Part shown: positions 1 through 64,000 of the stretch, piece by piece
Layout: each line of letters begins with the position of its first letter
Numbering within the stretch: position 1 is the first letter of the stretch
Source: Candidatus Uhrbacteria bacterium
GTDB taxonomy: Bacteria; Patescibacteriota; Patescibacteriia; UBA9934; GWF2-40-263
Reading direction: 5' to 3'
NCBI GenBank assembly: GCA_016188425.1
Contig: JACPHX010000020.1
Location: 1,821 to 65,820 of the forward strand
Length of the DNA stretch: 64,000 nt
Notes under the pieces: generated by a model
The model's input: only the letters and a program-made list of their open reading frames with translations
What the model was told of the DNA's origin: nothing
The model's database searches: none
Made by a program: the position numbers and the translations under genes

Positions 1-1715
1 GCGAACCGTTCCAAAGACGTGTCGGCATCCGTTTCGCCTGTTTGAAGCGCGTAGAGTTTGCCGTTATAGAGATCCAGGTCAACCCATTTCGTCTGCTCTG
101 GTTGTGAAACGTTGGCGGAGGAAACCGTCCAGGTTTTTGTGTCTAATCGGTTCAATGTCCGGCTCGTCTCATCCAGAATATAGCTTCCGGTTGCCTGCGC
201 CCCCGCAAGGGATGGGGCGCCCAATGTTCCTGTCAGGGTGAGCGGCGTCAGGGTATTCGCGGGGATGTTGTATCGGTACCCGCTGCCATTTTTTCCGATA
301 AGGATCAAGTCGCTTTCGATGGGGAAGAATGCCACGGCCTGTCCGCTGCCGGTTGGGGTCAGGATAGAGGGGTGGCTGATGACGGTTTCGCGTCGCAATC
401 CTTGTTCAAGGGCAGTCATGGTTTCTTGGAATCCGGCAACCGTGTCGGTATCAGCCCCTGTTTGTCCTTGCCAGGCGCTCAGTCGTATTTTTGCTTCCGT
501 GAGCAACTCTCGCGTTCTTGATTCGTTTTTATAAATAAGCGCCGCCTGCGCTTCATCCAGCAATCCTTTTATTTCCCTCCCTTTTGCCGCTTGCGCTTCC
601 ACGGCGGTTTTTTCCTGGTGTCGGTTTCGTACGAGCACGATTCCGCCGCCAAAAAGAAGGAGGCAGAGGATGCCGCACAGGATGAGGATTCGTCCACGGA
701 CGGGTACACCCCGATAGCGACGGCGCCAAGGAAGGATTTTATCCCGAAGCAATGTTCGGGGGGAGTTGCTTGCCGGGTGGGTCTGCTTCTCCTTTTTCCG
801 TTGAGCCACGAAGCTTGATACTGTGGCGGGAATACGGACGATGGTGCGCCGGATGACCGCAAAGACCCCGTGTCCTTCTTGGAGGGTTCGGGCGGGCGAT
901 GAACGTCGCTTCAAACGCGAAAGGAGGCCTTTGAGCGGGGAAGGAGCATGGTCGCCGATCATATCCTCCGTCGTTTCTGAAAGGAGGAGGAGCTCTTGGG
1001 CGGATCGGTCTTTCGTGGTATCAAGTCGGACACGCGGTTCGCGGATCTCGCTGGCTTGGATGAGGACGGCGGCGAGTTCCGCCGCGGCTGGCAGGTATTG
1101 CCGGATGCGTTCCGCCGCCCCTTTGGGCGGGAGGGTCGCGAGCAGAGCGTGGAGTTCCTGGGCGGGGATATCGCGGGGCAAATCGCGGCTGGCGGCGCAC
1201 CAGACATCGCCGGCGTTCAGGCGTCCGTCCAGAAGCACGGCGAAGGGCTTTTCCCAGGAGGGAAGTACTTGTTCCGTCTGTATGCTGCGAGCAAGGTTGA
1301 ACACTTGGTAGCGTCCGTCCTCCGTGCGGTGGAGGAAGAGCACGCACAGGTCTCCGGCTCCCGAGAGGAACATATCTTGCTCGCAGACCACGCAAGCCAC
1401 GGCATGGAACTCTTGGATGGGAATGGAAAGGGCGCCGGTGCGTACTTCATGGGCCAGATGATGGTTGAGCCCGCTTAAAAACTGTTCGAATCGGTGTTCC
1501 GCATTCGATCCTTTCTTGATGCTTTCTGCGAGGCGGTTGAGGTGTTCCCGGAAAAGTTCGTTGACAAGTTGGCCCGCATCTGTTTTTGTTTTGATGGCGC
1601 ACAGGCCAGCCACATATCCGACCCGATCGGTGAGCGGGAACAAAAAGGTCGCCAGGTGCATGCGGCTTTTTGGGGGGAGGGCAAGGATTTCATGGGCTTT
1701 CAACTCAAATGCCAT
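1..1715 (-). CDS. membrane-anchored protein, partial (3' end runs off the window start): ~250-aa cytoplasmic N-terminal domain, single TM helix, extracytoplasmic C-terminal domain
   Basis: The minus frame whose codons end at positions equal to 2 mod 3 has no stop from 1769 down to position 1 (>580 codons). It is absent from the ORF track only because no stop lies in the window. ATG candidates at 1715 and 1661. Hand translation is protein-like: ...RRRYRGVPVRGR-ILILCGILCLLLFGGGIVLV-RNRQPGKTAVEAQAAKGREIKGLLDEAQAALIYKNESRTRELLTEAKIRLSAW... Plus-strand ORFs 996..1478 and 1494..1736 are its codon-aligned antisense shadow. Confidence 0.55.
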   Translation of the reverse strand, partial: MAFELKAHEILALPPKSRMHLATFLFPLTDRVGYVAGLCAIKTKTDAGQLVNELFREHLNRLAESIKKGSNAEHRFEQFLSGLNHHLAHEVRTGALSIPIQEFHAVACVVCEQDMFLSGAGDLCVLFLHRTEDGRYQVFNLARSIQTEQVLPSWEKPFAVLLDGRLNAGDVWCAASRDLPRDIPAQELHALLATLPPKGAAERIRQYLPAAAELAAVLIQASEIREPRVRLDTTKDRSAQELLLLSETTEDMIGDHAPSPLKGLLSRLKRRSSPARTLQEGHGVFAVIRRTIVRIPATVSSFVAQRKKEKQTHPASNSPRTLLRDKILPWRRRYRGVPVRGRILILCGILCLLLFGGGIVLVRNRHQEKTAVEAQAAKGREIKGLLDEAQAALIYKNESRTRELLTEAKIRLSAWQGQTGADTDTVAGFQETMTALEQGLRRETVISHPSILTPTGSGQAVAFFPIESDLILIGKNGSGYRYNIPANTLTPLTLTGTLGAPSLAGAQATGSYILDETSRTLNRLDTKTWTVSSANVSQPEQTKWVDLDLYNGKLYALQTGETDADTSLERF

Positions 1716-1789
1716 GCGGTTGCTCGGGGGGAATAGCTCGGGTACATTATACCCAAGGAGGCAAAGGCATCAATGCGGATTTATTTTTT

Positions 1790-2407
1790 GTGGAATCACT
1801 TCCCATCAAACTAGAACAGTTATTTGGCTCAAAAACCAGGGCGCAGCTTCTCTGGCTCTTTTTAGACCATCCCGAGCAGGCATTTTTTGTCCGGGAACTG
1901 ACCCGGCGCATCCATGCGCAACTCAATTCGGTGCGGCGAGAGCTGAAGAACCTCATCGAGCTCGGCGTGGTCGTCGAACGGCTGGCGGTTCCCAGCGCGG
2001 CGGCGGGAGGTGCAAAGCTTCTGTCCGAAAAGAAACGGTTTTACGCCGCCAATCCCGCCAGCATTCTCTTCGATGACTTGAAAGCGTTGTTCAAAAAAGT
2101 TCGGATCTTATTGCGGCAACATCTGGTCTCCGAAATCGAACAGCATGGCAGCGTCGAGTACGTGGCCTTCATGGGGAAGTTTATCGATGAAACATCGTCG
2201 GCAACGGATCTGATCATCGTCGGTTCGGTCGACCCCGGAAAAGTAAAACAGGTCGTGAAGGTGTTTGAAGACGAGCTTGGTTCGGAGATCAACTACACCT
2301 ACATGCCCAAAGACGAATTCCTGTATCGGCGGCAGGTGACGGACCGATTCCTGTCCTCGCTCCTGGATGCAAAAAAAGTGGTCGTCCTCAATAAGCTCGG
2401 GATTTGA
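1790..2407 (+). CDS. winged-helix (ArsR-like) regulator fused to a minimal nucleotidyltransferase-like domain
   Basis: Inside ORF 1670..2407. HTH segment TRAQLLWLFLDHPEQAFFVRELTRRIHAQLNSVRRELKNLIELGVV. C-terminal GKFIDETSSATDLIIVGSVD fits the NTase-fold G..x(9-13)D.D pattern. GTG start at 1790 gives a natural N-terminus MESLPIKLEQLFG; no in-frame ATG nearby. Confidence 0.55.
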   Translation: MESLPIKLEQLFGSKTRAQLLWLFLDHPEQAFFVRELTRRIHAQLNSVRRELKNLIELGVVVERLAVPSAAAGGAKLLSEKKRFYAANPASILFDDLKALFKKVRILLRQHLVSEIEQHGSVEYVAFMGKFIDETSSATDLIIVGSVDPGKVKQVVKVFEDELGSEINYTYMPKDEFLYRRQVTDRFLSSLLDAKKVVVLNKLGI

Positions 2408-2410
2408 GGT

Positions 2411-2812
2411 ATGGCCGTTTCGCTGCTTATAGATGGGCACGACATTCGGTGGATATTTTTTGCGATCATCGCGGAGGGGGGAGGAGGGAGGGGGGAGGTG
2501 AAGGGGATGCAACAGGTTTTTGCAGAGCCGGAGGGATTCTTGGGCGCGTTGGATGGTTTTTTGAATAGACAGGGGGAAAAGCTTCCGGACGTCGATGCCC
2601 TTTATGCCGTCCCTGGCCCCGGATCATTTACCGCTTGCCGCACATCGATCGCCCTTGTGAATGGCATCGCCTGGACCCGGTCGCTTCCGCTCTTTTCGAT
2701 TCCTCCGCTGTCGGCGCCGACGGTCGAGGATGTGCGCGATGCGCTCGCGCAGGCAAAACCCGTCTTGCTTCCGCTGGCTCCTGCCTACGACCGTCCACCG
2801 ACCATAACCTGA
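2411..2812 (+). CDS. tsaB: TsaB/YeaZ-like (inactive Kae1/TsaD homologue), short form
   Basis: Motif VPGPGSFTACRTSIALVNGIAW matches TsaB GPGSFTG(L/V)R(I)G; ATG at 2411 immediately after the upstream stop. Confidence 0.5.
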   Translation: MAVSLLIDGHDIRWIFFAIIAEGGGGRGEVKGMQQVFAEPEGFLGALDGFLNRQGEKLPDVDALYAVPGPGSFTACRTSIALVNGIAWTRSLPLFSIPPLSAPTVEDVRDALAQAKPVLLPLAPAYDRPPTIT

Positions 2813-2822
2813 TCCTCCCCCT

Positions 2823-4355
2823 GTGTTACTCCATTACCAAGTTGACACGAATACGAAGCAGCAAACGGCGTACCAATATGGGGACAGCCGTTTTTGGGAA
2901 ATGGTTCCGGGGCTGCTCGTGTGGGGCACGCTTCTTTTTGCTCTCGGGCTTTCGGTCTTGCGCCCGCTGTGGGCGATCGTGTTCGTCGTGGTGTTTGATT
3001 TGTATTGGTTGATCCGCGTGTTGTATTTCAGCGTCTTCCTTTGGGTTTCTTATCGACGGTATCGGGAGGCGACAGCGACCCTGTGGGGGGAGAAGTTGCG
3101 GAGTCTTCCGCGGGCGGCGGCGTTGCATCATCTCATTTTCCTTCCCACCGTCGAGGAGGATGTCTCCATCCTGCGGAAGACATTGCGCGCCTTGGCCGCC
3201 TCGAGTTTTCCCGCGAAACGGATGATCGTGGTGCTCGCGGGAGAAGAGAAGTTTCAGACGGAGTTCCGGGCGCGGGCCGATCACATGCAACGAGAATTCG
3301 GATCGCGGTTTGCCGCCGTTCTGGCGACCGTGCACCCGCGCGGGCTTCCGGGGGAGATCCCTGGAAAGGGATCCAATTTACACTGGGTCGGGTTGCAGAT
3401 GGAACAATGGCTTCGTGAGCATCTGCCCACGGTGGCGGATGAAGACCTCATCGTGTCGGCATTCGATGTGGATACCGTCGTGCATCCGGAATATTTTTCG
3501 TATTTGAGCTGGCTGTATGCGACCGCGTCCCGCCCCGAGCGCAGCTCCTACCAGCCGGTGGCTCTCTACGGCAATAACATTTGGACGGCACCCGCGCCTG
3601 TGCGCGTGGCGGCCTTTGGAACCAGTTTCTGGCTGATGGGGGAGATGTCGCGTCCGGAACGGTTGTGGACTTTTTCTTCGCATTCCATGCCCTGGAAGAT
3701 GGTGCGGGACATCCGGTTCTGGCAGAAAGATATCGTGAGCGAAGATTCGCGTATTTTTTTACAAGGGTTCATTCATTATCATGGCGATTTTCGCGTGACG
3801 CCGATGTATTTGCCGGTTTCGATGGATGCCGTAAGCGGCGCGAGTTATACGGATTCGTTGCGTAATCTTTACAAGCAACTGCGCCGGTGGGCGTGGGGGG
3901 TGGAACACCTGCCCGTGATGGTCCGTGAGTTTTCCCGCGATAGGCAGATGCCGTTTTGGAAAAAAATCCGTTCCGTGTTCAACCATATAGAAGGGATGTA
4001 CACCTGGGCCACCGCGCCGATCCTTATCTTCGTTTTGGGGTGGCTTCCGCTTCAACTCGCGGATCCATCGGAGGTGCTTGTGCAAGTGTCTCCGACGACC
4101 TTGGCGATCGTGATGCGCGCCGCGACCGCGGGGATTCTGCTGACGGGGGTGTTGGCGTTCCGGCTTCTTCCTCCGCGTCCCGGCACCGTTCCTCGGCGTA
4201 CGTGGCTCTTTATGGGGCTTCAGTGGCTGATGCTGCCGGTGACATTCGTTGTGTTTGGTTCGCTCCCCGCCATCGATGCGCAGACCCGGTTGATGATCGG
4301 CCGGTACTTGGGGTTCAATGTCACGGAGAAAAAGGCGCTAGGCGCCAGGCGTTAG
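2823..4355 (+). CDS. membrane-embedded family-2 glycosyltransferase (processive, cellulose/chitin-synthase-like)
   Basis: Multiple N- and C-terminal hydrophobic helices, a GT-A core, and YKQLRRWAWG matching the Q(R/Q)xRW motif of processive GT2 synthases. GTG at 2823; alternative ATG at 2901. Confidence 0.7.
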   Translation: MLLHYQVDTNTKQQTAYQYGDSRFWEMVPGLLVWGTLLFALGLSVLRPLWAIVFVVVFDLYWLIRVLYFSVFLWVSYRRYREATATLWGEKLRSLPRAAALHHLIFLPTVEEDVSILRKTLRALAASSFPAKRMIVVLAGEEKFQTEFRARADHMQREFGSRFAAVLATVHPRGLPGEIPGKGSNLHWVGLQMEQWLREHLPTVADEDLIVSAFDVDTVVHPEYFSYLSWLYATASRPERSSYQPVALYGNNIWTAPAPVRVAAFGTSFWLMGEMSRPERLWTFSSHSMPWKMVRDIRFWQKDIVSEDSRIFLQGFIHYHGDFRVTPMYLPVSMDAVSGASYTDSLRNLYKQLRRWAWGVEHLPVMVREFSRDRQMPFWKKIRSVFNHIEGMYTWATAPILIFVLGWLPLQLADPSEVLVQVSPTTLAIVMRAATAGILLTGVLAFRLLPPRPGTVPRRTWLFMGLQWLMLPVTFVVFGSLPAIDAQTRLMIGRYLGFNVTEKKALGARR

Positions 4356-4459
4356 GTATCGAGGAGTTAGGAGCAGTAGAAAACAAGCAAGGAAACAATG
4401 ATCTGGGATCGTCCGTCCGCCCCCCCCTAGCGCCCAACGCCTAGCGTCTCCCCCCCTCT

Positions 4460-5536
4460 ATGACCGAAACCATCTCAATCCATCTGGTCACCTGGAACAG
4501 CGCCCGCCATTTGCCGGCGCTTTTGGAGTCGATCCAAGCGCAGAGCGAGCCGCGTTTCTCGGTGCGCGTGGTGGATAATGCTTCCGAAGACCGGTCGCGA
4601 GAGATTGTGCGGGAGCAATTTCCCAGCGCGCTCCTCATGCGCAATGCGCGTAACAACGGGTTTGCGAGCGCGCATAACCAAGCGATTCGCTACGCGCTCG
4701 ACCATTGGGAGGGAGAAGACCTGTCTGACAAGTATATAGTGCTCATCAATCCGGACATCATCCTGAAACCGACATGCCTAGAGGAATTGCTTCGGGTGGC
4801 GCGGGCGCATCCGTCCGCCTCTTGCGTCGGCGCGAAACTGCTTCGGACATTCACGGAAAGCGGGAGCGATGAGGTGTTGTCGGAAAAGACTCCGTCGGAC
4901 ATCATCGATTCATTGGGACTGCATCCGCATCGGAACCGTTCGATCACGGAGTGGCGCGCGGGCGAGCTTGATCGAGATCCCCATCCCGCCGGGCGGATGC
5001 AAGGCACAGAGGGGGAAGAGGAAGAGGTGTTCGGCATCTCCGGCGCGCTCGCGCTGTATCGGGCCAGCGCCCTGGCGGATGCCTCGGCAGAAGGGGCCGT
5101 ATTCGATCCGTCGTTTTTTTCTTACAAGGAGGATGTGGATTTGGCGTGGCGGCTGCGATGGCTGGGATACGAGGCTTGGTGTGCGCCAAGAGCCGCGGCC
5201 TTCCACGAACGAGGGATGGCCGCGCCGTCTCTGCATGGCTTTTGGGCGCGCGTCTCGCATCGACGACGCCAGCCGGACCGACGAAAATATTATTCGAACC
5301 GCAACCACTGGCTCTTGCTCATCAAGAACGAATCCGCAGGCAGCCTGTTCCTGTCTGCTCCTTGGATCCTCTTGCACGAAGCGAAGCGCGTGCTGTACAC
5401 CCTGTGCATAGAACCGTTGGGGCTTGGAGCATTCGCGTCCGCTTTTCTTGGATTTCCGCGTGCTTGGAAAGCCAGGCGCTTGCTGATATCCCGCCGACGC
5501 GTGAGTCCCAAGGATATGCGGAAATGGTTTGTATGA
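4460..5536 (+). CDS. family-2 glycosyltransferase (rhamnosyl/galactosyl-transferase-like)
   Basis: N-terminal ISIHLVTWNSARHLPALLESIQAQS...VRVVDNASED is a typical GT2 start; ATG at 4460. Confidence 0.75.
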   Translation: MTETISIHLVTWNSARHLPALLESIQAQSEPRFSVRVVDNASEDRSREIVREQFPSALLMRNARNNGFASAHNQAIRYALDHWEGEDLSDKYIVLINPDIILKPTCLEELLRVARAHPSASCVGAKLLRTFTESGSDEVLSEKTPSDIIDSLGLHPHRNRSITEWRAGELDRDPHPAGRMQGTEGEEEEVFGISGALALYRASALADASAEGAVFDPSFFSYKEDVDLAWRLRWLGYEAWCAPRAAAFHERGMAAPSLHGFWARVSHRRRQPDRRKYYSNRNHWLLLIKNESAGSLFLSAPWILLHEAKRVLYTLCIEPLGLGAFASAFLGFPRAWKARRLLISRRRVSPKDMRKWFV

Positions 5537-6396
5537 TTTCCATCCTGATCGTCCACTACAATACGCCTGGTCTCCTGCGGCAAACATTGCGCGGGTTTGA
5601 GCGCTGTCCTCCGACGGTCCCATTTGAGTTGGTGGTGGTGGATAACAATCCCACGCAGCGGGTCGCGAGTTGGGTTGCGGCCGAATTTCCGCAGGTAAAA
5701 CTGGTTGTGTCAGAATACAATCGCGGGTTTGGCGGAGCCATGAACGTGGCGGCCGCCGCGGCCGCGGGCGATTATCTGTTTGTATTCAATCCCGACATCG
5801 CGATTTTTCCAGGCGTATTGGAAGGGCTCACTTCGTTTCTGGACGAGAACCCCGATGTGGGAGTGGTAGGCCCGCAACTGCGCAACGCGGATGGCACGGT
5901 GCAATATAGTTGTTACCGTTTTATGACCCCCGCGATCGTCCTGTACCGGCGCCTGCCTGGGGCCGCGCTGTTTGCAAAGGCTCGCAGCGTTGTTTCCTCC
6001 TATCTCATGGAGGATGCCGACCATTCCAAGGTGCAAGATGTTGATTATCTCCTGGGGGCCTCGTTGTTTATGCGTCGGACGCTGTTTCAAAAATTAGGCG
6101 GGTTCGACCCCAAGTTGTTCATGTATTTTGAGGACCAGGATTTTTGTCGCCGAACCTGGATGTCGGGGTCGAGGGTTGTGTATTATCCCCTGGTCCACCT
6201 GGTTCACTACCATCGACGGGAAACCGCCCACGGAAACGTGCTGCGACAGCTTTTTCAGCGTCTGACGCGTATTCAAATGCGCAGCGCGTGGTATTATTTC
6301 CGTAAATATAAAGGACAGGAGAATCCAAGGAGGGGGGGAGGGTGGAGGGGGGAGGGGGGAGACAGGGAGCGGGGAGCGAATGGACCTGCAAGCTGA
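5533..6396 (+). CDS. family-2 glycosyltransferase; C-terminal tail encoded by a poly-G repeat
   Basis: MISILIVHYNTPGLLRQTL...LVVVDNNPT is a GT2 start. The ATG at 5533 overlaps the upstream stop as ATGA (alternative ATG at 5524). The tail RRGGGWRGEGGDRERGANGPAS is read from the G-rich arm of the repeat at 6338. Confidence 0.7.
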   Translation: MISILIVHYNTPGLLRQTLRGFERCPPTVPFELVVVDNNPTQRVASWVAAEFPQVKLVVSEYNRGFGGAMNVAAAAAAGDYLFVFNPDIAIFPGVLEGLTSFLDENPDVGVVGPQLRNADGTVQYSCYRFMTPAIVLYRRLPGAALFAKARSVVSSYLMEDADHSKVQDVDYLLGASLFMRRTLFQKLGGFDPKLFMYFEDQDFCRRTWMSGSRVVYYPLVHLVHYHRRETAHGNVLRQLFQRLTRIQMRSAWYYFRKYKGQENPRRGGGWRGEGGDRERGANGPAS

Positions 6397-6478
6397 TTTT
6401 GTACCCTTGGTTGTTTCCATTCCTTCCTACCCCTTTTCCCAATCCTCCTCCCTCCCCCCTCCACTCCTCCCACCTCTC
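6338..6478. repeat. poly-G arm (6338..6363) and poly-C arm (6421..6478) forming an inverted homopurine/homopyrimidine element
   Basis: ggagggggggagggtggaggggggaggggggag ... cctcctccctcccccctccactcctcccacctctc. The same architecture occurs in frame inside secA at 62559..62654. Confidence 0.5.
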
Positions 6479-6479
6479 T

Positions 6480-8498
6480 ATGCCTCAACCCCCAACCTTA
6501 CTAACTGCAACCCCCCTCCCACCAAAGAGGAAATCACCTCACCGTGCCGGTCGGCTGATCCTTCTTGGGTTGTTGGTGCTCATTGTGTGGATAAGCACCA
6601 CCCTTGTGTTTGCTTTGCTCGCGGCCCGAGCGGCATTTGCGGGGCGGGATGCGTTATTGGCGGCCCGTGGGGAGATTGAATCCATGCAATTTTCCGCCGC
6701 CGCGGATTCATTGAAGCGTTCCGGAGATCAGTTCCGCGTGGCGCAATCTCGACTTGCCTTTATCACCCCTTGGGATCATCTGCCTTATACCGGCGATCAG
6801 CTCATGGCCATCAAGGGTTTAGTGGAGGGGGGCGTACAGGTGGCAGATGTCCTTTCTTCCCTTGTGGGTTTGGGTGAGGATCTCTTGGCTCTTTCTGACC
6901 TGTCCAAGGAACGACTTCTCGAGCTTCAGCAAGCCGGGGAAATTCCGCATGCCTACGCCACCCTTTCTCTGGATACAAAAGCGGCCTTGTTGCGCCGTCT
7001 CGAAGCCGCTTCGCCCGAATTGTTGCTTCTTTCAACAAAGCTTGATCTTATCGGTCGGTCACTGCAACAACAGGTATCCAACCAAGCGGTCGCCACGTTG
7101 CTTGCGGACGTGCTTCGTCCTGTCCGTGCCCAAGTAGGAGAACTCTCGGAGCGTTTGCGTGGCCTGTCTGCCTTTGCCCGTGTCGTCCCGTCGTTGCTTG
7201 GAACAGACAAAGATTCTCATCTGATGGTCCTTTTTCTTAACAACGATGAGCTGCGGCCTGGGGGTGGATTTTTGGGGACATTCGCCCAGGCCACTTTGCG
7301 GGTCGGGGAGTTGAAAGAGATTGCGGCGCACGACAGCTACTCGCTTGATACGCCTGCCGGCGGCGCTGGGGCAGTGATCCTTCCTCCGCCGGTCCCGTTG
7401 GAGCGGTACAACAATACCCACGGTTGGTTCCTTCGCGATGCGAATTGGTCGCCCGATTTTCCGACGTCCACCCAGCAAGTGCTGCGGCTGTATAAACATG
7501 AACGCGGCCAGCTTCCTCCAGAAGCCCAGGAGGAGTGGCCTTCGGAAGAACCGGATTTTGTTTTCGGCATGACGCCCGATGTCGCTTCCGCCTTGTTGAC
7601 GGCCACCGGGCCGCTTATGATCCGTGACACACGGATCACCTCGGAGAATATTTCGGAGGTGCTCCAGTACGAATCGCAAGTCGGGTTTGCCGATCGCGGG
7701 ATCCCGTTTGAACAACGCAAAACCATCCTGCTGGAATTGGTGCCCAAGATGCTTGAGCGATTGCAGGCGCTGCCGCTTTCCTCCGTTCGGAACGTGCTGT
7801 CGCTGTTGCAGGATCAAGCCGACCATCGGCAGCTGATGGCCTGGGCGCGCCAGCCATCCATTCAAGACACGTTTACGAGGCTTGGATGGGCGGGGGAGAT
7901 GAGCGCGCAAGGGGACGTGCAGATGGTGGTCGACGCCAATTTGGCGAGCTTAAAAACCGACCCTGTAGTTTTGCGGGCGATCCGGTATGAGATCAGCAAG
8001 AACACCGATGGAAAATATGTCGGGCGCACAACCATTCGATATGCGCACACGGGTTCTTTCGATTATAAAACAACCCGTTACCGCACCTACGTGCAGCTCT
8101 ATCTTCCCTCTGGCTCCGAATTGATCCGCGCCACCGGTTTGTTGCGAGACGATAGGATCAACGATCCGGACGGACATCCGGGAGAGGTTGATGTCAAAAC
8201 GGATGGCGGGTTCACCGCGTTGGGCGGCTTCACGTCGATTGAGCCGAGCCAGACCCGCGAGATCACCTTCGATTATTTGCTTGCTCCGTCGGTCGTGTCT
8301 CTGATTGATGCGGGAACCTATCGTCTGAACGTCATAAAGCAGCTGGGCGCGGACGATCGTGCATTGACGCTCCATCTCGATTTTGGTAAGACGCTCACAC
8401 GCGCATCTCCTTCGGAGGAACGGGACCATTGGGGCGACACCATCTACGATTGGTCGGGAGTTCTGGAAGGAAAGAGCGCGTTTGAGGTTGGACTGTAA
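6480..8498 (+). CDS. DUF4012-like membrane-anchored protein (polysaccharide-locus associated)
   Basis: ATG at 6480 (internal M47 of ORF 6342..8498), then TM helix LILLGLLVLIVWISTTLVFALL. Motif LFLNNDELRPGGGFLGTF resembles the conserved RPxGGF(I/L)G core of DUF4012. The DUF number is assigned from memory. Confidence 0.55.
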   Translation: MPQPPTLLTATPLPPKRKSPHRAGRLILLGLLVLIVWISTTLVFALLAARAAFAGRDALLAARGEIESMQFSAAADSLKRSGDQFRVAQSRLAFITPWDHLPYTGDQLMAIKGLVEGGVQVADVLSSLVGLGEDLLALSDLSKERLLELQQAGEIPHAYATLSLDTKAALLRRLEAASPELLLLSTKLDLIGRSLQQQVSNQAVATLLADVLRPVRAQVGELSERLRGLSAFARVVPSLLGTDKDSHLMVLFLNNDELRPGGGFLGTFAQATLRVGELKEIAAHDSYSLDTPAGGAGAVILPPPVPLERYNNTHGWFLRDANWSPDFPTSTQQVLRLYKHERGQLPPEAQEEWPSEEPDFVFGMTPDVASALLTATGPLMIRDTRITSENISEVLQYESQVGFADRGIPFEQRKTILLELVPKMLERLQALPLSSVRNVLSLLQDQADHRQLMAWARQPSIQDTFTRLGWAGEMSAQGDVQMVVDANLASLKTDPVVLRAIRYEISKNTDGKYVGRTTIRYAHTGSFDYKTTRYRTYVQLYLPSGSELIRATGLLRDDRINDPDGHPGEVDVKTDGGFTALGGFTSIEPSQTREITFDYLLAPSVVSLIDAGTYRLNVIKQLGADDRALTLHLDFGKTLTRASPSEERDHWGDTIYDWSGVLEGKSAFEVGL

Positions 8499-8507
8499 TT
8501 TTTTCTT

Positions 8508-9512
8508 GTGTTTCAAAAAAAAATCGGCATAGACCTTGGAACCACGACGGTGCTTGTGTATGCCCCGAAGCGGGGGATCATTATTCATGAACCCTCGGTT
8601 GTTGCTGTTTCGGTCATAGACAATAAGGTGTTGGCGGTGGGGAAGGAAGCCAAGGACATGCTTGGGCGCACCCCAGACACCATCGTCGCCCGCCGCCCGC
8701 TCAAGGACGGCGTGATTGCGGATTATCGCACCACCGAGGCCATGTTGCGGTATTTTATCAACAAAGCCCTGGGAGGATTTCGTCTGTTCCGCCCCGAAGT
8801 CATGGTGGCTGTTCCCGGAGGCATTACTTCTACGGAACGACGCGCGGTTATCGACGCGACCCTCTCTGCGGGCGCCAAGGCGGCCTACGTCATCCCGGAG
8901 CCGATCGTAGCGGCGATAGGGGCAAACATCCCCATCGGCTCGCCCTCGGGGCACATGATTATCGATATCGGGGGCGGTACGGCCGAGATGGCGGTCATTT
9001 CGTTGGGAGGCATCGTTGCCTCGGCTTCTATCCGCATCGGCGGGGTAAAGATCGATGCGGCCATCATGGAATACATCCGCCGCAAATATGGGCTCGCGAT
9101 CGGGGAGCGCACCTCGGAACAAATCAAGATAGACATCGGGGCGGCCATGTATATGCCGGAAAAGCTCACGATGGAGGTGCGCGGGCGCGACATGATCAGC
9201 GGCCTTCCAAAGATCATCACGGTCACAAGCGACGACGTCACCGCCGCGATCCAAAATGAACTTGAGGGCATCATCGCGACGGTCAAAGAAGTGTTGCACA
9301 AAACCCCGCCAGAGCTCGCCGCCGACGTCATGGACAAGGGCATTGTCATGTCCGGCGGTTCCTCCCAATTGCGCATGCTTGATCGTCTTATCGCGGAGGC
9401 CACGGGTGTTCCTACGTTCGTCGCGGAGGATACGCAGCAATGCGTGGTGAAGGGGACGGGGATCGCGCTGGAAAATTTGGAGGCGTATAAGAGGAGTATT
9501 TTTACGAGGTAG
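8508..9512 (+). CDS. mreB: rod-shape-determining protein MreB
   Basis: MFQKKIGIDLGTTTVLVY...DIGGGTAEMAV...MSGGSSQL are actin-fold MreB signatures; GTG start at 8508. Confidence 0.9.
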   Translation: MFQKKIGIDLGTTTVLVYAPKRGIIIHEPSVVAVSVIDNKVLAVGKEAKDMLGRTPDTIVARRPLKDGVIADYRTTEAMLRYFINKALGGFRLFRPEVMVAVPGGITSTERRAVIDATLSAGAKAAYVIPEPIVAAIGANIPIGSPSGHMIIDIGGGTAEMAVISLGGIVASASIRIGGVKIDAAIMEYIRRKYGLAIGERTSEQIKIDIGAAMYMPEKLTMEVRGRDMISGLPKIITVTSDDVTAAIQNELEGIIATVKEVLHKTPPELAADVMDKGIVMSGGSSQLRMLDRLIAEATGVPTFVAEDTQQCVVKGTGIALENLEAYKRSIFTR

Positions 9513-9534
9513 ATGTCGAGTTTGATTAATATAC

Positions 9535-9564
9535 AAAACCTCCAATTTCTTGGAGGTTTTGTTG
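9535..9564 (+). terminator. intrinsic terminator after mreB
   Basis: aaaacctccaa-tttc-ttggaggtttt followed by gttg: an 11-bp perfect stem with a T-rich tail. Confidence 0.7.
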
Positions 9565-9582
9565 ATCTCGGCTAACCCGAGA

Positions 9583-9696
9583 ACTTGGCTTATCATCCGT
9601 GGATACTATACATGAACTTTTGACGGCAGTCAATTTTTTGAATGTGGTGGAGATGCGGGGATTTGCACCCCGGAGATTTTGGATGATAAGCCAAGT
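9583..9696. repeat. 16-bp perfect inverted repeats bracketing an 82-bp segment that carries a tRNA 3'-end fragment
   Basis: ACTTGGCTTATCATCC at 9583..9598 and its exact reverse complement GGATGATAAGCCAAGT at 9681..9696. Confidence 0.7.
9645..9672 (-). other. tRNA 3'-end fragment (T-arm + acceptor 3' strand + CCA); att-site-like remnant
   Basis: The minus strand reads CGGGG-TGCAAAT-CCCCG-CATCTCC-A-CCA. No complementary 5' acceptor strand (GGAGATG) occurs upstream, so this is not a complete tRNA. Confidence 0.5.
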
Positions 9697-9716
9697 CCCG
9701 GACTATAGTCCCCACA

Positions 9717-10355
9717 CTATGAAACAGGACTGAGTCCGAGAATCGTGTAGGGGAATGTTGTTGAGTTGAGAAACATGACGAACTCGTCCGTCGCCGCATC
9801 AATATCATCGATGAAGCGGTTGTGCGTGATTTCTGACCGTCCACGTTTCCAAACATGTTCCTGAGGATTTTCCTCGGGTGCATATTTGGGAAAATGAATC
9901 ACTTCGATGTTGCCATCTTGCTTCACGAACTCCTGAACGACCGATCCTCGGTGCCAGCCAGCGTTGTCCCACAGAAGGACAATTTTTTGTTTTGGGTAGA
10001 TGGAACGAATTTGTTTGAGTGCGTCCGCCGTCACAACCATGTTTTGCTTGAGCGTTTTGATGGCATGTTCCTGTCCGGTCTTCAGATTGAGAAAGCCGTA
10101 GATTTGTATTCTTTGAATGCTTGAATTCGCCACGTCCACACGCACTGTCTCTCCTTGAGGCAGCCAGACTTTCTGCGTGGTCGTCTTGGTGGTGAGGATC
10201 ATCTCATCGGCAGCAAGGATGACGGTTCCTCGATCATCGAAATGCTTTTGAACCAATGGTCTTGTGGCCTTTCTCCATACCCGAACCTCTTTTTCGTTGT
10301 GCTCGTGGTATCGACGCTCTGGTTTGTGATAGCTGAAAGACGCTTTGCGAAACAC
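9717..10355 (-). mobile_element. IS630/Tc1-mariner-family transposase, DDE catalytic domain only (N-terminal HTH part missing)
   Basis: DDE triad contexts ILAADEMIL, LLWDNAGWHRG, HFPKYAPEENPQEHVWK. Only 212 aa where ~340 aa is typical for this family. Its start codon abuts or overlaps the 5' end of the RT reading frame. Confidence 0.75.
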
Positions 10356-11215
10356 AAGATACAGGGACGTTTTGGACTTGTATAAATGCTATTTCATAAT
10401 GTGATCACTATAAACGTCGTTACATCCACAAAGCGGCCGTACGCGACCGTGTCGTGCACCGCGCGATTCACCGAATACTGTACCCGTTCTTTGATCGACT
10501 GTTTATCTCAGACTCTTTCTCTTGCCGTGTCGGCAGGGGGACTCACAAGGCGCTCGATCGTTTTCATGAGTTTTCCTATCAAGCCAGCCGGAATCATCAC
10601 CGAACTTGCTGGGTGCTCAAATGCGATATCCGTCGATTTTTCGATTCGATCGATCACTCCGTACTACTGGATATCTTGAAGATGAGAATATCAGACTAAC
10701 GAATAGTCGATCTCCTGGCGACCATTATCGACAGCTACGAAATTACTCCAGGAAAAGGCCCCCCGCTTGGGAACCTTACAAGCCAGCTCTTTGCCAATGT
10801 CTATCTCAATGAACTCGACCAATTCATGAAGCACCGAATGAAGGCGCAAAAGTACATCCGTTACGCGGATGATTTTGTTATTTTTTCTGCGGAACGGGAT
10901 TATTTGCTTTGCATCTTGCCGCTCATCTCTGATTTTCTACGGAAGCGATTAATACTCGAATTGCATCCCAAGAAAGTATCGATAAACACGAGTGCCTCCG
11001 GCATCGATTTTCTGGGCTGGATCCATTTTCCCGACTATCGCATCCCCCGGCATGCCACCATACGCCGTATGTGGAAGCGCATCATCGACGATTTTTCCAA
11101 GGAAACCTTCGCCTCGTATCGGGGGCTTTTATCTCATGGAAATACCTTTGGCCTGCAAAATGATTTGTCTAATTTTACTTGGTTATTTCACGATACAAGG
11201 AAAAGTATTATTTGA
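10337..11215 (+). pseudogene. diversity-generating-retroelement (DGR)-type reverse transcriptase, N-terminally truncated, with one in-frame TAA
   Basis: A single reading frame (2) is continuous from about 10337 to 11215 except for a TAA at 10697..10699. It encodes RDRVVHRAIHRILYPFFDR, GRGTHKALDR, VLKCDIRRFFDSIDH, PLGNLTSQLFANVYLNELD (the DGR-RT hallmark [I/L]GxxxSQ, close to Bordetella bRT IGSLTSQLFANVY), YIRYADDFVIF (YxDD), LELHPKK and GIDFLGW. About 60 N-terminal residues are missing relative to bRT. Confidence 0.75.
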
Positions 11216-11427
11216 AATTTTGTTGCCGCTGATTTGCTGTAGTACAGGTATTCATTTTTATTTGATATTGAGATTTTGACATTGGACACCCCCCTCTTTC
11301 CTTGACCTTTTCCCCCACCCATGTTGACAACCTTCGTATTTCCTGGCCTTTTCTCTTTATCAATCTGCCGTGCTTGTGCTAGCATGGGGCGGTAGTAACG
11401 TTTACTAATTTTTTCTTGTTTCCTGCT

Positions 11428-11709
11428 ATGGCCAAGATGACCAAAAGCCAGATGATGGCTACCCTCGCTGAAGAGTCGGGGCTCGCTAAGAAAGATGTCG
11501 TCATGCTCCTTGAGAAGATGACGAACATGGCCTATAAGCACGTGAAGTCCGATGGCGAGTTCACGCTCCCAGGCATCGGCAAGCTCGTCAAAAAGCACCG
11601 CGCCGCTCGTGCAGGCCGCAACCCGGCGACGGGTGCGACGATCCAGATCCCTGCCAAGACCGTCGTAAAGTTCCGCGTCGCGAAGGCCGCGAAGGAAGCG
11701 ATCCTTTAA
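11428..11709 (+). CDS. hup: HU/IHF-family DNA-binding protein
   Basis: MAKMTKSQMMATLAEESGLAKKDVVMLLEKMTNMAYKHVKSDGEFTLPGIGKLVKKHRAARAGRNPATGATIQIPAKTVVKFRVAKAAKEA, the beta-arm motif R.GRNP.TG. Confidence 0.8.
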   Translation: MAKMTKSQMMATLAEESGLAKKDVVMLLEKMTNMAYKHVKSDGEFTLPGIGKLVKKHRAARAGRNPATGATIQIPAKTVVKFRVAKAAKEAIL

Positions 11710-11720
11710 GAGGAAGAAGA

Positions 11721-11747
11721 AACAGGCGCTGATCACGCCTGTTTTTT
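11721..11747 (+). terminator. intrinsic terminator after hup
   Basis: aacaggcg-ctgatca-cgcctgtt followed by tttt. Confidence 0.75.
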
Positions 11748-11755
11748 CATAATAT

Positions 11756-11800
11756 GCTAACCCCGAGCGTTAGCAGCCGCTGCCAACGCTCGGGGTTAGC
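11756..11800 (+). promoter_or_regulatory. 16-bp-stem hairpin in the hflX leader
   Basis: gctaaccccgagcgtt-agcagccgctgcc-aacgctcggggttagc, perfect stem, 9 nt before the hflX ATG. Confidence 0.4.
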
Positions 11801-11808
11801 ACTCGCCT

Positions 11809-12912
11809 ATGGAACGAGCCATCCTCATCGATATCATTCCCCCGCGCATGCGGGTCCAAGACAGCCGCGATCGGCTGGATGAATTGGAGTCCTTGGTGCG
11901 CACGTATGGCGGGGTCGTGGTCGTGAAGACGCATCAGCGCCGCGCAACGCCCCATCCTCGGACGTTCATCGGGCCGGGGAAGATCGAGATGATCGCGCAG
12001 GAGGGGAAAGAGCTGAAGGCTACGATGCTCATCATCAACAACCAGCTCAAGCCTCGCCAGACGTACCTTATCGCCGAGGCGCTACGGCCGGCCGGCATCC
12101 GTGTCATGGACCGGGTCGACCTTATCCTCCACATTTTCCGCAAGCACGCCCAGACGGCCGAGGCGAGGTTGGAGATCGAATTGGCGGCGGTACGCCATAT
12201 GGGCCCGCGCATCTTCGGCATGGGCGCGGAGCTGTCTCGCCAAGGCGGGGGCATCGGAACGATGGGGATCGGGGAGACGAACACGGAGCGTATGAAACGC
12301 CACCTCAAGGAGCAGGAGCGGCAGATTCAGAAAGAGTTGGAGAAATACGAGCATGTCCGCGCGAACCATCAGAAGGGGCGCCGGCGTCGAGGATTGAGAA
12401 CAGTCGCGATCGTCGGGTACACGAACGCGGGGAAGACGACGTTACTGAACGCCCTGACTGGTCGGAAAGAATACGCCGCGGACAAACTGTTCGCGACGCT
12501 CGATACGCGCGTCGGGTCTTTGTATATCCCGTCGACGCACGAGACGCTTCTCGTCTCTGACACGATTGGCTTTATCAAAGACCTTCCACCGACATTGATC
12601 AACGCGTTCGCCTCGACCTTGTCGGAAACCGTGCAAGCGGATCTGCTTCTCCAAGTCGTCGACGCCGCGGATCCGCATCTTGCCGACCATCTCAGGGTTG
12701 TCGACGAGATCCTTGAGAAAATCGGCGCGTCTGGCATCCCAAGGTTCGTTGTCTTTAACAAGATGGACGCCGCGGGGAAACGGGTGAAGGCGAAGTTGCG
12801 GCGGCTCATTCCAACGGGAGCCGCCTCTGTGTTCGTGTCGGCAGAGAAGAAAGAAGGGATGGAGGGGTTGGTGGGAGAGATTGAGAGGAAGGTGAGGAGA
12901 GAAGCAAAATAA
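11809..12912 (+). CDS. hflX: GTPase HflX
   Basis: HflX N-domain followed by the G-domain VAIVGYTNAGKTTLLNALTG...DTIGFI...NKMD. Confidence 0.9.
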   Translation: MERAILIDIIPPRMRVQDSRDRLDELESLVRTYGGVVVVKTHQRRATPHPRTFIGPGKIEMIAQEGKELKATMLIINNQLKPRQTYLIAEALRPAGIRVMDRVDLILHIFRKHAQTAEARLEIELAAVRHMGPRIFGMGAELSRQGGGIGTMGIGETNTERMKRHLKEQERQIQKELEKYEHVRANHQKGRRRRGLRTVAIVGYTNAGKTTLLNALTGRKEYAADKLFATLDTRVGSLYIPSTHETLLVSDTIGFIKDLPPTLINAFASTLSETVQADLLLQVVDAADPHLADHLRVVDEILEKIGASGIPRFVVFNKMDAAGKRVKAKLRRLIPTGAASVFVSAEKKEGMEGLVGEIERKVRREAK

Positions 12913-13006
12913 TAATCGTGAATATAGTCAATTATTTATGTATATTCACGATTATCTTGACAATAATCGTGAATATGGCTATGATATAGTAAATATTCAC
13001 GATTAT
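12912..13006 (+). promoter_or_regulatory. fic promoter (TTGACA-17-TATGAT) interleaved with four 14-bp operator half-sites forming two palindromic operators
   Basis: ATAATCGTGAATAT at 12912..12925 and 12963..12976; its inverse ATATTCACGATTAT at 12942..12955 and 12993..13006; 30-bp half-site spacing within each pair. TTGACA at 12957..12962 and TATGAT at 12980..12985, 17-bp spacer. Confidence 0.55.
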
Positions 13007-13007
13007 T

Positions 13008-13895
13008 ATGCCACGCCAAAAAACATTCTATACCAGGATCGAAGCTTTGCGGAAACGCCATTTTTTGGCTTTACCAGGCAAAGAATCGCTTATCAGCCTC
13101 CTCAACGAGGCGGAAGTCTCGGAGCAGGTTTATAACTCGAATGCCATTGAAAACAGCACGCTTTCGCTTGAGGAGACAGAGAAGATTCTTCTCCAGGTAG
13201 ACCTGGACCGATTCATCAATGAACGGGAAATCTTTGAGGCGAAGAACCTTGCACGGGTCATGGAATACATGACGGCAAAAGCAAAGGATAAGGACCTGGA
13301 TAAAGAGACAATCCTGCTTTTGCACAAGATGCTCATCTTGAATATCCGTGACGAGATCGCTGGGCGTTTCCGTCGTGGGAATGAGTGGGTACGTGTTGGG
13401 AGCTATGTCGCCTCAAACCCCGCCGACGTCGAGTCCCTTATTGACCGCATGTTGGCTGACTATCAGGGGAATGCGGACCAGCACATCGTGAAACGCATCG
13501 CTTCGCTTCACCTGACGTTCGAACACATCCATCCCTTCGTGGATGGTAACGGCCGCATCGGTCGTGTGATGAACAACTACGCGCTTGTCCGTGGCGGGTA
13601 TGTCCCGATTACCGTGCGGTATGCGGACCGGGAAAAGTACTACCAAGCGTTCAAGGATTTTGATGCGAAGAATGATACGACGGTCATGGAAGAAATCGTT
13701 GGCACGGCGCTGGTCGAGAGCTACCACAAACGGCTGGCGTACTTGGAGGGGAAGAGCATCGTGCCGCTCATCGAATATTCCAAACGAGAAAAAATTGCTC
13801 TCTCGAACCTACTCAACAAGGCGAAGCGGCAAACGATAGAGGCGTTCCGGGAAAAGGGGGTTTGGAAGATCGGGGTGGGGAAGGAAAAAGAATGA
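13008..13895 (+). CDS. fic: Fic/Doc-family protein (AMPylase-type)
   Basis: Canonical Fic motif HPFVDGNGRIGR; ATG at 13008. Confidence 0.85.
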   Translation: MPRQKTFYTRIEALRKRHFLALPGKESLISLLNEAEVSEQVYNSNAIENSTLSLEETEKILLQVDLDRFINEREIFEAKNLARVMEYMTAKAKDKDLDKETILLLHKMLILNIRDEIAGRFRRGNEWVRVGSYVASNPADVESLIDRMLADYQGNADQHIVKRIASLHLTFEHIHPFVDGNGRIGRVMNNYALVRGGYVPITVRYADREKYYQAFKDFDAKNDTTVMEEIVGTALVESYHKRLAYLEGKSIVPLIEYSKREKIALSNLLNKAKRQTIEAFREKGVWKIGVGKEKE

Positions 13896-13899
13896 GCGT

Positions 13900-14801
13900 A
13901 TGAAAAATGAACGCACAAGTCGGGTGTATGGCTCCGTGGCGGTATTTCTGTCGGCGCTCTTCTTTGGAAGCTACGGCGTATGGTCCCGCCTGATCGGCTC
14001 GGGAATGGGGAATTTTTTCCAAGGGTGGACACGTGCACTCATCATCATCGTTTTGATCCTTCCGTTTGTCCTCTTGCGACGGGAATTCGTCCGGATCGGG
14101 AAACAGGACCGCCCATGGCTGGCGGTGTTCCTTGTGTGCACATCGATGACTCAGGCGCCGCTGTTCTATGCGTACAACCACATGGACATCGGGACCGCCT
14201 CGTTGCTGTTTTTCGTGTCGATGTTCCTCACGATGAACTTCGTCGGCATCGGGTTCTTTCGAGAGAAGATGACCACAGCGAAAGTCGTGGCGATCGGCGG
14301 AGCCATCGTTGGCATGTGCCTCGTGTTCTCATTTTCCACGATTTCGTTTTCGCTTCTGGCGGCGCTCATGGCCCTGGCAAACGGCGTGGCCAGCGGAGGA
14401 GAGATCGCCTTTTCCAAGAAGCTTTCCTCGGGCTATTCACCCCTCTACCTTCACTCCTTAGTTGGATCGTGATCCTTTTTACGAATGCCCTCATTTCGTT
14501 GCTGCTTCATGAGGTGCAAATCCTCCCCAGCTTCTCTGCTGTATGGTTCTGGCAACTCTGTTATAGCGTCGTTTCGCTCTTTGGGTTCTGGCTCGTCATC
14601 GCCGGTTTGAAACGTGTCGATGCTACGATTGGGGCGCTTATCGGCTTGTTGGAGATCGTCTTCGGAGTGGCATTCGGTATCCTCTTTTTTAGAGAGGACC
14701 TGACAGCGAGTGTGGTTGTTGGAGGGTTGCTGATCGTGGGAGCGGCGTCGTTGCCGAATGTGTGGGAAATGATAAAGGAGAAGAGAGTGCTTGAAACATA
14801 A
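13900..14801 (+). pseudogene. EamA/DMT-family transporter with a frameshift (frame 1 to frame 3 near 14440..14470)
   Basis: ORF 13900..14472 encodes the first EamA repeat; ORF 13980..14801 in another frame carries the second (…SLLSWIVILFTNALISLLLHEV…). The junction lies at a CCCC run (cacccctctacc). Confidence 0.6.
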
Positions 14802-14866
14802 AAAAGTTGTCTTTCAAGAACGTTGGTTCATTGACCTGGCTCGATTGAATGTTACTATCAGCATAT

Positions 14867-16060
14867 ATGCGTTTATTCTCCCTTCTCTCCCTTTTCTTTT
14901 TCCTCCCCTCCCTCGCCCAAGCCGCCACGGTTCCCATCGCGCAGCAGATGAAAGGATCCATCCTCCTCTCGGTCGAGCAGCATGGAGAAGCTTGGTATGT
15001 GTCACCCAAAGACGGGGAACGCACCTACCTTCAAGGACCTTTGGTCGCCTACCAGGTGTTGCGCCAGCAGGGAGTCGGCATTACCGATGCCGACTTGGCA
15101 CGCATCCCGCTCGCGGTGCCGCCGCTTGGGTCAGGTTCGGATGTTGATGGAGATGGGTTGGATATTGAATTTGAAAAAGCGGTCGGGCTTGATCCGATGG
15201 TCGCGGACACGGATGGGGACGGGGTGAACGACGGTGTCGAAATCGCCAAAGGGCTGGATCCGCTGCGAGCGAAGATGGCAGCGCCGTCTATTGCCTTTGC
15301 AATGAAGCACAAAGGGAAGATCTTTTTGCAGGTCCAGCATCGAGGAGAAGCGTGGTGGGTCAATCCCAAGGATTTCAAACGATATTATCTGGGGACGCCA
15401 GAGCTGACGTATGCGCTCCTTCGTTCGCAAGGGAAAGGGATCTCCCAGAAAGATTTGAATACGATCCCCGTAACAGGAAACCAAATCGATTGTCTGGGGT
15501 CGATGGATTGTTTCAAGGCGGCCGTCGACAACCGTCAGACAGCCGTGATGGATTACCAGGAATCAAGCCAGGAGAAAGGTGGGTTCGCCTACACGTTTGT
15601 CACATCATTATCTTTCTCGTCGGATGACGCGACCACGATGAGGTTATCGTCCGATGTGAAGGTTTACATCCCGGCGACCGAAGCGGAGATCCGGAAAAAT
15701 GGCGCGTACTCTGATGCGGAAGTAGCGGACACGCTCGCCCGTTTGCAAGCGAAGCGCGTCGTTGTCCTTGGGCGAGGCATGACCTGTACCACCAATCAGA
15801 CCGTGGTCGCACAGGCCATCCTCGACCACACGTATTTCACCCTCCCGCGAGCGATCCCCTATAACCTGCTGTCCTTTTGGTACACCAAGGATGCTGAGGG
15901 AAAAAATGTCGTACATGTATCTCCCGAAATCGACAAGACGAAAGTGAATACCGCCACCTGCCACCTCGTGGAAGATGGGAAGATTATTAAAAGCAAGACG
16001 TACGATGTGAATCGGGACATGGCGGAGTTTGAGGAACAGCAGAGATTATTGCAGCGATAG
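14867..16060 (+). CDS. secreted repeat protein with TSP3-like Ca-binding motifs
   Basis: Signal peptide MRLFSLLSLFFFLPSLAQA; two copies of a ~50-aa module (ILLSVEQHGEAWYVSPKDGERTYL / IFLQVQHRGEAWWVNPKDFKRYYL); DTDGDGVNDGVE motif. Confidence 0.55.
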   Translation: MRLFSLLSLFFFLPSLAQAATVPIAQQMKGSILLSVEQHGEAWYVSPKDGERTYLQGPLVAYQVLRQQGVGITDADLARIPLAVPPLGSGSDVDGDGLDIEFEKAVGLDPMVADTDGDGVNDGVEIAKGLDPLRAKMAAPSIAFAMKHKGKIFLQVQHRGEAWWVNPKDFKRYYLGTPELTYALLRSQGKGISQKDLNTIPVTGNQIDCLGSMDCFKAAVDNRQTAVMDYQESSQEKGGFAYTFVTSLSFSSDDATTMRLSSDVKVYIPATEAEIRKNGAYSDAEVADTLARLQAKRVVVLGRGMTCTTNQTVVAQAILDHTYFTLPRAIPYNLLSFWYTKDAEGKNVVHVSPEIDKTKVNTATCHLVEDGKIIKSKTYDVNRDMAEFEEQQRLLQR

Positions 16061-16182
16061 AAAGTCGTCTGCATGCCTCTCACTTACGTGGCCGTCAGGA
16101 AGTTGAAGAAAGCGGAAAACAAGATTACTACGACCGGCAGACAGATTTCAGCCCGTTCCATTTTTAACAAGGCGATAGGATT

Positions 16183-16824
16183 GTGGGGAAGATTATCGAA
16201 AATAAACCAATCCTCTTCGTCGATTTCAACGGGGTTCTTTCCTATCGCAACTTCTGGTTCTCTTTAGAGGAAGTATCACATCCACTTTCTTCGCTCCTTG
16301 CCCCTATCCAAGAATTGGTCTTTTCCAAAAAGAAAGAACTCTGCAGTGATTGGATGCGGGGAATGTACACGAGTGAGCAGATCCATGAACGGATCGGAAT
16401 CGAACTTGGAATCGATGTAACGGCGCTCTGGGAACAGTTTGTCATTGATTGCAGAAATCTTGACGTTTCTTTATTGCTCTTGGACAAGATCCGACAGCTC
16501 AACGAAAAATACGTGTGTATTTTACGCACGGACAATATGGATACATTGGAACGGTTCACGATACCCGCACATCCTGAAATGAGGGATGCGTTCCATGAGA
16601 TCCACAACTCGTATGCCCTCGGCCAATTGAAGGGGGATGATGGCGGGAGGTATTTTTTGGACATGGTGAGGCGGTATCAGACTAATCTTACTTTTTGTGT
16701 GCTTGTCGATGATTCGGAAACGGTTTGTAGTCTATTTCGTTCGTTAGGAGGGAAAAGTTATTGCGTGACGGGAGAGGATCAGGTTTTTATTGTCTTTGAT
16801 CAATTGCATGGTAAAATTTTGTGA
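16183..16824 (+). CDS. HAD-superfamily hydrolase-like protein in an AT-rich (~43% GC) segment
   Basis: ILFVDFNGVL (HAD motif I, DxDG(T/V) type) and VLVDDSE (motif IV); TTG start. Confidence 0.45.
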   Translation: MGKIIENKPILFVDFNGVLSYRNFWFSLEEVSHPLSSLLAPIQELVFSKKKELCSDWMRGMYTSEQIHERIGIELGIDVTALWEQFVIDCRNLDVSLLLLDKIRQLNEKYVCILRTDNMDTLERFTIPAHPEMRDAFHEIHNSYALGQLKGDDGGRYFLDMVRRYQTNLTFCVLVDDSETVCSLFRSLGGKSYCVTGEDQVFIVFDQLHGKIL

Positions 16825-16833
16825 ACATTTTTT

Positions 16834-17392
16834 ATGATTGAACGGAGAGAAGGGATGATTCCTGAACTGGGCGTCCAAGAAAGATTGAAAGCAGAATTGC
16901 TGGACGGCCGTCTCTCGGCGGCCGATTTTATTGCTAGTCTAATGAAGTTGGATCAGTCGACGCCTTCGAGGGATCAAGCGGAGGGAAACGTGAAGGTCCC
17001 GACAGATCCGTTGGTTTCAGAGGTCTTAGGACGAGATGAGGATGTTGCTTCTGATTTTAACAATTTGCTTTCCCTGTCTTTTTTCCATATTGGTCAAAAG
17101 AAACTTTTTTGAAAAAAACAGGGAAGCAAGGAGTGATTTTGAAAAGGCCTTGAAAGCGGCAGAAAAAGTGAATGATGGTGGATACGAAGAATGGGTATAT
17201 TACATTCGTGCGACAATGGCGTATTTGGACCAGAATGTTTCAGAACTTGAGCAGATGGTCGTGGGGATGGAACCAGGGTCAAATCGAAACATCGTTCTCC
17301 ATATGATCTTTGGACTGAAGACATTCGGGAATGTCGATTACGACCGGGATTACAGGAATACCGATCCTTCGTTAGACACTCCTTCATCCTGA
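16834..17392 (+). pseudogene. hypothetical gene split into two ORFs (16834..17112 and 17036..17392) by a +1 shift at a T6/A7 homopolymer tract
   Basis: aaaagaaacttttttgaaaaaaacagg at about 17095..17121; the two ORFs would fuse to ...SDFNNLLSLSFFHIGQKK-FFEKNREARSDFEKALKAAEK... Confidence 0.3.
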
Positions 17393-17400
17393 GATAAAAA

Positions 17401-17428
17401 AACACCGCCTTCCAGCGGTGTATTTTCA
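17401..17428. terminator. hairpin terminator between convergent genes (before the rpmB 3' end)
   Basis: caccgc-loop-gcggtg followed by tattttcaa. Confidence 0.5.
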
Positions 17429-17432
17429 ATGC

Positions 17433-17663
17433 TTACTTTCCCATCTTGGTCAGATCGTATTTCTTTCCCTCTGCCTGCCATTTTTTGAGTGTGCGCAGTC
17501 CCCGGGTCGAGATGACGACGGTTTCCGTGCGGCCGGTGGCGGGGTTCATGAGCTTGCGCTTCATGAGGTTTGGGTAGAGCTTGCGCAGCGTGTGGCGCTT
17601 GCTATGGCTCACGTTCATGCCCGTGGTGGTTGTTTTTCCTGTAACAATGCAGACTTTTCCCAT
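17433..17663 (-). CDS. rpmB: 50S ribosomal protein L28
   Basis: MGKVCIVTGKTTTTGMNVSHSKRHTLRKLYPNLMKRK aligns with E. coli L28 [21 protein letters not shown]...FLPNL. Confidence 0.85.
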   Translation of the reverse strand: MGKVCIVTGKTTTTGMNVSHSKRHTLRKLYPNLMKRKLMNPATGRTETVVISTRGLRTLKKWQAEGKKYDLTKMGK

Positions 17664-17689
17664 AGGGGTAATATTCAGATCTTTTTGAG

Positions 17690-17815
17690 GTTGCTGGGAG
17701 TGTAGCGGAAGGGTGGGGGGAAGGCAAGGGCGGGGAGGGCCAGGGAGGGCTAGAAAAGGCCAGGAAGGACTGGAAGAGTCGGGAGAGGGGCAAGAGGACT
17801 AAGAAGGACTAGGCG
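17690..17815. repeat. purine-rich low-complexity repeat (ggcaaggg / gccaggga / actaagaagg units)
   Basis: Seen directly: ...gaagggtggggggaaggcaagggcggggagggccagggagggctagaaaaggccaggaaggactggaagagtcgggagaggggcaagaggactaagaaggactaggcgg. Confidence 0.4.
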
Positions 17816-17817
17816 GA

Positions 17818-18375
17818 TTAAAACTCGTACACGTAAAGCGTACGGCCGAATTTGTCTTGATGTTGCAATGGAATAATGCGAACGGGTGTGCGGCCGTGTA
17901 TGGGAAAGTCACCGTCGACCACACGGGTGCCGGGGCGGAGGATGTTCTCAAATCTGGGGAGCAAGATTTGCATCGGTTTGGGGTAGAGGAAAGTGTAGAT
18001 CTGGGTTGCGTCAGAGAGATCCATCGTAAAGATGTTTTCTCGAAGGAAAGTCAAGTTTTTTGTTTTTACGTTCCGCGCGCGCCACCGCGCGAGCCAGACC
18101 GGCACATGGGCCTTATCAACGCCGATGCATCGGGCTCCTGGTTGTGCCTCGGCCGCGGCGCGCACCACCCGGCCGTCGCCGCATCCAAGATCGTAAAAGA
18201 CGGATCCCCCCTTGAGGTCGAGTGCCTTGAGGATTTCAGGGACAGCGCGTGGGTTTATGTTGATGAACGGGGCGCGGGTGATGACGATGGGGAGTATGCA
18301 ATAGAGGAGGAAGAGGAGTGTGGCGCAGAGGAGGAAGAGGATGAGGAGGTAAAAGAGGATCGCGAATGTCTCCAT
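17818..18375 (-). CDS. N-terminally TM-anchored class I SAM-dependent methyltransferase (paralogue of 30172..30672)
   Basis: TM helix FAILFYLLILFLLCATLLFLLYCILPIV, then LDLKGGSVFYDLGCGDGRVV (SAM-binding motif I). Start at internal M58 of ORF 17818..18546. Confidence 0.6.
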   Translation of the reverse strand: METFAILFYLLILFLLCATLLFLLYCILPIVITRAPFININPRAVPEILKALDLKGGSVFYDLGCGDGRVVRAAAEAQPGARCIGVDKAHVPVWLARWRARNVKTKNLTFLRENIFTMDLSDATQIYTFLYPKPMQILLPRFENILRPGTRVVDGDFPIHGRTPVRIIPLQHQDKFGRTLYVYEF

Positions 18376-18376
18376 A

Positions 18377-18919
18377 TCAAAGTCCCAACAGCCGCGCGGC
18401 CTTGAGGATCCCGACACAGCTCGCGCCGTGGGTGATGCGGCCGTCCATGACCATCTCGATGGCTTCTTTGAAGGGGACGGAGATGGTTGTGACAGGTTCG
18501 TTCTGGTCTGGAACATGGTCTGGGTCAAGGTGGATCCCTTTGGCAAGCATCAGGTGGTTTGGAGAGCGGATGACGGTCGTGAACGGGGTTACGGTTTCAA
18601 GGCCGATCCACTCGCTGGCGACCATGCCGGTTTCTTCTTTGAGCTCGCGCGCGGCGGCTTGTTCTATGGATTCACCAGGATCCAGTGCGCCGCTTATGAG
18701 CTCGATGCTTTCTTCCTCGATCGCGTATTTGTATTCGTAGGCAAGCAAGACTTCCATCTTTTTGTTTATCGCGACGACCGAAACGCCGGGGAGCATTTCT
18801 ACGACGCCGAAAATGCCTTGGGAGCCGTCTGGCCGGATTACGGCATCTTCACGGACATTGATCCAGGGATTCTTATATATGGGTGTTGAGGAGAGGATTT
18901 CGAATGGTCCTTTTTTCAT
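18377..18919 (-). CDS. NUDIX hydrolase (ADP-ribose pyrophosphatase-like)
   Basis: Nudix box GALDPGESIEQAAARELKEETG. Confidence 0.75.
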   Translation of the reverse strand: MKKGPFEILSSTPIYKNPWINVREDAVIRPDGSQGIFGVVEMLPGVSVVAINKKMEVLLAYEYKYAIEEESIELISGALDPGESIEQAAARELKEETGMVASEWIGLETVTPFTTVIRSPNHLMLAKGIHLDPDHVPDQNEPVTTISVPFKEAIEMVMDGRITHGASCVGILKAARLLGL

Positions 18920-19151
18920 ATGCGTCCATCATAGGAATCGAGAAAGGTTTTGTCTATGGAAACAGAACGGTCGTGTCAGGTCGATGTACGGTGTCGCTGT
19001 CTGCTATACTACCCCCAATCGGCAGGCACGCTGTCGACGTTCATTTTGCTGCCAGAGGGCCAGGGTTCCATTGTTTTTCTTCCCGTTTATTCCACGCCAA
19101 AGAGCACATGCGTTTCGACACGAGTGTGTCAGGCGGGGGTTTTACCTTGTA

Positions 19152-19596
19152 GGGGTGAACGGATTCGAACCTGTGGCCTCGTAGGACAGGCGTTCAGGGT
19201 CTGGCAGCCCATCGCTGGTATTGCATCGCGGACAAGTGCGAGGAGCACGAGTACGCGCGAGTGGGTCCGCTGTGAAACGCAACTACATCGTCGGGCGTTT
19301 CGCATGGTTCCTCGGACCGGTCCACCCACCCTGGTGTGATCCGGTTTTGTTGCCACGTTCCGTCCCCTTCCGCAGAGAGGGGAGACAGGCTCTGGGCGCA
19401 CGTCGTCACTTCTTCCTGAAGTGTGTGCGCGACAGAACGGACATTGTCTTCGACGAGGACGATGACCGGGCCCCGGAATCAGGGCAGGATGTCGTACCAG
19501 CACCATCGGAGTCGGGAACCGGTGCGAGCGTCATGCTCGCATCGATCGTTCCCGCTCCTGGCCACCTGGCCGCGGGCCCAACTGGGCCCTTTTTTA
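19152..19596 (+). ncRNA. candidate structured RNA (tmRNA-like 5' motif) ending at an intrinsic terminator
   Basis: No credible ORF on either strand between 18920 and 19600. GGGGTGAACGGATTCGAACC at 19152 resembles the tmRNA 5' TLD (GGGGCUGAUUCUGGAUUCGAC). A GGCCTCGTAGGACAGGC segment parallels E. coli GGCCUCGUAAAAAGCC. Terminator GGGCCC-AACT-GGGCCC-TTTTTT at 19574..19596. No matching 3' acceptor (TCACCCC-A-CCA) was found, so the identity is unresolved. Confidence 0.3.
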
Positions 19597-19600
19597 ATTG

Positions 19601-19726
19601 GGGCGCAAGGGGCGCAGGGGGTCCAAGGGGCGCAAGGGGGAAGGCAAGGAACACGGAGTCGGAAGCCCATGCGCGCTTGCGCGCCTATGTTTTTGCGCCT
19701 CTTGGACCCCCTGCGCCCCTTGCGCC
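19601..19726. repeat. CAAGGG-unit structured element, copy B1
   Basis: Left arm of four 9-bp units (CGCAAGGGG CGCAGGGGG TCCAAGGGG CGCAAGGGG), core ...GAACACGGAGTCGGAAGCCCATGCGCGCTTGCGCGCCTATGTT..., right arm the inverted complement (CCCCTTGCGCC). Near-identical to copies at 30671 and 52513. Confidence 0.7.
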
Positions 19727-19750
19727 TGCTCGTGTTACCATGTCCCCACT

Positions 19751-20311
19751 ATGTGGCAATTCTCCGTCGATGGAAAACCAGTCCTCTGCCGGGCGCGGGT
19801 CAGTGCGCGGGCGCGGCATGTGCGCGGGATGGTGCATGCGGACGGGCGGGTGGAGCTTGTGCTTCCAAGGCGGTTTCGGTTGAGCGAGGACGATCTACAC
19901 CGCCTCTTCGCGCAGCATCGGCCGTGGTTTGAGCAGGCCATTCGCCGCTTGCGTCGTGTGCCCAGACAGGCACTGACGCATGGGGAAGAAAGCATGCGGG
20001 TGGTCCGTCAGAGAACGGAGACGATGGTACGCGCGTATCTGGCGGAGCTGGCGCACCGCGTCCGTTTTTCGGTGCATGAGATACGGGTGCGTCCGTACAA
20101 AACCAGGTGGGGATGTTGCCGTTTGGGCGGTCGGCTGTCGTTCCATTATAAATTGTGTCTCCTGCCCCGGCGGTTGGCACAGTATGTCGTCATCCATGAG
20201 GTGTGTCATCTGTTCCATCCCAACCATTCTCCGCGGTTTTGGGCGGAGGTGCGAAAACTGTGTCCAGACGCAGAAGAATGCCGCCGGGCGTTGAGGACGT
20301 ACGTGCCGTAA
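19751..20311 (+). CDS. YgjP/DUF45-like zinc metallopeptidase
   Basis: YVVIHEVCHLFHPNHSPRFW (HExxH...H.xRFW). ATG at 19751 is internal M52 of ORF 19598..20311; the upstream part of that ORF is repeat sequence. Confidence 0.6.
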   Translation: MWQFSVDGKPVLCRARVSARARHVRGMVHADGRVELVLPRRFRLSEDDLHRLFAQHRPWFEQAIRRLRRVPRQALTHGEESMRVVRQRTETMVRAYLAELAHRVRFSVHEIRVRPYKTRWGCCRLGGRLSFHYKLCLLPRRLAQYVVIHEVCHLFHPNHSPRFWAEVRKLCPDAEECRRALRTYVP

Positions 20312-20333
20312 TGTGGTAAACTAGGAATCGATT

Positions 20334-21068
20334 ATGAAACGGAAGGAGGACAAAATACAGGAGACCGTTCTTGGACCCATCTGCCGCATTCCGCTTGCGC
20401 CTGATGAACGCGGCGGAAAACCCGCCCCCGCCCGGATGAACGAAATCACCTGGCGGATTTTTCGTATCATGGCGGAGTTCGTGGAGGGATTCCAGTTCCT
20501 GTCGGAGTTCAGCCGCGAGGTAACCGTTTTCGGTTCGGCGAGGTTTCCGCCAGGCCATCGATGGTATCGCGAAGCGCGCAAGCTGGGCAATCTCCTGGCG
20601 GAAAACGGGTTTACGACCGTGACGGGCGGCGGGCCGGGGATCATGGAGGCGGCAAACCGGGGCGCGTTTGAAAAAGGCGGGGAATCGGTCGGCATCAACA
20701 TTCAGCTTCCGCATGAACAACGGATAAATCCCTACGTCAAAAAAAGCCGGGCATTCTATTATTTTTTCACGCGTAAAGTCATGCTTGCGGCTTCGGCACA
20801 GGCCTATATCTTTTTTCCCGGAGGGTTTGGAACTCTGGATGAGATGTTCGAGATGTTGACCCTGATCCAGACAAAAAAATCGGAAGCAGTCAAGGTGGTG
20901 TTGATAGGATCATCTTTTTGGAACGGTCTTATTGATTGGATGCGCACAAAGCTTGTCGAGGAAGAGCGGACGATCGAGCCGGAAGATTTCGATCTGTTCG
21001 TCGTGGTCGATACGGCGGAAGAGGCGTTGGAGCACATCCGTTATACGGAGGAACGCACGTTTTTTTAA
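20334..21068 (+). CDS. LOG-family protein (cytokinin riboside 5'-monophosphate phosphoribohydrolase-like, TIGR00730)
   Basis: VTGGGPGIMEAANRGA and PGGFGTLDEMFE motifs. Confidence 0.8.
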   Translation: MKRKEDKIQETVLGPICRIPLAPDERGGKPAPARMNEITWRIFRIMAEFVEGFQFLSEFSREVTVFGSARFPPGHRWYREARKLGNLLAENGFTTVTGGGPGIMEAANRGAFEKGGESVGINIQLPHEQRINPYVKKSRAFYYFFTRKVMLAASAQAYIFFPGGFGTLDEMFEMLTLIQTKKSEAVKVVLIGSSFWNGLIDWMRTKLVEEERTIEPEDFDLFVVVDTAEEALEHIRYTEERTFF

Positions 21069-21071
21069 CCT

Positions 21072-22415
21072 ATGCACTCGCACAGCGCAACACAGCGGCG
21101 TGCCTGGGTGGTGGACGTAAACATGGGCTACGGGCATTCACGCCCCGCCCACGCGCTTCGTGACCTCTGCGGTGGAACGGTTTTATCCGCAAACGATTAT
21201 CCGGGAATACCCGATCATGACAAAACGTCGTGGCAACGGAGTCGTCAGCTGTACGAATGGTTCTCGCGCGCCCAGCCGATTCCTTATATTGGCCCCCTGA
21301 TTTTTAAAGCATTGGATCGCTTCCAGCAAATCCCCGCTTTTTATCCAAACCGCGATCTCTCCGCTCCCAACCTGCAAGTGCGGCAAATGTACGCGATGAT
21401 GCGACGAGGGTTCGGGAAACATCTCATTGAAACGCTCCAAAAAGAACCGCTGCCGCTCCTCACTACGTTCTTCCTGCCGGCGTTCATGGCGGAGTATTTC
21501 GATTATCCCGGAGACATCTATTGCCTCACGACCGATGCGGATATCAGCCGGGCCTGGGTGCCGCTGGATCCTGCCCGCAGCCGCATCCGGTATTTTGCCA
21601 GCAATGGCCGCGTCGTCGAACGATTGAAGCTCTACGGGGTGCAAGAGAGCCGCATTTTTCTTACCGGATTTCCGATGCCGAAAGAATTGATCGGCGGGAC
21701 GTCGGCCGAACACCTCAAATCGGTTCTCTCGCGGCGGTTGTGCCAGCTCGATCCCCATGGGTATTTCCACGAGATTTACTTTCGAACCCTCAAAGCGGAA
21801 TTGGGGATCGAACGATGCGCGGTGGTTAAGCAAGATCGTCCGTTGACACTGTTGTATATGGTCGGAGGGGCGGGGGCGCAACGGTCTGTTGGAGTCGAGA
21901 TTCTCTCCTCCTTGAAGGGGCTGCTCAAACGCAAACAGCTTCGGCTGGTTCTGTCGGCGGGATCACGCCACGACATCGCGGATTATTTTGCCTCGGCGGT
22001 ACGCGATCTCGGGCTTCAGAAATTGCTTCCGACCTGGATCGATATCCCTCGCCCTGCATCTCGGCTGGCGTATTTTGAAGAATTTCCCGCCCTGCTCGAG
22101 CAGGCCGATATCCTGTGGACCAAGCCAAGCGAGATGTCCTTTTACACCGGCCTCGGTTTGCCGATCATCCTCACCGATCCGATCGGTTCGCAAGAGGAGT
22201 TCAATCGGACATGGCTCCAGTATGTCGGAGGAGGCACGCCGCAATTCCCCCCGCGGTGGGCGGGCGAATGGCTGATGGACTGGCGGGATTCGGGCGCGCT
22301 GGCCCGCATGGCTTGGAACGGCTATGTCGAAGCGCCAACCCACGGCACGTATCGGATCGAAGATACCATTCTTGGGCGGCCGTGGGATTTGCGGCACTTG
22401 CCCATGATCATCTAG
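21072..22415 (+). CDS. GT28-like (MurG/MGDG-synthase-like) glycosyltransferase
   Basis: N-terminal VVDVNMGYGHSRPAHALRDL (GGGH..A.AL-type motif); C-terminal LLYMVGGAGAQRSVG typical of the GT-B C-domain. Confidence 0.45.
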   Translation: MHSHSATQRRAWVVDVNMGYGHSRPAHALRDLCGGTVLSANDYPGIPDHDKTSWQRSRQLYEWFSRAQPIPYIGPLIFKALDRFQQIPAFYPNRDLSAPNLQVRQMYAMMRRGFGKHLIETLQKEPLPLLTTFFLPAFMAEYFDYPGDIYCLTTDADISRAWVPLDPARSRIRYFASNGRVVERLKLYGVQESRIFLTGFPMPKELIGGTSAEHLKSVLSRRLCQLDPHGYFHEIYFRTLKAELGIERCAVVKQDRPLTLLYMVGGAGAQRSVGVEILSSLKGLLKRKQLRLVLSAGSRHDIADYFASAVRDLGLQKLLPTWIDIPRPASRLAYFEEFPALLEQADILWTKPSEMSFYTGLGLPIILTDPIGSQEEFNRTWLQYVGGGTPQFPPRWAGEWLMDWRDSGALARMAWNGYVEAPTHGTYRIEDTILGRPWDLRHLPMII

Positions 22416-22576
22416 CCACCGTGAGTATATGCGTGCATACTGCTCCCACTGCCGAAAATACCAAAAAATTATGGATAGGCAGGAAGTGCGTGTCCCCTTG
22501 TTTGGGGAGCATTCTTCTCCGGCGATAAAAGGGACCTGTCCCACCTGCGGCGGGCCACTTCTAAAGATATTCACGT

Positions 22577-24154
22577 ATGGAGCGCCTACTCAAACAGCTT
22601 CTTGAAGCCGTTCGCCAGCCGGCGATCCCCGTAGCCCCCGAGGGGGTGCCGGTGTTGCGCGTGAGCGATACCGTTTCCAAAGCGGTTCGTACCTACGAAA
22701 TCGTGCGCAACACGTTGGAATACGACGATGAACACCTGCTGCGCCGGAATGCCATCCGTCGCATTTTGAAGCGCCGGCTCGGGGAGGAGCTTCCCTTGAC
22801 GGAGCGCGCTTCTTCTCTTTTGCGTGAGCTTATTTGGGCACAGTATCTTCCCAACGAGCGCATTCCGGAGACCATGGTCGCCACCATCGAGCGGGTGCTC
22901 GCGAAATACGACAAGCTGGTTTTGAAGGTTCAGGGAATGCCACGAACCGGCGAACGGCTTTCCTGGGTCTTGGATCTGTGGTCCTCTGAAATAGAATATA
23001 CGATAGCTCCGCCGCTCGCAGATGAAGCGCTGGCGAGTTTTGCCTATACATCTCTGCGCTCGCGCGTTTCTTGGAACAGCCGGCTCATTCCGGAAGGGGA
23101 CCGTGACTTGCAGTTGTTCGTTGCCATCCACCGAGCGATGCTCAAGAGCAACGTGGCGACGCTGCGCTATCGCGTTCTCACCCTGTATCACCCAACGTGG
23201 GCCGCGGCCGGCCCGGACGACCCCGTGGTGAGCCACGTCCTGGAACGCCTTGAAGAAACCGCGCATCTGATCGAGAGCCAGCTGCGACATCCCGGGGCGG
23301 AATCGTTATTCCGTCTGGTGCGGCGTACGGCATTTTTGTTCCATGTTCTTCGGGATTTTCTTGCGGATGATGCGCTTTCCGCGGAGCGTCTGTTGGAACA
23401 GGGAGACGTGCCCGTCTTGGACGACGCGTTGTCAAAAACAATGAAACGCCGGTATATCCGGTTCCATGTGCGCCTTCGGCGCGCCGTGCTGCGAGCCGTC
23501 CTCTTTTTGTTCATGACAAAATTCGTGTTTGCGCTCCTGATCGAGCTGCCGTACGAGACGTATATCCTCCACACAAAAGACCGGAATCCGTTGCTCGTGA
23601 ACATTTTATTCCACCCGCTCTTTCTTGGGCTCATCGGCATTACGGTGCGTATTCCGGAGAAACGCAATACCCAGGTTGCCCTTTCGCGCCTGCATGCGAT
23701 TCTCGGGTTTGGGAAGGATGAGTTCGTGCTTTCCTATGAGGCGAAGGCGCGGCGGCATCGGCGGGCCACGATCGCTTTTGACGTGTTGTATATCCTCGCG
23801 TTTGGCATCACGATCGCCCTCATTGTCTATGCGCTTTCCCATCTGCACTTTACGATCGTATCGACCGCGCTGTTCCTCTTTTTCTTGAGCTTGGTGACGT
23901 TCTTTGGCCTCAAGATTCGCCACACCAGGCGCGACCTCTTGGTGGTAGAGTCCTCGGGAGGGCTTCTTGGCTCGCTGATCGACGTCCTTTTCCTCCCCAT
24001 CATCCGATTAGGGCGGTGGATCGCCATGCGCGCGCCGCGCGTGAACATCTTCCTTTTTTTCCTGGATATGTTCATTGAAGCGCCGATCAAATCCGCCAGC
24101 GCGTTGTTTGAGGGGTGGCTCTCGTTCCTCAAGGAAAAGAAAGAAGAAATTTAA
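22577..24154 (+). CDS. hypothetical protein, ~300-aa soluble N-domain plus C-terminal multi-TM bundle
   Basis: Long ORF with protein-like composition; C-terminal hydrophobic helices (LFLFMTKFVFALLIELP, LGLIGITV, IAFDVLYILAFGITIALIVYAL, STALFLFFLSLVTFF). Confidence 0.55.
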   Translation: MERLLKQLLEAVRQPAIPVAPEGVPVLRVSDTVSKAVRTYEIVRNTLEYDDEHLLRRNAIRRILKRRLGEELPLTERASSLLRELIWAQYLPNERIPETMVATIERVLAKYDKLVLKVQGMPRTGERLSWVLDLWSSEIEYTIAPPLADEALASFAYTSLRSRVSWNSRLIPEGDRDLQLFVAIHRAMLKSNVATLRYRVLTLYHPTWAAAGPDDPVVSHVLERLEETAHLIESQLRHPGAESLFRLVRRTAFLFHVLRDFLADDALSAERLLEQGDVPVLDDALSKTMKRRYIRFHVRLRRAVLRAVLFLFMTKFVFALLIELPYETYILHTKDRNPLLVNILFHPLFLGLIGITVRIPEKRNTQVALSRLHAILGFGKDEFVLSYEAKARRHRRATIAFDVLYILAFGITIALIVYALSHLHFTIVSTALFLFFLSLVTFFGLKIRHTRRDLLVVESSGGLLGSLIDVLFLPIIRLGRWIAMRAPRVNIFLFFLDMFIEAPIKSASALFEGWLSFLKEKKEEI

Positions 24155-25200
24155 CCGTCCATGTGGGAGGACGCACGCTTCATTTGTGGCCGCACAAATA
24201 CAGACACCATGTCCGCGCCGGGGCGTTGGCGCTGATCGCTTTTGAATTGCTGGGGGCGGGATTGCTTTTGTGGCGCGTCCGTCACCCGGCTCGACCGATC
24301 CGCCTTGGCGCCACGTTCTCTTGGATGTACGCCCGGGAGTTAGGGCTTTCCTATAAGGAAACCTATACGGCGGTTTTGGATGATCTGGGTGTGCAGAAGC
24401 TCCGGCTACCCTTATATTGGTCCGACATCGAATCGACGCGTGATCGCTACGACTGGTCTGTCCCGGATTGGCTCCTGGATGAAGCGGCACGACATGGGGT
24501 CAAGGTGACGTTGGTCGTGGGAGAGAAAGTGCCTCGGTATCCGGAATGTTTTATCCCTCCTTGGGCGGATGCGCTCTCCCAACAAACAAGAGCAACGGAA
24601 TTGCTTTCCTATGTCGGTGCCGCCGCGACTCGGTATGCCCATCATCCAGCGGTTGTCTCTTGGCAAGTGGAGAATGAACGTTCCTTTGCGTTTGGGGTTT
24701 GTCCTTTGCACGACCCAGATCTTTTTTCCAAAGAGATTGCCCTGGTGCGAGAAACTACCGGAAAACCGATTCAATTGACGGTTTCTGGTGAATTGGAATC
24801 GTGGGCTACGGCCGCGCCGGCGGATGTGATTGGCATTTCCTTGTATCGCGAGACCTACAATCAACGCTTCGGTTCCTTCCTTTATCCATGGTCGCCTCGT
24901 TTTTACGCAGCGCGAGCCGCGGCTGCCCGTCGGCCTGACCAGGGATTGGTCATTTCCGAACTGCAAGGCGAACCTTGGTTCGATGCGCCGATCGGCACAC
25001 GTTCACTTGCTGCATGGGCGGCGCTGTTTGGGGCCGCAGACCTGCGCTCGCAGATACGGTTTGCCTCAAGGACCGGGATCATCGAGGCGGATCTGTGGGG
25101 GGTGGAATGGTGGTATCTGTTGAAGACAAGGGGGTATCCGGAGTTGTGGGAGGCGGGGAGGGAGGAGATGCAGAAATCTGCTACACTGTCCCCACTATGA
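24115..25200 (+). CDS. membrane-anchored TIM-barrel glycoside hydrolase (GH5/GH113-like)
   Basis: TM ALALIAFELLGAGLLLW; VSWQVENE resembles the catalytic NEP strand of clan GH-A hydrolases. The start is uncertain: the ORF overlaps the previous gene by 40 nt. Confidence 0.5.
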   Translation: MALVPQGKERRNLTVHVGGRTLHLWPHKYRHHVRAGALALIAFELLGAGLLLWRVRHPARPIRLGATFSWMYARELGLSYKETYTAVLDDLGVQKLRLPLYWSDIESTRDRYDWSVPDWLLDEAARHGVKVTLVVGEKVPRYPECFIPPWADALSQQTRATELLSYVGAAATRYAHHPAVVSWQVENERSFAFGVCPLHDPDLFSKEIALVRETTGKPIQLTVSGELESWATAAPADVIGISLYRETYNQRFGSFLYPWSPRFYAARAAAARRPDQGLVISELQGEPWFDAPIGTRSLAAWAALFGAADLRSQIRFASRTGIIEADLWGVEWWYLLKTRGYPELWEAGREEMQKSATLSPL

Positions 25201-25775
25201 TTTCAAAAGAAGTCGTTCTTGATATTGAAACATCAAATACGTTCCAGGAAATTGGGGCATACGACCATTCGAAACTGATTATTTCCGTGGTTGGCGTCTA
25301 TTTTTATGAGCAAGACGAGTTTAGAGCGTATGAGGTCGAGGAACTAAAGGAGTTGTGGCCCCGACTGGAAAAGGCGAGCCGCATCATTGGGTACAACTCC
25401 AAGGGGTTCGATATGCCGGTCATGAATAATTATTACCCCGGAGATCTGTTGACCATTCCCCAACTTGATCTATTGGAGCAGATCCATAAAACGCTTGGAT
25501 TTCGGATTAAATTGGATGACGTCGCGCATGCCTGCCTTGGGTCGGGCAAAAGCGGCCATGGGCTGCAGGCGGTGGAATGGTGGCGTCAGGGGGAGAAGCA
25601 AAAAGTGAAGGATTATTGCTTGGACGACGTGCGCGTCACCAAGGCGGTATATGAATACGGCCTGAAATACCAGGCGCTTGCCTACGAAGACCATGGCGGG
25701 ACGCGGAAGTCTATTCCTGTGAATTTTGCGAACCACGCGCCGCGGGCGCCTTTGAATATGACGATGCCGTTTTAG
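25197..25775 (+). CDS. DEDD-type 3'-5' exonuclease (RNase H-like fold)
   Basis: VVLDIETSNTF...YNSKGFDMPVM...H fits the Exo I/II/III DEDDh pattern. ATG at 25197 overlaps the upstream stop as ATGA. Confidence 0.55.
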   Translation: MISKEVVLDIETSNTFQEIGAYDHSKLIISVVGVYFYEQDEFRAYEVEELKELWPRLEKASRIIGYNSKGFDMPVMNNYYPGDLLTIPQLDLLEQIHKTLGFRIKLDDVAHACLGSGKSGHGLQAVEWWRQGEKQKVKDYCLDDVRVTKAVYEYGLKYQALAYEDHGGTRKSIPVNFANHAPRAPLNMTMPF

Positions 25776-25950
25776 GGGGAGGAGGGTAACCAGGGGTGAA
25801 CAGGGGAGAACAAGGGTGAACAAGTGGGGTGGAAGCTGGCATTCATACTGAAAAACAGGGACAATCTTTTGTTGTTAATTGATTAGGTCCCCTTCCATCC
25901 CCCTTGGTCCCTCCTGTTCACTCTTGTTGTCCCTTGGTTCCCGTCTGTTT
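25776..25950. repeat. CAAGGG-family variant (10-bp units TGAACAGGGG / AGAACAAGGG) with inverted right arm
   Basis: ...CCAGGGGTGAACAGGGGAGAACAAGGGTGAACAAGTGGGG... inverted later as ...CCCCTTGGTCCCTCCTGTTCACTCTTGTTGTCCCTTGGTTCCC. Confidence 0.6.
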
Positions 25951-26028
25951 TCCTGTGGACAGTTCCCGTTTTCCAGCCCCTGGTGGTGTATAATATCTGT
26001 GATACACAATATGTAGTGTTTTTCTCCT

Positions 26029-29000
26029 ATGCCGGAACCACAAACATCCTCCGCTCCCTCCACCACCGCCGCCTCGGTCGCGGATACCGTCTGGGCCTAT
26101 GTGGTTTCGATAAAAACCATGCGCAAACGCGATGGCCGCGAAGAGACGTTTGATGCGCAAAAACTCCGGGCATCCATTGAACGTTCCCTCGTCGATGCCG
26201 GCTTGGAGCCGTCCCGCTGGGCAGACCGGGTCACCAGAACCGTCCTCTCCCGCCTGGGTCGCGCGTTCAACGGGCATACCACTCCTACCTCCGTTGAGGT
26301 GAGGGACGTCGTCGGCCTCGCATTCGTCGACCACAACCTGATCCACGCCGCCAAAAGGTACCTTCAGTTTGCCTCCCACCCCCCCAACCCGACCTCTGGC
26401 GGGGGGGGAGTGCAACCGCGGTATGGCCGCGGCATTACGGTGCCGCGGTATTTTACAAAACCAGGCGTGCATCCATATGAACTCCTTGCCTGGGAACGGC
26501 GTGACGCGAGGATCCAGAACGAGAAAGGCAAGATCATCTTTGAGCAGAAAGGCGTTGAAGTCCCGTCGGGATGGTCGCAGACGGCAACCAACGTCGTCGT
26601 CTCAAAATATTTCCGCGGCAAGGTCGGCGATTCCGACCGTGAGACGTCTGTGCAACAGCTGGTCGACCGGGTCGCCAAGACGGTGGCGGATTGGGGGAGA
26701 GCGGATGGATATTTCCAGAGCGCGGAAGATGCGGATGCGTTTGAGATGGAACTGACGCACATCTTGGTCAACCAGATGGCCGCGTTCAACTCGCCCGTCT
26801 GGTTTAATGTCGGCATCGTGTCAACCCCGCAGTGTTCGGCGTGTTTCATTAATTCCGTTCAAGATGACATGCGTTCCATCCTCAATTTGGCGGTCACGGA
26901 GGGGATGCTGTTTAAAGGCGGGTCTGGGACGGGGTCGAATTTTTCGAACTTACGGTCGAGCCGGGAATATTTGGGAGGAAGCAATGGCCGTGCGTCTGGC
27001 CCCATTTCTTTCATGAAGGGTTTGGACGCGTTTGCGGGCGTTATCAAGAGCGGGGGGAAAACGCGCCGGGCGGCCAAGATGGTCATTTTGAATGTCGATC
27101 ATCCGGATATAAAAGAATTCATCTTCTGCAAGGCGGAGGAGGAAAAGAAGGCCTGGGCGCTGATGGATGCCGGGTACGACGGTTCCATGGACGGCCCGGC
27201 CTATTCCTCAATTTTTTTCCAGAATGCGAATAATTCCGTCCGCGTGACAGACGAGTTCATGCGCGCGGTCGAGCGAGATACGCCATGGATAACACGCGAG
27301 GTCACGACAGGAAAGCCGTCGGAGTCGTATCGAGCCCGCGAGCTCATGCGCGCGATCGCGGAGGCCACCTGGCTGTGCGGCGACCCGGGGATGCAATTCG
27401 ATACCACCGTCAACAATTGGCATACGTGCAAAGCGACGGATCGGATCCATGCAAGCAACCCATGCTCCGAATTCATGTTCCTGGATGATACGGCATGCAA
27501 TCTGGCCTCGCTCAACTTGCTCAAGTTCCGCAAGGCCGTCGCGGCCGGCGACGCATTGGCGCTCGACGTCGAGGCCTTCAAGGCCGCCAATGAAATCGTG
27601 ATCACGGCCATGGAAATCATCGTGGGGAACTCGAGCTATCCGACCCCGTCCATCGAGCAGAATAGTTTGGATTATCGTCCGTTGGGGATAGGGTATGCGA
27701 ATTTGGGCGCGCTCCTCATGAGTCGCGGGCTTGCGTACGATTCGGAGGAAGGACGCCACCTGGCTGCCGCGATCACAGCCCTCCAAAGCGGGCATTGCTA
27801 TGCGCAGAGCGCCAAGATCGCGAAAGTGACCGGGCCGTTCGCCGGCTTTGTCCGCAACCGCGACTCGATGCTGGGTGTCATTCGCATGCACCGCGACGCG
27901 GCCTACCAAATCCATCCCGACGGCGTGCCGCAGGATTTGCTCTCGTGTGCCCGCCTCGCTTGGGACGACGCGCTCGCGCTTGGCGCGGTCCATGGGTTTA
28001 GGAATGCGCAAATTTCCGTCATCGCTCCTACGGGGACGATTTCGTTCCTTATGGACTGCGACACGACCGGGATTGAACCCGATATCGCTTTGGTCAAATA
28101 CAAATGGCTCGTCGGTGGCGGCATGATAAAGATCGTGAACCGTACGGTCCCCGAGGCACTGCAGAAGTTGGGGTATACAACAGACGAACAGAAAGCCATC
28201 CTCGCGCACATTGATGAGCATGACACCATCGAAGGCGCGCCGTCGTTGCGGCCGGAACATCTGCCGGTGTTCGATTGCGCGTTCCGCCCCGCCAAAGGCA
28301 AGCGCTCCATCCATTGGAAAGGCCATGTGCGCATGATGGCGGCTACCCAGCCGTTCGTTTCCGGCGCCATATCAAAGACGGTCAATTTGCCCCATGAGGC
28401 AACCCTCGAAGACATCGAAGAAGCCTACACGGACGCTTGGCGGATGGGCCTCAAGGCGATTGCGATTTACCGCGACGGGTCGAAGCGGCAACAGGCACTC
28501 ACAACATCGAAAGAGAAAGATAGTAAGGCAGCAAATGCTGCTCCAGATACTGTGGCCAAGGGACATGCCACTTGGCCACAGACAGCCACACCACAGCCAA
28601 CACAGAATACATCAGCACCAGTCACTGTTCTCTCTCCTGTAGCTCCTATTCCCGACCGTGCTCGCCTCCGCCGCAAGCGCCTCCCCGACGAACGCCGCTC
28701 CTTGACGCACAAGTTCGCCATTGGAAGCCATGAAGGATATATCACCGTCGGGTTGTATGACGATGGCAAGCCGGGCGAGCTGTTCATCATGATGGCCAAG
28801 GAAGGGTCGGTGATCAGCGGCCTGATGAATAGTTTCGCGACCGCGATTTCGATCGGACTTCAGTACGGCGTGCCGCTGGACGTGCTTGTGAACAAATTCG
28901 TCCATACGCGATTCGAACCATCCGGCTTCACAAACAATTCCAATATCCGCATGGCCAAATCGTTGGTGGATTACATCTTCCGTTGGATGGCGCTCAAGTT

Positions 29001-29331
29001 CCTTTCCCGCGAAGTGCAAGAGAGGGTCGGGCTGAACTTGCCTGCCGCCTCCGAAGGCCTTGTCGACGACCGCGACCATCAGGCGGCGCCGGCCTCCGCA
29101 GGAGGCACGCCCGCCGGAGAGATGGGACCGATGCCCGAGTCCCAGCCGACGCTCTTCACCGCCACGCTTCCTCTCCCTCCCAAAGGAAGAACCGAGGGGG
29201 GGGCTGTATCAATGACCACCTTCGACAATCAAAGCGATGCCCCGGCCTGCGATACGTGCGGATCCATGATGGTGCGGAATGCCGCCTGTTATAAGTGCCT
29301 CAACTGCGGAGCGACGAGCGGGTGCAGCTGA
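26029..29331 (+). CDS. nrdJ: class II (adenosylcobalamin-dependent) ribonucleotide reductase with N-terminal ATP-cone
   Basis: ATP-cone MRKRDGREETFDAQKLRASIERSL. Long RNR class II core including CSEFMFLDDTACNLASLNL and CGDPGMQFDTTVN. C-terminal zinc ribbon CDTCGSMMVRNAACYKCLNCG. Confidence 0.9.
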   Translation: MPEPQTSSAPSTTAASVADTVWAYVVSIKTMRKRDGREETFDAQKLRASIERSLVDAGLEPSRWADRVTRTVLSRLGRAFNGHTTPTSVEVRDVVGLAFVDHNLIHAAKRYLQFASHPPNPTSGGGGVQPRYGRGITVPRYFTKPGVHPYELLAWERRDARIQNEKGKIIFEQKGVEVPSGWSQTATNVVVSKYFRGKVGDSDRETSVQQLVDRVAKTVADWGRADGYFQSAEDADAFEMELTHILVNQMAAFNSPVWFNVGIVSTPQCSACFINSVQDDMRSILNLAVTEGMLFKGGSGTGSNFSNLRSSREYLGGSNGRASGPISFMKGLDAFAGVIKSGGKTRRAAKMVILNVDHPDIKEFIFCKAEEEKKAWALMDAGYDGSMDGPAYSSIFFQNANNSVRVTDEFMRAVERDTPWITREVTTGKPSESYRARELMRAIAEATWLCGDPGMQFDTTVNNWHTCKATDRIHASNPCSEFMFLDDTACNLASLNLLKFRKAVAAGDALALDVEAFKAANEIVITAMEIIVGNSSYPTPSIEQNSLDYRPLGIGYANLGALLMSRGLAYDSEEGRHLAAAITALQSGHCYAQSAKIAKVTGPFAGFVRNRDSMLGVIRMHRDAAYQIHPDGVPQDLLSCARLAWDDALALGAVHGFRNAQISVIAPTGTISFLMDCDTTGIEPDIALVKYKWLVGGGMIKIVNRTVPEALQKLGYTTDEQKAILAHIDEHDTIEGAPSLRPEHLPVFDCAFRPAKGKRSIHWKGHVRMMAATQPFVSGAISKTVNLPHEATLEDIEEAYTDAWRMGLKAIAIYRDGSKRQQALTTSKEKDSKAANAAPDTVAKGHATWPQTATPQPTQNTSAPVTVLSPVAPIPDRARLRRKRLPDERRSLTHKFAIGSHEGYITVGLYDDGKPGELFIMMAKEGSVISGLMNSFATAISIGLQYGVPLDVLVNKFVHTRFEPSGFTNNSNIRMAKSLVDYIFRWMALKFLSREVQERVGLNLPAASEGLVDDRDHQAAPASAGGTPAGEMGPMPESQPTLFTATLPLPPKGRTEGGAVSMTTFDNQSDAPACDTCGSMMVRNAACYKCLNCGATSGCS

Positions 29332-29333
29332 TT

Positions 29334-29924
29334 ATGTCCCTCTACACCAAAACCGGCGACCAGGGAGAGACGGGTCTCTACGGCGGGCGTCGCGTGCGCA
29401 AGGATCATGCCCGCGTCTGCGCGTACGGGACGGTCGACGAAGCTGGGAGCGCGATCGGCCTCGCGGCCGCGAGCCCGGGCGTTTCGTCTGCGACGCGCGA
29501 GACCCTGCTCGATATCTTGAGCGATCTGTTCGACCTCGGGGCCGAGCTCGCCGCGCCGTCGGATCACTCGCACGCGGTCGAGTCTTTGTCCGCGCGGCTG
29601 GATTCGCGCGTGAGCGTGGAGCGCGTGGCCGAATTCGAAGCGATCATTGATTATTGGGAAGCGCGACTTCCTCCGCTTACCTCATTCGTATTACCAACCG
29701 GAAGCGAAACGGCCGCTCGTCTCCAGGCGGCGCGCAGTGCCGTCCGCCGCGCCGAACGGGAAGCGGTTTCGCTTGCAGACCAGGGCGAGATGGTGCGCGA
29801 GCAAGTTATTCACTACCTGAACCGCTTGTCCGATCTCCTCTTCATTCTCGCCCGCGCGAGCAATCATGAATCCGGGTACGGGGATTTGGTTTGGAAGGGG
29901 AAGAAAATGGGAAAAACACCTTGA
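29334..29924 (+). CDS. pduO: ATP:cob(I)alamin adenosyltransferase, PduO type
   Basis: MSLYTKTGDQGETGLYGGRRVRKDHARVCAYGTVDE is the PduO/MMAB-type N-terminus; the ATG lies 3 nt after the nrdJ stop. Confidence 0.8.
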   Translation: MSLYTKTGDQGETGLYGGRRVRKDHARVCAYGTVDEAGSAIGLAAASPGVSSATRETLLDILSDLFDLGAELAAPSDHSHAVESLSARLDSRVSVERVAEFEAIIDYWEARLPPLTSFVLPTGSETAARLQAARSAVRRAEREAVSLADQGEMVREQVIHYLNRLSDLLFILARASNHESGYGDLVWKGKKMGKTP

Positions 29925-30009
29925 GGCACGCCGCACAACATATCCCCTCATCACAACGAAATATATTACGCCAGCCGTCGCCTCATCAACGCTGCTGCTG
30001 ATGCGACGG

Positions 30010-30085
<76 letters not shown>

Positions 30086-30171
30086 GATTGTTCTTTCCCC
30101 TTGCAGCATCAAGGTACCCAATCGTCAGACAAACGACAAGATACGTCGAGGATTTGCTATAATCCACCCAT

Positions 30172-30672
30172 GTGTTCTGGATCGAAATCCTCGTCTTCAT
30201 CCTTTTGTGCTCCTTTGCCTACGCCGCCCACCGGGGCGCGCCGTGGGTGCCTACCTGGCGGAGGGATTTTTCAAGGATCAAGCGGCTTCTGGATCTCAAA
30301 GAAGGGGAGACGTTCTTTGAATTGGGCTGCGGCGATGGTCGGGTTGTTTGTGCACTCTCGGACGTCTCGGGAGCAAAGGGGATAGGAGTCGAGCTTTCTT
30401 TCGTCCAATACCTCGTCGCCCGCCTGCGCGCCTGGCGCCGCCCGCTTGTATGCATCGAGCTCAAGGACGCGTTCAATGTCGACCTCTCGGAGGTGGATGC
30501 CGTGTACTTGTTCCTCATGTCCGAAACCTACGGCAAGCTCTGTGAGAAGTTTGAAAAAGAATTGAAGCCAGGATGTCGGGTCGTGACGTATGTCTGGCCG
30601 ATCCCGGGGTGGGTGGCGACGGAGGTAGACAGGAAAGGAGGGAGGCCGCCGGTGTATTTGTATAGGCGATGA
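30172..30672 (+). CDS. N-terminally TM-anchored class I SAM-dependent methyltransferase (paralogue of 17818..18375)
   Basis: MFWIEILVFILLCSFAYAA then LDLKEGETFFELGCGDGRVV. Confidence 0.6.
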   Translation: MFWIEILVFILLCSFAYAAHRGAPWVPTWRRDFSRIKRLLDLKEGETFFELGCGDGRVVCALSDVSGAKGIGVELSFVQYLVARLRAWRRPLVCIELKDAFNVDLSEVDAVYLFLMSETYGKLCEKFEKELKPGCRVVTYVWPIPGWVATEVDRKGGRPPVYLYRR

Positions 30673-30797
30673 AGGGCGCAAAGGGCGCAGGAGGTCCAAG
30701 GGGCGCAGGAACATAGGCGCGCAAGCGCGGATGTGCTTCTTCGTTCCGTGTTCCCGTCTCTCCCCTTGCGCCCCTTGGACCCCTTGCGCCCCTTGCG
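30671..30797. repeat. CAAGGG-unit structured element, copy B2 (inverted relative to B1)
   Basis: Its reverse complement reads GGCGCAAGGGGCGCAAGGGGTCCAAGGGGCGCAAGGGG...GAACACGGA...GCGCGCTTGCGCGCCTATGTTCCTGCGCCCCTTGGACC.... It begins at the methyltransferase stop codon. Confidence 0.7.
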
Positions 30798-30875
30798 CCT
30801 CTGTCCAAAATAAAACACCCCCCGACCAGTTTTCACTAGTCGGGAGGTACGCACCGTGTGTGTTGATTGACCTTG

Positions 30876-32540
30876 TCACATGACGAGGACCGTGAGGTTC
30901 GGGTTTCCGAGAACCTCGCGGACCCCGCGGTCCAGCGTGGCGAAGGGGAGGGGGATCGGATTCCCCTCGATTTCCCTGCGTCCGTCCCGATGCTCCTTGA
31001 TCCGGCCGTTGATGATCATGGAGCCCTTGGTGAAGCAGTACACGTCCGTGCAGCCCACGAGATCGTGTCCACCCTCTTCGGTCATGGACATCTCCTCGAC
31101 CATGGCCACGAAGGCCGCGACCTCTTCTTCGGAAAACCCCTCCTCCGTGAGGATGTTGGCCGCGACCGTCACTGGGTTGATCCTCAACACCTGGATGTTG
31201 GCCATCTGCCGCGAAACGGCTTGGAAGGCCACCATCGCTTTGATGACGGCGGGATCCGTTTCTGCCACTCCCTGACCCAGCAGGTTCTGGCGGAAGAGCT
31301 CCGACGGATCTTCCGGATCCGAAATGGCCTCGCGGAACCGTTCGAGCGCTTGCTCGACGCTCCCCTTGGCCTCCTCCTCCGTTTTTTCCGAAACCGTTTC
31401 CGTCTTCTCGCCTTCGGTCTCGTCTGCCTCGGTCGGCTCCGGCTCCGAGTCCTGCTCCTCCTGCGAGGGTTCGACCGACTCGGTCGTCGACTGACCCTCT
31501 GGTCCCCTTCGCAGCGCGTCCTTGAGTTTTTTCAGGATCCTTTTGAGGGGGCTGAAGGAGTCGATGGCCGCCTGCACGAGCTCCGGAGGCGCCTCTTGGC
31601 GCTCCAGCTCCATGAGGTTGATCTTGAGCGCAAGCTCGTAGATCAGCCTCTTCTTCTTCTGATCGACCGTGAGGTACATGTTCCCCTTTGGGCTGGTCAG
31701 GAGGACGATGTCCACCTGGAACCTGTACCGCAAGTACCGGCCCATCTCGCGGTTCTCGACGCCTTCGATCGCGATGTACCGGTAGGGACGCAGGGTGGCG
31801 GCCCGTTCTCCCAACCGCATGGTCGGGATCCAGAACGTCTCGTCGACGAACTTCCCTTCGCGAGTTTTCTCGGCGATGACCCGTTCGCAATCCATGGCGA
31901 ACATTTTCTGTTGTTCCTCGAACGCGTCGAAGAAAAGGTCGAGCGCCTCGTTCATGCCCTTGGTGTCGCCGTACAAATTGACGGACTTCACGACGTTGGG
32001 AAGGGCCAGCGGATCCAGCTCGCCTCCTTTGGTATCCGCCTCGCGGATGCGCGTGAGCGCGTAGGTGTACTTGAGCTTCTTGTCCGCCTTCACGAACCGC
32101 GCGCACAGGTCGGCGCAGCACACGTCTGGCGTCCGACCATGTTTCTTGTGCTCATCCAGCGTCCCTCCGCCCACGCCCAGGGCGAGGACGTCGGAGCGCA
32201 GGCCATCGGGCCCGTCAGGGTCCCCGAATTTCTGGAAGAGCTCATCCTCGCTGACCTCGACGTCCTCCGGCGGCTCGTTCTCGGGCCACCAGATCACTCC
32301 CGAGTCGATGCCCTCCTTGAGGAGGATACGACGTCCGTATCGCTCGTCGATGTGCCTGCCGTAGTGGCTGGCGAAGATTCGGATTCGGCGCGCTCCCTTG
32401 GGGCACACCGATCGGTCGAATGAGGGGCGACGTTCGGTCGGCTCCTCCTCGGCGGTTTCCTGTTCTCCTTTCGTTTCTGGCTTCACCAAGTGGCTGAAGT
32501 CCAGCTCAATTTTTTCGTTGGTTCCGTCGTTGCTTCCCAT
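30876..32540 (-). CDS. hypothetical protein with an acidic low-complexity segment
   Basis: 554-aa ORF with protein-like sequence. The overlapping plus ORF 30867..32423 and minus ORF 30271..32121 are L/R-rich shadow frames. Confidence 0.5.
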   Translation of the reverse strand: MGSNDGTNEKIELDFSHLVKPETKGEQETAEEEPTERRPSFDRSVCPKGARRIRIFASHYGRHIDERYGRRILLKEGIDSGVIWWPENEPPEDVEVSEDELFQKFGDPDGPDGLRSDVLALGVGGGTLDEHKKHGRTPDVCCADLCARFVKADKKLKYTYALTRIREADTKGGELDPLALPNVVKSVNLYGDTKGMNEALDLFFDAFEEQQKMFAMDCERVIAEKTREGKFVDETFWIPTMRLGERAATLRPYRYIAIEGVENREMGRYLRYRFQVDIVLLTSPKGNMYLTVDQKKKRLIYELALKINLMELERQEAPPELVQAAIDSFSPLKRILKKLKDALRRGPEGQSTTESVEPSQEEQDSEPEPTEADETEGEKTETVSEKTEEEAKGSVEQALERFREAISDPEDPSELFRQNLLGQGVAETDPAVIKAMVAFQAVSRQMANIQVLRINPVTVAANILTEEGFSEEEVAAFVAMVEEMSMTEEGGHDLVGCTDVYCFTKGSMIINGRIKEHRDGRREIEGNPIPLPFATLDRGVREVLGNPNLTVLVM

Positions 32541-32676
32541 CTTGTTTCTCCTTCTGTGTGGGGTTGAGGCAACGCGCCATAGTGGCAGAAAATAGCGCGT
32601 TTGTCAATAGAAAAGGCCGTCCCAGGAAGCGAGTGGGGACGGCCGAGGATGACGGGTCAGGTTGGAGCGGATTCGA

Positions 32677-33210
32677 TTAGCGATCTCCTCGTTTTCCTTG
32701 GGTTTTTGAGCGGGGGTGAGTGGTGGGCGACGGAGACGAACGGTCGCCGAACGCTTCGCCTATGAGTCGGCAGATGCGGGCCGGGTCTTTTGAGAGCTCC
32801 GAGCCGGGTTTCGCCAGGATGACGAAACCCTTTCCAGCTGGGTACCGTTTTACTCCTCTGCGGACTTCCGCATCAGAGCTCGATTCCGGGTTCTTGAGCT
32901 TCCAATGGCTGGGTTCGATTTTTGACAAGGCCGGGAGGAGTCGCAGGTTGAACTCCGGATGGAAGGTCTCCAAAGGGGCCACTCGGAGGATTCCAGCACC
33001 GGTTTTCGGGTCGACTAGATGTAGCGTGTCTCCCCTGCCGATTCCCCTGGCAAAGAGGATGGCCGTGCAGGCAGCGAATTTTTTCTCGTCCGCACGATGG
33101 GTGATGGTCACCCGTTCTTCGCCGTCGAAGAGCCACAGTTCTACGTCGGCACCCTCGACCTCCTCGGCCATGTGGCTCATGAACTCTGGTTTTGATTCTA
33201 TTGACTTCAT
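32677..33210 (-). CDS. hypothetical protein
   Basis: Start at internal M38 (MKSIESKPEF...) of ORF 32677..33321; the plus-strand alternative 32720..33412 is S-rich and not protein-like. Confidence 0.4.
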   Translation of the reverse strand: MKSIESKPEFMSHMAEEVEGADVELWLFDGEERVTITHRADEKKFAACTAILFARGIGRGDTLHLVDPKTGAGILRVAPLETFHPEFNLRLLPALSKIEPSHWKLKNPESSSDAEVRRGVKRYPAGKGFVILAKPGSELSKDPARICRLIGEAFGDRSSPSPTTHPRSKTQGKRGDR

Positions 33211-33332
33211 GTCTTCTCCTTTTCTTTTTTTACTCTTGACATGGATGGAAAAGGTATCAGAAAAAATCGTTCCGGTCAAGTTGGTTGTGTTCTTTCTTCC
33301 TGCTTCGTATAATGCCCACACACTTTTTCCCT

Positions 33333-33779
33333 ATGACACTTCCAGAACTTTTGTCGGTGGCCCCAGGCGCCGACCTGACCGTGGTGAACGAACCGTTCCA
33401 TTGTGCGGGTAAATTAGTCCTCACATTAGAAGGAGGCGAGAGCAGGTCATGGCTCTTCTCCGAAGAAGGCGAGCTGCTCGCCGTTGCCCCCGGGGACGAT
33501 GAAGCGATGTTTTTCCGCCCGACAGGAGAGGAGATAGACGCGAGCGGCGATCAAGTCCTGTTCCAAGGCAAGGATTATGAATCGACCTATGAGGACGGCG
33601 GGAAGATCAGCCAGGTCCAAGGCGACGTGGTAGGCATGGCCGACGACCGGCTGGCTTTTTCGGAATACGAGGCCGACGACGGCGGCCGGGTCCGGGTCAT
33701 CCGCAACGAGAATACGGGCGAGACAAGATCTTATGTCGGCGAGGTGGTCGTGGTTGAAGAAATAATGTCCGTTTCCTAA
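33333..33779 (+). CDS. hypothetical acidic protein
   Basis: MTLPELLSVAPGADLTVVNEPFHCAGKLVLTLEGGESRSWLF...; internal M17 of ORF 33285..33779. Confidence 0.45.
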   Translation: MTLPELLSVAPGADLTVVNEPFHCAGKLVLTLEGGESRSWLFSEEGELLAVAPGDDEAMFFRPTGEEIDASGDQVLFQGKDYESTYEDGGKISQVQGDVVGMADDRLAFSEYEADDGGRVRVIRNENTGETRSYVGEVVVVEEIMSVS

Positions 33780-33784
33780 AACCG

Positions 33785-34891
33785 ATGTCGTGGCGTGCCT
33801 GGTGCCTCATTCTGGCTTTTGCTTTCGCCGCGGTCGTCGGCATTGCCACGGCGGCATTTTGGCCGTTGGATCCCGCGGCCGAGGCAGGTCGGATGCGGCA
33901 GGCCATGTCCTCGTTGTCGGGAGCGCACATGCGGGGGAGTTTCCACCTTCGGGAAGGAGAAGGGTCTTCCTTGCACGTTGAGCGTCTTTTTGTTGATGCG
34001 GACGTTCGTCTTTTAAGCGGAAGCGGTTTTGTTGCCGACGTCTCCCATGTCCAAAGTGCCCCAACGTCGATGTATTCCCAGCAGCAGTTCGTTGAAGCGG
34101 CAGGTGTGCGTTATCGGAGGTTCGACCCAAAGGAGGGATGGCGCGTGCAGGAGAGAACCAATGAAGCGGTATCTTTGGATGGGTTATGGGCATTTTCCCC
34201 TTCATTGTTTCTTGATGTTCCGTGGGAGGATGGGGTTCCGGGCGAGGTGCGTACCGCACTCGCATCCGCGGACATTTTTGCGGTGACAGATGCAGGAACG
34301 CGATGGCAGATTCCGGGAGAACAAGGGAGGGTGATCGAGGCGCGGCTGGTTCCTGACACGGCTCGAAGCTGGTTGGTTGGCTTCCTTACACAAATGAATG
34401 GATCTGTTTCAGATGCAGACCGTCTTTTGATCGAGCGCACTGTGGGGCTCTGGTCGCCCCTTACCTGGCGCTGGTATATTGGGAGCAAGACTCATCGTCT
34501 GTATAGGATCGAAGTCGATGGGGAAGTACCTGTGTTGGGCCGCGCGTCTGCACGAAGTTTTTCTGGTCGGGTCGATTTTAGTAGTTTCAATGAGGTGAAG
34601 CCGATACCAGTGCCAACGCCAGTGGTTCGTATCGGGGCAGATGGGGCCCTCACAGGGATTCCTGCGACGCGAACGCAGAAACACTCGCCGGCGGCAGGTT
34701 CTTTGGGGGCCGCGTCAATCGATGATCCGGATGATGACGGACTCTCCAATACACAGGAAGTTTTTTACGGGACGAATCCCCTTGTTGCTGATACGGATGC
34801 GGACGGGGTGGGGGATGGGGATGAAGTGGACGCAGGTACGAATCCGACCGGGGAGGGACGGTTATTTGGCTTTGGGGTTCTCCATCGATAA
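33785..34891 (+). CDS. signal-anchored extracytoplasmic protein with C-terminal TSP3-like Ca-binding repeats
   Basis: N-terminal WCLILAFAFAAVVGIATAAFW; C-terminal DDPDDDGLSNTQEVFYGTNPLVADTDADGVGDGDEVDAGTNP. Confidence 0.5.
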   Translation: MSWRAWCLILAFAFAAVVGIATAAFWPLDPAAEAGRMRQAMSSLSGAHMRGSFHLREGEGSSLHVERLFVDADVRLLSGSGFVADVSHVQSAPTSMYSQQQFVEAAGVRYRRFDPKEGWRVQERTNEAVSLDGLWAFSPSLFLDVPWEDGVPGEVRTALASADIFAVTDAGTRWQIPGEQGRVIEARLVPDTARSWLVGFLTQMNGSVSDADRLLIERTVGLWSPLTWRWYIGSKTHRLYRIEVDGEVPVLGRASARSFSGRVDFSSFNEVKPIPVPTPVVRIGADGALTGIPATRTQKHSPAAGSLGAASIDDPDDDGLSNTQEVFYGTNPLVADTDADGVGDGDEVDAGTNPTGEGRLFGFGVLHR

Positions 34892-34895
34892 ACGT

Positions 34896-36656
34896 ATGCA
34901 ACGACTTGGTCGTGCCATGCGCCGCCCTGGAAGCGGTGGTGTCGCCTGGCGAACCACATTCTTTTTTGTGTGTGCAGTGGTGCTTGCCATAGGCGCCGCG
35001 TTTCGGTTGTGGGTATTGATGGTGGCAGACCATGCGTCCTACCAGGCCTTGGCGAGCGGGCAGCACGAGATCATCCAAACGCTTTTCCCCAAACGAGGGT
35101 CCATTTATATTCGCGATGTAAAAGGAGCGACGACGGTTCCGCTCGCGACCAACCGCCGGTTGGCGTTTGTCTTTGCCGACCCGCGTCGCATCGAGGATGC
35201 CGCACGGACGACAGGCCTGCTCGCTGAATTATTCGGATACGATGAGGAACAGAAAGAAAAATTACGCGATCGATTAAGCCGGAAGGAAGATCCGTATGAA
35301 CCCGTCGAGCACCATGTCTCCGATGAAACGCTTGCGCGGCTGAAGGAGTTGAATTTGGCTGGCATTTCGACCGTGGATGAAGATTCGCGCTACTATCCCG
35401 AAGCGGCGCTTGGGGGGCATATCGCCGGTTTCTTTGGGATGAACGAGGATGGAACCTCCGCAGGAAAGTACGGCATAGAGGGATTTTTTAATGAACTATT
35501 GGCAGGGAAACCAGGGCTCGTTCGTTCGGAACGGGATATGGCCGGCCGTCTTATTTCCGTGGGGGAACAGGCATTTGTCCCGGCAGAGAACGGGGTTGAT
35601 ATCGTGCTGACCATCGATCAGACGATCCAGTACCGCGTCTGCCATGCTTTGAAGAAGGCGGTCGCCGAGCATCAGGCGGATGGGGGAAGCGTCGTGGTGC
35701 TAGATCCGTCAACCGGAGCGGTGCTCGCCATGTGCGGTTCGCCGGATTTCGACCCGGCGAACTATGGGGCCGTGGAGGGTCTGCACGTGTACAATAACCC
35801 GGCGATATTTTCGGCCTATGAACCGGGGTCGGTGTTTAAACCGATCACGATTTCGGCGGCGATTGATGCGGGGGTCGTGGGGCCCGATACAACCTATGAG
35901 GACACGGGATTGATCGTCATCGACGACCACCCTATTAAAAACTCCGACGGCCTCGCCCATGGGATCCAGACGATGACCCAGGTGCTCGAACGTTCGCTCA
36001 ATACCGGATCCATTTTTGCCATGCGCCAGCTGGGTCCGGACCGCTTCGGGGAGTATGTGCACGCGTTCGGGTTCGGGGAAAAAACGGGGATAGAGCTCAA
36101 GACGGAAGTGGAAGGCGATTTAAAGGCCATGGATACCGGCGAGGAGATTTTTGCGGCGACGGCCTCCTACGGGCAAGGCCTTACCGTGACGCCTCTCCAA
36201 CTCGCGGCCGCGTTTGCGGCTATTGCCAATGGGGGAATATTGCGCCGCCCCTCGATCGTTTCAGAGATGCGTTATCCGGATGGGCGAGTGGAGACGCGGG
36301 AGCCGCAGGACATCCGCCGCGTCGTTTCCGCGCGCGCGGCACGCATGACGACCGCGATGATGGTTTCCGTGGTCGAGAACGGATACGGCAAGAAATCCGG
36401 CGTGCGCGGGTACTACATTGCTGGCAAGACGGGAACCGCCCAGGTGGCCCGCGAAGACGGGCATGTGGGATATCAGGAAGGGAATACCAACACGACGTTT
36501 GCCGGCTTCGGTCCCGTCGAAGACCCAAAGTTCGTCATGGTGACCCGCCTGGACCATCCCCGCGATTCTCAATGGGCCGAAACCACCGCCACTCCGCTAT
36601 TTGGGGAAATCGCCGCGTTCCTGCTAGACTATTTGGAAATACCCCCTACCCGCTGA
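34896..36656 (+). CDS. ftsI: penicillin-binding protein 2 / FtsI-type peptidoglycan D,D-transpeptidase
   Basis: N-terminal TM anchor. SVFKP (SxxK), SLNTG (SxN) and KTGTAQ (KTG) active-site motifs. Confidence 0.85.
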   Translation: MQRLGRAMRRPGSGGVAWRTTFFFVCAVVLAIGAAFRLWVLMVADHASYQALASGQHEIIQTLFPKRGSIYIRDVKGATTVPLATNRRLAFVFADPRRIEDAARTTGLLAELFGYDEEQKEKLRDRLSRKEDPYEPVEHHVSDETLARLKELNLAGISTVDEDSRYYPEAALGGHIAGFFGMNEDGTSAGKYGIEGFFNELLAGKPGLVRSERDMAGRLISVGEQAFVPAENGVDIVLTIDQTIQYRVCHALKKAVAEHQADGGSVVVLDPSTGAVLAMCGSPDFDPANYGAVEGLHVYNNPAIFSAYEPGSVFKPITISAAIDAGVVGPDTTYEDTGLIVIDDHPIKNSDGLAHGIQTMTQVLERSLNTGSIFAMRQLGPDRFGEYVHAFGFGEKTGIELKTEVEGDLKAMDTGEEIFAATASYGQGLTVTPLQLAAAFAAIANGGILRRPSIVSEMRYPDGRVETREPQDIRRVVSARAARMTTAMMVSVVENGYGKKSGVRGYYIAGKTGTAQVAREDGHVGYQEGNTNTTFAGFGPVEDPKFVMVTRLDHPRDSQWAETTATPLFGEIAAFLLDYLEIPPTR

Positions 36657-36659
36657 AGT

Positions 36660-37943
36660 ATGAAAAAGTTCGTCCAGTCCCTGTTGGCTCGCAAGGCCCG
36701 GTCGGTGATCCGACGTTTCCATCCGTCCGTCGTTATCATTACCGGCTCGGTCGGCAAGACCTCCACACGCGCCGCGATCGCCGCCGTGCTTTCGACGAAA
36801 TTTCGCGTCCGCACCAATGCGGAAAATTACAATAACGAGTTCGGCGTGCCGCTTACGATTTTGGGTGAGCCTTCGCCGGGGCGGTCGGCGTTGGGTTGGC
36901 TGCGTATTTTTTTGAAACCTGTAAAGGATTATCCAAACATGCTCGTCCTTGAGTATGGCGCAGACCAGCCGGGCGACTTGGAATATTTGTGCGACATCGC
37001 CGCCCCGGATGTCGCCGTGCTGACGGCGGTCTCTCCCGTGCACGCCGAGCATTTCAAAGACATCGATGAGCTCGCGCAAGAGAAGGCAACCGTCTTGCGT
37101 CGCTGCAACCCCGAGGGATTGTGCATCCTCAATAAGGACGATGAGCGGGTGATGGCCTTGAAAGCGGAAGCAGCGGCACCGGTTCAGACGTATGGGTTCG
37201 ACCAAACGGCGGATACGCACGCGGAGGGGGTCGAGCAGCATATCCGCGAGGACAATTCGTTCGAGCCCCGGGAGGTTTTTTCGACCCTGTCGTTTGACCT
37301 TGTGTACGGGCAGACGCGCATCGCCGCGGATATTCCCAACCGTTTGGGCCGCCCTCCGATTTCCGCGGCGCTGGCTGCGGCCGCCGTCGGTGAACATTTT
37401 GGCGTGGCTCCAGAACAGATGGTAAAACAATTTGCCGACATCCCCATGATCCCAGGGCGGATGAACCCTATCGGCGGCATCAAAGGAAGCTTGCTTCTGG
37501 ATGACAGCTACAATGCCGCCCCCGCCTCCGTTTCCTCGGCGCTTGATGTGCTCGCGGGTTTCCGACCGTTTGAAGGATCGCGCCGCATCGCGGCTTTGGG
37601 GCCCATGGCGGAGCTTGGCGCGTATAGCGAAGAGGAGCACCGCAAGATCGGGGAGAAGGCGGCGCGGCTCGGCATCGATATTTTGGTTACGGTCGGCCCG
37701 GAAACAGCCATGACCGAATTCGCGGCGAAGGAAGCGGGGATGAAGGAAGAACAGACCGCGCATTTCGGAAACGCAAAAGAGGCGGGGCGTTGGCTCGACC
37801 ACGAGGTGAAGAAAGGGGACATAGTCCTCATCAAAGGATCACAAAGCGCCCGTATGGAAAAAGTGGTGCGCGAGCTCATGGCCGAACCGTTGCGCGCGCC
37901 AGACCTGCTGGTGAGGCAATACGGGAAGTGGTTGGACAATTAA
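36660..37943 (+). CDS. murF: Mur ligase family protein, MurF-like but lacking the usual N-terminal domain
   Basis: Begins almost directly at the P-loop VVIITGSVGKTSTRAA (MurF: ITGSnGKTTT). It sits after ftsI in dcw-like order and has Mur ligase central and C domains. Confidence 0.6.
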   Translation: MKKFVQSLLARKARSVIRRFHPSVVIITGSVGKTSTRAAIAAVLSTKFRVRTNAENYNNEFGVPLTILGEPSPGRSALGWLRIFLKPVKDYPNMLVLEYGADQPGDLEYLCDIAAPDVAVLTAVSPVHAEHFKDIDELAQEKATVLRRCNPEGLCILNKDDERVMALKAEAAAPVQTYGFDQTADTHAEGVEQHIREDNSFEPREVFSTLSFDLVYGQTRIAADIPNRLGRPPISAALAAAAVGEHFGVAPEQMVKQFADIPMIPGRMNPIGGIKGSLLLDDSYNAAPASVSSALDVLAGFRPFEGSRRIAALGPMAELGAYSEEEHRKIGEKAARLGIDILVTVGPETAMTEFAAKEAGMKEEQTAHFGNAKEAGRWLDHEVKKGDIVLIKGSQSARMEKVVRELMAEPLRAPDLLVRQYGKWLDN

Positions 37944-38251
37944 AAAGAACGTCGCGTCGGCGATCGTTGTGAGGAGGGGGACATGAGTAGTCTCTCTGTT
38001 CCTTGGATGTCAATGCTTTGAGCAAGAGGGGAAGCTCTGTGAGCGTTTCGAGCACGCCAACGGCGAAAAACGTGACCGGTTCACGCCCGATACGTACGCG
38101 GAAGCATGAGTGTTCGAGAACGGAACCGACGACATTCGACGTGATCTGCTGCGAACCATCGTATCCAACCCTCAGCTGAGGGACAAGACTTTGCTCATCC
38201 AAGCGCAAAAACCGTTCGACGTTTTTATCAAACATCGAACGGTTTCTGCCT

Positions 38252-38326
38252 TGGTGACCCCACCGGGAATCGAACCCGGATCTGCACCGTGAGAGGGTGC
38301 CGTCCTAACCGTTAGACGATGGGGCC
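38252..38326 (-). tRNA. tRNA-Glu (anticodon CTC), CCA encoded
   Basis: Minus strand: GGCCCCA-T-CGTCTAACGGTTAGGACG-GCACC-CTCTCAC-GGTGC-AGATC-CGGGT-TCGATTC-CCGGT-GGGGTC... Acceptor GGCCCCA/TGGGGTC with one G-U pair; anticodon loop CTCTCAC. Confidence 0.85.
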
Positions 38327-38574
38327 GTGTTTTGAGCAATTTTTGCTTTCAACTCCTTTCTTATAATGCCAGATTTTTTTATCTGGATTTCGCGTTTTCG
38401 TGCTTCGGTAACAGTATTGTATGTTTCAATGTGGACGACTTTATACGGCCGGTATCCTTTTGTGGATCTTACATTACCAGAATTATGCTCTTTTAATCGG
38501 GCATCTATATTATGTGTCATCCCAATGTACCAGCGTCCTGTCGGGATTGAAACAAGAATATAGACCAGGTGCAT
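38305..38574 (-). CDS. small GIY-YIG nuclease-family protein
   Basis: MHLVYILVSIPTGRWYIGMTHNIDARLKEHNSG is a canonical GIY-YIG N-terminus. The ORF 3' end reads about 20 nt into the tRNA-Glu 5' region. Confidence 0.75.
   Translation of the reverse strand: MHLVYILVSIPTGRWYIGMTHNIDARLKEHNSGNVRSTKGYRPYKVVHIETYNTVTEARKREIQIKKSGIIRKELKAKIAQNTAPSSNG
38306..38329. repeat. 24-bp direct repeat, copy 1 (covers the tRNA-Glu 5' acceptor and D-arm)
   Basis: TAACCGTTAGACGATGGGGCCGTG, identical to 38626..38649. Confidence 0.8.
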
Positions 38575-38596
38575 ACGTTTACGATAGTGCCGTCCC

Positions 38597-38624
38597 CCGG
38601 CGGAGCCGGGTCCGGCTCCGCCGG
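38597..38624. repeat. 28-bp palindrome family, intergenic copy (central GGG variant)
   Basis: CCGGCGGAGCCGGGTCCGGCTCCGCCGG. Confidence 0.8.
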
Positions 38625-38625
38625 A

Positions 38626-38649
38626 TAACCGTTAGACGATGGGGCCGTG
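38626..38649. repeat. 24-bp direct repeat, copy 2 (duplicate of the tRNA-Glu 5' end)
   Basis: TAACCGTTAGACGATGGGGCCGTG; flanks the GIY-YIG gene plus the 28-bp palindrome. Confidence 0.8.
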
Positions 38650-38704
38650 GATAAATACACGGCGAAGGGTAACAAATCGTCCGCCATGTTACAATACCAT
38701 TACT

Positions 38705-40375
38705 ATGGGGGACTTGTTTCTTGAGATAGGTTCACTCGTTATTTTGGTGGCGGTGATTTCGTTTGTGGTGCAGTGGTTCCGGCAGCCGCTTATTTTGGCG
38801 TATATCATCGCGGGGATTGTGGCGGGGCCCAGTCTTCTGCATCTGGTTCGTTCCCCCGAGGCATTCGACACGTTTGCGAACATGGGGGTGGTTTTTTTGC
38901 TGTTTACGGTTGGCCTGGGCCTCAATTGGCGGAAAGTAAAAGAGGTGGGAGGGCCCTCGACGCTGATGGGGGTCGGGCAAGTGGTGTTTACCTCCCTCGT
39001 CGGATTTTGCCTTGGGAGCGCGCTTGGGTTCGATTGGCTCACCAGCGTCTACTTGGCGGTAGCTTTTTCCTTTTCCAGCACGATTATCATCATCAAGCAT
39101 CTTTCCGACAAGAATGAACTCGATTCCCTCTACGGGCGCATCAGTGTCGGTTTCCTCCTGGTGCAAGATTTCATTGCCGTGATCCTTCTCCTTCTGTTGC
39201 GCACGGTTGAAAAGGGGGCGACGGTTGCGCACATTCTTTCTTCGACCGGAGAAAAACTTCTTTTGTTTTTGGTTGGAGGAGCCCTCGCGCTCCTGATTGC
39301 CCCGCGTATCGTGGCGCGGGCGGCCCGTTCGCAGGAGTTGTTGTTCGTGTTCGCGCTCGCTTGGTGTTTCTTTTTTGTGGCGATGGGCGCGCGGGCGGGG
39401 TTTGGGATGGAGATCGGGGCGCTGGTAGCCGGGGTTTCGCTCTCGGGGACGGTGTATGCCACGGAAATAGCGGCGCGGCTGCGTCCGATCCGCGATTTTT
39501 TTCTCCTGTTGTTTTTTGTGATCTTGGGGACGCATTTGCAGTGGCAGGCGCTTCCAGGGAACTGGGTATCCACGCTCGTCTTTTCCGTGTTCGTCTTGGT
39601 GGGCAATCCGCTGCTGGCGCTCCTCGTTATGCGGCTCTTGGGCTACCATTCAAAAACAGGATGGCGCGCCGGCACCACGGTGGCGCAGATATCCGAGTTT
39701 TCTTTCCTGCTTCTGGCGGTGGGCGTATCGCTTGGGCATATAGATGCCACGAGCGTTGGGGTTGCCACCGGAGTCGCATTGCTGACGATCGGGTTTGGTT
39801 CGTACCTTATCAAATACAACGAGCAGATGTACCGCTGGTTCCGGCCTTTGTTCCATCGTATCCTCCCCTGGCCGGCCTCCCGGTGGCATGGCCGGGCGGG
39901 AAAGACGCCCGAAATATTCCTCTTGGGGTTCCATGGCGTCGGGCAGGTGTTGCTTCAGGGGCTGCATGATTTGCGCCGTTCCTATGTGATTGTAGATTTT
40001 GACCCGCATGTGGTGCGGCGGCTTATGGAACAAGGCGAACCGGTTATGTACGGGGATGCGGGCGATGAAGAATTTTTGCGGGATCAACAGATAAAAAAGG
40101 CCAAGTTCGTCCTCTCTACCATCCCCGAGAAACAGATGAGCATCGATTTGCTCTCGAGTCTTAAAGATATCGGTTTTTCCGGCGGGGTCGTGGTATCGGT
40201 ACCCGAACCAAAAGATGCGGCCGATTGTTATGCGGCGGGCGCGGATTTTGTCATCATTCCAAAGCAATTGGGGGGAGAGAAGGTCAAAGAGATCCTCGAA
40301 CATTCCAAGATTACGGCCCGCTCCTGGCGCTCGCTCGGGAAGGCGGCACAGGCATGCGGAGCCCTTGACGCCTGA
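38705..40375 (+). CDS. CPA2-family cation:proton antiporter (Kef-type) with C-terminal RCK/TrkA-N domain
   Basis: Twelve-helix membrane domain starting MGDLFLEIGSLVILVAVISFVV; C-terminal VIVDFDPHVVRRLMEQGEPVMYGDAGDEEFL (Rossmann, RCK-like). Confidence 0.8.
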   Translation: MGDLFLEIGSLVILVAVISFVVQWFRQPLILAYIIAGIVAGPSLLHLVRSPEAFDTFANMGVVFLLFTVGLGLNWRKVKEVGGPSTLMGVGQVVFTSLVGFCLGSALGFDWLTSVYLAVAFSFSSTIIIIKHLSDKNELDSLYGRISVGFLLVQDFIAVILLLLLRTVEKGATVAHILSSTGEKLLLFLVGGALALLIAPRIVARAARSQELLFVFALAWCFFFVAMGARAGFGMEIGALVAGVSLSGTVYATEIAARLRPIRDFFLLLFFVILGTHLQWQALPGNWVSTLVFSVFVLVGNPLLALLVMRLLGYHSKTGWRAGTTVAQISEFSFLLLAVGVSLGHIDATSVGVATGVALLTIGFGSYLIKYNEQMYRWFRPLFHRILPWPASRWHGRAGKTPEIFLLGFHGVGQVLLQGLHDLRRSYVIVDFDPHVVRRLMEQGEPVMYGDAGDEEFLRDQQIKKAKFVLSTIPEKQMSIDLLSSLKDIGFSGGVVVSVPEPKDAADCYAAGADFVIIPKQLGGEKVKEILEHSKITARSWRSLGKAAQACGALDA

Positions 40376-40453
40376 TCCTATGTCTGTTAGGTTTTTTCGT
40401 CCAGTATGGACTTACCCCCCCCGCAAGGGGGGTGAAGCAGAAAGGAAAAAATA

Positions 40454-41053
40454 ATGCCTACGGTCATTCCATTCCGCCTCCTTCTTCCTTCCGTCCCGCC
40501 CAAGGATTCTCAAGCGGCGGATTCACCGGGGGCAGACGTCATCCAAATGGCGGATCATCTCGGTTCCCGCCGCCGTCCGCAAGACGCGGGAGAGGAAACC
40601 GACCCAGGCGCCGTCTTGGACTTGCGCGCGTGGGCCGCCGCGCAGCAAGCGTGGATCACCGACCACGTCCACAGCGCACGCGTTGACTACTACCAAGCGG
40701 CGGCCCCAGATCACGAATGGGCCATGTACCTCTTCGGGGTATTCCAGAAAGATGACACGTTCCAAGAACGAGTCCAGGAACAGCTGGTCGGATCTAGGAT
40801 GATCCAGGTCCTCATCGATCTCGATGAACTCTCCACGGACATCGTCCTCATCGTCGGAAGCGAACTGCGCCCGAAAGATCTGGCATTCCCTGGCACCAAC
40901 CAGATTCGCATCGACACCCGCTGGGAGGCGCGATACGGGAAGAGCCATGCTCTTTTCTTCATGGAAGAGCACTATCATCTTCCGTTCAAAGCGGGTCTGT
41001 ATCTCTGCAAACCAGGCCTTCCGCCACACTTTCTTCCACCGGCGCGTCCATGA
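40454..41053 (+). CDS. hypothetical protein
   Basis: ATG preceded by AAAGGAAAAAATA; same strand as the flanking genes. The overlapping minus ORF 40523..41062 is codon-aligned antisense and cannot be excluded by composition alone. Confidence 0.45.
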   Translation: MPTVIPFRLLLPSVPPKDSQAADSPGADVIQMADHLGSRRRPQDAGEETDPGAVLDLRAWAAAQQAWITDHVHSARVDYYQAAAPDHEWAMYLFGVFQKDDTFQERVQEQLVGSRMIQVLIDLDELSTDIVLIVGSELRPKDLAFPGTNQIRIDTRWEARYGKSHALFFMEEHYHLPFKAGLYLCKPGLPPHFLPPARP

Positions 41054-41106
41054 AAAACCCACGGCGCGCTTTTTTGTTTGCGGGAAAGGCCGTATAATTT
41101 TGGCGT

Positions 41107-42036
41107 ATGCTAACTATGAATCGAGGCGAGTCTAGTTTTTTTAGAAATAGTACGCATCCTTCTTGGGAAAGCGGAATGGAGCATTCCCTTGAGCAACAGC
41201 CGTCGACGGATTGTGTCCTTCGGTTGCCGAAGGAAGGCTTATTTGGAGTCGCGGACGGGAAAGCGGGAAGCAAGGAAGCGGCGCAGGTGGTGCTCACAGA
41301 AGCGGTGGAAGGATTAGGAAACCGGTTTGACGAGACGCTGAATCGGTTGCGAGCGCGTGGTTTTTCGGACGCGCAAATCGCCGTCAGCGTTTCGATGGCT
41401 ATGAACGGGTTGTTCCAACGCGCGCATGCGGCTTTGCGCGGACAAGCGAGGGATGGGCGGCCAGTGTTGGCCACGGGGACCGTAGCAAAATTGCATGCGT
41501 TTCCAGATGGGACGAAGTATTTGTATCTTGGTCATGTCGGGGATACCCGCGCGTGGCGGTTTGTGCCGGAGGATTCGGGCGGAAGGTTGGAGCGTCTTAC
41601 CACAGACGACTCCCAACTTACGCGGTGGGTGGCGGAAGGGAAAATTACGACCGCGGAGGCGGAATCCGTCGAACAGTACCGTTCAAAAACCGAGTTGAGC
41701 GGTCCGTATGGCGCGGAATTGCCAGCGGCCGCGGGGCGTTTACACAATATCTTGGGGCATGAGCAACCATTCTCCGTGCAATTTTTGGCAGAGCCCCTTT
41801 CAGAAAAAGACATCATCATCCTGACGAATAACCGAGTGCATGGAAACATGACGCCGGATGAAATTCGTCAAATCGCTGCGCTTCCATTGAGCGATGATGC
41901 TGTGGCGAAGCAGCTGCAGAAAACCGCGGAGGAAATCGGTCGTCGAGCCCCGGGCACCCATGGCCGTGACCGGCGGATGGCGGGCGACGCGGCGGCTGTC
42001 GTGGTTCGTGTCGGTGAATGGCGCCCGCGCTCTTGA
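41107..42036 (+). CDS. PP2C-family Ser/Thr protein phosphatase
   Basis: LFGVADGKAGSKEAAQVV (PPM motif 1), LYLGHVGDTRAW, IIILTNNRVHGNM. Confidence 0.65.
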   Translation: MLTMNRGESSFFRNSTHPSWESGMEHSLEQQPSTDCVLRLPKEGLFGVADGKAGSKEAAQVVLTEAVEGLGNRFDETLNRLRARGFSDAQIAVSVSMAMNGLFQRAHAALRGQARDGRPVLATGTVAKLHAFPDGTKYLYLGHVGDTRAWRFVPEDSGGRLERLTTDDSQLTRWVAEGKITTAEAESVEQYRSKTELSGPYGAELPAAAGRLHNILGHEQPFSVQFLAEPLSEKDIIILTNNRVHGNMTPDEIRQIAALPLSDDAVAKQLQKTAEEIGRRAPGTHGRDRRMAGDAAAVVVRVGEWRPRS

Positions 42037-42046
42037 CTACCTGTAG

Positions 42047-42073
42047 TTAGCACTCTAAAATTGCGAGTGCTAA
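42047..42073 (+). promoter_or_regulatory. CIRCE operator (HrcA binding site) overlapping the TTGACT-17-TAAAAT promoter
   Basis: TTAGCACTC-taaaattgc-GAGTGCTAA perfect inverted repeat, 2 nt before the hrcA ATG. -35 TTGACT at about 42033..42038; -10 TAAAAT at 42056..42061. Confidence 0.85.
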
Positions 42074-42074
42074 T

Positions 42075-42785
42075 ATGCAGACCCAAGACAGACAATCAAA
42101 AGTCCTTCAGCACCTGGTTGAGCTCTATATAGAGGAAGCGGAACCCGTGGGCTCCCATACCCTCGTGGATCGGTTTGCGCTCCCTGTCTCTTCGGCCACC
42201 ATCCGCAACGACATGGCTTTGTTAGAGCGCGACGGCTTTATTACTCATCCGCATACGTCTTCTGGACGCATTCCGACCGCCAAAGGGTACCGCGCGTATC
42301 TCGCCCAAGGCGTCCGTCCTTCGAAACAAGGAAAGGCGAAGGCGGCATTTGAAGCCGTTGTTTGCGCGACCGAGGAAGAGGAAGCGGTGCTCAAAGGGCT
42401 CGCAAAAGCCCTTGCGGCGCTCTCGGGAGAGACCGTGCTGGTTGCCTTCGACCAACATTCGAGTTATTACACCGGGGTCTCCTACTTGTTGCGCAAGCCG
42501 GATTTTGCGGATATGCCTTCGCTCTATGGCATTGGCGACCTTGTCGACCAGTTCGATGAAGTAATCCCCTCGGTCTTCTCTGACGTGTCTGATGAAGTGA
42601 TGATCCGGGTCGGCGAAGAAAATCCGTTCGGGGAAGGCATGAGCACCTTGCTTGTCCGCTACTCGTTCCATGGAGTTCCGCACGGCCTCCTTGGTCTCTT
42701 GGGCCCGATGCGGATGGATTATGCGCGCAACCTGGGGCTCATGCAGGCCGCGACCGAGTCCCTTTCTTTCTTTTCGTATGACTGA
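42075..42785 (+). CDS. hrcA: heat-inducible transcription repressor HrcA (short form)
   Basis: N-terminal wHTH: QSKVLQHLVELYIEEAEPVGSHTLVDRFALPVSSATIRNDMALLERDGFITHPHTSSGRIPT. Confidence 0.9.
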   Translation: MQTQDRQSKVLQHLVELYIEEAEPVGSHTLVDRFALPVSSATIRNDMALLERDGFITHPHTSSGRIPTAKGYRAYLAQGVRPSKQGKAKAAFEAVVCATEEEEAVLKGLAKALAALSGETVLVAFDQHSSYYTGVSYLLRKPDFADMPSLYGIGDLVDQFDEVIPSVFSDVSDEVMIRVGEENPFGEGMSTLLVRYSFHGVPHGLLGLLGPMRMDYARNLGLMQAATESLSFFSYD

Positions 42786-43263
42786 AGAACAACAACCAGA
42801 GGAAACAGCATCGACGGACGCTGCCAAGTGCGAGGAGTACAAGGCAGGATGGAAACGTGCGCTCGCGGATTACGACAACTTGCGTAAAGACCTCGCGCGC
42901 GAGCGGATGGTGATCCGCGAGCAGACGACGTCCCGACTGTGCGAATCTTTCCTCTCCGTTCTTGAACATTTCGACCAGGCATTGTCGCATCAGCCCAAGG
43001 ACATGCCGGCTGTGGCGTCAGGGTGGGCGCAAGGCGTCCTGCATGTGCGTATAGAACTCGAGAATGCGCTCCGAGAGCTCGGCGTCGAGCCGTTTGGAAC
43101 GGTCGGGGAAGCGTTTGATCCGCGTCGACATGAAGCGGTTTCGGAACGGGTTGAGGGGGAAAAAGAAAACAACACGGTTATTGAAGTGATCGGAAGGGGA
43201 TTTGCCCTCGGAGAACGGGTGTTGCGCCCGGCGCGCGTCATCGTTTCGAAACGCGCGGAGTAA
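42778..43263 (+). CDS. grpE: nucleotide exchange factor GrpE
   Basis: The ATG overlaps the hrcA stop. EYKAGWKRALADYDNLRKDLARERM...VIEVIGRGFALGERVLRPARV is a GrpE signature. Confidence 0.85.
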   Translation: MTEEQQPEETASTDAAKCEEYKAGWKRALADYDNLRKDLARERMVIREQTTSRLCESFLSVLEHFDQALSHQPKDMPAVASGWAQGVLHVRIELENALRELGVEPFGTVGEAFDPRRHEAVSERVEGEKENNTVIEVIGRGFALGERVLRPARVIVSKRAE

Positions 43264-43287
43264 AGAACGAATTTTACAAAAAATACT

Positions 43288-45207
43288 ATGGCAAAAATTC
43301 TTGGGATCGATTTGGGAACGACGAATTCTTGTGTCGCGATCATTGAAGGAGGGAAACCAAAAGTGCTTGATAACAGCGAAGGGTATCGCACCACACCTTC
43401 GATCATTGCGACGTCCAAGACAGGCGAGCGTTTGGTTGGGCTTCCTGCCAAACGCCAGTCGGTGACGAATCCGACGAACACCTTGTACTCTATCAAGCGC
43501 CTGATAGGCCGCCGCTTTACCGATGCCGAAGTGCAGCGTGATTTGGCGGTGTTCCCGTTTAAGATCCAGAAGCGCGGTGAAGGCGTCGAAGTACTCATGG
43601 GAGGAAAGGCATACACGCCGGAGGAAATTTCTGCGATGGTTTTGCAAAAGATCAAGAGTGATGCGGAAGCGCGTTTGGGCGAGTCGGTGACGGAAGCGGT
43701 CATCACCGTCCCTGCGTATTTCGACGACGCGCAGCGCCAGGCCACGAAGGTTGCAGGCGAGATCGCTGGCCTCACTGTGAAGCGCATCATCAACGAGCCG
43801 ACGGCGGCGGCGCTGGCGTATGGGTTTGACCAGAAGAAAGGCCAGCAAGTGCTCGTCTACGATTTGGGGGGCGGGACGTTCGACGTCTCTGTCCTCGATT
43901 TGTCCGCGGATACCGTTGAGGTGAAAGCCACCAACGGCGACACGCATTTGGGCGGCGACGATTTCGACCGCGTCGTCATCGACTGGATCGTCACCGAGTT
44001 CAAGAAAGCGGAAGGAATCGATCTTTCGAAAGATCCGCTCGCGATGCAGCGCATCAAAGACGCCGCCGAAAAGGCGAAGATCGAACTCTCCACCGCCGCC
44101 CAGACCGAAATCAACCAGCCCTTCATCACTTCCGATGCCAACGGCCCGAAGCACCTCGTCGTCCCTTTCACGCGTTCCCAGCTCGAATCATTGTGCCTTC
44201 CCCTCGCGGAGCGGACGATGGAGCCCGTGCGCCAAGCGCTCGCGGACGCGAAGATGGAGAAAAACGCCATCCACGAAATCATCATGGTCGGCGGCATGAC
44301 GCGCATGCCTCTCGTGCAGAAGAAGGTTGAGGAATTCTTCGGAAAGAAACCCAACCTATCGATCAATCCCGACGAAGTCGTTGCCCTGGGCGCCGCGGTA
44401 CAAGCCGGCGTCCTCCAAGGAGAGGTGAAAGACGTCCTCCTTTTGGATGTCACGCCTTTGTCGCTGGGCATCGAAACGTTGGGCGGAGTGATGACCGCGC
44501 TCATCGAACGCAACACGACGATTCCGACTTCCAAAGGCCAGACTTTCTCGACCGCCGCGGACAACCAGAATACGGTGGAGATCCACGTCCTCCAAGGCGA
44601 GCGGCCGATGGCCGCGGATAACAAGACTTTGGGACGCTTCGCGCTCTCGGGCATCCCCCCGGCTCCTCGCGGCGTTCCGCAAGTCGAGGTAAAATTCGAC
44701 ATCGACGCCAATGGGATCCTGAACGTCTCGGCCACCGACAAAGCATCGGGCCAGGCGCAGAGCATCCAGATCAAAGCGTCCACAGGTCTCTCCAAGGAAG
44801 ACATCGAGCGGATGAAAATGGAAGCGGAGCAACACGCGACGGAGGATACGAAGAAGCGTGAGCTTATCGAAGCACGCAACCTGGCGGAGCAGATGGTGTA
44901 CACCTCCGAGAAGATGCTCAAGGACAATGAGGCGAAGGTTTCGGCGGAAGATAAGAAGGCCGTGGAAGAGAAGATTGCCGCGATGCGCTCGGTCAAAGAT
45001 GCGGATGATCTGGACGCGATCAAGAAGGCGGGAGACGAGCTGACGGATATCGCGCAGAAGGTGGGGGGCAAGCTCTATCAATCGGGGCAGGCGCAAGGGG
45101 CGCAGGGGGCGTCCGGCGAAGCCGGATCCGGCTTCGCCGGACAAGGGGGAGGCGACGAACCGAAGACGGAGGGGGCACAGGATGCGAATTTTACGGAGAA
45201 GAAGTAA
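43288..45207 (+). CDS. dnaK: molecular chaperone DnaK (Hsp70); C-terminal tail contains a 28-bp palindrome copy
   Basis: [17 protein letters not shown]...[10 protein letters not shown]... full Hsp70. The tail ...[18 protein letters not shown] is read from the palindrome at 45113..45140. Confidence 0.95.
45113..45140. repeat. 28-bp palindrome family, copy in the dnaK tail (GAAGCC variant)
   Basis: CCGGCGAAGCCGGATCCGGCTTCGCCGG, in frame, encoding [10 protein letters not shown]. Confidence 0.7.
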
Positions 45208-45210
45208 GCA

Positions 45211-45306
45211 CGGGGCGGTTAAGAGGGGTTAAGGGTGATTAGGGGCGGTTTTCGGACCGTCCAGAATAGTCCTCTTAACCCCACCTAACCCCCCTTAACC
45301 GCCCCT
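45211..45306. repeat. structured inverted element, GTTAAGGG-unit variant
   Basis: GGGGCGGTTAAGAGGGGTTAAGGGTGATTAGGGGCGG ... CCTCTTAACCCCACCTAACCCCCCTTAACCGCCCC. Confidence 0.6.
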
Positions 45307-45320
45307 TTGTTCCATTTCAT

Positions 45321-45554
45321 ATGAATACTCCTCACGCCGCACAATCTCTGGAAGACACGCTGACCGTCTGGCTCGGGGAGCATGAGGGGTGTATTAAGGT
45401 TGGAACATTGAAGCCGTTGCCCCCGCCCAAGGAATGCTCTGGTTTTGTGCACAATGCCTATTTGATCGGTCAGCTTCACATCATCACCGTGGTTATCATT
45501 ATAGGTTTTCTCCTCCTTATGGCGGGCATTATCGCCAATGCTTTGAAACGGTAA
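45321..45554 (+). CDS. small hypothetical membrane protein
   Basis: 77-aa ORF with a C-terminal hydrophobic helix IITVVIIIGFLLLMAGIIANAL, between dnaK and dnaJ. Confidence 0.25.
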   Translation: MNTPHAAQSLEDTLTVWLGEHEGCIKVGTLKPLPPPKECSGFVHNAYLIGQLHIITVVIIIGFLLLMAGIIANALKR

Positions 45555-45558
45555 CGCT

Positions 45559-46632
45559 ATGGCAGGAAAAGATTATTATCACATTCTTGGGGTGGGGAAG
45601 CAGGCGAGCGCGGAGGAGATCAAGAAGGCGTTTCGCACGCTGGCGCACCAATTCCATCCGGACAAACCAGGCGGCAATGCGGATAAGTTCAAGGAGATAA
45701 ACGCGGCGTACCAAGTGCTGTCGGATCCGGACAAGCGCGCGAAGTACGACCAGTTTGGCCCTGGCTTCGAGCAGATGAACGGTGGTGATGCCGGCGGGTT
45801 TGGCGGTTTTCAAAATGGGTTCAATGGGATGGAGTTTGATCTGGGGGATTTAGGATCGATGTTTGGGCAAGCGTTTGGGTTTGGAGGGGGGAGGAGGGGG
45901 GAGGGAGGAGGGAGGAAGCAGGGGAGACCTATGGAGGTGGCGCTTTCACTTACGTTCTCGGAAGCCATCTTTGGAGTGGAAAAAGAAATCATTTTACAGA
46001 CGTCGGTGGCGTGTGAACGCTGTGGGGGCGTCGGGGCCGAACCTGGGACGAAAAAGAAGACGTGTACCGATTGCGGCGGCACGGGGACGCGGGTGCGGGC
46101 GCAACGGACGATTTTGGGGACGATACAGATGCAGACGACGTGCGACACCTGTCAAGGGGAGGGCGAGATCATCGAGACGCCCTGCGCGTCTTGCCGTGGG
46201 GAAGGGATGAAACGGGGGAAGAAACAACTCTCCATCGAGATACCGGCGGGGGTGGAAGACGGGGCAGTCCTTCGATTGCGAGGGCAGGGGGAGGCGATCA
46301 AGGGCGGGGAGGCGGGAGACGTGTATGTGCGTCTGCGCGTGACGCCGGACGCACGCTTTGAACGTGACGGGGACAAAATTTATTCTGGCCTCTCCATCGG
46401 GTTCACCCAGGCAGCGCTTGGAGACAAGGTGATCGTGGAGACGGTCGACGGCGACGCGGAGCTGACGATCCCGGCCGGGATCCAATCGGGAACGGAACTT
46501 CGGTTGAAAGGAAAAGGCGTGCCGCAGGGTCGGGGACGTGGCGACCACATGGTGGTCGTGACCGTTGTGACGCCGACGAAACTTTCTCGTGAGCAAAAAG
46601 AATTGTTTGAAACATTGAACTTGCGGGATTAA
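45559..46632 (+). CDS. dnaJ: co-chaperone DnaJ
   Basis: J-domain DYYHILGV...HPDKP, a G/F-rich region, and four CxxCxGxG zinc-finger repeats. Confidence 0.9.
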   Translation: MAGKDYYHILGVGKQASAEEIKKAFRTLAHQFHPDKPGGNADKFKEINAAYQVLSDPDKRAKYDQFGPGFEQMNGGDAGGFGGFQNGFNGMEFDLGDLGSMFGQAFGFGGGRRGEGGGRKQGRPMEVALSLTFSEAIFGVEKEIILQTSVACERCGGVGAEPGTKKKTCTDCGGTGTRVRAQRTILGTIQMQTTCDTCQGEGEIIETPCASCRGEGMKRGKKQLSIEIPAGVEDGAVLRLRGQGEAIKGGEAGDVYVRLRVTPDARFERDGDKIYSGLSIGFTQAALGDKVIVETVDGDAELTIPAGIQSGTELRLKGKGVPQGRGRGDHMVVVTVVTPTKLSREQKELFETLNLRD

Positions 46633-46667
46633 AAAAGACGCGGCTGCTCGTGTAAAGCAGAACGCGT

Positions 46668-47228
46668 TTAGTCGTCCATGGATGGACAGTCTTCGTAGTG
46701 ATCCTCATCCCAGAAACCCGTCCAGTATTGCTTGGGGTGGTTGGTTCTCTGGGGATCGATCTCGCCCAGGTCGTCTCCGGCTTCCTGGGACGGAGGATGG
46801 GAGGGGGTGAGATGGTACTCGATGAGATCCTGTGTCTCGATCGGTGTTTTCTCGGCCGCGCCTTCCGCGTTGCTCATTCCAAACAGGGTACAGATAAGCC
46901 CGATGACCTGTCTTCGGGCTTCGCGTCCAGCTTCGTCGTGTTTCCCTGTGAGCTTTGGAAAGCGAAAGGGAGCTTTGCCTGATTCGATTGGGAGGTTGGC
47001 GCTTGTCGTAAAGAGCAAGGAGATGAAGGAGCCGTCCGAAGTATAGCGGATGACGGCGTAGGTTCCGTCGCGGTAGACGCGTAACCGGTCGTCGGGTCGT
47101 ACCCTGGTTCGAGCCCCGACTTTTTTTCCTTTCCGTCCTTCTTCTGGGGTTGGGGGGAGGGCAAGATACACAGATGTCACCTCCGTAGTATTGCAGGCGG
47201 GGGGGAGAACTTCAAAGGGGTTGTGCAC
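46668..47228 (-). CDS. hypothetical protein
   Basis: 186-aa ORF; plus-strand alternatives are short and not protein-like. Confidence 0.4.
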   Translation of the reverse strand: MHNPFEVLPPACNTTEVTSVYLALPPTPEEGRKGKKVGARTRVRPDDRLRVYRDGTYAVIRYTSDGSFISLLFTTSANLPIESGKAPFRFPKLTGKHDEAGREARRQVIGLICTLFGMSNAEGAAEKTPIETQDLIEYHLTPSHPPSQEAGDDLGEIDPQRTNHPKQYWTGFWDEDHYEDCPSMDD

Positions 47229-47235
47229 AGATGGG

Positions 47236-49604
<2,369 letters not shown>

Positions 49605-49640
49605 GCAATTTTTGGAATTGCTGTGCCTGTATTGTAATTC

Positions 49641-49678
49641 ATACTGTGGCCAAGGGGCATGCCCCTTGGCCACAGTAT
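49641..49678. terminator. 38-bp perfect palindrome (hairpin) containing the CCAAGGGG core
   Basis: ATACTGTGGCCAAGGGGCATGCCCCTTGGCCACAGTAT. Confidence 0.6.
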
Positions 49679-49700
49679 GTGCATAGGATTAGGATATAGA

Positions 49701-49729
49701 TTGTATTGCAAAAGCAATACAAATTTTTT
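49701..49729 (+). terminator. intrinsic terminator
   Basis: ttgtattgc-aaaa-gcaatacaa followed by attttttat. Confidence 0.5.
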
Positions 49730-49735
49730 ATAGAT

Positions 49736-50218
49736 ATGAGAAAAATTATCATCATTGTTTTCATCATCCTCTTTCTCATCCTCACCGGTATTCTTTTCTT
49801 CCACAAAGACGGTAGTGTTCCTCACACTGTCCGCCACGATGCCGTTGTCCGTTTTGCAAACGGTACCGAGGCGACCGTTGAGATCGCGGACGAAGAGAAG
49901 GAACGGGAACGCGGTTTTTCTTTCCGCGAACGTCCGGCGGACCAGGAAGGAATCTTGTTCGTTTTCGACCGACCCGACCGCTATTCGTTTTGGATGTACG
50001 GCATGAAGTTCCCGCTCGACTTCCTCTGGATCGAGGGAGGGAAGGTCGTGGACTTGACGCCTAACGTGATCCCAGACGTTCCCCCAACAAAAACCTACCG
50101 CCCCGCCGTTCCTGTTTCGAGGATGCTCGAGATGCCGGCGGGCTTCATTGAAAAATCCGGGACATCGGTCGGTGATGAAGTCGAGATCGTTCATCTTCAA
50201 CGCGGCCGGGTTTTTTGA
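49736..50218 (+). CDS. DUF192-domain protein (COG1430)
   Basis: Signal anchor MRKIIIIVFIILFLILTGILFF; EKERERGFSFRERPADQEGILFVF...MYGMKFPLDFLWIEGGKVVDL fits the DUF192 pattern. The DUF number is assigned from memory. Confidence 0.6.
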   Translation: MRKIIIIVFIILFLILTGILFFHKDGSVPHTVRHDAVVRFANGTEATVEIADEEKERERGFSFRERPADQEGILFVFDRPDRYSFWMYGMKFPLDFLWIEGGKVVDLTPNVIPDVPPTKTYRPAVPVSRMLEMPAGFIEKSGTSVGDEVEIVHLQRGRVF

Positions 50219-50259
50219 CACGTCCCCGGCGGGTGGTAGTGTGGATGTTGGAGGTGCGC

Positions 50260-50814
50260 ATGAGTCGCGCGTTTTCATTCTGGGTACAGATCCGTCAGGC
50301 CCTGTACGACCTTGGATGGTGGCTGTCGCAAAAGAGCGACGGCTACAAACTGGGAATCCTCACAGAAGTTCTGGACTCGCTCCAAGACAGCGAGACGTTC
50401 TGCCGGATCCGCGAGCCGCGGCCGTCGGGAGCCAAGAGGAAACAGGCATTCCGCACCATCGAGGGGGCGGCGTACGAAATTGATTTCGTCCGCGGCACAG
50501 AAGATGGCGAGCAGACTGAAACGCTCTTTGTTCATCCGGCCACGGGGGTGGGGTATAGGTTCTGGATCAACTTCCGCGGGCCAGATATCGAGCGGTGGAA
50601 GGTGAATGGGGAGGCTATGCCCGACCCCGAAGGCGAACTCCTGGACGCACTGCGCGACATCCGGCTTTTCGTGGACCGCGTCGTCTGCCAGGAAGAGGAA
50701 ATCGCCCGTGACATGCGCCAAGACGAGGAGAACGGAATGCTGATCTCCCCGCAGATCCCGTCTTGGACGGGGAAGATCGTCGACCCAGCCGAGGAGCCGA
50801 ACAAAGCGTCGTGA
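50260..50814 (+). CDS. hypothetical protein
   Basis: ORF 50215..50814; start at internal M16 (MSRAFSFWVQIRQALYDLGWW...). Confidence 0.4.
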   Translation: MSRAFSFWVQIRQALYDLGWWLSQKSDGYKLGILTEVLDSLQDSETFCRIREPRPSGAKRKQAFRTIEGAAYEIDFVRGTEDGEQTETLFVHPATGVGYRFWINFRGPDIERWKVNGEAMPDPEGELLDALRDIRLFVDRVVCQEEEIARDMRQDEENGMLISPQIPSWTGKIVDPAEEPNKAS

Positions 50815-51145
50815 GGAGTTCCTTGTGGGCTCCTTTTAATTTTGTATGAGATGTTGCTGTTTGAAATAGAATACAGGGGCGGCGGGTTGACAATCCCCCC
50901 TCCTTTTCGCTATCCTTCCCACACTTATTCCTGAACAGATCGCTGGCAATAGGCCCTCGACCCACGTTCATCCTTCTCTTCCGTCCAGTTCGGCGCCTTT
51001 CGGCCTGCAAACGTTTCAGGGTTCCTCGAAATACTTCCGTGTATTCCTCGTCACCCTTCAATGTTTTCGGCTCGAAAGTCGCTCGAACTGTCCAGGAAGA
51101 TAAGGATGAACGGGGGTCTTGGGAGCCGAGGCCGCGAGAGCATCT

Positions 51146-51454
51146 ATGAAAGCAGTCATTACTACAGGCGGGAAGCAATATCTCGTCAAAGAAGGGCAGA
51201 CGATTACGGTCGAGAAGCTGGAGACGGAAGTGGGCAAGCCATTAGTCTTTGAAGCGCTCATGACCGTGAGCGATACAGACGAAGTCACGCTGGGTACCCC
51301 GGTCGTGAAGTCGGTCAAAGTCACTGCCGAAGTGAAAGAGCATGGCCGCGGGGACAAGATCCTGATCGTCAAATACAAACCAAAAGTCCGCTACCGCCGC
51401 CACATCGGCCACCGCCAGCCGTTTACGAAGTTGCTGATTACGAAGATAGCGTAG
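51146..51454 (+). CDS. rplU: 50S ribosomal protein L21
   Basis: MKAVITTGGKQYLVKEGQTITVEKL...HGRGDKILIVKYKPKVRYRRHIGHRQPFTKL, against E. coli L21 MYAVFQSGGKQHRV...[29 protein letters not shown]. Confidence 0.85.
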   Translation: MKAVITTGGKQYLVKEGQTITVEKLETEVGKPLVFEALMTVSDTDEVTLGTPVVKSVKVTAEVKEHGRGDKILIVKYKPKVRYRRHIGHRQPFTKLLITKIA

Positions 51455-51558
51455 GGGAGAGGGCGGGAGGCGGGGGAACGGGAGGGCAAAAAAAGAACGG
51501 TGTTCCGTTCTTTTTTGTTCCTTGTTTTTGTTTTCCTGCCTCCCGTCCTTCGCCTTTC

Positions 51559-52203
51559 TCACGCCGACCGGCGTCCTCGGAGCGCATCTCCAAGCGTCAC
51601 TTCATCCGCATACTCGATCGAGGCGCCAATCGGCAGGCCTCGCGCGAGGCGGGTGACGCGGCGGCCGAGGGGTTGTCCGGCGGAGCCGGATCCGGCTCCG
51701 CCGGACAGGCGGCGGGCGAGGTAGAGCATCGTTGTTTCGCCCGAGGCTGTGGGGGAGAGGGCGAGGATGACTTCCTCAATGGCCGGTTCGGCCTTGAGAC
51801 GGTCTTCCAGGTCGCGCACATGGAGGACGTCGGGGGTGATGCCTTCGATGGGATTCAGCGTCCCTCCCAGGACAAGATAGTAGCCCTTGAAGACGCCGGT
51901 ATCTTCAAACGTAGCGATGTCACGCGATTCTTCGACTACGCACAATAGTCCTGGAACACGGTTTGGATCGCGACAGATGTCGCAGGGGATAGATTGCGAA
52001 AAAGAAAAACAACGCGGACAAATTTTGATGAGTTCCGCGAGCGACAGGAGGTGGCGCGCGATGCGTTCCGTTTCTTGCCGGGGCTGTTTCAGCAAATGAT
52101 AGACGTACCGCAAGGCAGTCTTGGGGCCAACACCGGGAAGTTGGCCTAAAGCCGAAACCACGTTTTGGATTGGTTCAGGAAAACGTCGCACATCACATGC
52201 CAA
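51559..52203 (-). CDS. recR: recombination protein RecR with an in-frame palindrome insertion
   Basis: PEPIQNVVSALGQLPGVGPKTALRYVYHLL (HhH), C4 zinc finger CPRCFSFSQSIPCDIC, Toprim domain. Insertion SGGAGSGSAGQ near the C-terminus. Confidence 0.85.
   Translation of the reverse strand: MACDVRRFPEPIQNVVSALGQLPGVGPKTALRYVYHLLKQPRQETERIARHLLSLAELIKICPRCFSFSQSIPCDICRDPNRVPGLLCVVEESRDIATFEDTGVFKGYYLVLGGTLNPIEGITPDVLHVRDLEDRLKAEPAIEEVILALSPTASGETTMLYLARRLSGGAGSGSAGQPLGRRVTRLARGLPIGASIEYADEVTLGDALRGRRSA
51677..51704. repeat. 28-bp palindrome family, copy in recR
   Basis: CCGGCGGAGCCGGATCCGGCTCCGCCGG. Confidence 0.8.
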
Positions 52204-52495
52204 GATTCTTTAGCATCTCCTGCATTTTCCCGTTGTTCTTCATGTGTTCGGCTATCTTTTTCTGGATGCCTTTGAGGGATTCGCTGATGGCGTCCTTGAC
52301 GCCCGCGGTGAGTTTGTTTTTGTCGTTCATCAAATCGTCCGCGATCTCGACGGAGACGACGTGCATGTTGCCGTTCATGGTGATCTGGACGCGGCCGCCG
52401 GCGCCGGAACCTGTTTCGCTGATTTGTTCCATGGTGCTTTGCATCTGCTTGGCTTGGGAGCGAAGGTCTTTGATGGCTTTGAGTTTGGAGAACAT
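52193..52495 (-). CDS. ybaB: nucleoid-associated protein YbaB/EbfC
   Basis: MFSKLKAIKDLRSQAKQMQSTMEQ...GGRVQITMNGNMHVVSVEIADDLM; start at internal M19 of ORF 52193..52549. Confidence 0.8.
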   Translation of the reverse strand: MFSKLKAIKDLRSQAKQMQSTMEQISETGSGAGGRVQITMNGNMHVVSVEIADDLMNDKNKLTAGVKDAISESLKGIQKKIAEHMKNNGKMQEMLKNLGM

Positions 52496-52512
52496 AGGAG
52501 AGTTAGTTGTTA

Positions 52513-52628
52513 GGGGGCGCAAGGGGAGCAAGTGGTCCAAGGGGCGCAAGGGGAGGAGCAGGGAAAGTCGACGCGCTTACGTGTCTATGTTCTCTGCGCC
52601 CCTTGGACCACTTGCGCCCCTTGCGCCT
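52513..52628. repeat. CAAGGG-unit structured element, copy B3
   Basis: GGGGGCGCAAGGGGAGCAAGTGGTCCAAGGGGCGCAAGGGG...GTCGACGCGCTTACGTGTCTATGTTCTCTGCGCCCCTTGGACCACTTGCGCCCCTTGCGCC. Lies between the dnaB stop and the ybaB start. Confidence 0.7.
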
Positions 52629-52631
52629 GTT

Positions 52632-54116
52632 TTATACTCCGCCCATGAATCGCGTATCCACGGGCGGGGGTGCCATGTCTGCCGGGGCGCCGCCCATGAC
52701 GGGGGCCATTTCGTAGCCGCCGCCCTCCCCTCCATTGCCGTGCATGGCTTCGGGGGGTGGGGCGCCGGCGCGGCGGTCGAGGTTTCTAAAGGACGTGAGG
52801 CGGCTGTCGAAGAAGAGGCGCACCATGCCGGTGGGGCCGTTTCGGTGCTTGGCGATGTGGATTTCGGCCAGAGCCTTTTCTTCGGGGGCGAGGTCTTCGA
52901 GCTGGTAATTGCGGTCCGCGGCTTTGCGATAGATGAATAATACGACATCGGCGTCTTGTTCAATAGAGCCGGAGTCGCGCAAGTGGGACAAACGCGGAAT
53001 GGCGGGCTTGTTCAGTTCGACCGCGCGCGCGAGCTGGGCCAAGGCGAGGACGGGTACTTGGAGTTCGCGCGCGATCTGTTTGAGACCGCGGGAAATCTCG
53101 GATACCTCTTGCACGCGGTTCTCGCTGGACGCTTTCGAGCGGCCTTCCATGAGCTGCAAGTAGTCGACGACGACCAGGCCGAGCCCGTGCTCGGATTGGA
53201 GACGGCGGAGCTTCGTCCGCAACTCCATGACGCCCAAGCTCGCGGAGTCGTCTATGAATATCGGTGCCTCGGAGAGGACGCCCAATGCGTGGCCGATCCT
53301 GGGGAAATCGTCCTCGCGATCCGAGAGACGCCCTGTGCGCATCTTCCACAAGTCGACGCCTGCCTCCGCACAGATCATGCGGTCGACAAGCTGTTCTTTG
53401 GACATTTCCAAAGAAAAGACGGCGACCGGCGTCTTGCCCTTGATCGCGACATGCCGCGCAAGATCCATCGCGAGCGACGTCTTTCCGACGGAAGGACGCG
53501 CGGCGAGGATGAGGAGATCCGACTTTTGCATGCCTCCCAATAGGTTATCCAACTCGGTGTATCCCGTCGCGACTCCGCGCAACATCCCGCGGTTGCGATG
53601 CAGCTCGTCGATGCGCTCAAACGCGCCCGCAAGCACGTCGCGGATATTGATGAAGGTGTTTTTGAGGAAGTTCTGCGACACTTGGAAGAGCGTGCGCTCG
53701 GCATGGTCGAGCACGAGCTCCACGTCCTCTTCTTCCTTGAACCCCAGTTCGCTGATTTCCGCCGCGGCATTGAGCAAGCGCCGGAACGTTGCTTTTTTTT
53801 GGACGATGGCCGAGTAGTTGCCGATATGGGCCGCGGTCGCCACGCTGTTTGCGGTCTCGACGAGATACGCCCGCCCGCCGACGCGTTGCAGGAGGTTCTT
53901 CTCTTCGAGGCGGTTCCCCAGCGTCAGGATGTCCACCGGCTCATGTCGGTTGATGAGGTCCAGGATCGTCTCGTAGATGATGCGATGCGACTCCTTATAA
54001 AAATCTTCCGGGCGCAACGAATCGCCCACCCTGAGAAAGGCGTCCTTTTCCAGGAGCAAACAGCCCAGGATGGACTGCTCGGCCTCGATATTCTGCGGAG
54101 GAATTTTGTCGCGCAT
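52632..54116 (-). CDS. dnaB: replicative DNA helicase DnaB with a Gly/Pro/Ala/Met-rich C-terminal extension
   Basis: MRDKIPPQNIEAEQSILGCLLL..., Walker A GKTSLAMD, ...VVLFIYR.... Tail GAPPPEAMHGNGGEGGGYEMAPVMGGAPADMAPPPVDTRFMGGV. Confidence 0.9.
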   Translation of the reverse strand: MRDKIPPQNIEAEQSILGCLLLEKDAFLRVGDSLRPEDFYKESHRIIYETILDLINRHEPVDILTLGNRLEEKNLLQRVGGRAYLVETANSVATAAHIGNYSAIVQKKATFRRLLNAAAEISELGFKEEEDVELVLDHAERTLFQVSQNFLKNTFINIRDVLAGAFERIDELHRNRGMLRGVATGYTELDNLLGGMQKSDLLILAARPSVGKTSLAMDLARHVAIKGKTPVAVFSLEMSKEQLVDRMICAEAGVDLWKMRTGRLSDREDDFPRIGHALGVLSEAPIFIDDSASLGVMELRTKLRRLQSEHGLGLVVVDYLQLMEGRSKASSENRVQEVSEISRGLKQIARELQVPVLALAQLARAVELNKPAIPRLSHLRDSGSIEQDADVVLFIYRKAADRNYQLEDLAPEEKALAEIHIAKHRNGPTGMVRLFFDSRLTSFRNLDRRAGAPPPEAMHGNGGEGGGYEMAPVMGGAPADMAPPPVDTRFMGGV

Positions 54117-54187
54117 AGCTCCGCCATCTTAGCATCATCCCCCAACCGCGCCAGTGGAAAAGCTGTGTGCTATAATTTACATAATCT

Positions 54188-55351
54188 ATGCAAAGAAAAA
54201 TAGGAGGAGGGACGTTTTGGCGCGCGGTGGCGGCCATGATGGGCGGGGTGGTGGGCGTGGGGGTTTTCGGGCTCCCGTATGCGTTTCTGCAAAGCGGCTG
54301 GGTGGTCGGCACCATCTTATTGGTCGCGATCGGCTTTGCGATGTATCTCATGCAACTGATGGTCGCGGAATTGTGCGAGCACACGCCTGGCGAACATCGC
54401 ATCGTCGGGTTCATCCAACGGTACCTGGGGCCGTGGGCCGGGTATGCGGCGGTCGTGTTGTTTGCCTTGTCCGCGTGGGGAGCGATGAGCGCGTACATAC
54501 AGGTCGGGGGCGTGTTCTGGCAGACGCTGTTCTCGCCGTTTGTGGGCGGATCGGCCGTGGCGTACCAGCTCCTGGTGTGGGGCGCTGCCGCCGCGCTCAT
54601 CTTTCAAGGCCTGCGGTTTGCGACGCGATTCGAACCTGCCGTGGTGGGAGCATTCATTTTGCTTTTCGTTCTTTTCATCATCCGCGCGGCCGCCTCATTT
54701 TCCGCTGGCCGCCTTCCTGTTACCGATTGGACGGCCTGGCAAGTTCCCTATGGCGTAGTGCTGTTTGCGGTTTCCGGGTTGGCCGTCGTGCCAGAGATGT
54801 ACGCCATCCTTGGGGCGCAAAAACGCAAACGGCTTCCCGTCGCCCTGGCCGTCGGTGCCGCGCTGATCCTTTTTCTGTACTTCGCGTTCGCGGTTTCGGT
54901 TCTTGGCGCGACCGGATCGCACACCACTCCTATCGCCTTCGCTGGGCTTTCGACGCTCTTCAGCCCATGGTTCATTTTCGTTGGCTCCGCGATCGGCGGG
55001 CTTGCGACGTTTTCGATTTTTTGGATGGTCGGGTTGGAGCTGCAGAACACGCTGCGCATCGATTATAAAATATCCCGGCGCGTGGCCTGGATATATACCG
55101 TCGTCCCGCCGCTCCTCTTTGTTTTCCGATCCTCCTCGGGTTTCATCCAGACCCTCACCTTCGTCGGGGGCATCCTCATTGCCCTCTTCTCCGTTCTGCT
55201 CATCTGGGCGCACCTGCGGATGCGTGATACGGGCACCTGCCGTGTTTATGGCTGCTCGCGCATCCCCGCTTGGGTTTCCTATCTCTTGATGGCTGTTCTG
55301 CTCGTGGGAGCGGTGATCGAGCTACGTCCGTATCTCGCGGGACTTCTGTAA
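54188..55351 (+). CDS. amino-acid permease-like membrane transporter (APC/AAAP-type)
   Basis: Eleven to twelve predicted TM helices; N-terminal VGVFGLPYAFLQSGWVVGT is typical of amino-acid/auxin permease-family transporters. Confidence 0.6.
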   Translation: MQRKIGGGTFWRAVAAMMGGVVGVGVFGLPYAFLQSGWVVGTILLVAIGFAMYLMQLMVAELCEHTPGEHRIVGFIQRYLGPWAGYAAVVLFALSAWGAMSAYIQVGGVFWQTLFSPFVGGSAVAYQLLVWGAAAALIFQGLRFATRFEPAVVGAFILLFVLFIIRAAASFSAGRLPVTDWTAWQVPYGVVLFAVSGLAVVPEMYAILGAQKRKRLPVALAVGAALILFLYFAFAVSVLGATGSHTTPIAFAGLSTLFSPWFIFVGSAIGGLATFSIFWMVGLELQNTLRIDYKISRRVAWIYTVVPPLLFVFRSSSGFIQTLTFVGGILIALFSVLLIWAHLRMRDTGTCRVYGCSRIPAWVSYLLMAVLLVGAVIELRPYLAGLL

Positions 55352-56164
55352 TTGGTGCGCCCTCAGGATATTCATGAGGAGGCAAGCGACCGTCATGGGG
55401 CCGACGCCACCGGGGACAGGGGTGATGGCGCCCGCGAGGGGGGAGACGGTCTGAAAATCTACGTCACCGACGATCTTCCCATCCACCTTTGTCGTGCCCA
55501 CGTCGATGACGATGGCGCCGGGTTTGACCATGGAAGAAGAGATCAGATTCGGCTGTCCCACCGCGACGATGAGCACATCGGCCGTTTTTGTTTTCTCCGC
55601 GAGAGACGGGTCGGTCGGAGAGAGGACGGCGGGGACGATCGACCGCTCGCGCAAGAGGGGAGTCAGAGAACGCGCGAAAAGTCTGGAACCTATAATCACG
55701 GTTTTCCCAGCATTCTGCGCGCCAGATTCAACGAATAGTTTCATGATTCCGAGTCCCAATGCAGAGGCAATCCCCGGCCTCCCTTCTTCTAGCGCCGCGA
55801 GGTTCTCGGGATGGAATCCATCGACATCTTTCCATGGGTCGATCGCGCCAATGATCGCGTCCGTGTCTTGGGAAGGAAGGGGGAGCTGTACCAAGATGCC
55901 AGTAATCTCCCCCCTCCCATTCCACTCGTTTATCTTTTCAATGATGTCCCCATCCGACGCATCTCCAAGAAAAACCTTCTTCTCAAACCGAATCCCCGCC
56001 TCTTCACACGCTTTTTGTTTCAAAGAGACGTATAGATGCGACGCCGGATCGTCACCGACTAAAATGACGCCAAGGCCAACATTCAGTTGCTGGTCGGCGA
56101 TGCGCTGTTTGATTTTTTCACGGATGCGCTGCGCCATCGCGCGGCCGTCCAGGAGGTGGGGCAT
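55322..56164 (-). CDS. folD: bifunctional methylenetetrahydrofolate dehydrogenase/cyclohydrolase FolD
   Basis: AQRIREKIKQRIADQ...VILVGDDPASHLYV...GIMKLF...GAGKTVIIGSRLF...PVPGGVGPMTVACLL; start at internal M16 (MPHLLDG). Confidence 0.85.
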   Translation of the reverse strand: MPHLLDGRAMAQRIREKIKQRIADQQLNVGLGVILVGDDPASHLYVSLKQKACEEAGIRFEKKVFLGDASDGDIIEKINEWNGRGEITGILVQLPLPSQDTDAIIGAIDPWKDVDGFHPENLAALEEGRPGIASALGLGIMKLFVESGAQNAGKTVIIGSRLFARSLTPLLRERSIVPAVLSPTDPSLAEKTKTADVLIVAVGQPNLISSSMVKPGAIVIDVGTTKVDGKIVGDVDFQTVSPLAGAITPVPGGVGPMTVACLLMNILRAHQLQKSREIRT

Positions 56165-56217
56165 AGATGGTGGAAGGATAACAGGACATTCAGCCGACTG
56201 TCGATGCAAGCTGCGGG

Positions 56218-57462
56218 TTAGTACATCAGGTTCGGATACAAGGGAAATCTTCCCGTCATCCCTTTTACCTCTTCCCGTATTTGTCTCAGTTTCGTCGCAT
56301 CCGACGCGTTCATAATTGCCTCATCAATCCATCCCGCAATCTTCTTCATCTCCTCCTCTTCCATCCCCCGCGTCGTGATTGCCGGCGTCCCCAACCGAAT
56401 CCCCGACGGATCCATCGGCGAGCGCGGGTCGTCTGGGATCATGTTCTTGTTGACGGTGATGCCTGCGAGATCGAGCGCCTTCTCGGCCTGTGCTCCTGTG
56501 ACTCCCTTGGGCGTCACGTCGATCAAAAGGAGGTGGTTGTCGGTTCCACCGAACATCAAACGATAGCCACGAGAGGCCAATTCTTTTTCCAAGATCTTCG
56601 CATTGGCTTTGATTTGTTTTGCATACTCCTTGAACGACGGCTCGAGTGCTTCTTTGAAGGCGACGGCTTTGGCGGCAATGACGTTTTCGTGCGGCCCTCC
56701 TTGGAGTCCAGGAAAGACGGCCTTGTCGATGGCTTTTTTGTGGATCTCTTTGCATATGATCATTCCCCCTCGTGGACCGCGCAGCGTTTTGTGCGTCGTG
56801 GTCGTGACGACATCGAAGAGCGGGACAGGATTATGCATCTCCCCGGCGGCGATGAGGCCGGCGATGTGGGCGATGTCGGCCATGGTGATCGCCCCGACTT
56901 CGTCGGCGATCGCTTTGACCTTCTCGTACTCGATTTCGCGCGAGTACGCGCTGTAGCCCGCGAGGATCATCTTGGGTTTGTGCTCGATTGCCATCGCGTG
57001 CAGATTGTCGTAATCGATGCGGCCGTCGGTGGTTGTTTTGTATCGGATGAAGTCGTAGATCTTCGCCATGTACGTCACGGGATGGCCATGCGTCAGATGC
57101 CCGCCGTGGGAGAGATCCATTCCGAGGATCTTGTCTCCAGGAGAGAGAAGCGCCGAGTAGACGGCGACGTTGGCGGGGGCGCCAGAGAGTGGTTGGACAT
57201 TGATGTGTTCTGCTCCAAAAAGTTGCTTCGCGCGCGCGATCGCCAATGATTCGATCTCGTCGATGAACTCACAGCCACCATAATACCTTTTTCCAGGATA
57301 CCCTTCTGAATATTTGTTCGTCGCGATCGAGCCAAGGGCTTCCAGGACGGCCTCGGAGACGAAGTTTTCCGAGGGGATCATCTCCAGCCCTTCGCGTTGG
57401 CGGGTAAGCTCGCGGGCGAGTGAAGCGGCGGTGGCTGGGTCGAACGCGGAGAGGTTTGTCAT
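56218..57462 (-). CDS. glyA: serine hydroxymethyltransferase
   Basis: ...TTTTHKTLRGPRGGMI... PLP-lysine region; full-length SHMT; start at internal M15 (MTNLSAFDP). Confidence 0.9.
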   Translation of the reverse strand: MTNLSAFDPATAASLARELTRQREGLEMIPSENFVSEAVLEALGSIATNKYSEGYPGKRYYGGCEFIDEIESLAIARAKQLFGAEHINVQPLSGAPANVAVYSALLSPGDKILGMDLSHGGHLTHGHPVTYMAKIYDFIRYKTTTDGRIDYDNLHAMAIEHKPKMILAGYSAYSREIEYEKVKAIADEVGAITMADIAHIAGLIAAGEMHNPVPLFDVVTTTTHKTLRGPRGGMIICKEIHKKAIDKAVFPGLQGGPHENVIAAKAVAFKEALEPSFKEYAKQIKANAKILEKELASRGYRLMFGGTDNHLLLIDVTPKGVTGAQAEKALDLAGITVNKNMIPDDPRSPMDPSGIRLGTPAITTRGMEEEEMKKIAGWIDEAIMNASDATKLRQIREEVKGMTGRFPLYPNLMY

Positions 57463-57559
57463 AGTGACGCCAGTGTACGCCAAGCTTGACAATAGGAAAA
57501 ACAATGAATAGAGTGTACACTCTTCGTGGTTGCACGAACGAGAAAGGAAGGAGGTTCAG

Positions 57560-58819
57560 ATGAGCACCTTGCAAACCTCTTCATCGGCGCCGTCCTCCCG
57601 GCGCGGGTGGACGATGCATAAGGATATGATGGAGCGCCTTCCTTCCGGAGGCGCGATCGTCACGGCAAAAGAATGGAGACAAAAATGGGATGACCAGCAG
57701 CTGTTCTCGCCGCCCGGCGGGTCGATCGTCGTTGAGGCGATTCCGTCCTGGAACAGCCGCGGCCTCCTGCGCCATTCGCGCGTGGGGAACACGGAGCTTC
57801 CGGCTGGGGGGATCAAGATCGTCTACGCCGATGAGGAACACTCCGTCGTGTGGATGGGGTCGTTTGGCGGCAAGCCAGCGGGTCTGTATCGGGTCGAACG
57901 AGGGTCGGTCTATTTCTTGGTGGCGATGCCGACGCTGCAACGTTCGATCGCGCTGTCTTCAGAGGCGGGCGGATGGGCGGCGGCCGGGTCGGTTCCAAAA
58001 GAGCCGCACCTGATCCAATTCGTTTCCGCCTACCACGCCCTCCTTTTTCCTCGCCGTCCGTTGCAGCAGACTCCCGTCTTTCGTGATGGCCGCCTGCTTC
58101 ATTTTCAGAAGGAAGCGGACGGGAACACGTACCTGCGGACGGTATTGCTTGGGAATGCAAAACGGTGGGAAGGACGGACGGGGGAAGCGAAGGTGGCGAA
58201 AGAGATAGCGGACAGCCCCCTTTTTCCGCTGGCGTTTTACGATGATACGTACGTCGCGGTGGCGGACCTGGGAGTGGAGGCCCGCTATTTCAAAGAGGCG
58301 GCTGCGGCGCGGATCCCCGGGAAACTGCAGGTGATCCGACGTTCCCCTATGGGAGTGTCCCATGCCCTGGTCACCTGCATGGAGGACGACATGCACGGAA
58401 CACGGACGTGCGTGCGCTTGAATGTGGAGAAGGATCCCATTCTTTCCGGACGCATTTTCCAGAAGACGGTTCTCGTCGCGTGGAGCCCCAACGAGCAGCA
58501 GGCCGCCATCGCGTACGAAGCGCGGACGGCCAAAGGCGTCCGGCAGTTCTTCAAGACCCCGCATGACGGCGTGGAGGAGATTCCAGAGGGCGTGAAGCTC
58601 ATCTCGTTCTTGCTGGGGGATAACGGCCAGGCGCACTCGCGGGTGTTCATTGATGCAGGCCATTTCTACGTGGAATTGCTTGGACACATTGTCGGCCCCT
58701 TCGATGACGCGCGGGATTTGCGCCATGAGCCCTTGGGTTCCAGCGTAAGAGTCTACGAGGAAGGAGCCCAGCGCGCCTATCGGATCCGCGCCGCAAAAGA
58801 CGATTCGCCTCCTAACTGA
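57560..58819 (+). CDS. hypothetical protein
   Basis: ORF 57530..58819 with protein-like composition; start at M11 (MSTLQTSSS...). No recognisable motif. Confidence 0.45.
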   Translation: MSTLQTSSSAPSSRRGWTMHKDMMERLPSGGAIVTAKEWRQKWDDQQLFSPPGGSIVVEAIPSWNSRGLLRHSRVGNTELPAGGIKIVYADEEHSVVWMGSFGGKPAGLYRVERGSVYFLVAMPTLQRSIALSSEAGGWAAAGSVPKEPHLIQFVSAYHALLFPRRPLQQTPVFRDGRLLHFQKEADGNTYLRTVLLGNAKRWEGRTGEAKVAKEIADSPLFPLAFYDDTYVAVADLGVEARYFKEAAAARIPGKLQVIRRSPMGVSHALVTCMEDDMHGTRTCVRLNVEKDPILSGRIFQKTVLVAWSPNEQQAAIAYEARTAKGVRQFFKTPHDGVEEIPEGVKLISFLLGDNGQAHSRVFIDAGHFYVELLGHIVGPFDDARDLRHEPLGSSVRVYEEGAQRAYRIRAAKDDSPPN

Positions 58820-58879
58820 TTGATCGGTTGGGGGGTATTTTTATGGCAATCGGTACGGATTACCCGCCGTCGCCCGGGC

Positions 58880-58990
58880 GGCTAAGGCGGGCAGGCGGAA
58901 GCATACGGAATTACGGAAGTACGGAAGGACGAATTCGGTTCCGAACGTACTACCCCCTTTTGAAGGGGGAAAGGGGGTTACCGTTCGTTT
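58880..58990. repeat. structured repeat with TACGGAA tandem units and a CCCCTT-TTG-AAGGGG hairpin
   Basis: GTACGGAATTACGGAAGTACGGAAGGACGAATTCGGTTCCGAACGTAC...CCCCTTTTGAAGGGGG. The hairpin motif recurs at 60450..60466 and 60510..60526, flanking murC. Confidence 0.4.
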
Positions 58991-59053
58991 TGTGATTAGC
59001 GGGTGTTCCATGGTCTTTGACCTTAGCGTTTTTCCCTTCTACCATATTCCTAT

Positions 59054-60463
59054 ATGTTTACCTCGGTAAAACACGTCCATCTGATCGGCGCGGGAGGAAT
59101 TGGCGTCTCGGCGCTTGGGAAGTGGTTTTTGCGCCGCGGGGTGCTTGTCAGCGGGCAGGACCGCGTGGCGTCGGCCGTGCTTGATGATTTGGTAAAACTA
59201 GGAGGGGTCATGGCGGTCGCCGACGACTCGGGTCTGGAGAAGGATGTCGACTTGGTCATTTATTCCCCCGCCGTCACCCCGGAGCATCCGACACGTAAGG
59301 AAGCGGACGCGCGTGGCGTCCGATCGCTTTCTTATCCAGAGGCGCTCGGGGAATTAACGCGCGGCCATAAGACGATTGCGGTTACAGGGACCAACGGCAA
59401 GAGTACGACGACGTCGATGATCGGATTGATGCTCGAGGCGGCCGGGTTGGATCCGACTGTCGTCGTCGGCTCGCTCGTCCCCGGGTTTGTCGATGGGAAT
59501 TTGCGGAGCGGAAATGGCTCATGGTTTGTTGTCGAGGCCTGCGAGTACCGCGAGCACATGCTCCTCCAACACCCAACGATCGGGGTTATCACTAACATTG
59601 AGGAAGATCATTTGGATTATTACCGTGACATCAACCACATCCACGAAGCGATGCAAAAATTCGCAAACCAGTCGGAGGTACTCGTGTGGAATGCGGATGA
59701 TGAGATGTCGGGGAGGTTGGAGGGAGGAGGTTGGAGGGAGGAGGTTGGAGGGAGGAGGTTGGAGGGAGGAGGGGGGAGGATTTCATGCGGAATAGAGACG
59801 GGTGAGATACGGGCGGTTGACCGTCGCGTTGGCGCTGGTGAACAATCATTCGTCTGTCTGGACGGCACGGATCGTCTTGGTGAGATCCATCTGCAGATCC
59901 CCGGAGTCTACAATGTTCAAAACGCGCTCGCGGCCATTGCGGCGGCGAGCAAGGCAGGAGTGCCGTTTGAGGTGTGCCAGAAGGTGCTGGCGGACTATCG
60001 CGGCATCTGGCGCCGGTTCGAACGGGTCGGGACCTTTAAAGGAGCGCCGATCATCTCAGACTACGGTCATCATCCGACGGCCGTGAAAGGGGTCGTCGAT
60101 GCAGCGCGCGAGTTTTTTCCAGGACGGCGGATCGTGTTGTGCTTCCAGCCCCATCAGCATTCGCGGACGAAGGAGTTGCGTCCGCAATTCGCGGAAGCGC
60201 TGCGCGCCGCGGATATTGTCATCGTGCCAGAGATTTACAAGGTGGCAGGGCGTACCGAGAAGGAAGAACGTGAGATATCGAGCGTGGATCTGGTCGACGA
60301 CGTGCGTGCACTCGATGAGAACAAGAACATCCGCGTCGCCTCCGACCTCGCGCGCGCCGAGCGCATGCTCCGCGACCTCGTCACGGAGGGGGACGTCGTG
60401 ATTGCGCAAGGCGCGGGGGATATCGATACAGTCGCAAGGAATTTAGTAACTTCCTCCTTTTGA
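59054..60463 (+). CDS. murC: UDP-N-acetylmuramate--L-alanine ligase with an in-frame tandem-repeat insertion
   Basis: MFTSVKHVHLIGAGGIGVSALGKWF...VTGTNGKSTTTSMIG...; insertion MSGRLEGGGWREEVGGRRLEGGGGR. Confidence 0.9.
   Translation: MFTSVKHVHLIGAGGIGVSALGKWFLRRGVLVSGQDRVASAVLDDLVKLGGVMAVADDSGLEKDVDLVIYSPAVTPEHPTRKEADARGVRSLSYPEALGELTRGHKTIAVTGTNGKSTTTSMIGLMLEAAGLDPTVVVGSLVPGFVDGNLRSGNGSWFVVEACEYREHMLLQHPTIGVITNIEEDHLDYYRDINHIHEAMQKFANQSEVLVWNADDEMSGRLEGGGWREEVGGRRLEGGGGRISCGIETGEIRAVDRRVGAGEQSFVCLDGTDRLGEIHLQIPGVYNVQNALAAIAAASKAGVPFEVCQKVLADYRGIWRRFERVGTFKGAPIISDYGHHPTAVKGVVDAAREFFPGRRIVLCFQPHQHSRTKELRPQFAEALRAADIVIVPEIYKVAGRTEKEEREISSVDLVDDVRALDENKNIRVASDLARAERMLRDLVTEGDVVIAQGAGDIDTVARNLVTSSF
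59712..59785. repeat. 15-bp tandem repeat GGAGGTTGGAGGGAG x4 plus a partial unit, in frame in murC
   Basis: ggaggttggagggag repeated 4 times (59712..59771), followed by gaggggggagga. Confidence 0.75.
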
Positions 60464-60526
60464 AGGATGGATGGGGAGGTTGCCGTTCTGTTTGAGTCTT
60501 AACGCATCCCCCTTTTGAAGGGGATT
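60448..60526. repeat. two CC(T/C)CCTTTTGAAGG(A/G) hairpin motifs downstream of murC
   Basis: tcctccttttgaaggatgg and atcccccttttgaaggggattg. Confidence 0.4.
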
Positions 60527-60555
60527 GCGTCGGAAAATGTGGATAGTTTGAAACT

Positions 60556-61539
60556 ATGAATGACATTACATCCTCGCTTCTTTCTAGGTTCGGGACGCGA
60601 TTGAAACAAAACGAGCTTCTCTCCAAACACACCAACTTTCGCATCGGCGGTCCTGCTCGTTGGTACCTTGAAGCCAAGACGGAGGCGGATGTGATGGATG
60701 CTTGGAAGATCGCGCACGAGAATAGTGTGCCTGTATTTGTGTTGGGTGGAGGATCGAATACGCTCGCCCCCGACGAAGGATATCCTGGTCTCGTGATCCA
60801 GATCGCGATGCGTGATATCTCGATCGACGGCCAAGACGTCGTCGCGGACGCTGGCGCCTTGTCTGTTGCGGTCGCTCGGCAAACTGGGAAGGCGGGGCTT
60901 TCTGGGATGGAGTGGGCGATTTCGCTTCCGGGGACGATCGGGGGAGCGGTGCGCGGGAATGCGGGATGCTTTGGAGGGGAGACGAAGGATCGTCTCGTGT
61001 CCGCACGGGTGCTTCGTGAGGGCAAGGTGGTTGAGATGAGCAAGAAGGATCTCGATTTCCACTACCGCCACAGTTCCATCAAAGGAACGAACGACATAGT
61101 ATTGTCAGCGAAGTTTCATTTGGAAAAAGGGGATGCGGATGAGCTGCAAAAAAAGATGGAGGAGATTTTGGGGAAGAGGAAGGCTTCGCAGCCGATGTCG
61201 GCTGGGTCGGCGGGGTGTATGTTTAAGAATTGTGAGCTGGCAGCTGGCAGCTCGAAGCTGGCAGCGATGATCGAAAAAAAAATACCGTTACCAAACAACT
61301 GCCCGCTGCCCGCTGCCCGCTGCCAGCTTCCCGCCGGCTGGCTCATCGACCAAGCAGGCCTCAAGGGCCTCCGCATCGGCGATGCCCAGATAAGCGACGT
61401 GCATGGGAATTTCGTCGTAAACCTCGGAAAAGCCACGGCAGAAGATGTGATGGCCGTCGTCCACAAGGCCAAGGAGACCGTGAAGGAGAAGTTTGGTATA
61501 GAATTGGAGGAGGAAGTGCAGTTAATTGCCCAAGGGTGA
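60556..61539 (+). CDS. murB: UDP-N-acetylenolpyruvoylglucosamine reductase with an in-frame ~30-codon palindromic insertion
   Basis: FRIGGPARWYLEAKTEADVMDAWKIAHENSVPVFVLGGGSNTL... (FAD-binding) ...SAGWLIDQAGLKGLRIGDAQISDVH. Insertion CELAAGSSKLAAMIEKKIPLPNNCPLPAARCQLP. Confidence 0.9.
   Translation: MNDITSSLLSRFGTRLKQNELLSKHTNFRIGGPARWYLEAKTEADVMDAWKIAHENSVPVFVLGGGSNTLAPDEGYPGLVIQIAMRDISIDGQDVVADAGALSVAVARQTGKAGLSGMEWAISLPGTIGGAVRGNAGCFGGETKDRLVSARVLREGKVVEMSKKDLDFHYRHSSIKGTNDIVLSAKFHLEKGDADELQKKMEEILGKRKASQPMSAGSAGCMFKNCELAAGSSKLAAMIEKKIPLPNNCPLPAARCQLPAGWLIDQAGLKGLRIGDAQISDVHGNFVVNLGKATAEDVMAVVHKAKETVKEKFGIELEEEVQLIAQG
61233..61322. repeat. GCTGGCAGC-armed palindromic element inside murB
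   Basis: GAGCTGGCAGCTGGCAGCTCGAAGCTGGCAGC ... GCTGCCCGCTGCCCGCTGCCAGCTTC; 90 bp, in frame. Confidence 0.7.
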
Positions 61540-61620
61540 CAAGGGTCGCAAGTGTTTCAAGGGCACACGGAAACGATTACCCTTGAAACCCTTGCGACCC
61601 TTGCCGCTCTTGAAACCCTT
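61529..61620. repeat. CAAGGG-unit structured element, variant; the murB stop codon lies in the first unit
   Basis: CCAAGGGTGACAAGGGTCGCAAGTGTTTCAAGGGC ... CCCTTGAAACCCTTGCGACCCTTGCCGCTCTTGAAACCC. Confidence 0.6.
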
Positions 61621-61632
61621 AACCCCCTCCCT

Positions 61633-61977
61633 ATGACTATCGCCTCGATCAAGAGTACGAACATGGACATGACGGATGCTATCCGTGGCTACGTAGAGAA
61701 ACGTCTGGCGTCGCTCGACAAAATCGCCGCTTCCTATGGGCCGGCGGTGGAGGTGCGGGTAGAAGTTGGGAAGACCACCCGGCATCATGCCAAAGGGCCG
61801 TACATGAAAGCTGAATTCACCATGGATATTCCTGGAGCTGTCTTGCGCGTGGAGCGGGAACATGAAGATTTGTACGCCGCCATCGACGAGGCGGCAGAGG
61901 AACTGAAACGCCAGCTCGTGGACCAAAAAGAAAAACGGGACGATCGCCATATGGGGGCCAGGCCGGACAAGGAATAG
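61633..61977 (+). CDS. hpf: ribosome hibernation-promoting factor / RaiA family
   Basis: MTIASIKSTNMDMTDAIRGYVEKRLASLDKI...AEFTMDIPGAVLRVEREHEDLYAAIDEAAEELKRQL. Confidence 0.8.
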   Translation: MTIASIKSTNMDMTDAIRGYVEKRLASLDKIAASYGPAVEVRVEVGKTTRHHAKGPYMKAEFTMDIPGAVLRVEREHEDLYAAIDEAAEELKRQLVDQKEKRDDRHMGARPDKE

Positions 61978-62049
61978 GATATACAGGGAGGCCAGTTGCC
62001 TCCCTTTTTTCTTTCCGTTCTTCGTGTACAATCTTCCCACAAACCACCT

Positions 62050-64000
62050 ATGTCGATTTTGAATGCCATTTTTGGCGATCCCAACAAGAAAGTTCTCAAA
62101 AAGATGGAGAAAGATGTCGCGCAGATCAATGCGTTGGAAGCGTCGGTCCAGGGGCTTTCGGATGAACAATTGAAGGGGAAGACGGTGGAATTCCGGGAGC
62201 GTCTCGCCAAAGGGGAGGCGTTGGATTCGTTGTTGCCCGAGGCATTCGCCACGGTCCGCGAGGCGGCGAAACGAACGCTCTCGCAACGGCATTTCGACGT
62301 GCAGCTCATGGGCGGGCTCGCGCTTTATCATGGCAGTATCGCCGAGATGCGCACGGGGGAAGGAAAGACATTGACCGCGACCACTGCTTTGTACGCGCGG
62401 GCGCTTGAAGGGAAAGGAGCACACCTCGTGACTGTCAACGATTACCTCGCGCGCCGCGATGCGGTGTGGATGGGACAGATCTTCCATGCGCTGGGGATGA
62501 CCATTGGGTGTATCCAGCATGCGGGCGGGTTTAGGTATGATCCGGAGTTTGTGTCGAAAGAGGAGGGGGGAGGGGGAAGGGGGGAGGGTGGAGAACAGGG
62601 GGGGCAAAACGCAGATGGCAGAACGGTCTCCGCCACCTCCCACCTCCCACCTCCTATCGCTTCCTTCAAGGTGGATCAGGAATATTTGCGGCCGGTGGCG
62701 CGGGTGGAGGCGTATAGCGCGGATATCACCTATGGCACGAACAATGAGTTCGGGTTCGACTACTTGCGTGACAACATGGCCGGCCGTCTCAAAGACCAAG
62801 TCATGCGCGGGTTGCATTACGCGATCGTCGACGAGGTCGACTCCATTTTGATCGACGAAGCGCGCACGCCGCTCATCATCTCGGCCCCATCGGCCGCGGT
62901 GAACGAGATGTATGTCCGTATCTCCCCGATCATCCGCGGCCTCATTGAAAAGGAGGACTTCCATGTCGATGAGAAACTGCATGCAGCGACGTTCACCGAG
63001 CAGGGCATCACGAAAGTGGAGCAAGCGCTTGGCCTTGCGAACCTTTATGACGCCGGGCACAACGTCCACTACTACGCGGATGTAACGTTGCGTGCGTACG
63101 CGTTGTATCGACGCGACGTGCAATACGTCGTTCGCGAAGGCGAGGTCGTTATTGTCGACGAGTTCACGGGACGCCTTATGCCAGGACGTCGGTTCTCGGA
63201 AGGCATTCATCAGGCCATCGAAGCCAAGGAAGGAGTGCCGATCCAGAAGGAAAGTCTCACCCTGGCGACGATTACGTTCCAGAATTATTTCCGTATCTAC
63301 AGACATCTTGGGGGGATGACGGGAACCGCCGCGACCGAAGCGGAGGAGTTTTCCAAGATTTATAATCTCGAGGTCACGCAGATCCCGACGCATCGAGCGA
63401 ATGCGCGCAAGGATCAGACGGATCGCGTCTACAAAAATGCAAAGGGAAAATTCGATGCGGTCGTCGCGGAAGTGAAACGCCTCCATGAGGCGGGCGAGCC
63501 GGTGCTGGTCGGTACCGTCTCCATCGAGAAGAACGAATTGCTCGGCGCGCTTCTCGCGCAGGCGGGGGTGCCGCATGAGATTTTGAATGCGAAGAATCAT
63601 GAACGCGAGGCAGAGATCATCGCGCAAGCAGGACGCCCAGGCGCGGTTACGATTGCGACGAACATGGCGGGGCGAGGTGTGGACATCATGCTTGGTGGCA
63701 ACCCACCTGATCCGACGAATTTTGAGAAGGTCAAAGAGCTGGGCGGGCTGTGCGTCATCGGCACGGAGCGCCACGAAAGCCGTCGCATCGACAACCAGTT
63801 GCGTGGACGCTCTGGTCGCCAAGGAGACCCAGGCGTCACCCAGTTTTATCTTTCCCTGGAAGACGACCTGATGCGCATCTTCGGCTCCGACCGCACGAAG
63901 TCCATGATGGACCGACTTGGGGTTCCGGATGACGTGCCGATCGAGAACCGCATGGTCACAGGCGCCATCGAGCGCGCGCAGAAGCGTGTGGAGGCACATC
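62050..64000 (+). CDS. secA: preprotein translocase ATPase SecA, 5' partial (runs off the window end) with an in-frame poly-G/poly-C insertion
   Basis: [19 protein letters not shown]...[20 protein letters not shown]...[20 protein letters not shown]...[11 protein letters not shown].... No stop before 64000; the long minus ORF 61522..63999 is its antisense shadow. Confidence 0.9.
62559..62654. repeat. poly-G / poly-C inverted element in frame in secA
   Basis: gaggaggggggagggggaaggggggagggtggag...ccgccacctcccacctcccacctcc, encoding [35 protein letters not shown]. Confidence 0.55.

Follow-up and report, generated by a model that had tools for sequence, protein, structure and literature searches.

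The G-rich/C-rich segment at 62559-62654 of the window, the 64-kb stretch of Candidatus Uhrbacteria DNA analysed here, lies in frame within secA and is probably a genuine, translated copy of a dispersed repeat family, which reached the gene by copying and was tolerated there. The source genome is a MAG, a small CPR genome. Translation of the frame beginning at 62050 agreed with the first-pass annotation in that the segment forms part of the secA reading frame, which was unbroken through the element and had conserved SecA sequence on both sides. The host gene and the parts of the element are as follows:

62050..64000, + strand: secA, the host gene; N-terminal 650 codons, continuing past the window end
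62559..62593, + strand: G-rich arm of the secA element, (GGAGGGG) x4.6, 12 encoded residues
62594..62629, + strand: spacer ("loop") of the secA element, 11 encoded residues
62630..62654, + strand: C-rich arm of the secA element, perfect (CCACCTC) x3.1 by TRF, encoding SATSHLPPP

The 650 SecA residues of the window were 100% identical to a 982-aa NCBI entry, preprotein translocase subunit SecA [Candidatus Uhrbacteria bacterium], and comparison with SecA structures in the PDB gave a best E of 2.5e-212.

The element consists of a purine arm, a 36-nt spacer and a pyrimidine arm, all in the secA frame. A purine-only tract extends from about 62557 to 62598 and includes GGAGGGGGGAGGGGGAAGGGGGGAGGGTGGAG starting at 62562. 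TRF detected a period of 7 at 62562-62593 (4.6 copies, 88% matches, unit GGAGGGG). The C-rich arm has the sequence CCGCCACCTCCCACCTCCCACCTCC and contains a CCACCTC array of 3.1 copies with 100% matches (62633-62654), the reverse complement of which is (GAGGTGG)n, so that the second array is convergent with the G-rich arm. A mirror structure had been proposed at first, but the arrangement is an inverted (convergent) repeat, so the alternative structures to consider are hairpin/cruciform and G-quadruplex; none of the observations pointed to H-DNA. At 62565-62588 the coding strand matches the regular expression G3+N1-7 x4, a canonical G4 motif, and the same arm contains several GGAGG motifs. The two arms were loosely complementary (23/28 positions, 2 gaps), and the element folded no better than shuffled sequences (RNA -53.2 kcal/mol, z -1.3; DNA z -1.7). 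Because the arms pair poorly and fold like shuffles, a stable hairpin is not claimed for the secA copy, and the term hairpin is applied to it chiefly because of its likeness to the GT2 copy described below. No target-site duplication was present around the element, the flanks being GTGTCGAAA and TATCGCTTC. In the whole 64-kb window, 11 G- or C-rich homopurine/homopyrimidine tracts were counted.

The element occupies secA codons 171-202 and is thus located mid-gene. In the homolog alignment, the loop that contains it was 82 residues long compared with 65 in the closest relatives, a net difference of 17 residues. The segment is indeed extra relative to other SecAs, as had been noted, but a clean insertion is not what was found: since the element has 32 codons and the loop is only 17 residues longer, about 15 native residues were replaced. 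The corresponding loop measured 37-77 residues in Uhrbacteria SecAs, and B. subtilis SecA has 9 residues opposite 63 of the query. The first-pass annotation had proposed a comparison with a SecA multiple alignment and had placed the segment just before a conserved block; the site itself is not a conserved part of SecA. Alignment of 120 SecA homologs placed the insert in a hypervariable loop of NBD1 that is lineage-specific to Uhrbacteria and carries other small G/C hairpins in three relatives. The sequence of the element was absent from all SecA relatives compared, the best of which, at 68-70% identity, are too distant to show an empty site. Structure prediction of the loop, also suggested earlier, was carried out with AlphaFold. 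The pLDDT fell below 50 for SecA residues 172-200 only, flanked by confident NBD1 strands, and the element is predicted to form a disordered surface loop compatible with the fold. MAFFT alignments had hinted that part of the native loop survives between the two arms. This was rejected, as 751 of 2000 shuffles matched the SecA loop-to-native score, and similarity of the spacer to the native loop DNA of relatives was not significant. A native-loop remnant in MurB was rejected likewise (828 of 2000 shuffles scored as high).

A function for secA is decidedly unlikely, whether as an mRNA hairpin, G4 or internal Shine-Dalgarno-like GGAGG that tunes secA or pauses translation, or as an adaptive, CPR-specific flexible loop of the protein. 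The coding-strand G4 motif and the several GGAGG motifs would suit such a role, G-rich heptamers of the Xanthomonas/Nostoc type fold into G4 in vitro and are concentrated close to the ends of ORFs (PMC4692102), and additions recur at this loop among Uhrbacteria SecAs. However, the sequence is not common to any relative compared, the complementarity of the arms has not been kept and the fold is no better than that of shuffles, the peptide is of low complexity and predicted to be disordered, and similar elements in unrelated genes and spacers leave nothing specific to secA. Most likely the element is repeat DNA that is tolerated and does nothing for SecA, and the secA copy, taken alone, probably does not matter to SecA function.

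A related copy was found at 6329-6476. As described earlier, it supplies the C-terminal tail of a GT2 gene; it also makes up part of the spacer that follows. The two copies define family A, and its parts and the other arrays of this type are listed here:

6329..6378, + strand: G-rich arm of family A copy 2, coding for the last ~22 residues of GT2 (5533..6396)
6379..6443, + strand: loop of the GT2-tail copy, including the GT2 stop codon at 6394-6396
6444..6476, + strand: C-rich arm of the GT2-tail copy, lying in the spacer that precedes a DUF4012 gene (about 6570..8498)
2473..2498, + strand: solo (GGAGGGG)-type array, found by TRF
45883..45923, + strand: GGAGGGG/GGAGGAG array in the Gly-rich linker of DnaJ, from TRF and translation

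The G-arms of the secA and GT2 copies matched at 39 of 47 positions and had the 15-mer GGAGGGGGGAGGGGG in common, and the irregular units GGAGGGT and GAG(A)ACAGGG were present in both. The tail of GT2 encoded by the element is RRGGGWRGEGGDRERGANGPAS; in GT2 homologs a conserved KYKGxxNPR is followed by only 0-18 variable residues to the end. The peptide of the GT2-tail G-arm, GGGWRGEGGD, is read in the same frame as the secA G-arm, a likeness between only two copies of low complexity. The arms of the GT2-tail copy (6330-6361 and 6445-6476) were 84% complementary, and the RNA fold of this element reached -101.8 kcal/mol (z -4.3 vs shuffles); it is much better paired than the secA copy. GGAGGGG-type arrays occurred at five loci within the 64-kb window. 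No C-rich partner was found for the array at 2473..2498, and the DnaJ array is probably native Gly-rich coding sequence and no insert.

An assembly or polishing artefact had been named at the outset as the finding that would overturn the observation. Logan assemblies of two runs matched the window at 100% identity over 45113-49356 and 5061-6448, and one contig from a different run (L267) agreed at 100% of positions with the GT2 copy across its G-arm and loop. Four further elements were reproduced exactly in another Logan contig than the GT2 one; the family C hairpin of tgt was reproduced in contig L008. The repeat family is therefore supported as genuine sequence and is no assembler quirk. The secA copy itself is known from a single assembly, and the SecA of the window had no match in the assembly index, so the independent assemblies bear on the family and not on the secA copy. 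Short-read graph assemblers break at such palindromes, and the copy number of the heptamers might be mis-assembled. Even so, we consider it very unlikely that collapsed or chimeric low-complexity reads or poly-G read ends produced the secA copy: its frame is exact with conserved SecA sequence on either side, the tract is periodic (GGAGGGG) and no homopolymer, and independent MAGs have analogous hairpins at the corresponding loops.

The segment was initially seen as a curiosity of two copies, but no fewer than 17 tandem-repeat or hairpin loci were counted in the window. Among them are at least 12 inverted pairs with tandem-repeat arms of 7-10 nt, and the 5' arm was G-rich in 12 of 12. The remaining elements are listed below; those without a strand are given by position only:

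59712..59779, + strand: solo perfect (GGAGGTTGGAGGGA) x4.4 array in murC, in frame, from TRF and ortholog comparison
47892..47963, + strand: family C hairpin in tgt with (AGCTGGC)n arms and a 6-nt loop, in frame, 24 codons
61235..61334, + strand: family C hairpin in murB, in frame, arms ~90% identical to the tgt copy
19600..19726: family B hairpin with (GGGGCGCAA)n arms, intergenic, 5' of a YgjP-like gene
30672..30799: family B hairpin whose start falls on a methyltransferase stop codon
52514..52627: family B hairpin, 5 nt beyond the dnaB stop codon (dnaB on the minus strand)
61531..61620: family D hairpin of the murB-hpf spacer that overlaps the stop codon of murB; arms (CAAGGGTGA)n
47236..47331: family D hairpin, 5' of tgt
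45212..45307: hairpin with (GGGGTTAAG)n arms, 5 nt beyond the dnaK stop codon
25783..25934: hairpin with 10-mer arms, 8 nt beyond the stop codon of an exonuclease gene
4333..4449: hairpin with (AGGCGCT)n arms, overlapping the stop codon of ORF 2823..4355
45111..45142, + strand: perfect zero-loop palindrome GTCCGGCGAAGCCGGA|TCCGGCTTCGCCGGAC in the DnaK tail, in frame, 12 residues
49329..49358, + strand: DnaK-tail palindrome family in the MraY-like GT4 gene, in frame, 10 residues
51674..51707, - strand: DnaK-tail palindrome family in recR, in frame, 12 residues

Strong hairpins numbered 14 in the window vs 0, 0 and 0 in block shuffles, and five strong intragenic palindromes (TGT, MurB, DnaK, MraY-like, RecR) were found vs 0 in each of five synonymous-codon shuffles. 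Repeat periods of 7, 9, 10 and 14 nt coexist in the genome, with several unit families. Seven of the nine extragenic pairs begin between -22 and +8 nt from a stop codon or contain one. The three copies of family B (112-128 nt) all contain the variant unit GGGGTCCAA, and the copies of family C have CTGCCCGCYGCCCGCTGC in common. In both families the arms were conserved to approximately 90% from one locus to another, and changes in one arm were compensated in the other arm of the same copy; the loops were unrelated among copies, the arms alone being conserved. The palindrome of DnaK, MraY-like and RecR gives a conserved peptide in all three copies and has the same reading from either strand. Compared with three orthologs, murC has a net gain of 14 residues (3 x 14 nt) at its array, and further solo arrays begin at 17717 and 51454. 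The downstream frame was intact in 7/7 intragenic cases (SecA, TGT, MurB, MurC, DnaK, MraY-like and RecR), and the copies in secA, tgt, murB and murC are presumably translated. In other CPR genomes the TGT loop has unrelated hairpin inserts at the matching position.

Coding segments flanked by hairpins are bypassed or spliced in some systems, such as T4 gene 60 and the mitochondrial byp elements. It is scarcely credible, though, that the secA segment is removed before the mature protein is formed, be it as intron-like RNA, as an intein or by translational bypass. The seven intragenic elements are all in frame and stop-free, which would be needless if they were removed and would occur by chance with a frequency of about (1/3)^7, and an intein would have to be far longer than this segment. 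At gathering thresholds, Rfam families matched only two tRNAs in the window and nothing within the segment; with 32 low-complexity codons, an intein or self-splicing intron was rejected.

An origin in place was weighed against arrival from another locus and appears somewhat unlikely. It would require that the native purine-rich K-E-E codon run AAAGAGGAGG, in an unconstrained loop, slipped during replication into a heptamer array, that an intrastrand template switch wrote an approximate inverted copy downstream, and that the likeness to GT2 is convergent, the product of a genome-wide mutational bias. Being of low complexity, the G-arm resemblance could arise convergently. The junctions on the left are native purine-rich codons, AAA GAG GAG in SecA and CCA AGG AGG, coding for the conserved NPR, in GT2, and these fit growth in place from a GGAGG seed equally well. 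Solo arrays with no partner are present at 2473, 59712, 17717 and 51454. Slippage is active, because murC gained exactly three units (perfect 14-mer x4.4) and the secA C-arm is a perfect array (x3.1). The net gains in SecA, TGT and MurB are far below the element lengths, as for templated overwriting; the loops between family copies are unrelated; and neither a target-site duplication nor a transposase was found in the window. In contrast, irregular arm sequences recur at separate loci (GGGGTCCAA in family B, CTGCCCGCYGCCCGCTGC in family C, GGAGGGT together with GAG(A)ACAGGG in family A), whereas independent slippage from random seeds should yield a different unit at each locus. We infer that the secA segment was copied from another locus and did not grow on the spot.

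Candidates for a mobilising agent were sought in the same window. Pfam analysis of about 50 ORFs revealed no transposase for hairpin mobilisation; the only related hit was a DDE_3 fragment at 9717-10256, which is unconnected and has its own flanking repeats, unrelated to the elements of the 64-kb window. No Y1/RAYT domain was present among the Pfam-scanned ORFs, and the family B copies had no flanking direct repeats or target-site duplications. Against viral contigs, the DnaK-type palindrome gave 0 matches, the two-armed GGAGG pattern gave 9, and the family B arm gave 9 chance matches in ordinary coding sequence, with no phage link.

In the reading that we favor, each member of the family consists of two short convergent tandem arrays, (GGAGGGG)n at the 5' side and an approximate complement at the 3' side; the pair can fold into a hairpin or cruciform, and a G-quadruplex can arise from the G-rich arm. 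The genome is full of such pairs, of several families, most of them at or just beyond stop codons, and a minority survive inside genes where the protein tolerates the insert. Arrival from another locus may have involved recombination, or a template switch, at microhomology of the GGAGG type, with later slippage of the heptamers. In secA, ~15-20 native residues have been exchanged for 37 residues, rich in Gly/Glu/Arg and then in Ser/Pro, in a loop predicted to be disordered, and the complementarity of the arms is no longer maintained. Selection would act as a filter that keeps the frame, excludes stop codons and admits a benign peptide, and the translated segment would be neutral.

Dispersed tandem repeats of G-rich heptamers are known from Xanthomonas (GGGAATC) and Nostoc (GGGGAYT) (Rehm et al. 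2015, PMC4692102). These typically have at least four units with a G-tract, giving a G4 motif, and many arrays are paired convergently, with a G-rich plus strand followed by a G-rich minus strand; an overlap with ORFs is seen for 7-11% of the Xanthomonas repeats and for roughly one third of those of Nostoc (PMC4692102). The secA element has the same characters, a 7-nt unit with a run of at least three G, at least four G-tracts and a convergent second array, and the elements of the window are dispersed and multi-copy, the GT2 copy and 7/9 extragenic pairs lying near gene ends. The mid-gene secA copy lacks this last feature. Since the unit is GGAGGGG (GGAGGTG in the other arm) and neither GGGAATC nor GGGGAYT, we regard the element as the same kind in another sequence family and in a different phylum (CPR). 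Further differences are that several unit families and periods occur in one small genome and that copies lie in frame mid-gene in the essential secA, tgt, murB and murC, whereas intragenic repeats were under-represented in the earlier study and were not analysed as protein insertions (PMC4692102).

Rickettsia palindromic elements (RPEs) form several families of palindromic repeats of ~100-150 bp, found between genes and also in frame inside unrelated conserved genes, which they do not destroy, the inserts being predicted as compatible with the fold (Ogata et al. 2000, 2002, in the summary of PMC10969869). The in-frame palindromes in SecA, TGT, MurB, DnaK, MraY-like and RecR resemble RPEs in leaving the genes intact, and the SecA insert does so in lying at a predicted disordered, fold-compatible surface loop. 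RPEs are Rickettsia-specific and have a conserved peptide per family, whereas the arms here are tandem-repetitive and of low complexity, the loops are not conserved between copies and the secA copy replaced native residues. Sequence homology to RPEs would not be expected because of the CPR host and the low-complexity G/C sequence.

Other short repeats agree with the elements in part. MITEs and REP/BIME are likewise short, multi-copy, hairpin-capable inverted repeats, often at gene ends and sometimes fused in frame to ORFs. Unlike MITEs, the present elements have no target-site duplications, no conserved internal sequence and no matching transposase in the window; REPs are extragenic by definition, whereas the secA copy is intragenic, and no RAYT occurred in the window ORFs scanned. 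Tandem repeats of Borgs evolve rapidly and make intrinsically disordered regions (Schoelmerich et al. 2023, PMC9879509), and the murC array and the secA arms similarly keep the frame and add low-complexity disordered segments. The repeats in Borg ORFs, however, are direct only, with a unit divisible by three, whereas inverted pairs occur here and the units are 7 or 14 nt, so that only changes of three units keep the frame. PARCELs are palindromic coding repeats, encoding amphipathic repeats in surface proteins of Mollicutes and some eukaryotic microbes (PMC2996958). The palindrome of DnaK, MraY-like and RecR is similar in giving similar peptides in unrelated genes, and the elements differ in being Gly-rich linkers in housekeeping enzymes.

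The elements are of an already known kind, convergent G-rich heptamers and in-frame palindromes, and what stands out is their density in essential genes. In a literature search of partial coverage, no account of them in CPR/Patescibacteria came up. Should the reading hold, the genome behaves like Rickettsia with its RPEs, with hairpin repeats translated in at least seven genes per 64 kb; selfish or mutationally generated repeats would lie inside essential enzymes, and the class of convergent G-rich heptamers would be extended to a new phylum. It would also give a concrete source for many lineage-specific loop insertions of CPR proteins. CPR proteins call for caution when they are annotated or their structures predicted: a loop of low complexity may stem from repeat DNA and need not be a functional addition. 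In the clear in-frame cases, slippage by one 7-nt unit would frameshift an essential gene.

A bolder proposal, which we hold to be fairly unlikely, is that Uhrbacteria, and perhaps CPR, actively write G-first arms at gene ends and in tolerant loops by a transposase-independent process, the arms being propagated and the loops being local. Break repair or template switching seeded at microhomology would be candidate processes. Were this true, such writing would be a major source of loops and disordered segments in SecA, TGT, MurB, MurC, DnaK, RecR and MraY-like proteins of CPR. The strict G-arm-first orientation and the combination of conserved arms with variable loops offer testable clues to the origin of the repeats. 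In a scan of a genome collection, heptamer-armed G-first hairpins were present in many phyla among the matches listed.

The first-pass annotation had described an inverted G-rich/C-rich element lying in frame in secA; this observation was confirmed, and its interpretation was partly supported. From about 62557 to 62598 the sequence is a G-rich tract of purines only, with GGAGGGGGGAGGGGGAAGGGGGGAGGGTGGAG as its core from 62562, and Tandem Repeats Finder resolved this G-rich arm (G-arm) as 4.6 copies of the 7-nt repeat GGAGGGG with 88% matches. After a spacer of 36 nt, the C-rich arm (C-arm) CCGCCACCTCCCACCTCCCACCTCC at 62630-62654 forms a perfect array of 3.1 CCACCTC units by the same program. 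Translation showed that the element is read through in the secA frame, which begins at 62050. Only 11 G- or C-rich homopurine/homopyrimidine tracts of this sort were present in the 64 kb. Pairing between the two arms is loose, with 23 of 28 positions complementary and two gaps, and the region folded no better than dinucleotide shuffles (RNA, -53.2 kcal/mol, z -1.3; DNA, z -1.7). The arms may have drifted apart (GGAGGGG vs GGAGGTG), with slippage still homogenising each of them. By its sequence, the G-arm is a canonical G4 motif; 15 such motifs were found in the window vs roughly 6 in composition-matched shuffles, mostly within repeat arms.

The window SecA was identical to an NCBI Candidatus Uhrbacteria bacterium protein, the next-best SecA being 68-70% identical. 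B. subtilis SecA aligned to query residues 2-154 and 218-649, with 9 residues in place of the 63 of the query. Comparison of the insert position with 120 Uhrbacteria/Patescibacteria SecAs revealed a hypervariable site, at which a segment running from LGxxxG to ADITYG measures 37-77 residues (typically 59-65) vs 82 in the query. The relatives show a recognisable FxYDPxFKHE...HDKERD.TGSFRVHxDYLRPV pattern there, and in the query the middle of the segment is replaced by the element-encoded peptide. Since the 32-codon element gave a net gain of only 17 residues, about 15 native residues would have been lost or overwritten. In the AlphaFold model (66 homologs, mean pLDDT 78) the element-encoded stretch, residues 172-200, had pLDDT below 50 and was flanked on both sides by confidently modelled strands. 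This low pLDDT, together with the length variation, predicts that the segment is a disordered loop at the protein surface, in a hypervariable site. Taken by itself, the secA copy probably has no consequences, and we consider a dedicated function of the element at this site improbable.

The C-terminal tail of a GT2 gene had been attributed to a second copy, and this was borne out. In 60 GT2 homologs the conserved KYKGxxNPR motif is followed by 0-18 variable residues before the protein ends. The window GT2 tail starts directly after NPR, and the last ~22 residues of the protein are encoded by the G-arm of the element at 6329-6476, so the second copy does supply the tail. When the two G-arms were aligned, 39 of 47 positions matched; they have in common the 15-mer GGAGGGGGGAGGGGG as well as two irregular pieces, GGAGGGT and GAG(A)ACAGGG, and the reading frame is also shared, giving GGGWRGEGGD in GT2 and a 10-residue counterpart in SecA. 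The GT2-tail copy is a much better hairpin than the secA copy, its arms (6330-6361 and 6445-6476) being 84% complementary and its RNA fold reaching -101.8 kcal/mol (z -4.3).

An assembly or polishing artefact, named in the first-pass annotation as the alternative, did not hold at the level of the repeat family. Logan contig L267 (run SRR12113420) was 100% identical to 5061-6448, covering the whole GT2-tail G-arm and loop and ending where the complementary arm starts, and Logan contig L008, from a different run (SRR12113421), was 100% identical to 45113-49356, including four elements, among them the tgt hairpin. These matches, at the GT2-tail copy and four other elements, established that the repeat family is real sequence. 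The contig ends (45113 and 49356; 6448) fall exactly within palindromes or where the complementary arm begins, as expected from a de Bruijn graph assembler. In this organism, the elements fragment their host genes in short-read graph assemblies, and such inserts may be hidden in other data sets. At the secA copy, exact preservation of the frame argues against an artefact, which we regard as very improbable. The secA segment is real, in frame and related to at least one other locus.

A scan of the window for inverted pairs upheld a family with a second copy, and the secA and GT2 copies turned out not to stand alone: the window is rich in inverted repeats whose arms are short tandem repeats (families A-D, by tandem unit). 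With a stringent ungapped score, 14 hairpins were detected in the window vs 0, 0 and 0 in shuffles.

Tandem-armed repeats and zero-loop palindromes in the window
62559-62654: family A (GGAGGGG), pair, in secA
6329-6476: family A, pair, at the GT2 tail
2473: family A, solo array
45883: family A, solo array, DnaJ Gly-rich linker
59712: family A, solo array
19600-19726, 30672-30799 and 52514-52627: family B (GGGGCGCAA), hairpins of 112-128 nt, all intergenic, two abutting stop codons
47892-47963: family C (AGCTGGC), hairpin in tgt, in frame, 24 codons
61235: family C, hairpin in murB, in frame, about 33 codons
47236 and 61531: family D (CAAGGGTGA)
4333, 25783 and 45212: single examples of tandem-armed hairpins
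45111-45142: zero-loop palindrome (G)TCCGGCGGAGCCGGA/TCCGGCTCCGCCGGA(C), DnaK tail
49329-49358: zero-loop palindrome TCCGGCGGAGCCGGA/TCCGGCTCCGCCGGA, MraY-like GT4 gene
51674-51707: zero-loop palindrome TCCGGCGGAGCCGGA/TCCGGCTCCGCCGGA, recR, minus strand

In all 12 tandem-armed pairs the G-rich arm precedes the C-rich arm, 5' to 3' (two-sided binomial p ~5e-4), and this order is intrinsic to the elements, since both strands show it alike. The G-first rule is broken by hairpins that lack tandem arms (e.g. 50959-51118) and by the mini-hairpins of relatives. Seven of nine extragenic pairs start at -22 to +8 nt from a stop codon or include one, and a T-run follows only one of the extragenic pairs. 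The secA segment is one of many convergent tandem-repeat pairs, which lie mostly at gene ends. Other features of the window included a perfect 40-nt palindrome, CATACTGTGGCCAAGGGGCA/TGCCCCTTGGCCACAGTATG (49640-49679), 36 nt beyond the MraY-like stop codon, a palindrome with 23-bp arms (11755-11801) ahead of the HflX-like gene, and an AT-rich hairpin (12909-13009) between the HflX-like and Fic genes. The first 43 codons of ORF 19598..20311 are a family B hairpin, a YgjP-like domain matching its C-terminal half only; the overlapping ORF 19221..19883 crosses the same hairpin in a different frame.

Strong intragenic palindromes numbered five in 42 genes (47 kb) vs zero in each of five synonymous-codon shuffles; these five are the tgt and murB hairpins and the three copies of the zero-loop palindrome. 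All three copies of this perfect palindrome lie in genes and are read as the same kind of 10-residue peptide whichever the gene strand; it had no matches in viral contigs. In murC, a perfect (GGAGGTTGGAGGGA) x4.4 array at 59712-59779, without a C-rich partner, lengthens the protein by exactly 14 residues (3 x 14 nt) over three orthologs and appears to be a recent frame-keeping expansion. The units here are 7 or 14 nt, unlike the tandem repeats of Borgs, in which every unit within an ORF is a multiple of three (PMC9879509); slippage by a single unit would therefore throw an essential gene out of frame, and the changes that survive are only those of three units. The frame was kept in 7/7 intragenic cases (by chance, about (1/3)^7), which argues that the elements are translated; we regard their removal from mRNA or protein as extremely improbable. 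As in SecA, the net gain was smaller than the element, with 13-14 residues gained in TGT for the 24-codon hairpin and 5 in MurB for about 33 codons. The hairpin loops were also considered as remnants of native loops; the similarity was not significant.

Arms of families B and C are ~90% conserved across loci and their loops are unrelated. Between two family B copies, two arm positions differ and are mirrored in the partner arm (CAGGGGG/CCCCCTG vs CAAGTGG/CCACTTG). These conserved arms with unrelated loops, the lack of target-site duplications at the copies examined in the window and the lack of a matching transposase argue against classical transposition. Taken with left junctions in native purine-rich codons and net length changes that are small, they would be in keeping with spread by template switching or recombination seeded at microhomology, plus slippage. 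The chief rival, a purely local origin through slippage and an intrastrand template switch, accounts for the left junctions and the solo arrays but leaves the recurrence of the same irregular arm sequences at separate loci unexplained, and we consider it unlikely. That the secA element is translated, tolerated without SecA function and derived from another copy, taken jointly, seems the fairly probable reading. A 179-aa DDE_3 (IS630-like) transposase fragment on the minus strand (9717-10256) adjoins a 16-bp inverted repeat, ACTTGGCTTATCATCC/GGATGATAAGCCAAGT (9583-9696); it is unrelated to the tandem-armed hairpins.

The murC-murB-hpf-secA synteny is kept in three relatives. Three relatives with extra SecA-loop residues all encode them by small G/C hairpins, TCCCCCCTTGGRAAGGGGGGA in contigs L001 and L003 and CTCCCCCTCCCACACTGGGGGAGGGG in L004. 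Among the metagenome matches listed (L129-L248), TCCCCCCTTGGRAAGGGGGGA proved to be a repeat dispersed very widely, on contigs of 37% to 67% GC, and its consensus extends to ACCCCCCT..TCCCCCCTTGGRAAGGGGGGA..AGGGGGGT; in these matches it was sometimes tandem or present several times per contig, and often lay within long open frames, read SPLGKGG or SPLSKGG. In TGT, the loop between SLRWAxRCK and LFGIVQGG proved to be a hotspot: about 44 of 120 orthologs (P0121-P0240) had a minimal loop, in which the segment measures 24-28 residues, and the others carried unrelated low-complexity inserts in segments of up to 85. Two of these inserts had clearly folding DNA, both long hairpins of unrelated sequence (contigs L005, 3481-3620, and L006, 10481-10670). 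The murB-hpf spacer holds a tandem-armed hairpin both in the window (61531-61620, CAAGGGTGA) and in L003 (6495-6693, (AAAATCC)n arms), with unrelated units; position and architecture are kept, and sequence is not.

The nearest published parallel is the dispersed G-rich heptameric repeats of Xanthomonas and Nostoc (Rehm et al. 2015, PMC4692102), with 7-nt units containing G-tracts, four units preferred, G4 formed in vitro, 70-75 'always' convergent pairs per genome, ORF overlap for 7-11% of copies in Xanthomonas and about a third in Nostoc, and unknown function. The window elements resemble them in convergent pairing, G-tract heptamers and the G4 motif (PMC4692102). Inside genes, the secA element behaves like the Rickettsia palindromic elements (RPE), which PMC10969869 describes as in-frame, fold-compatible palindromes in unrelated conserved genes, and it would fall outside those sequence families. 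It is best classed as a convergent G-rich heptamer repeat pair that is RPE-like when inside genes. It differs from a MITE in having neither target-site duplications nor a cognate transposase in the window, and from a REP in being intragenic, again without a cognate transposase in the window. No description of such elements in CPR was found in the literature searched. More interesting than the secA copy is how densely translated palindromes occur in the essential genes of this CPR genome; the strict G-arm-first order is also of interest, as is the finding that unrelated hairpins recur in the same protein loops in different Uhrbacteria.

Viral scans returned nothing relevant. Scanning 185,579 species genomes with the pattern (GGAGGNN)2-N60-90-(CCTCCNNCCTCC) gave at least 120 stretches (L009-L128). 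The matches listed span Gemmatimonadota, Chloroflexota, Clostridia, Cytophagales (Dyadobacter/Spirosoma), Planctomycetota, Acidobacteriota and Nostoc, indicating that the architecture is widespread and not special to this lineage; most of them were obvious heptamer-tandem-armed hairpins, with several per genome in some. GGAGG, which the GGAGGNN units contain, is the Shine-Dalgarno core, and the anti-SD sequence is matched by CCACCTCC, the unit of the secA C-arm.
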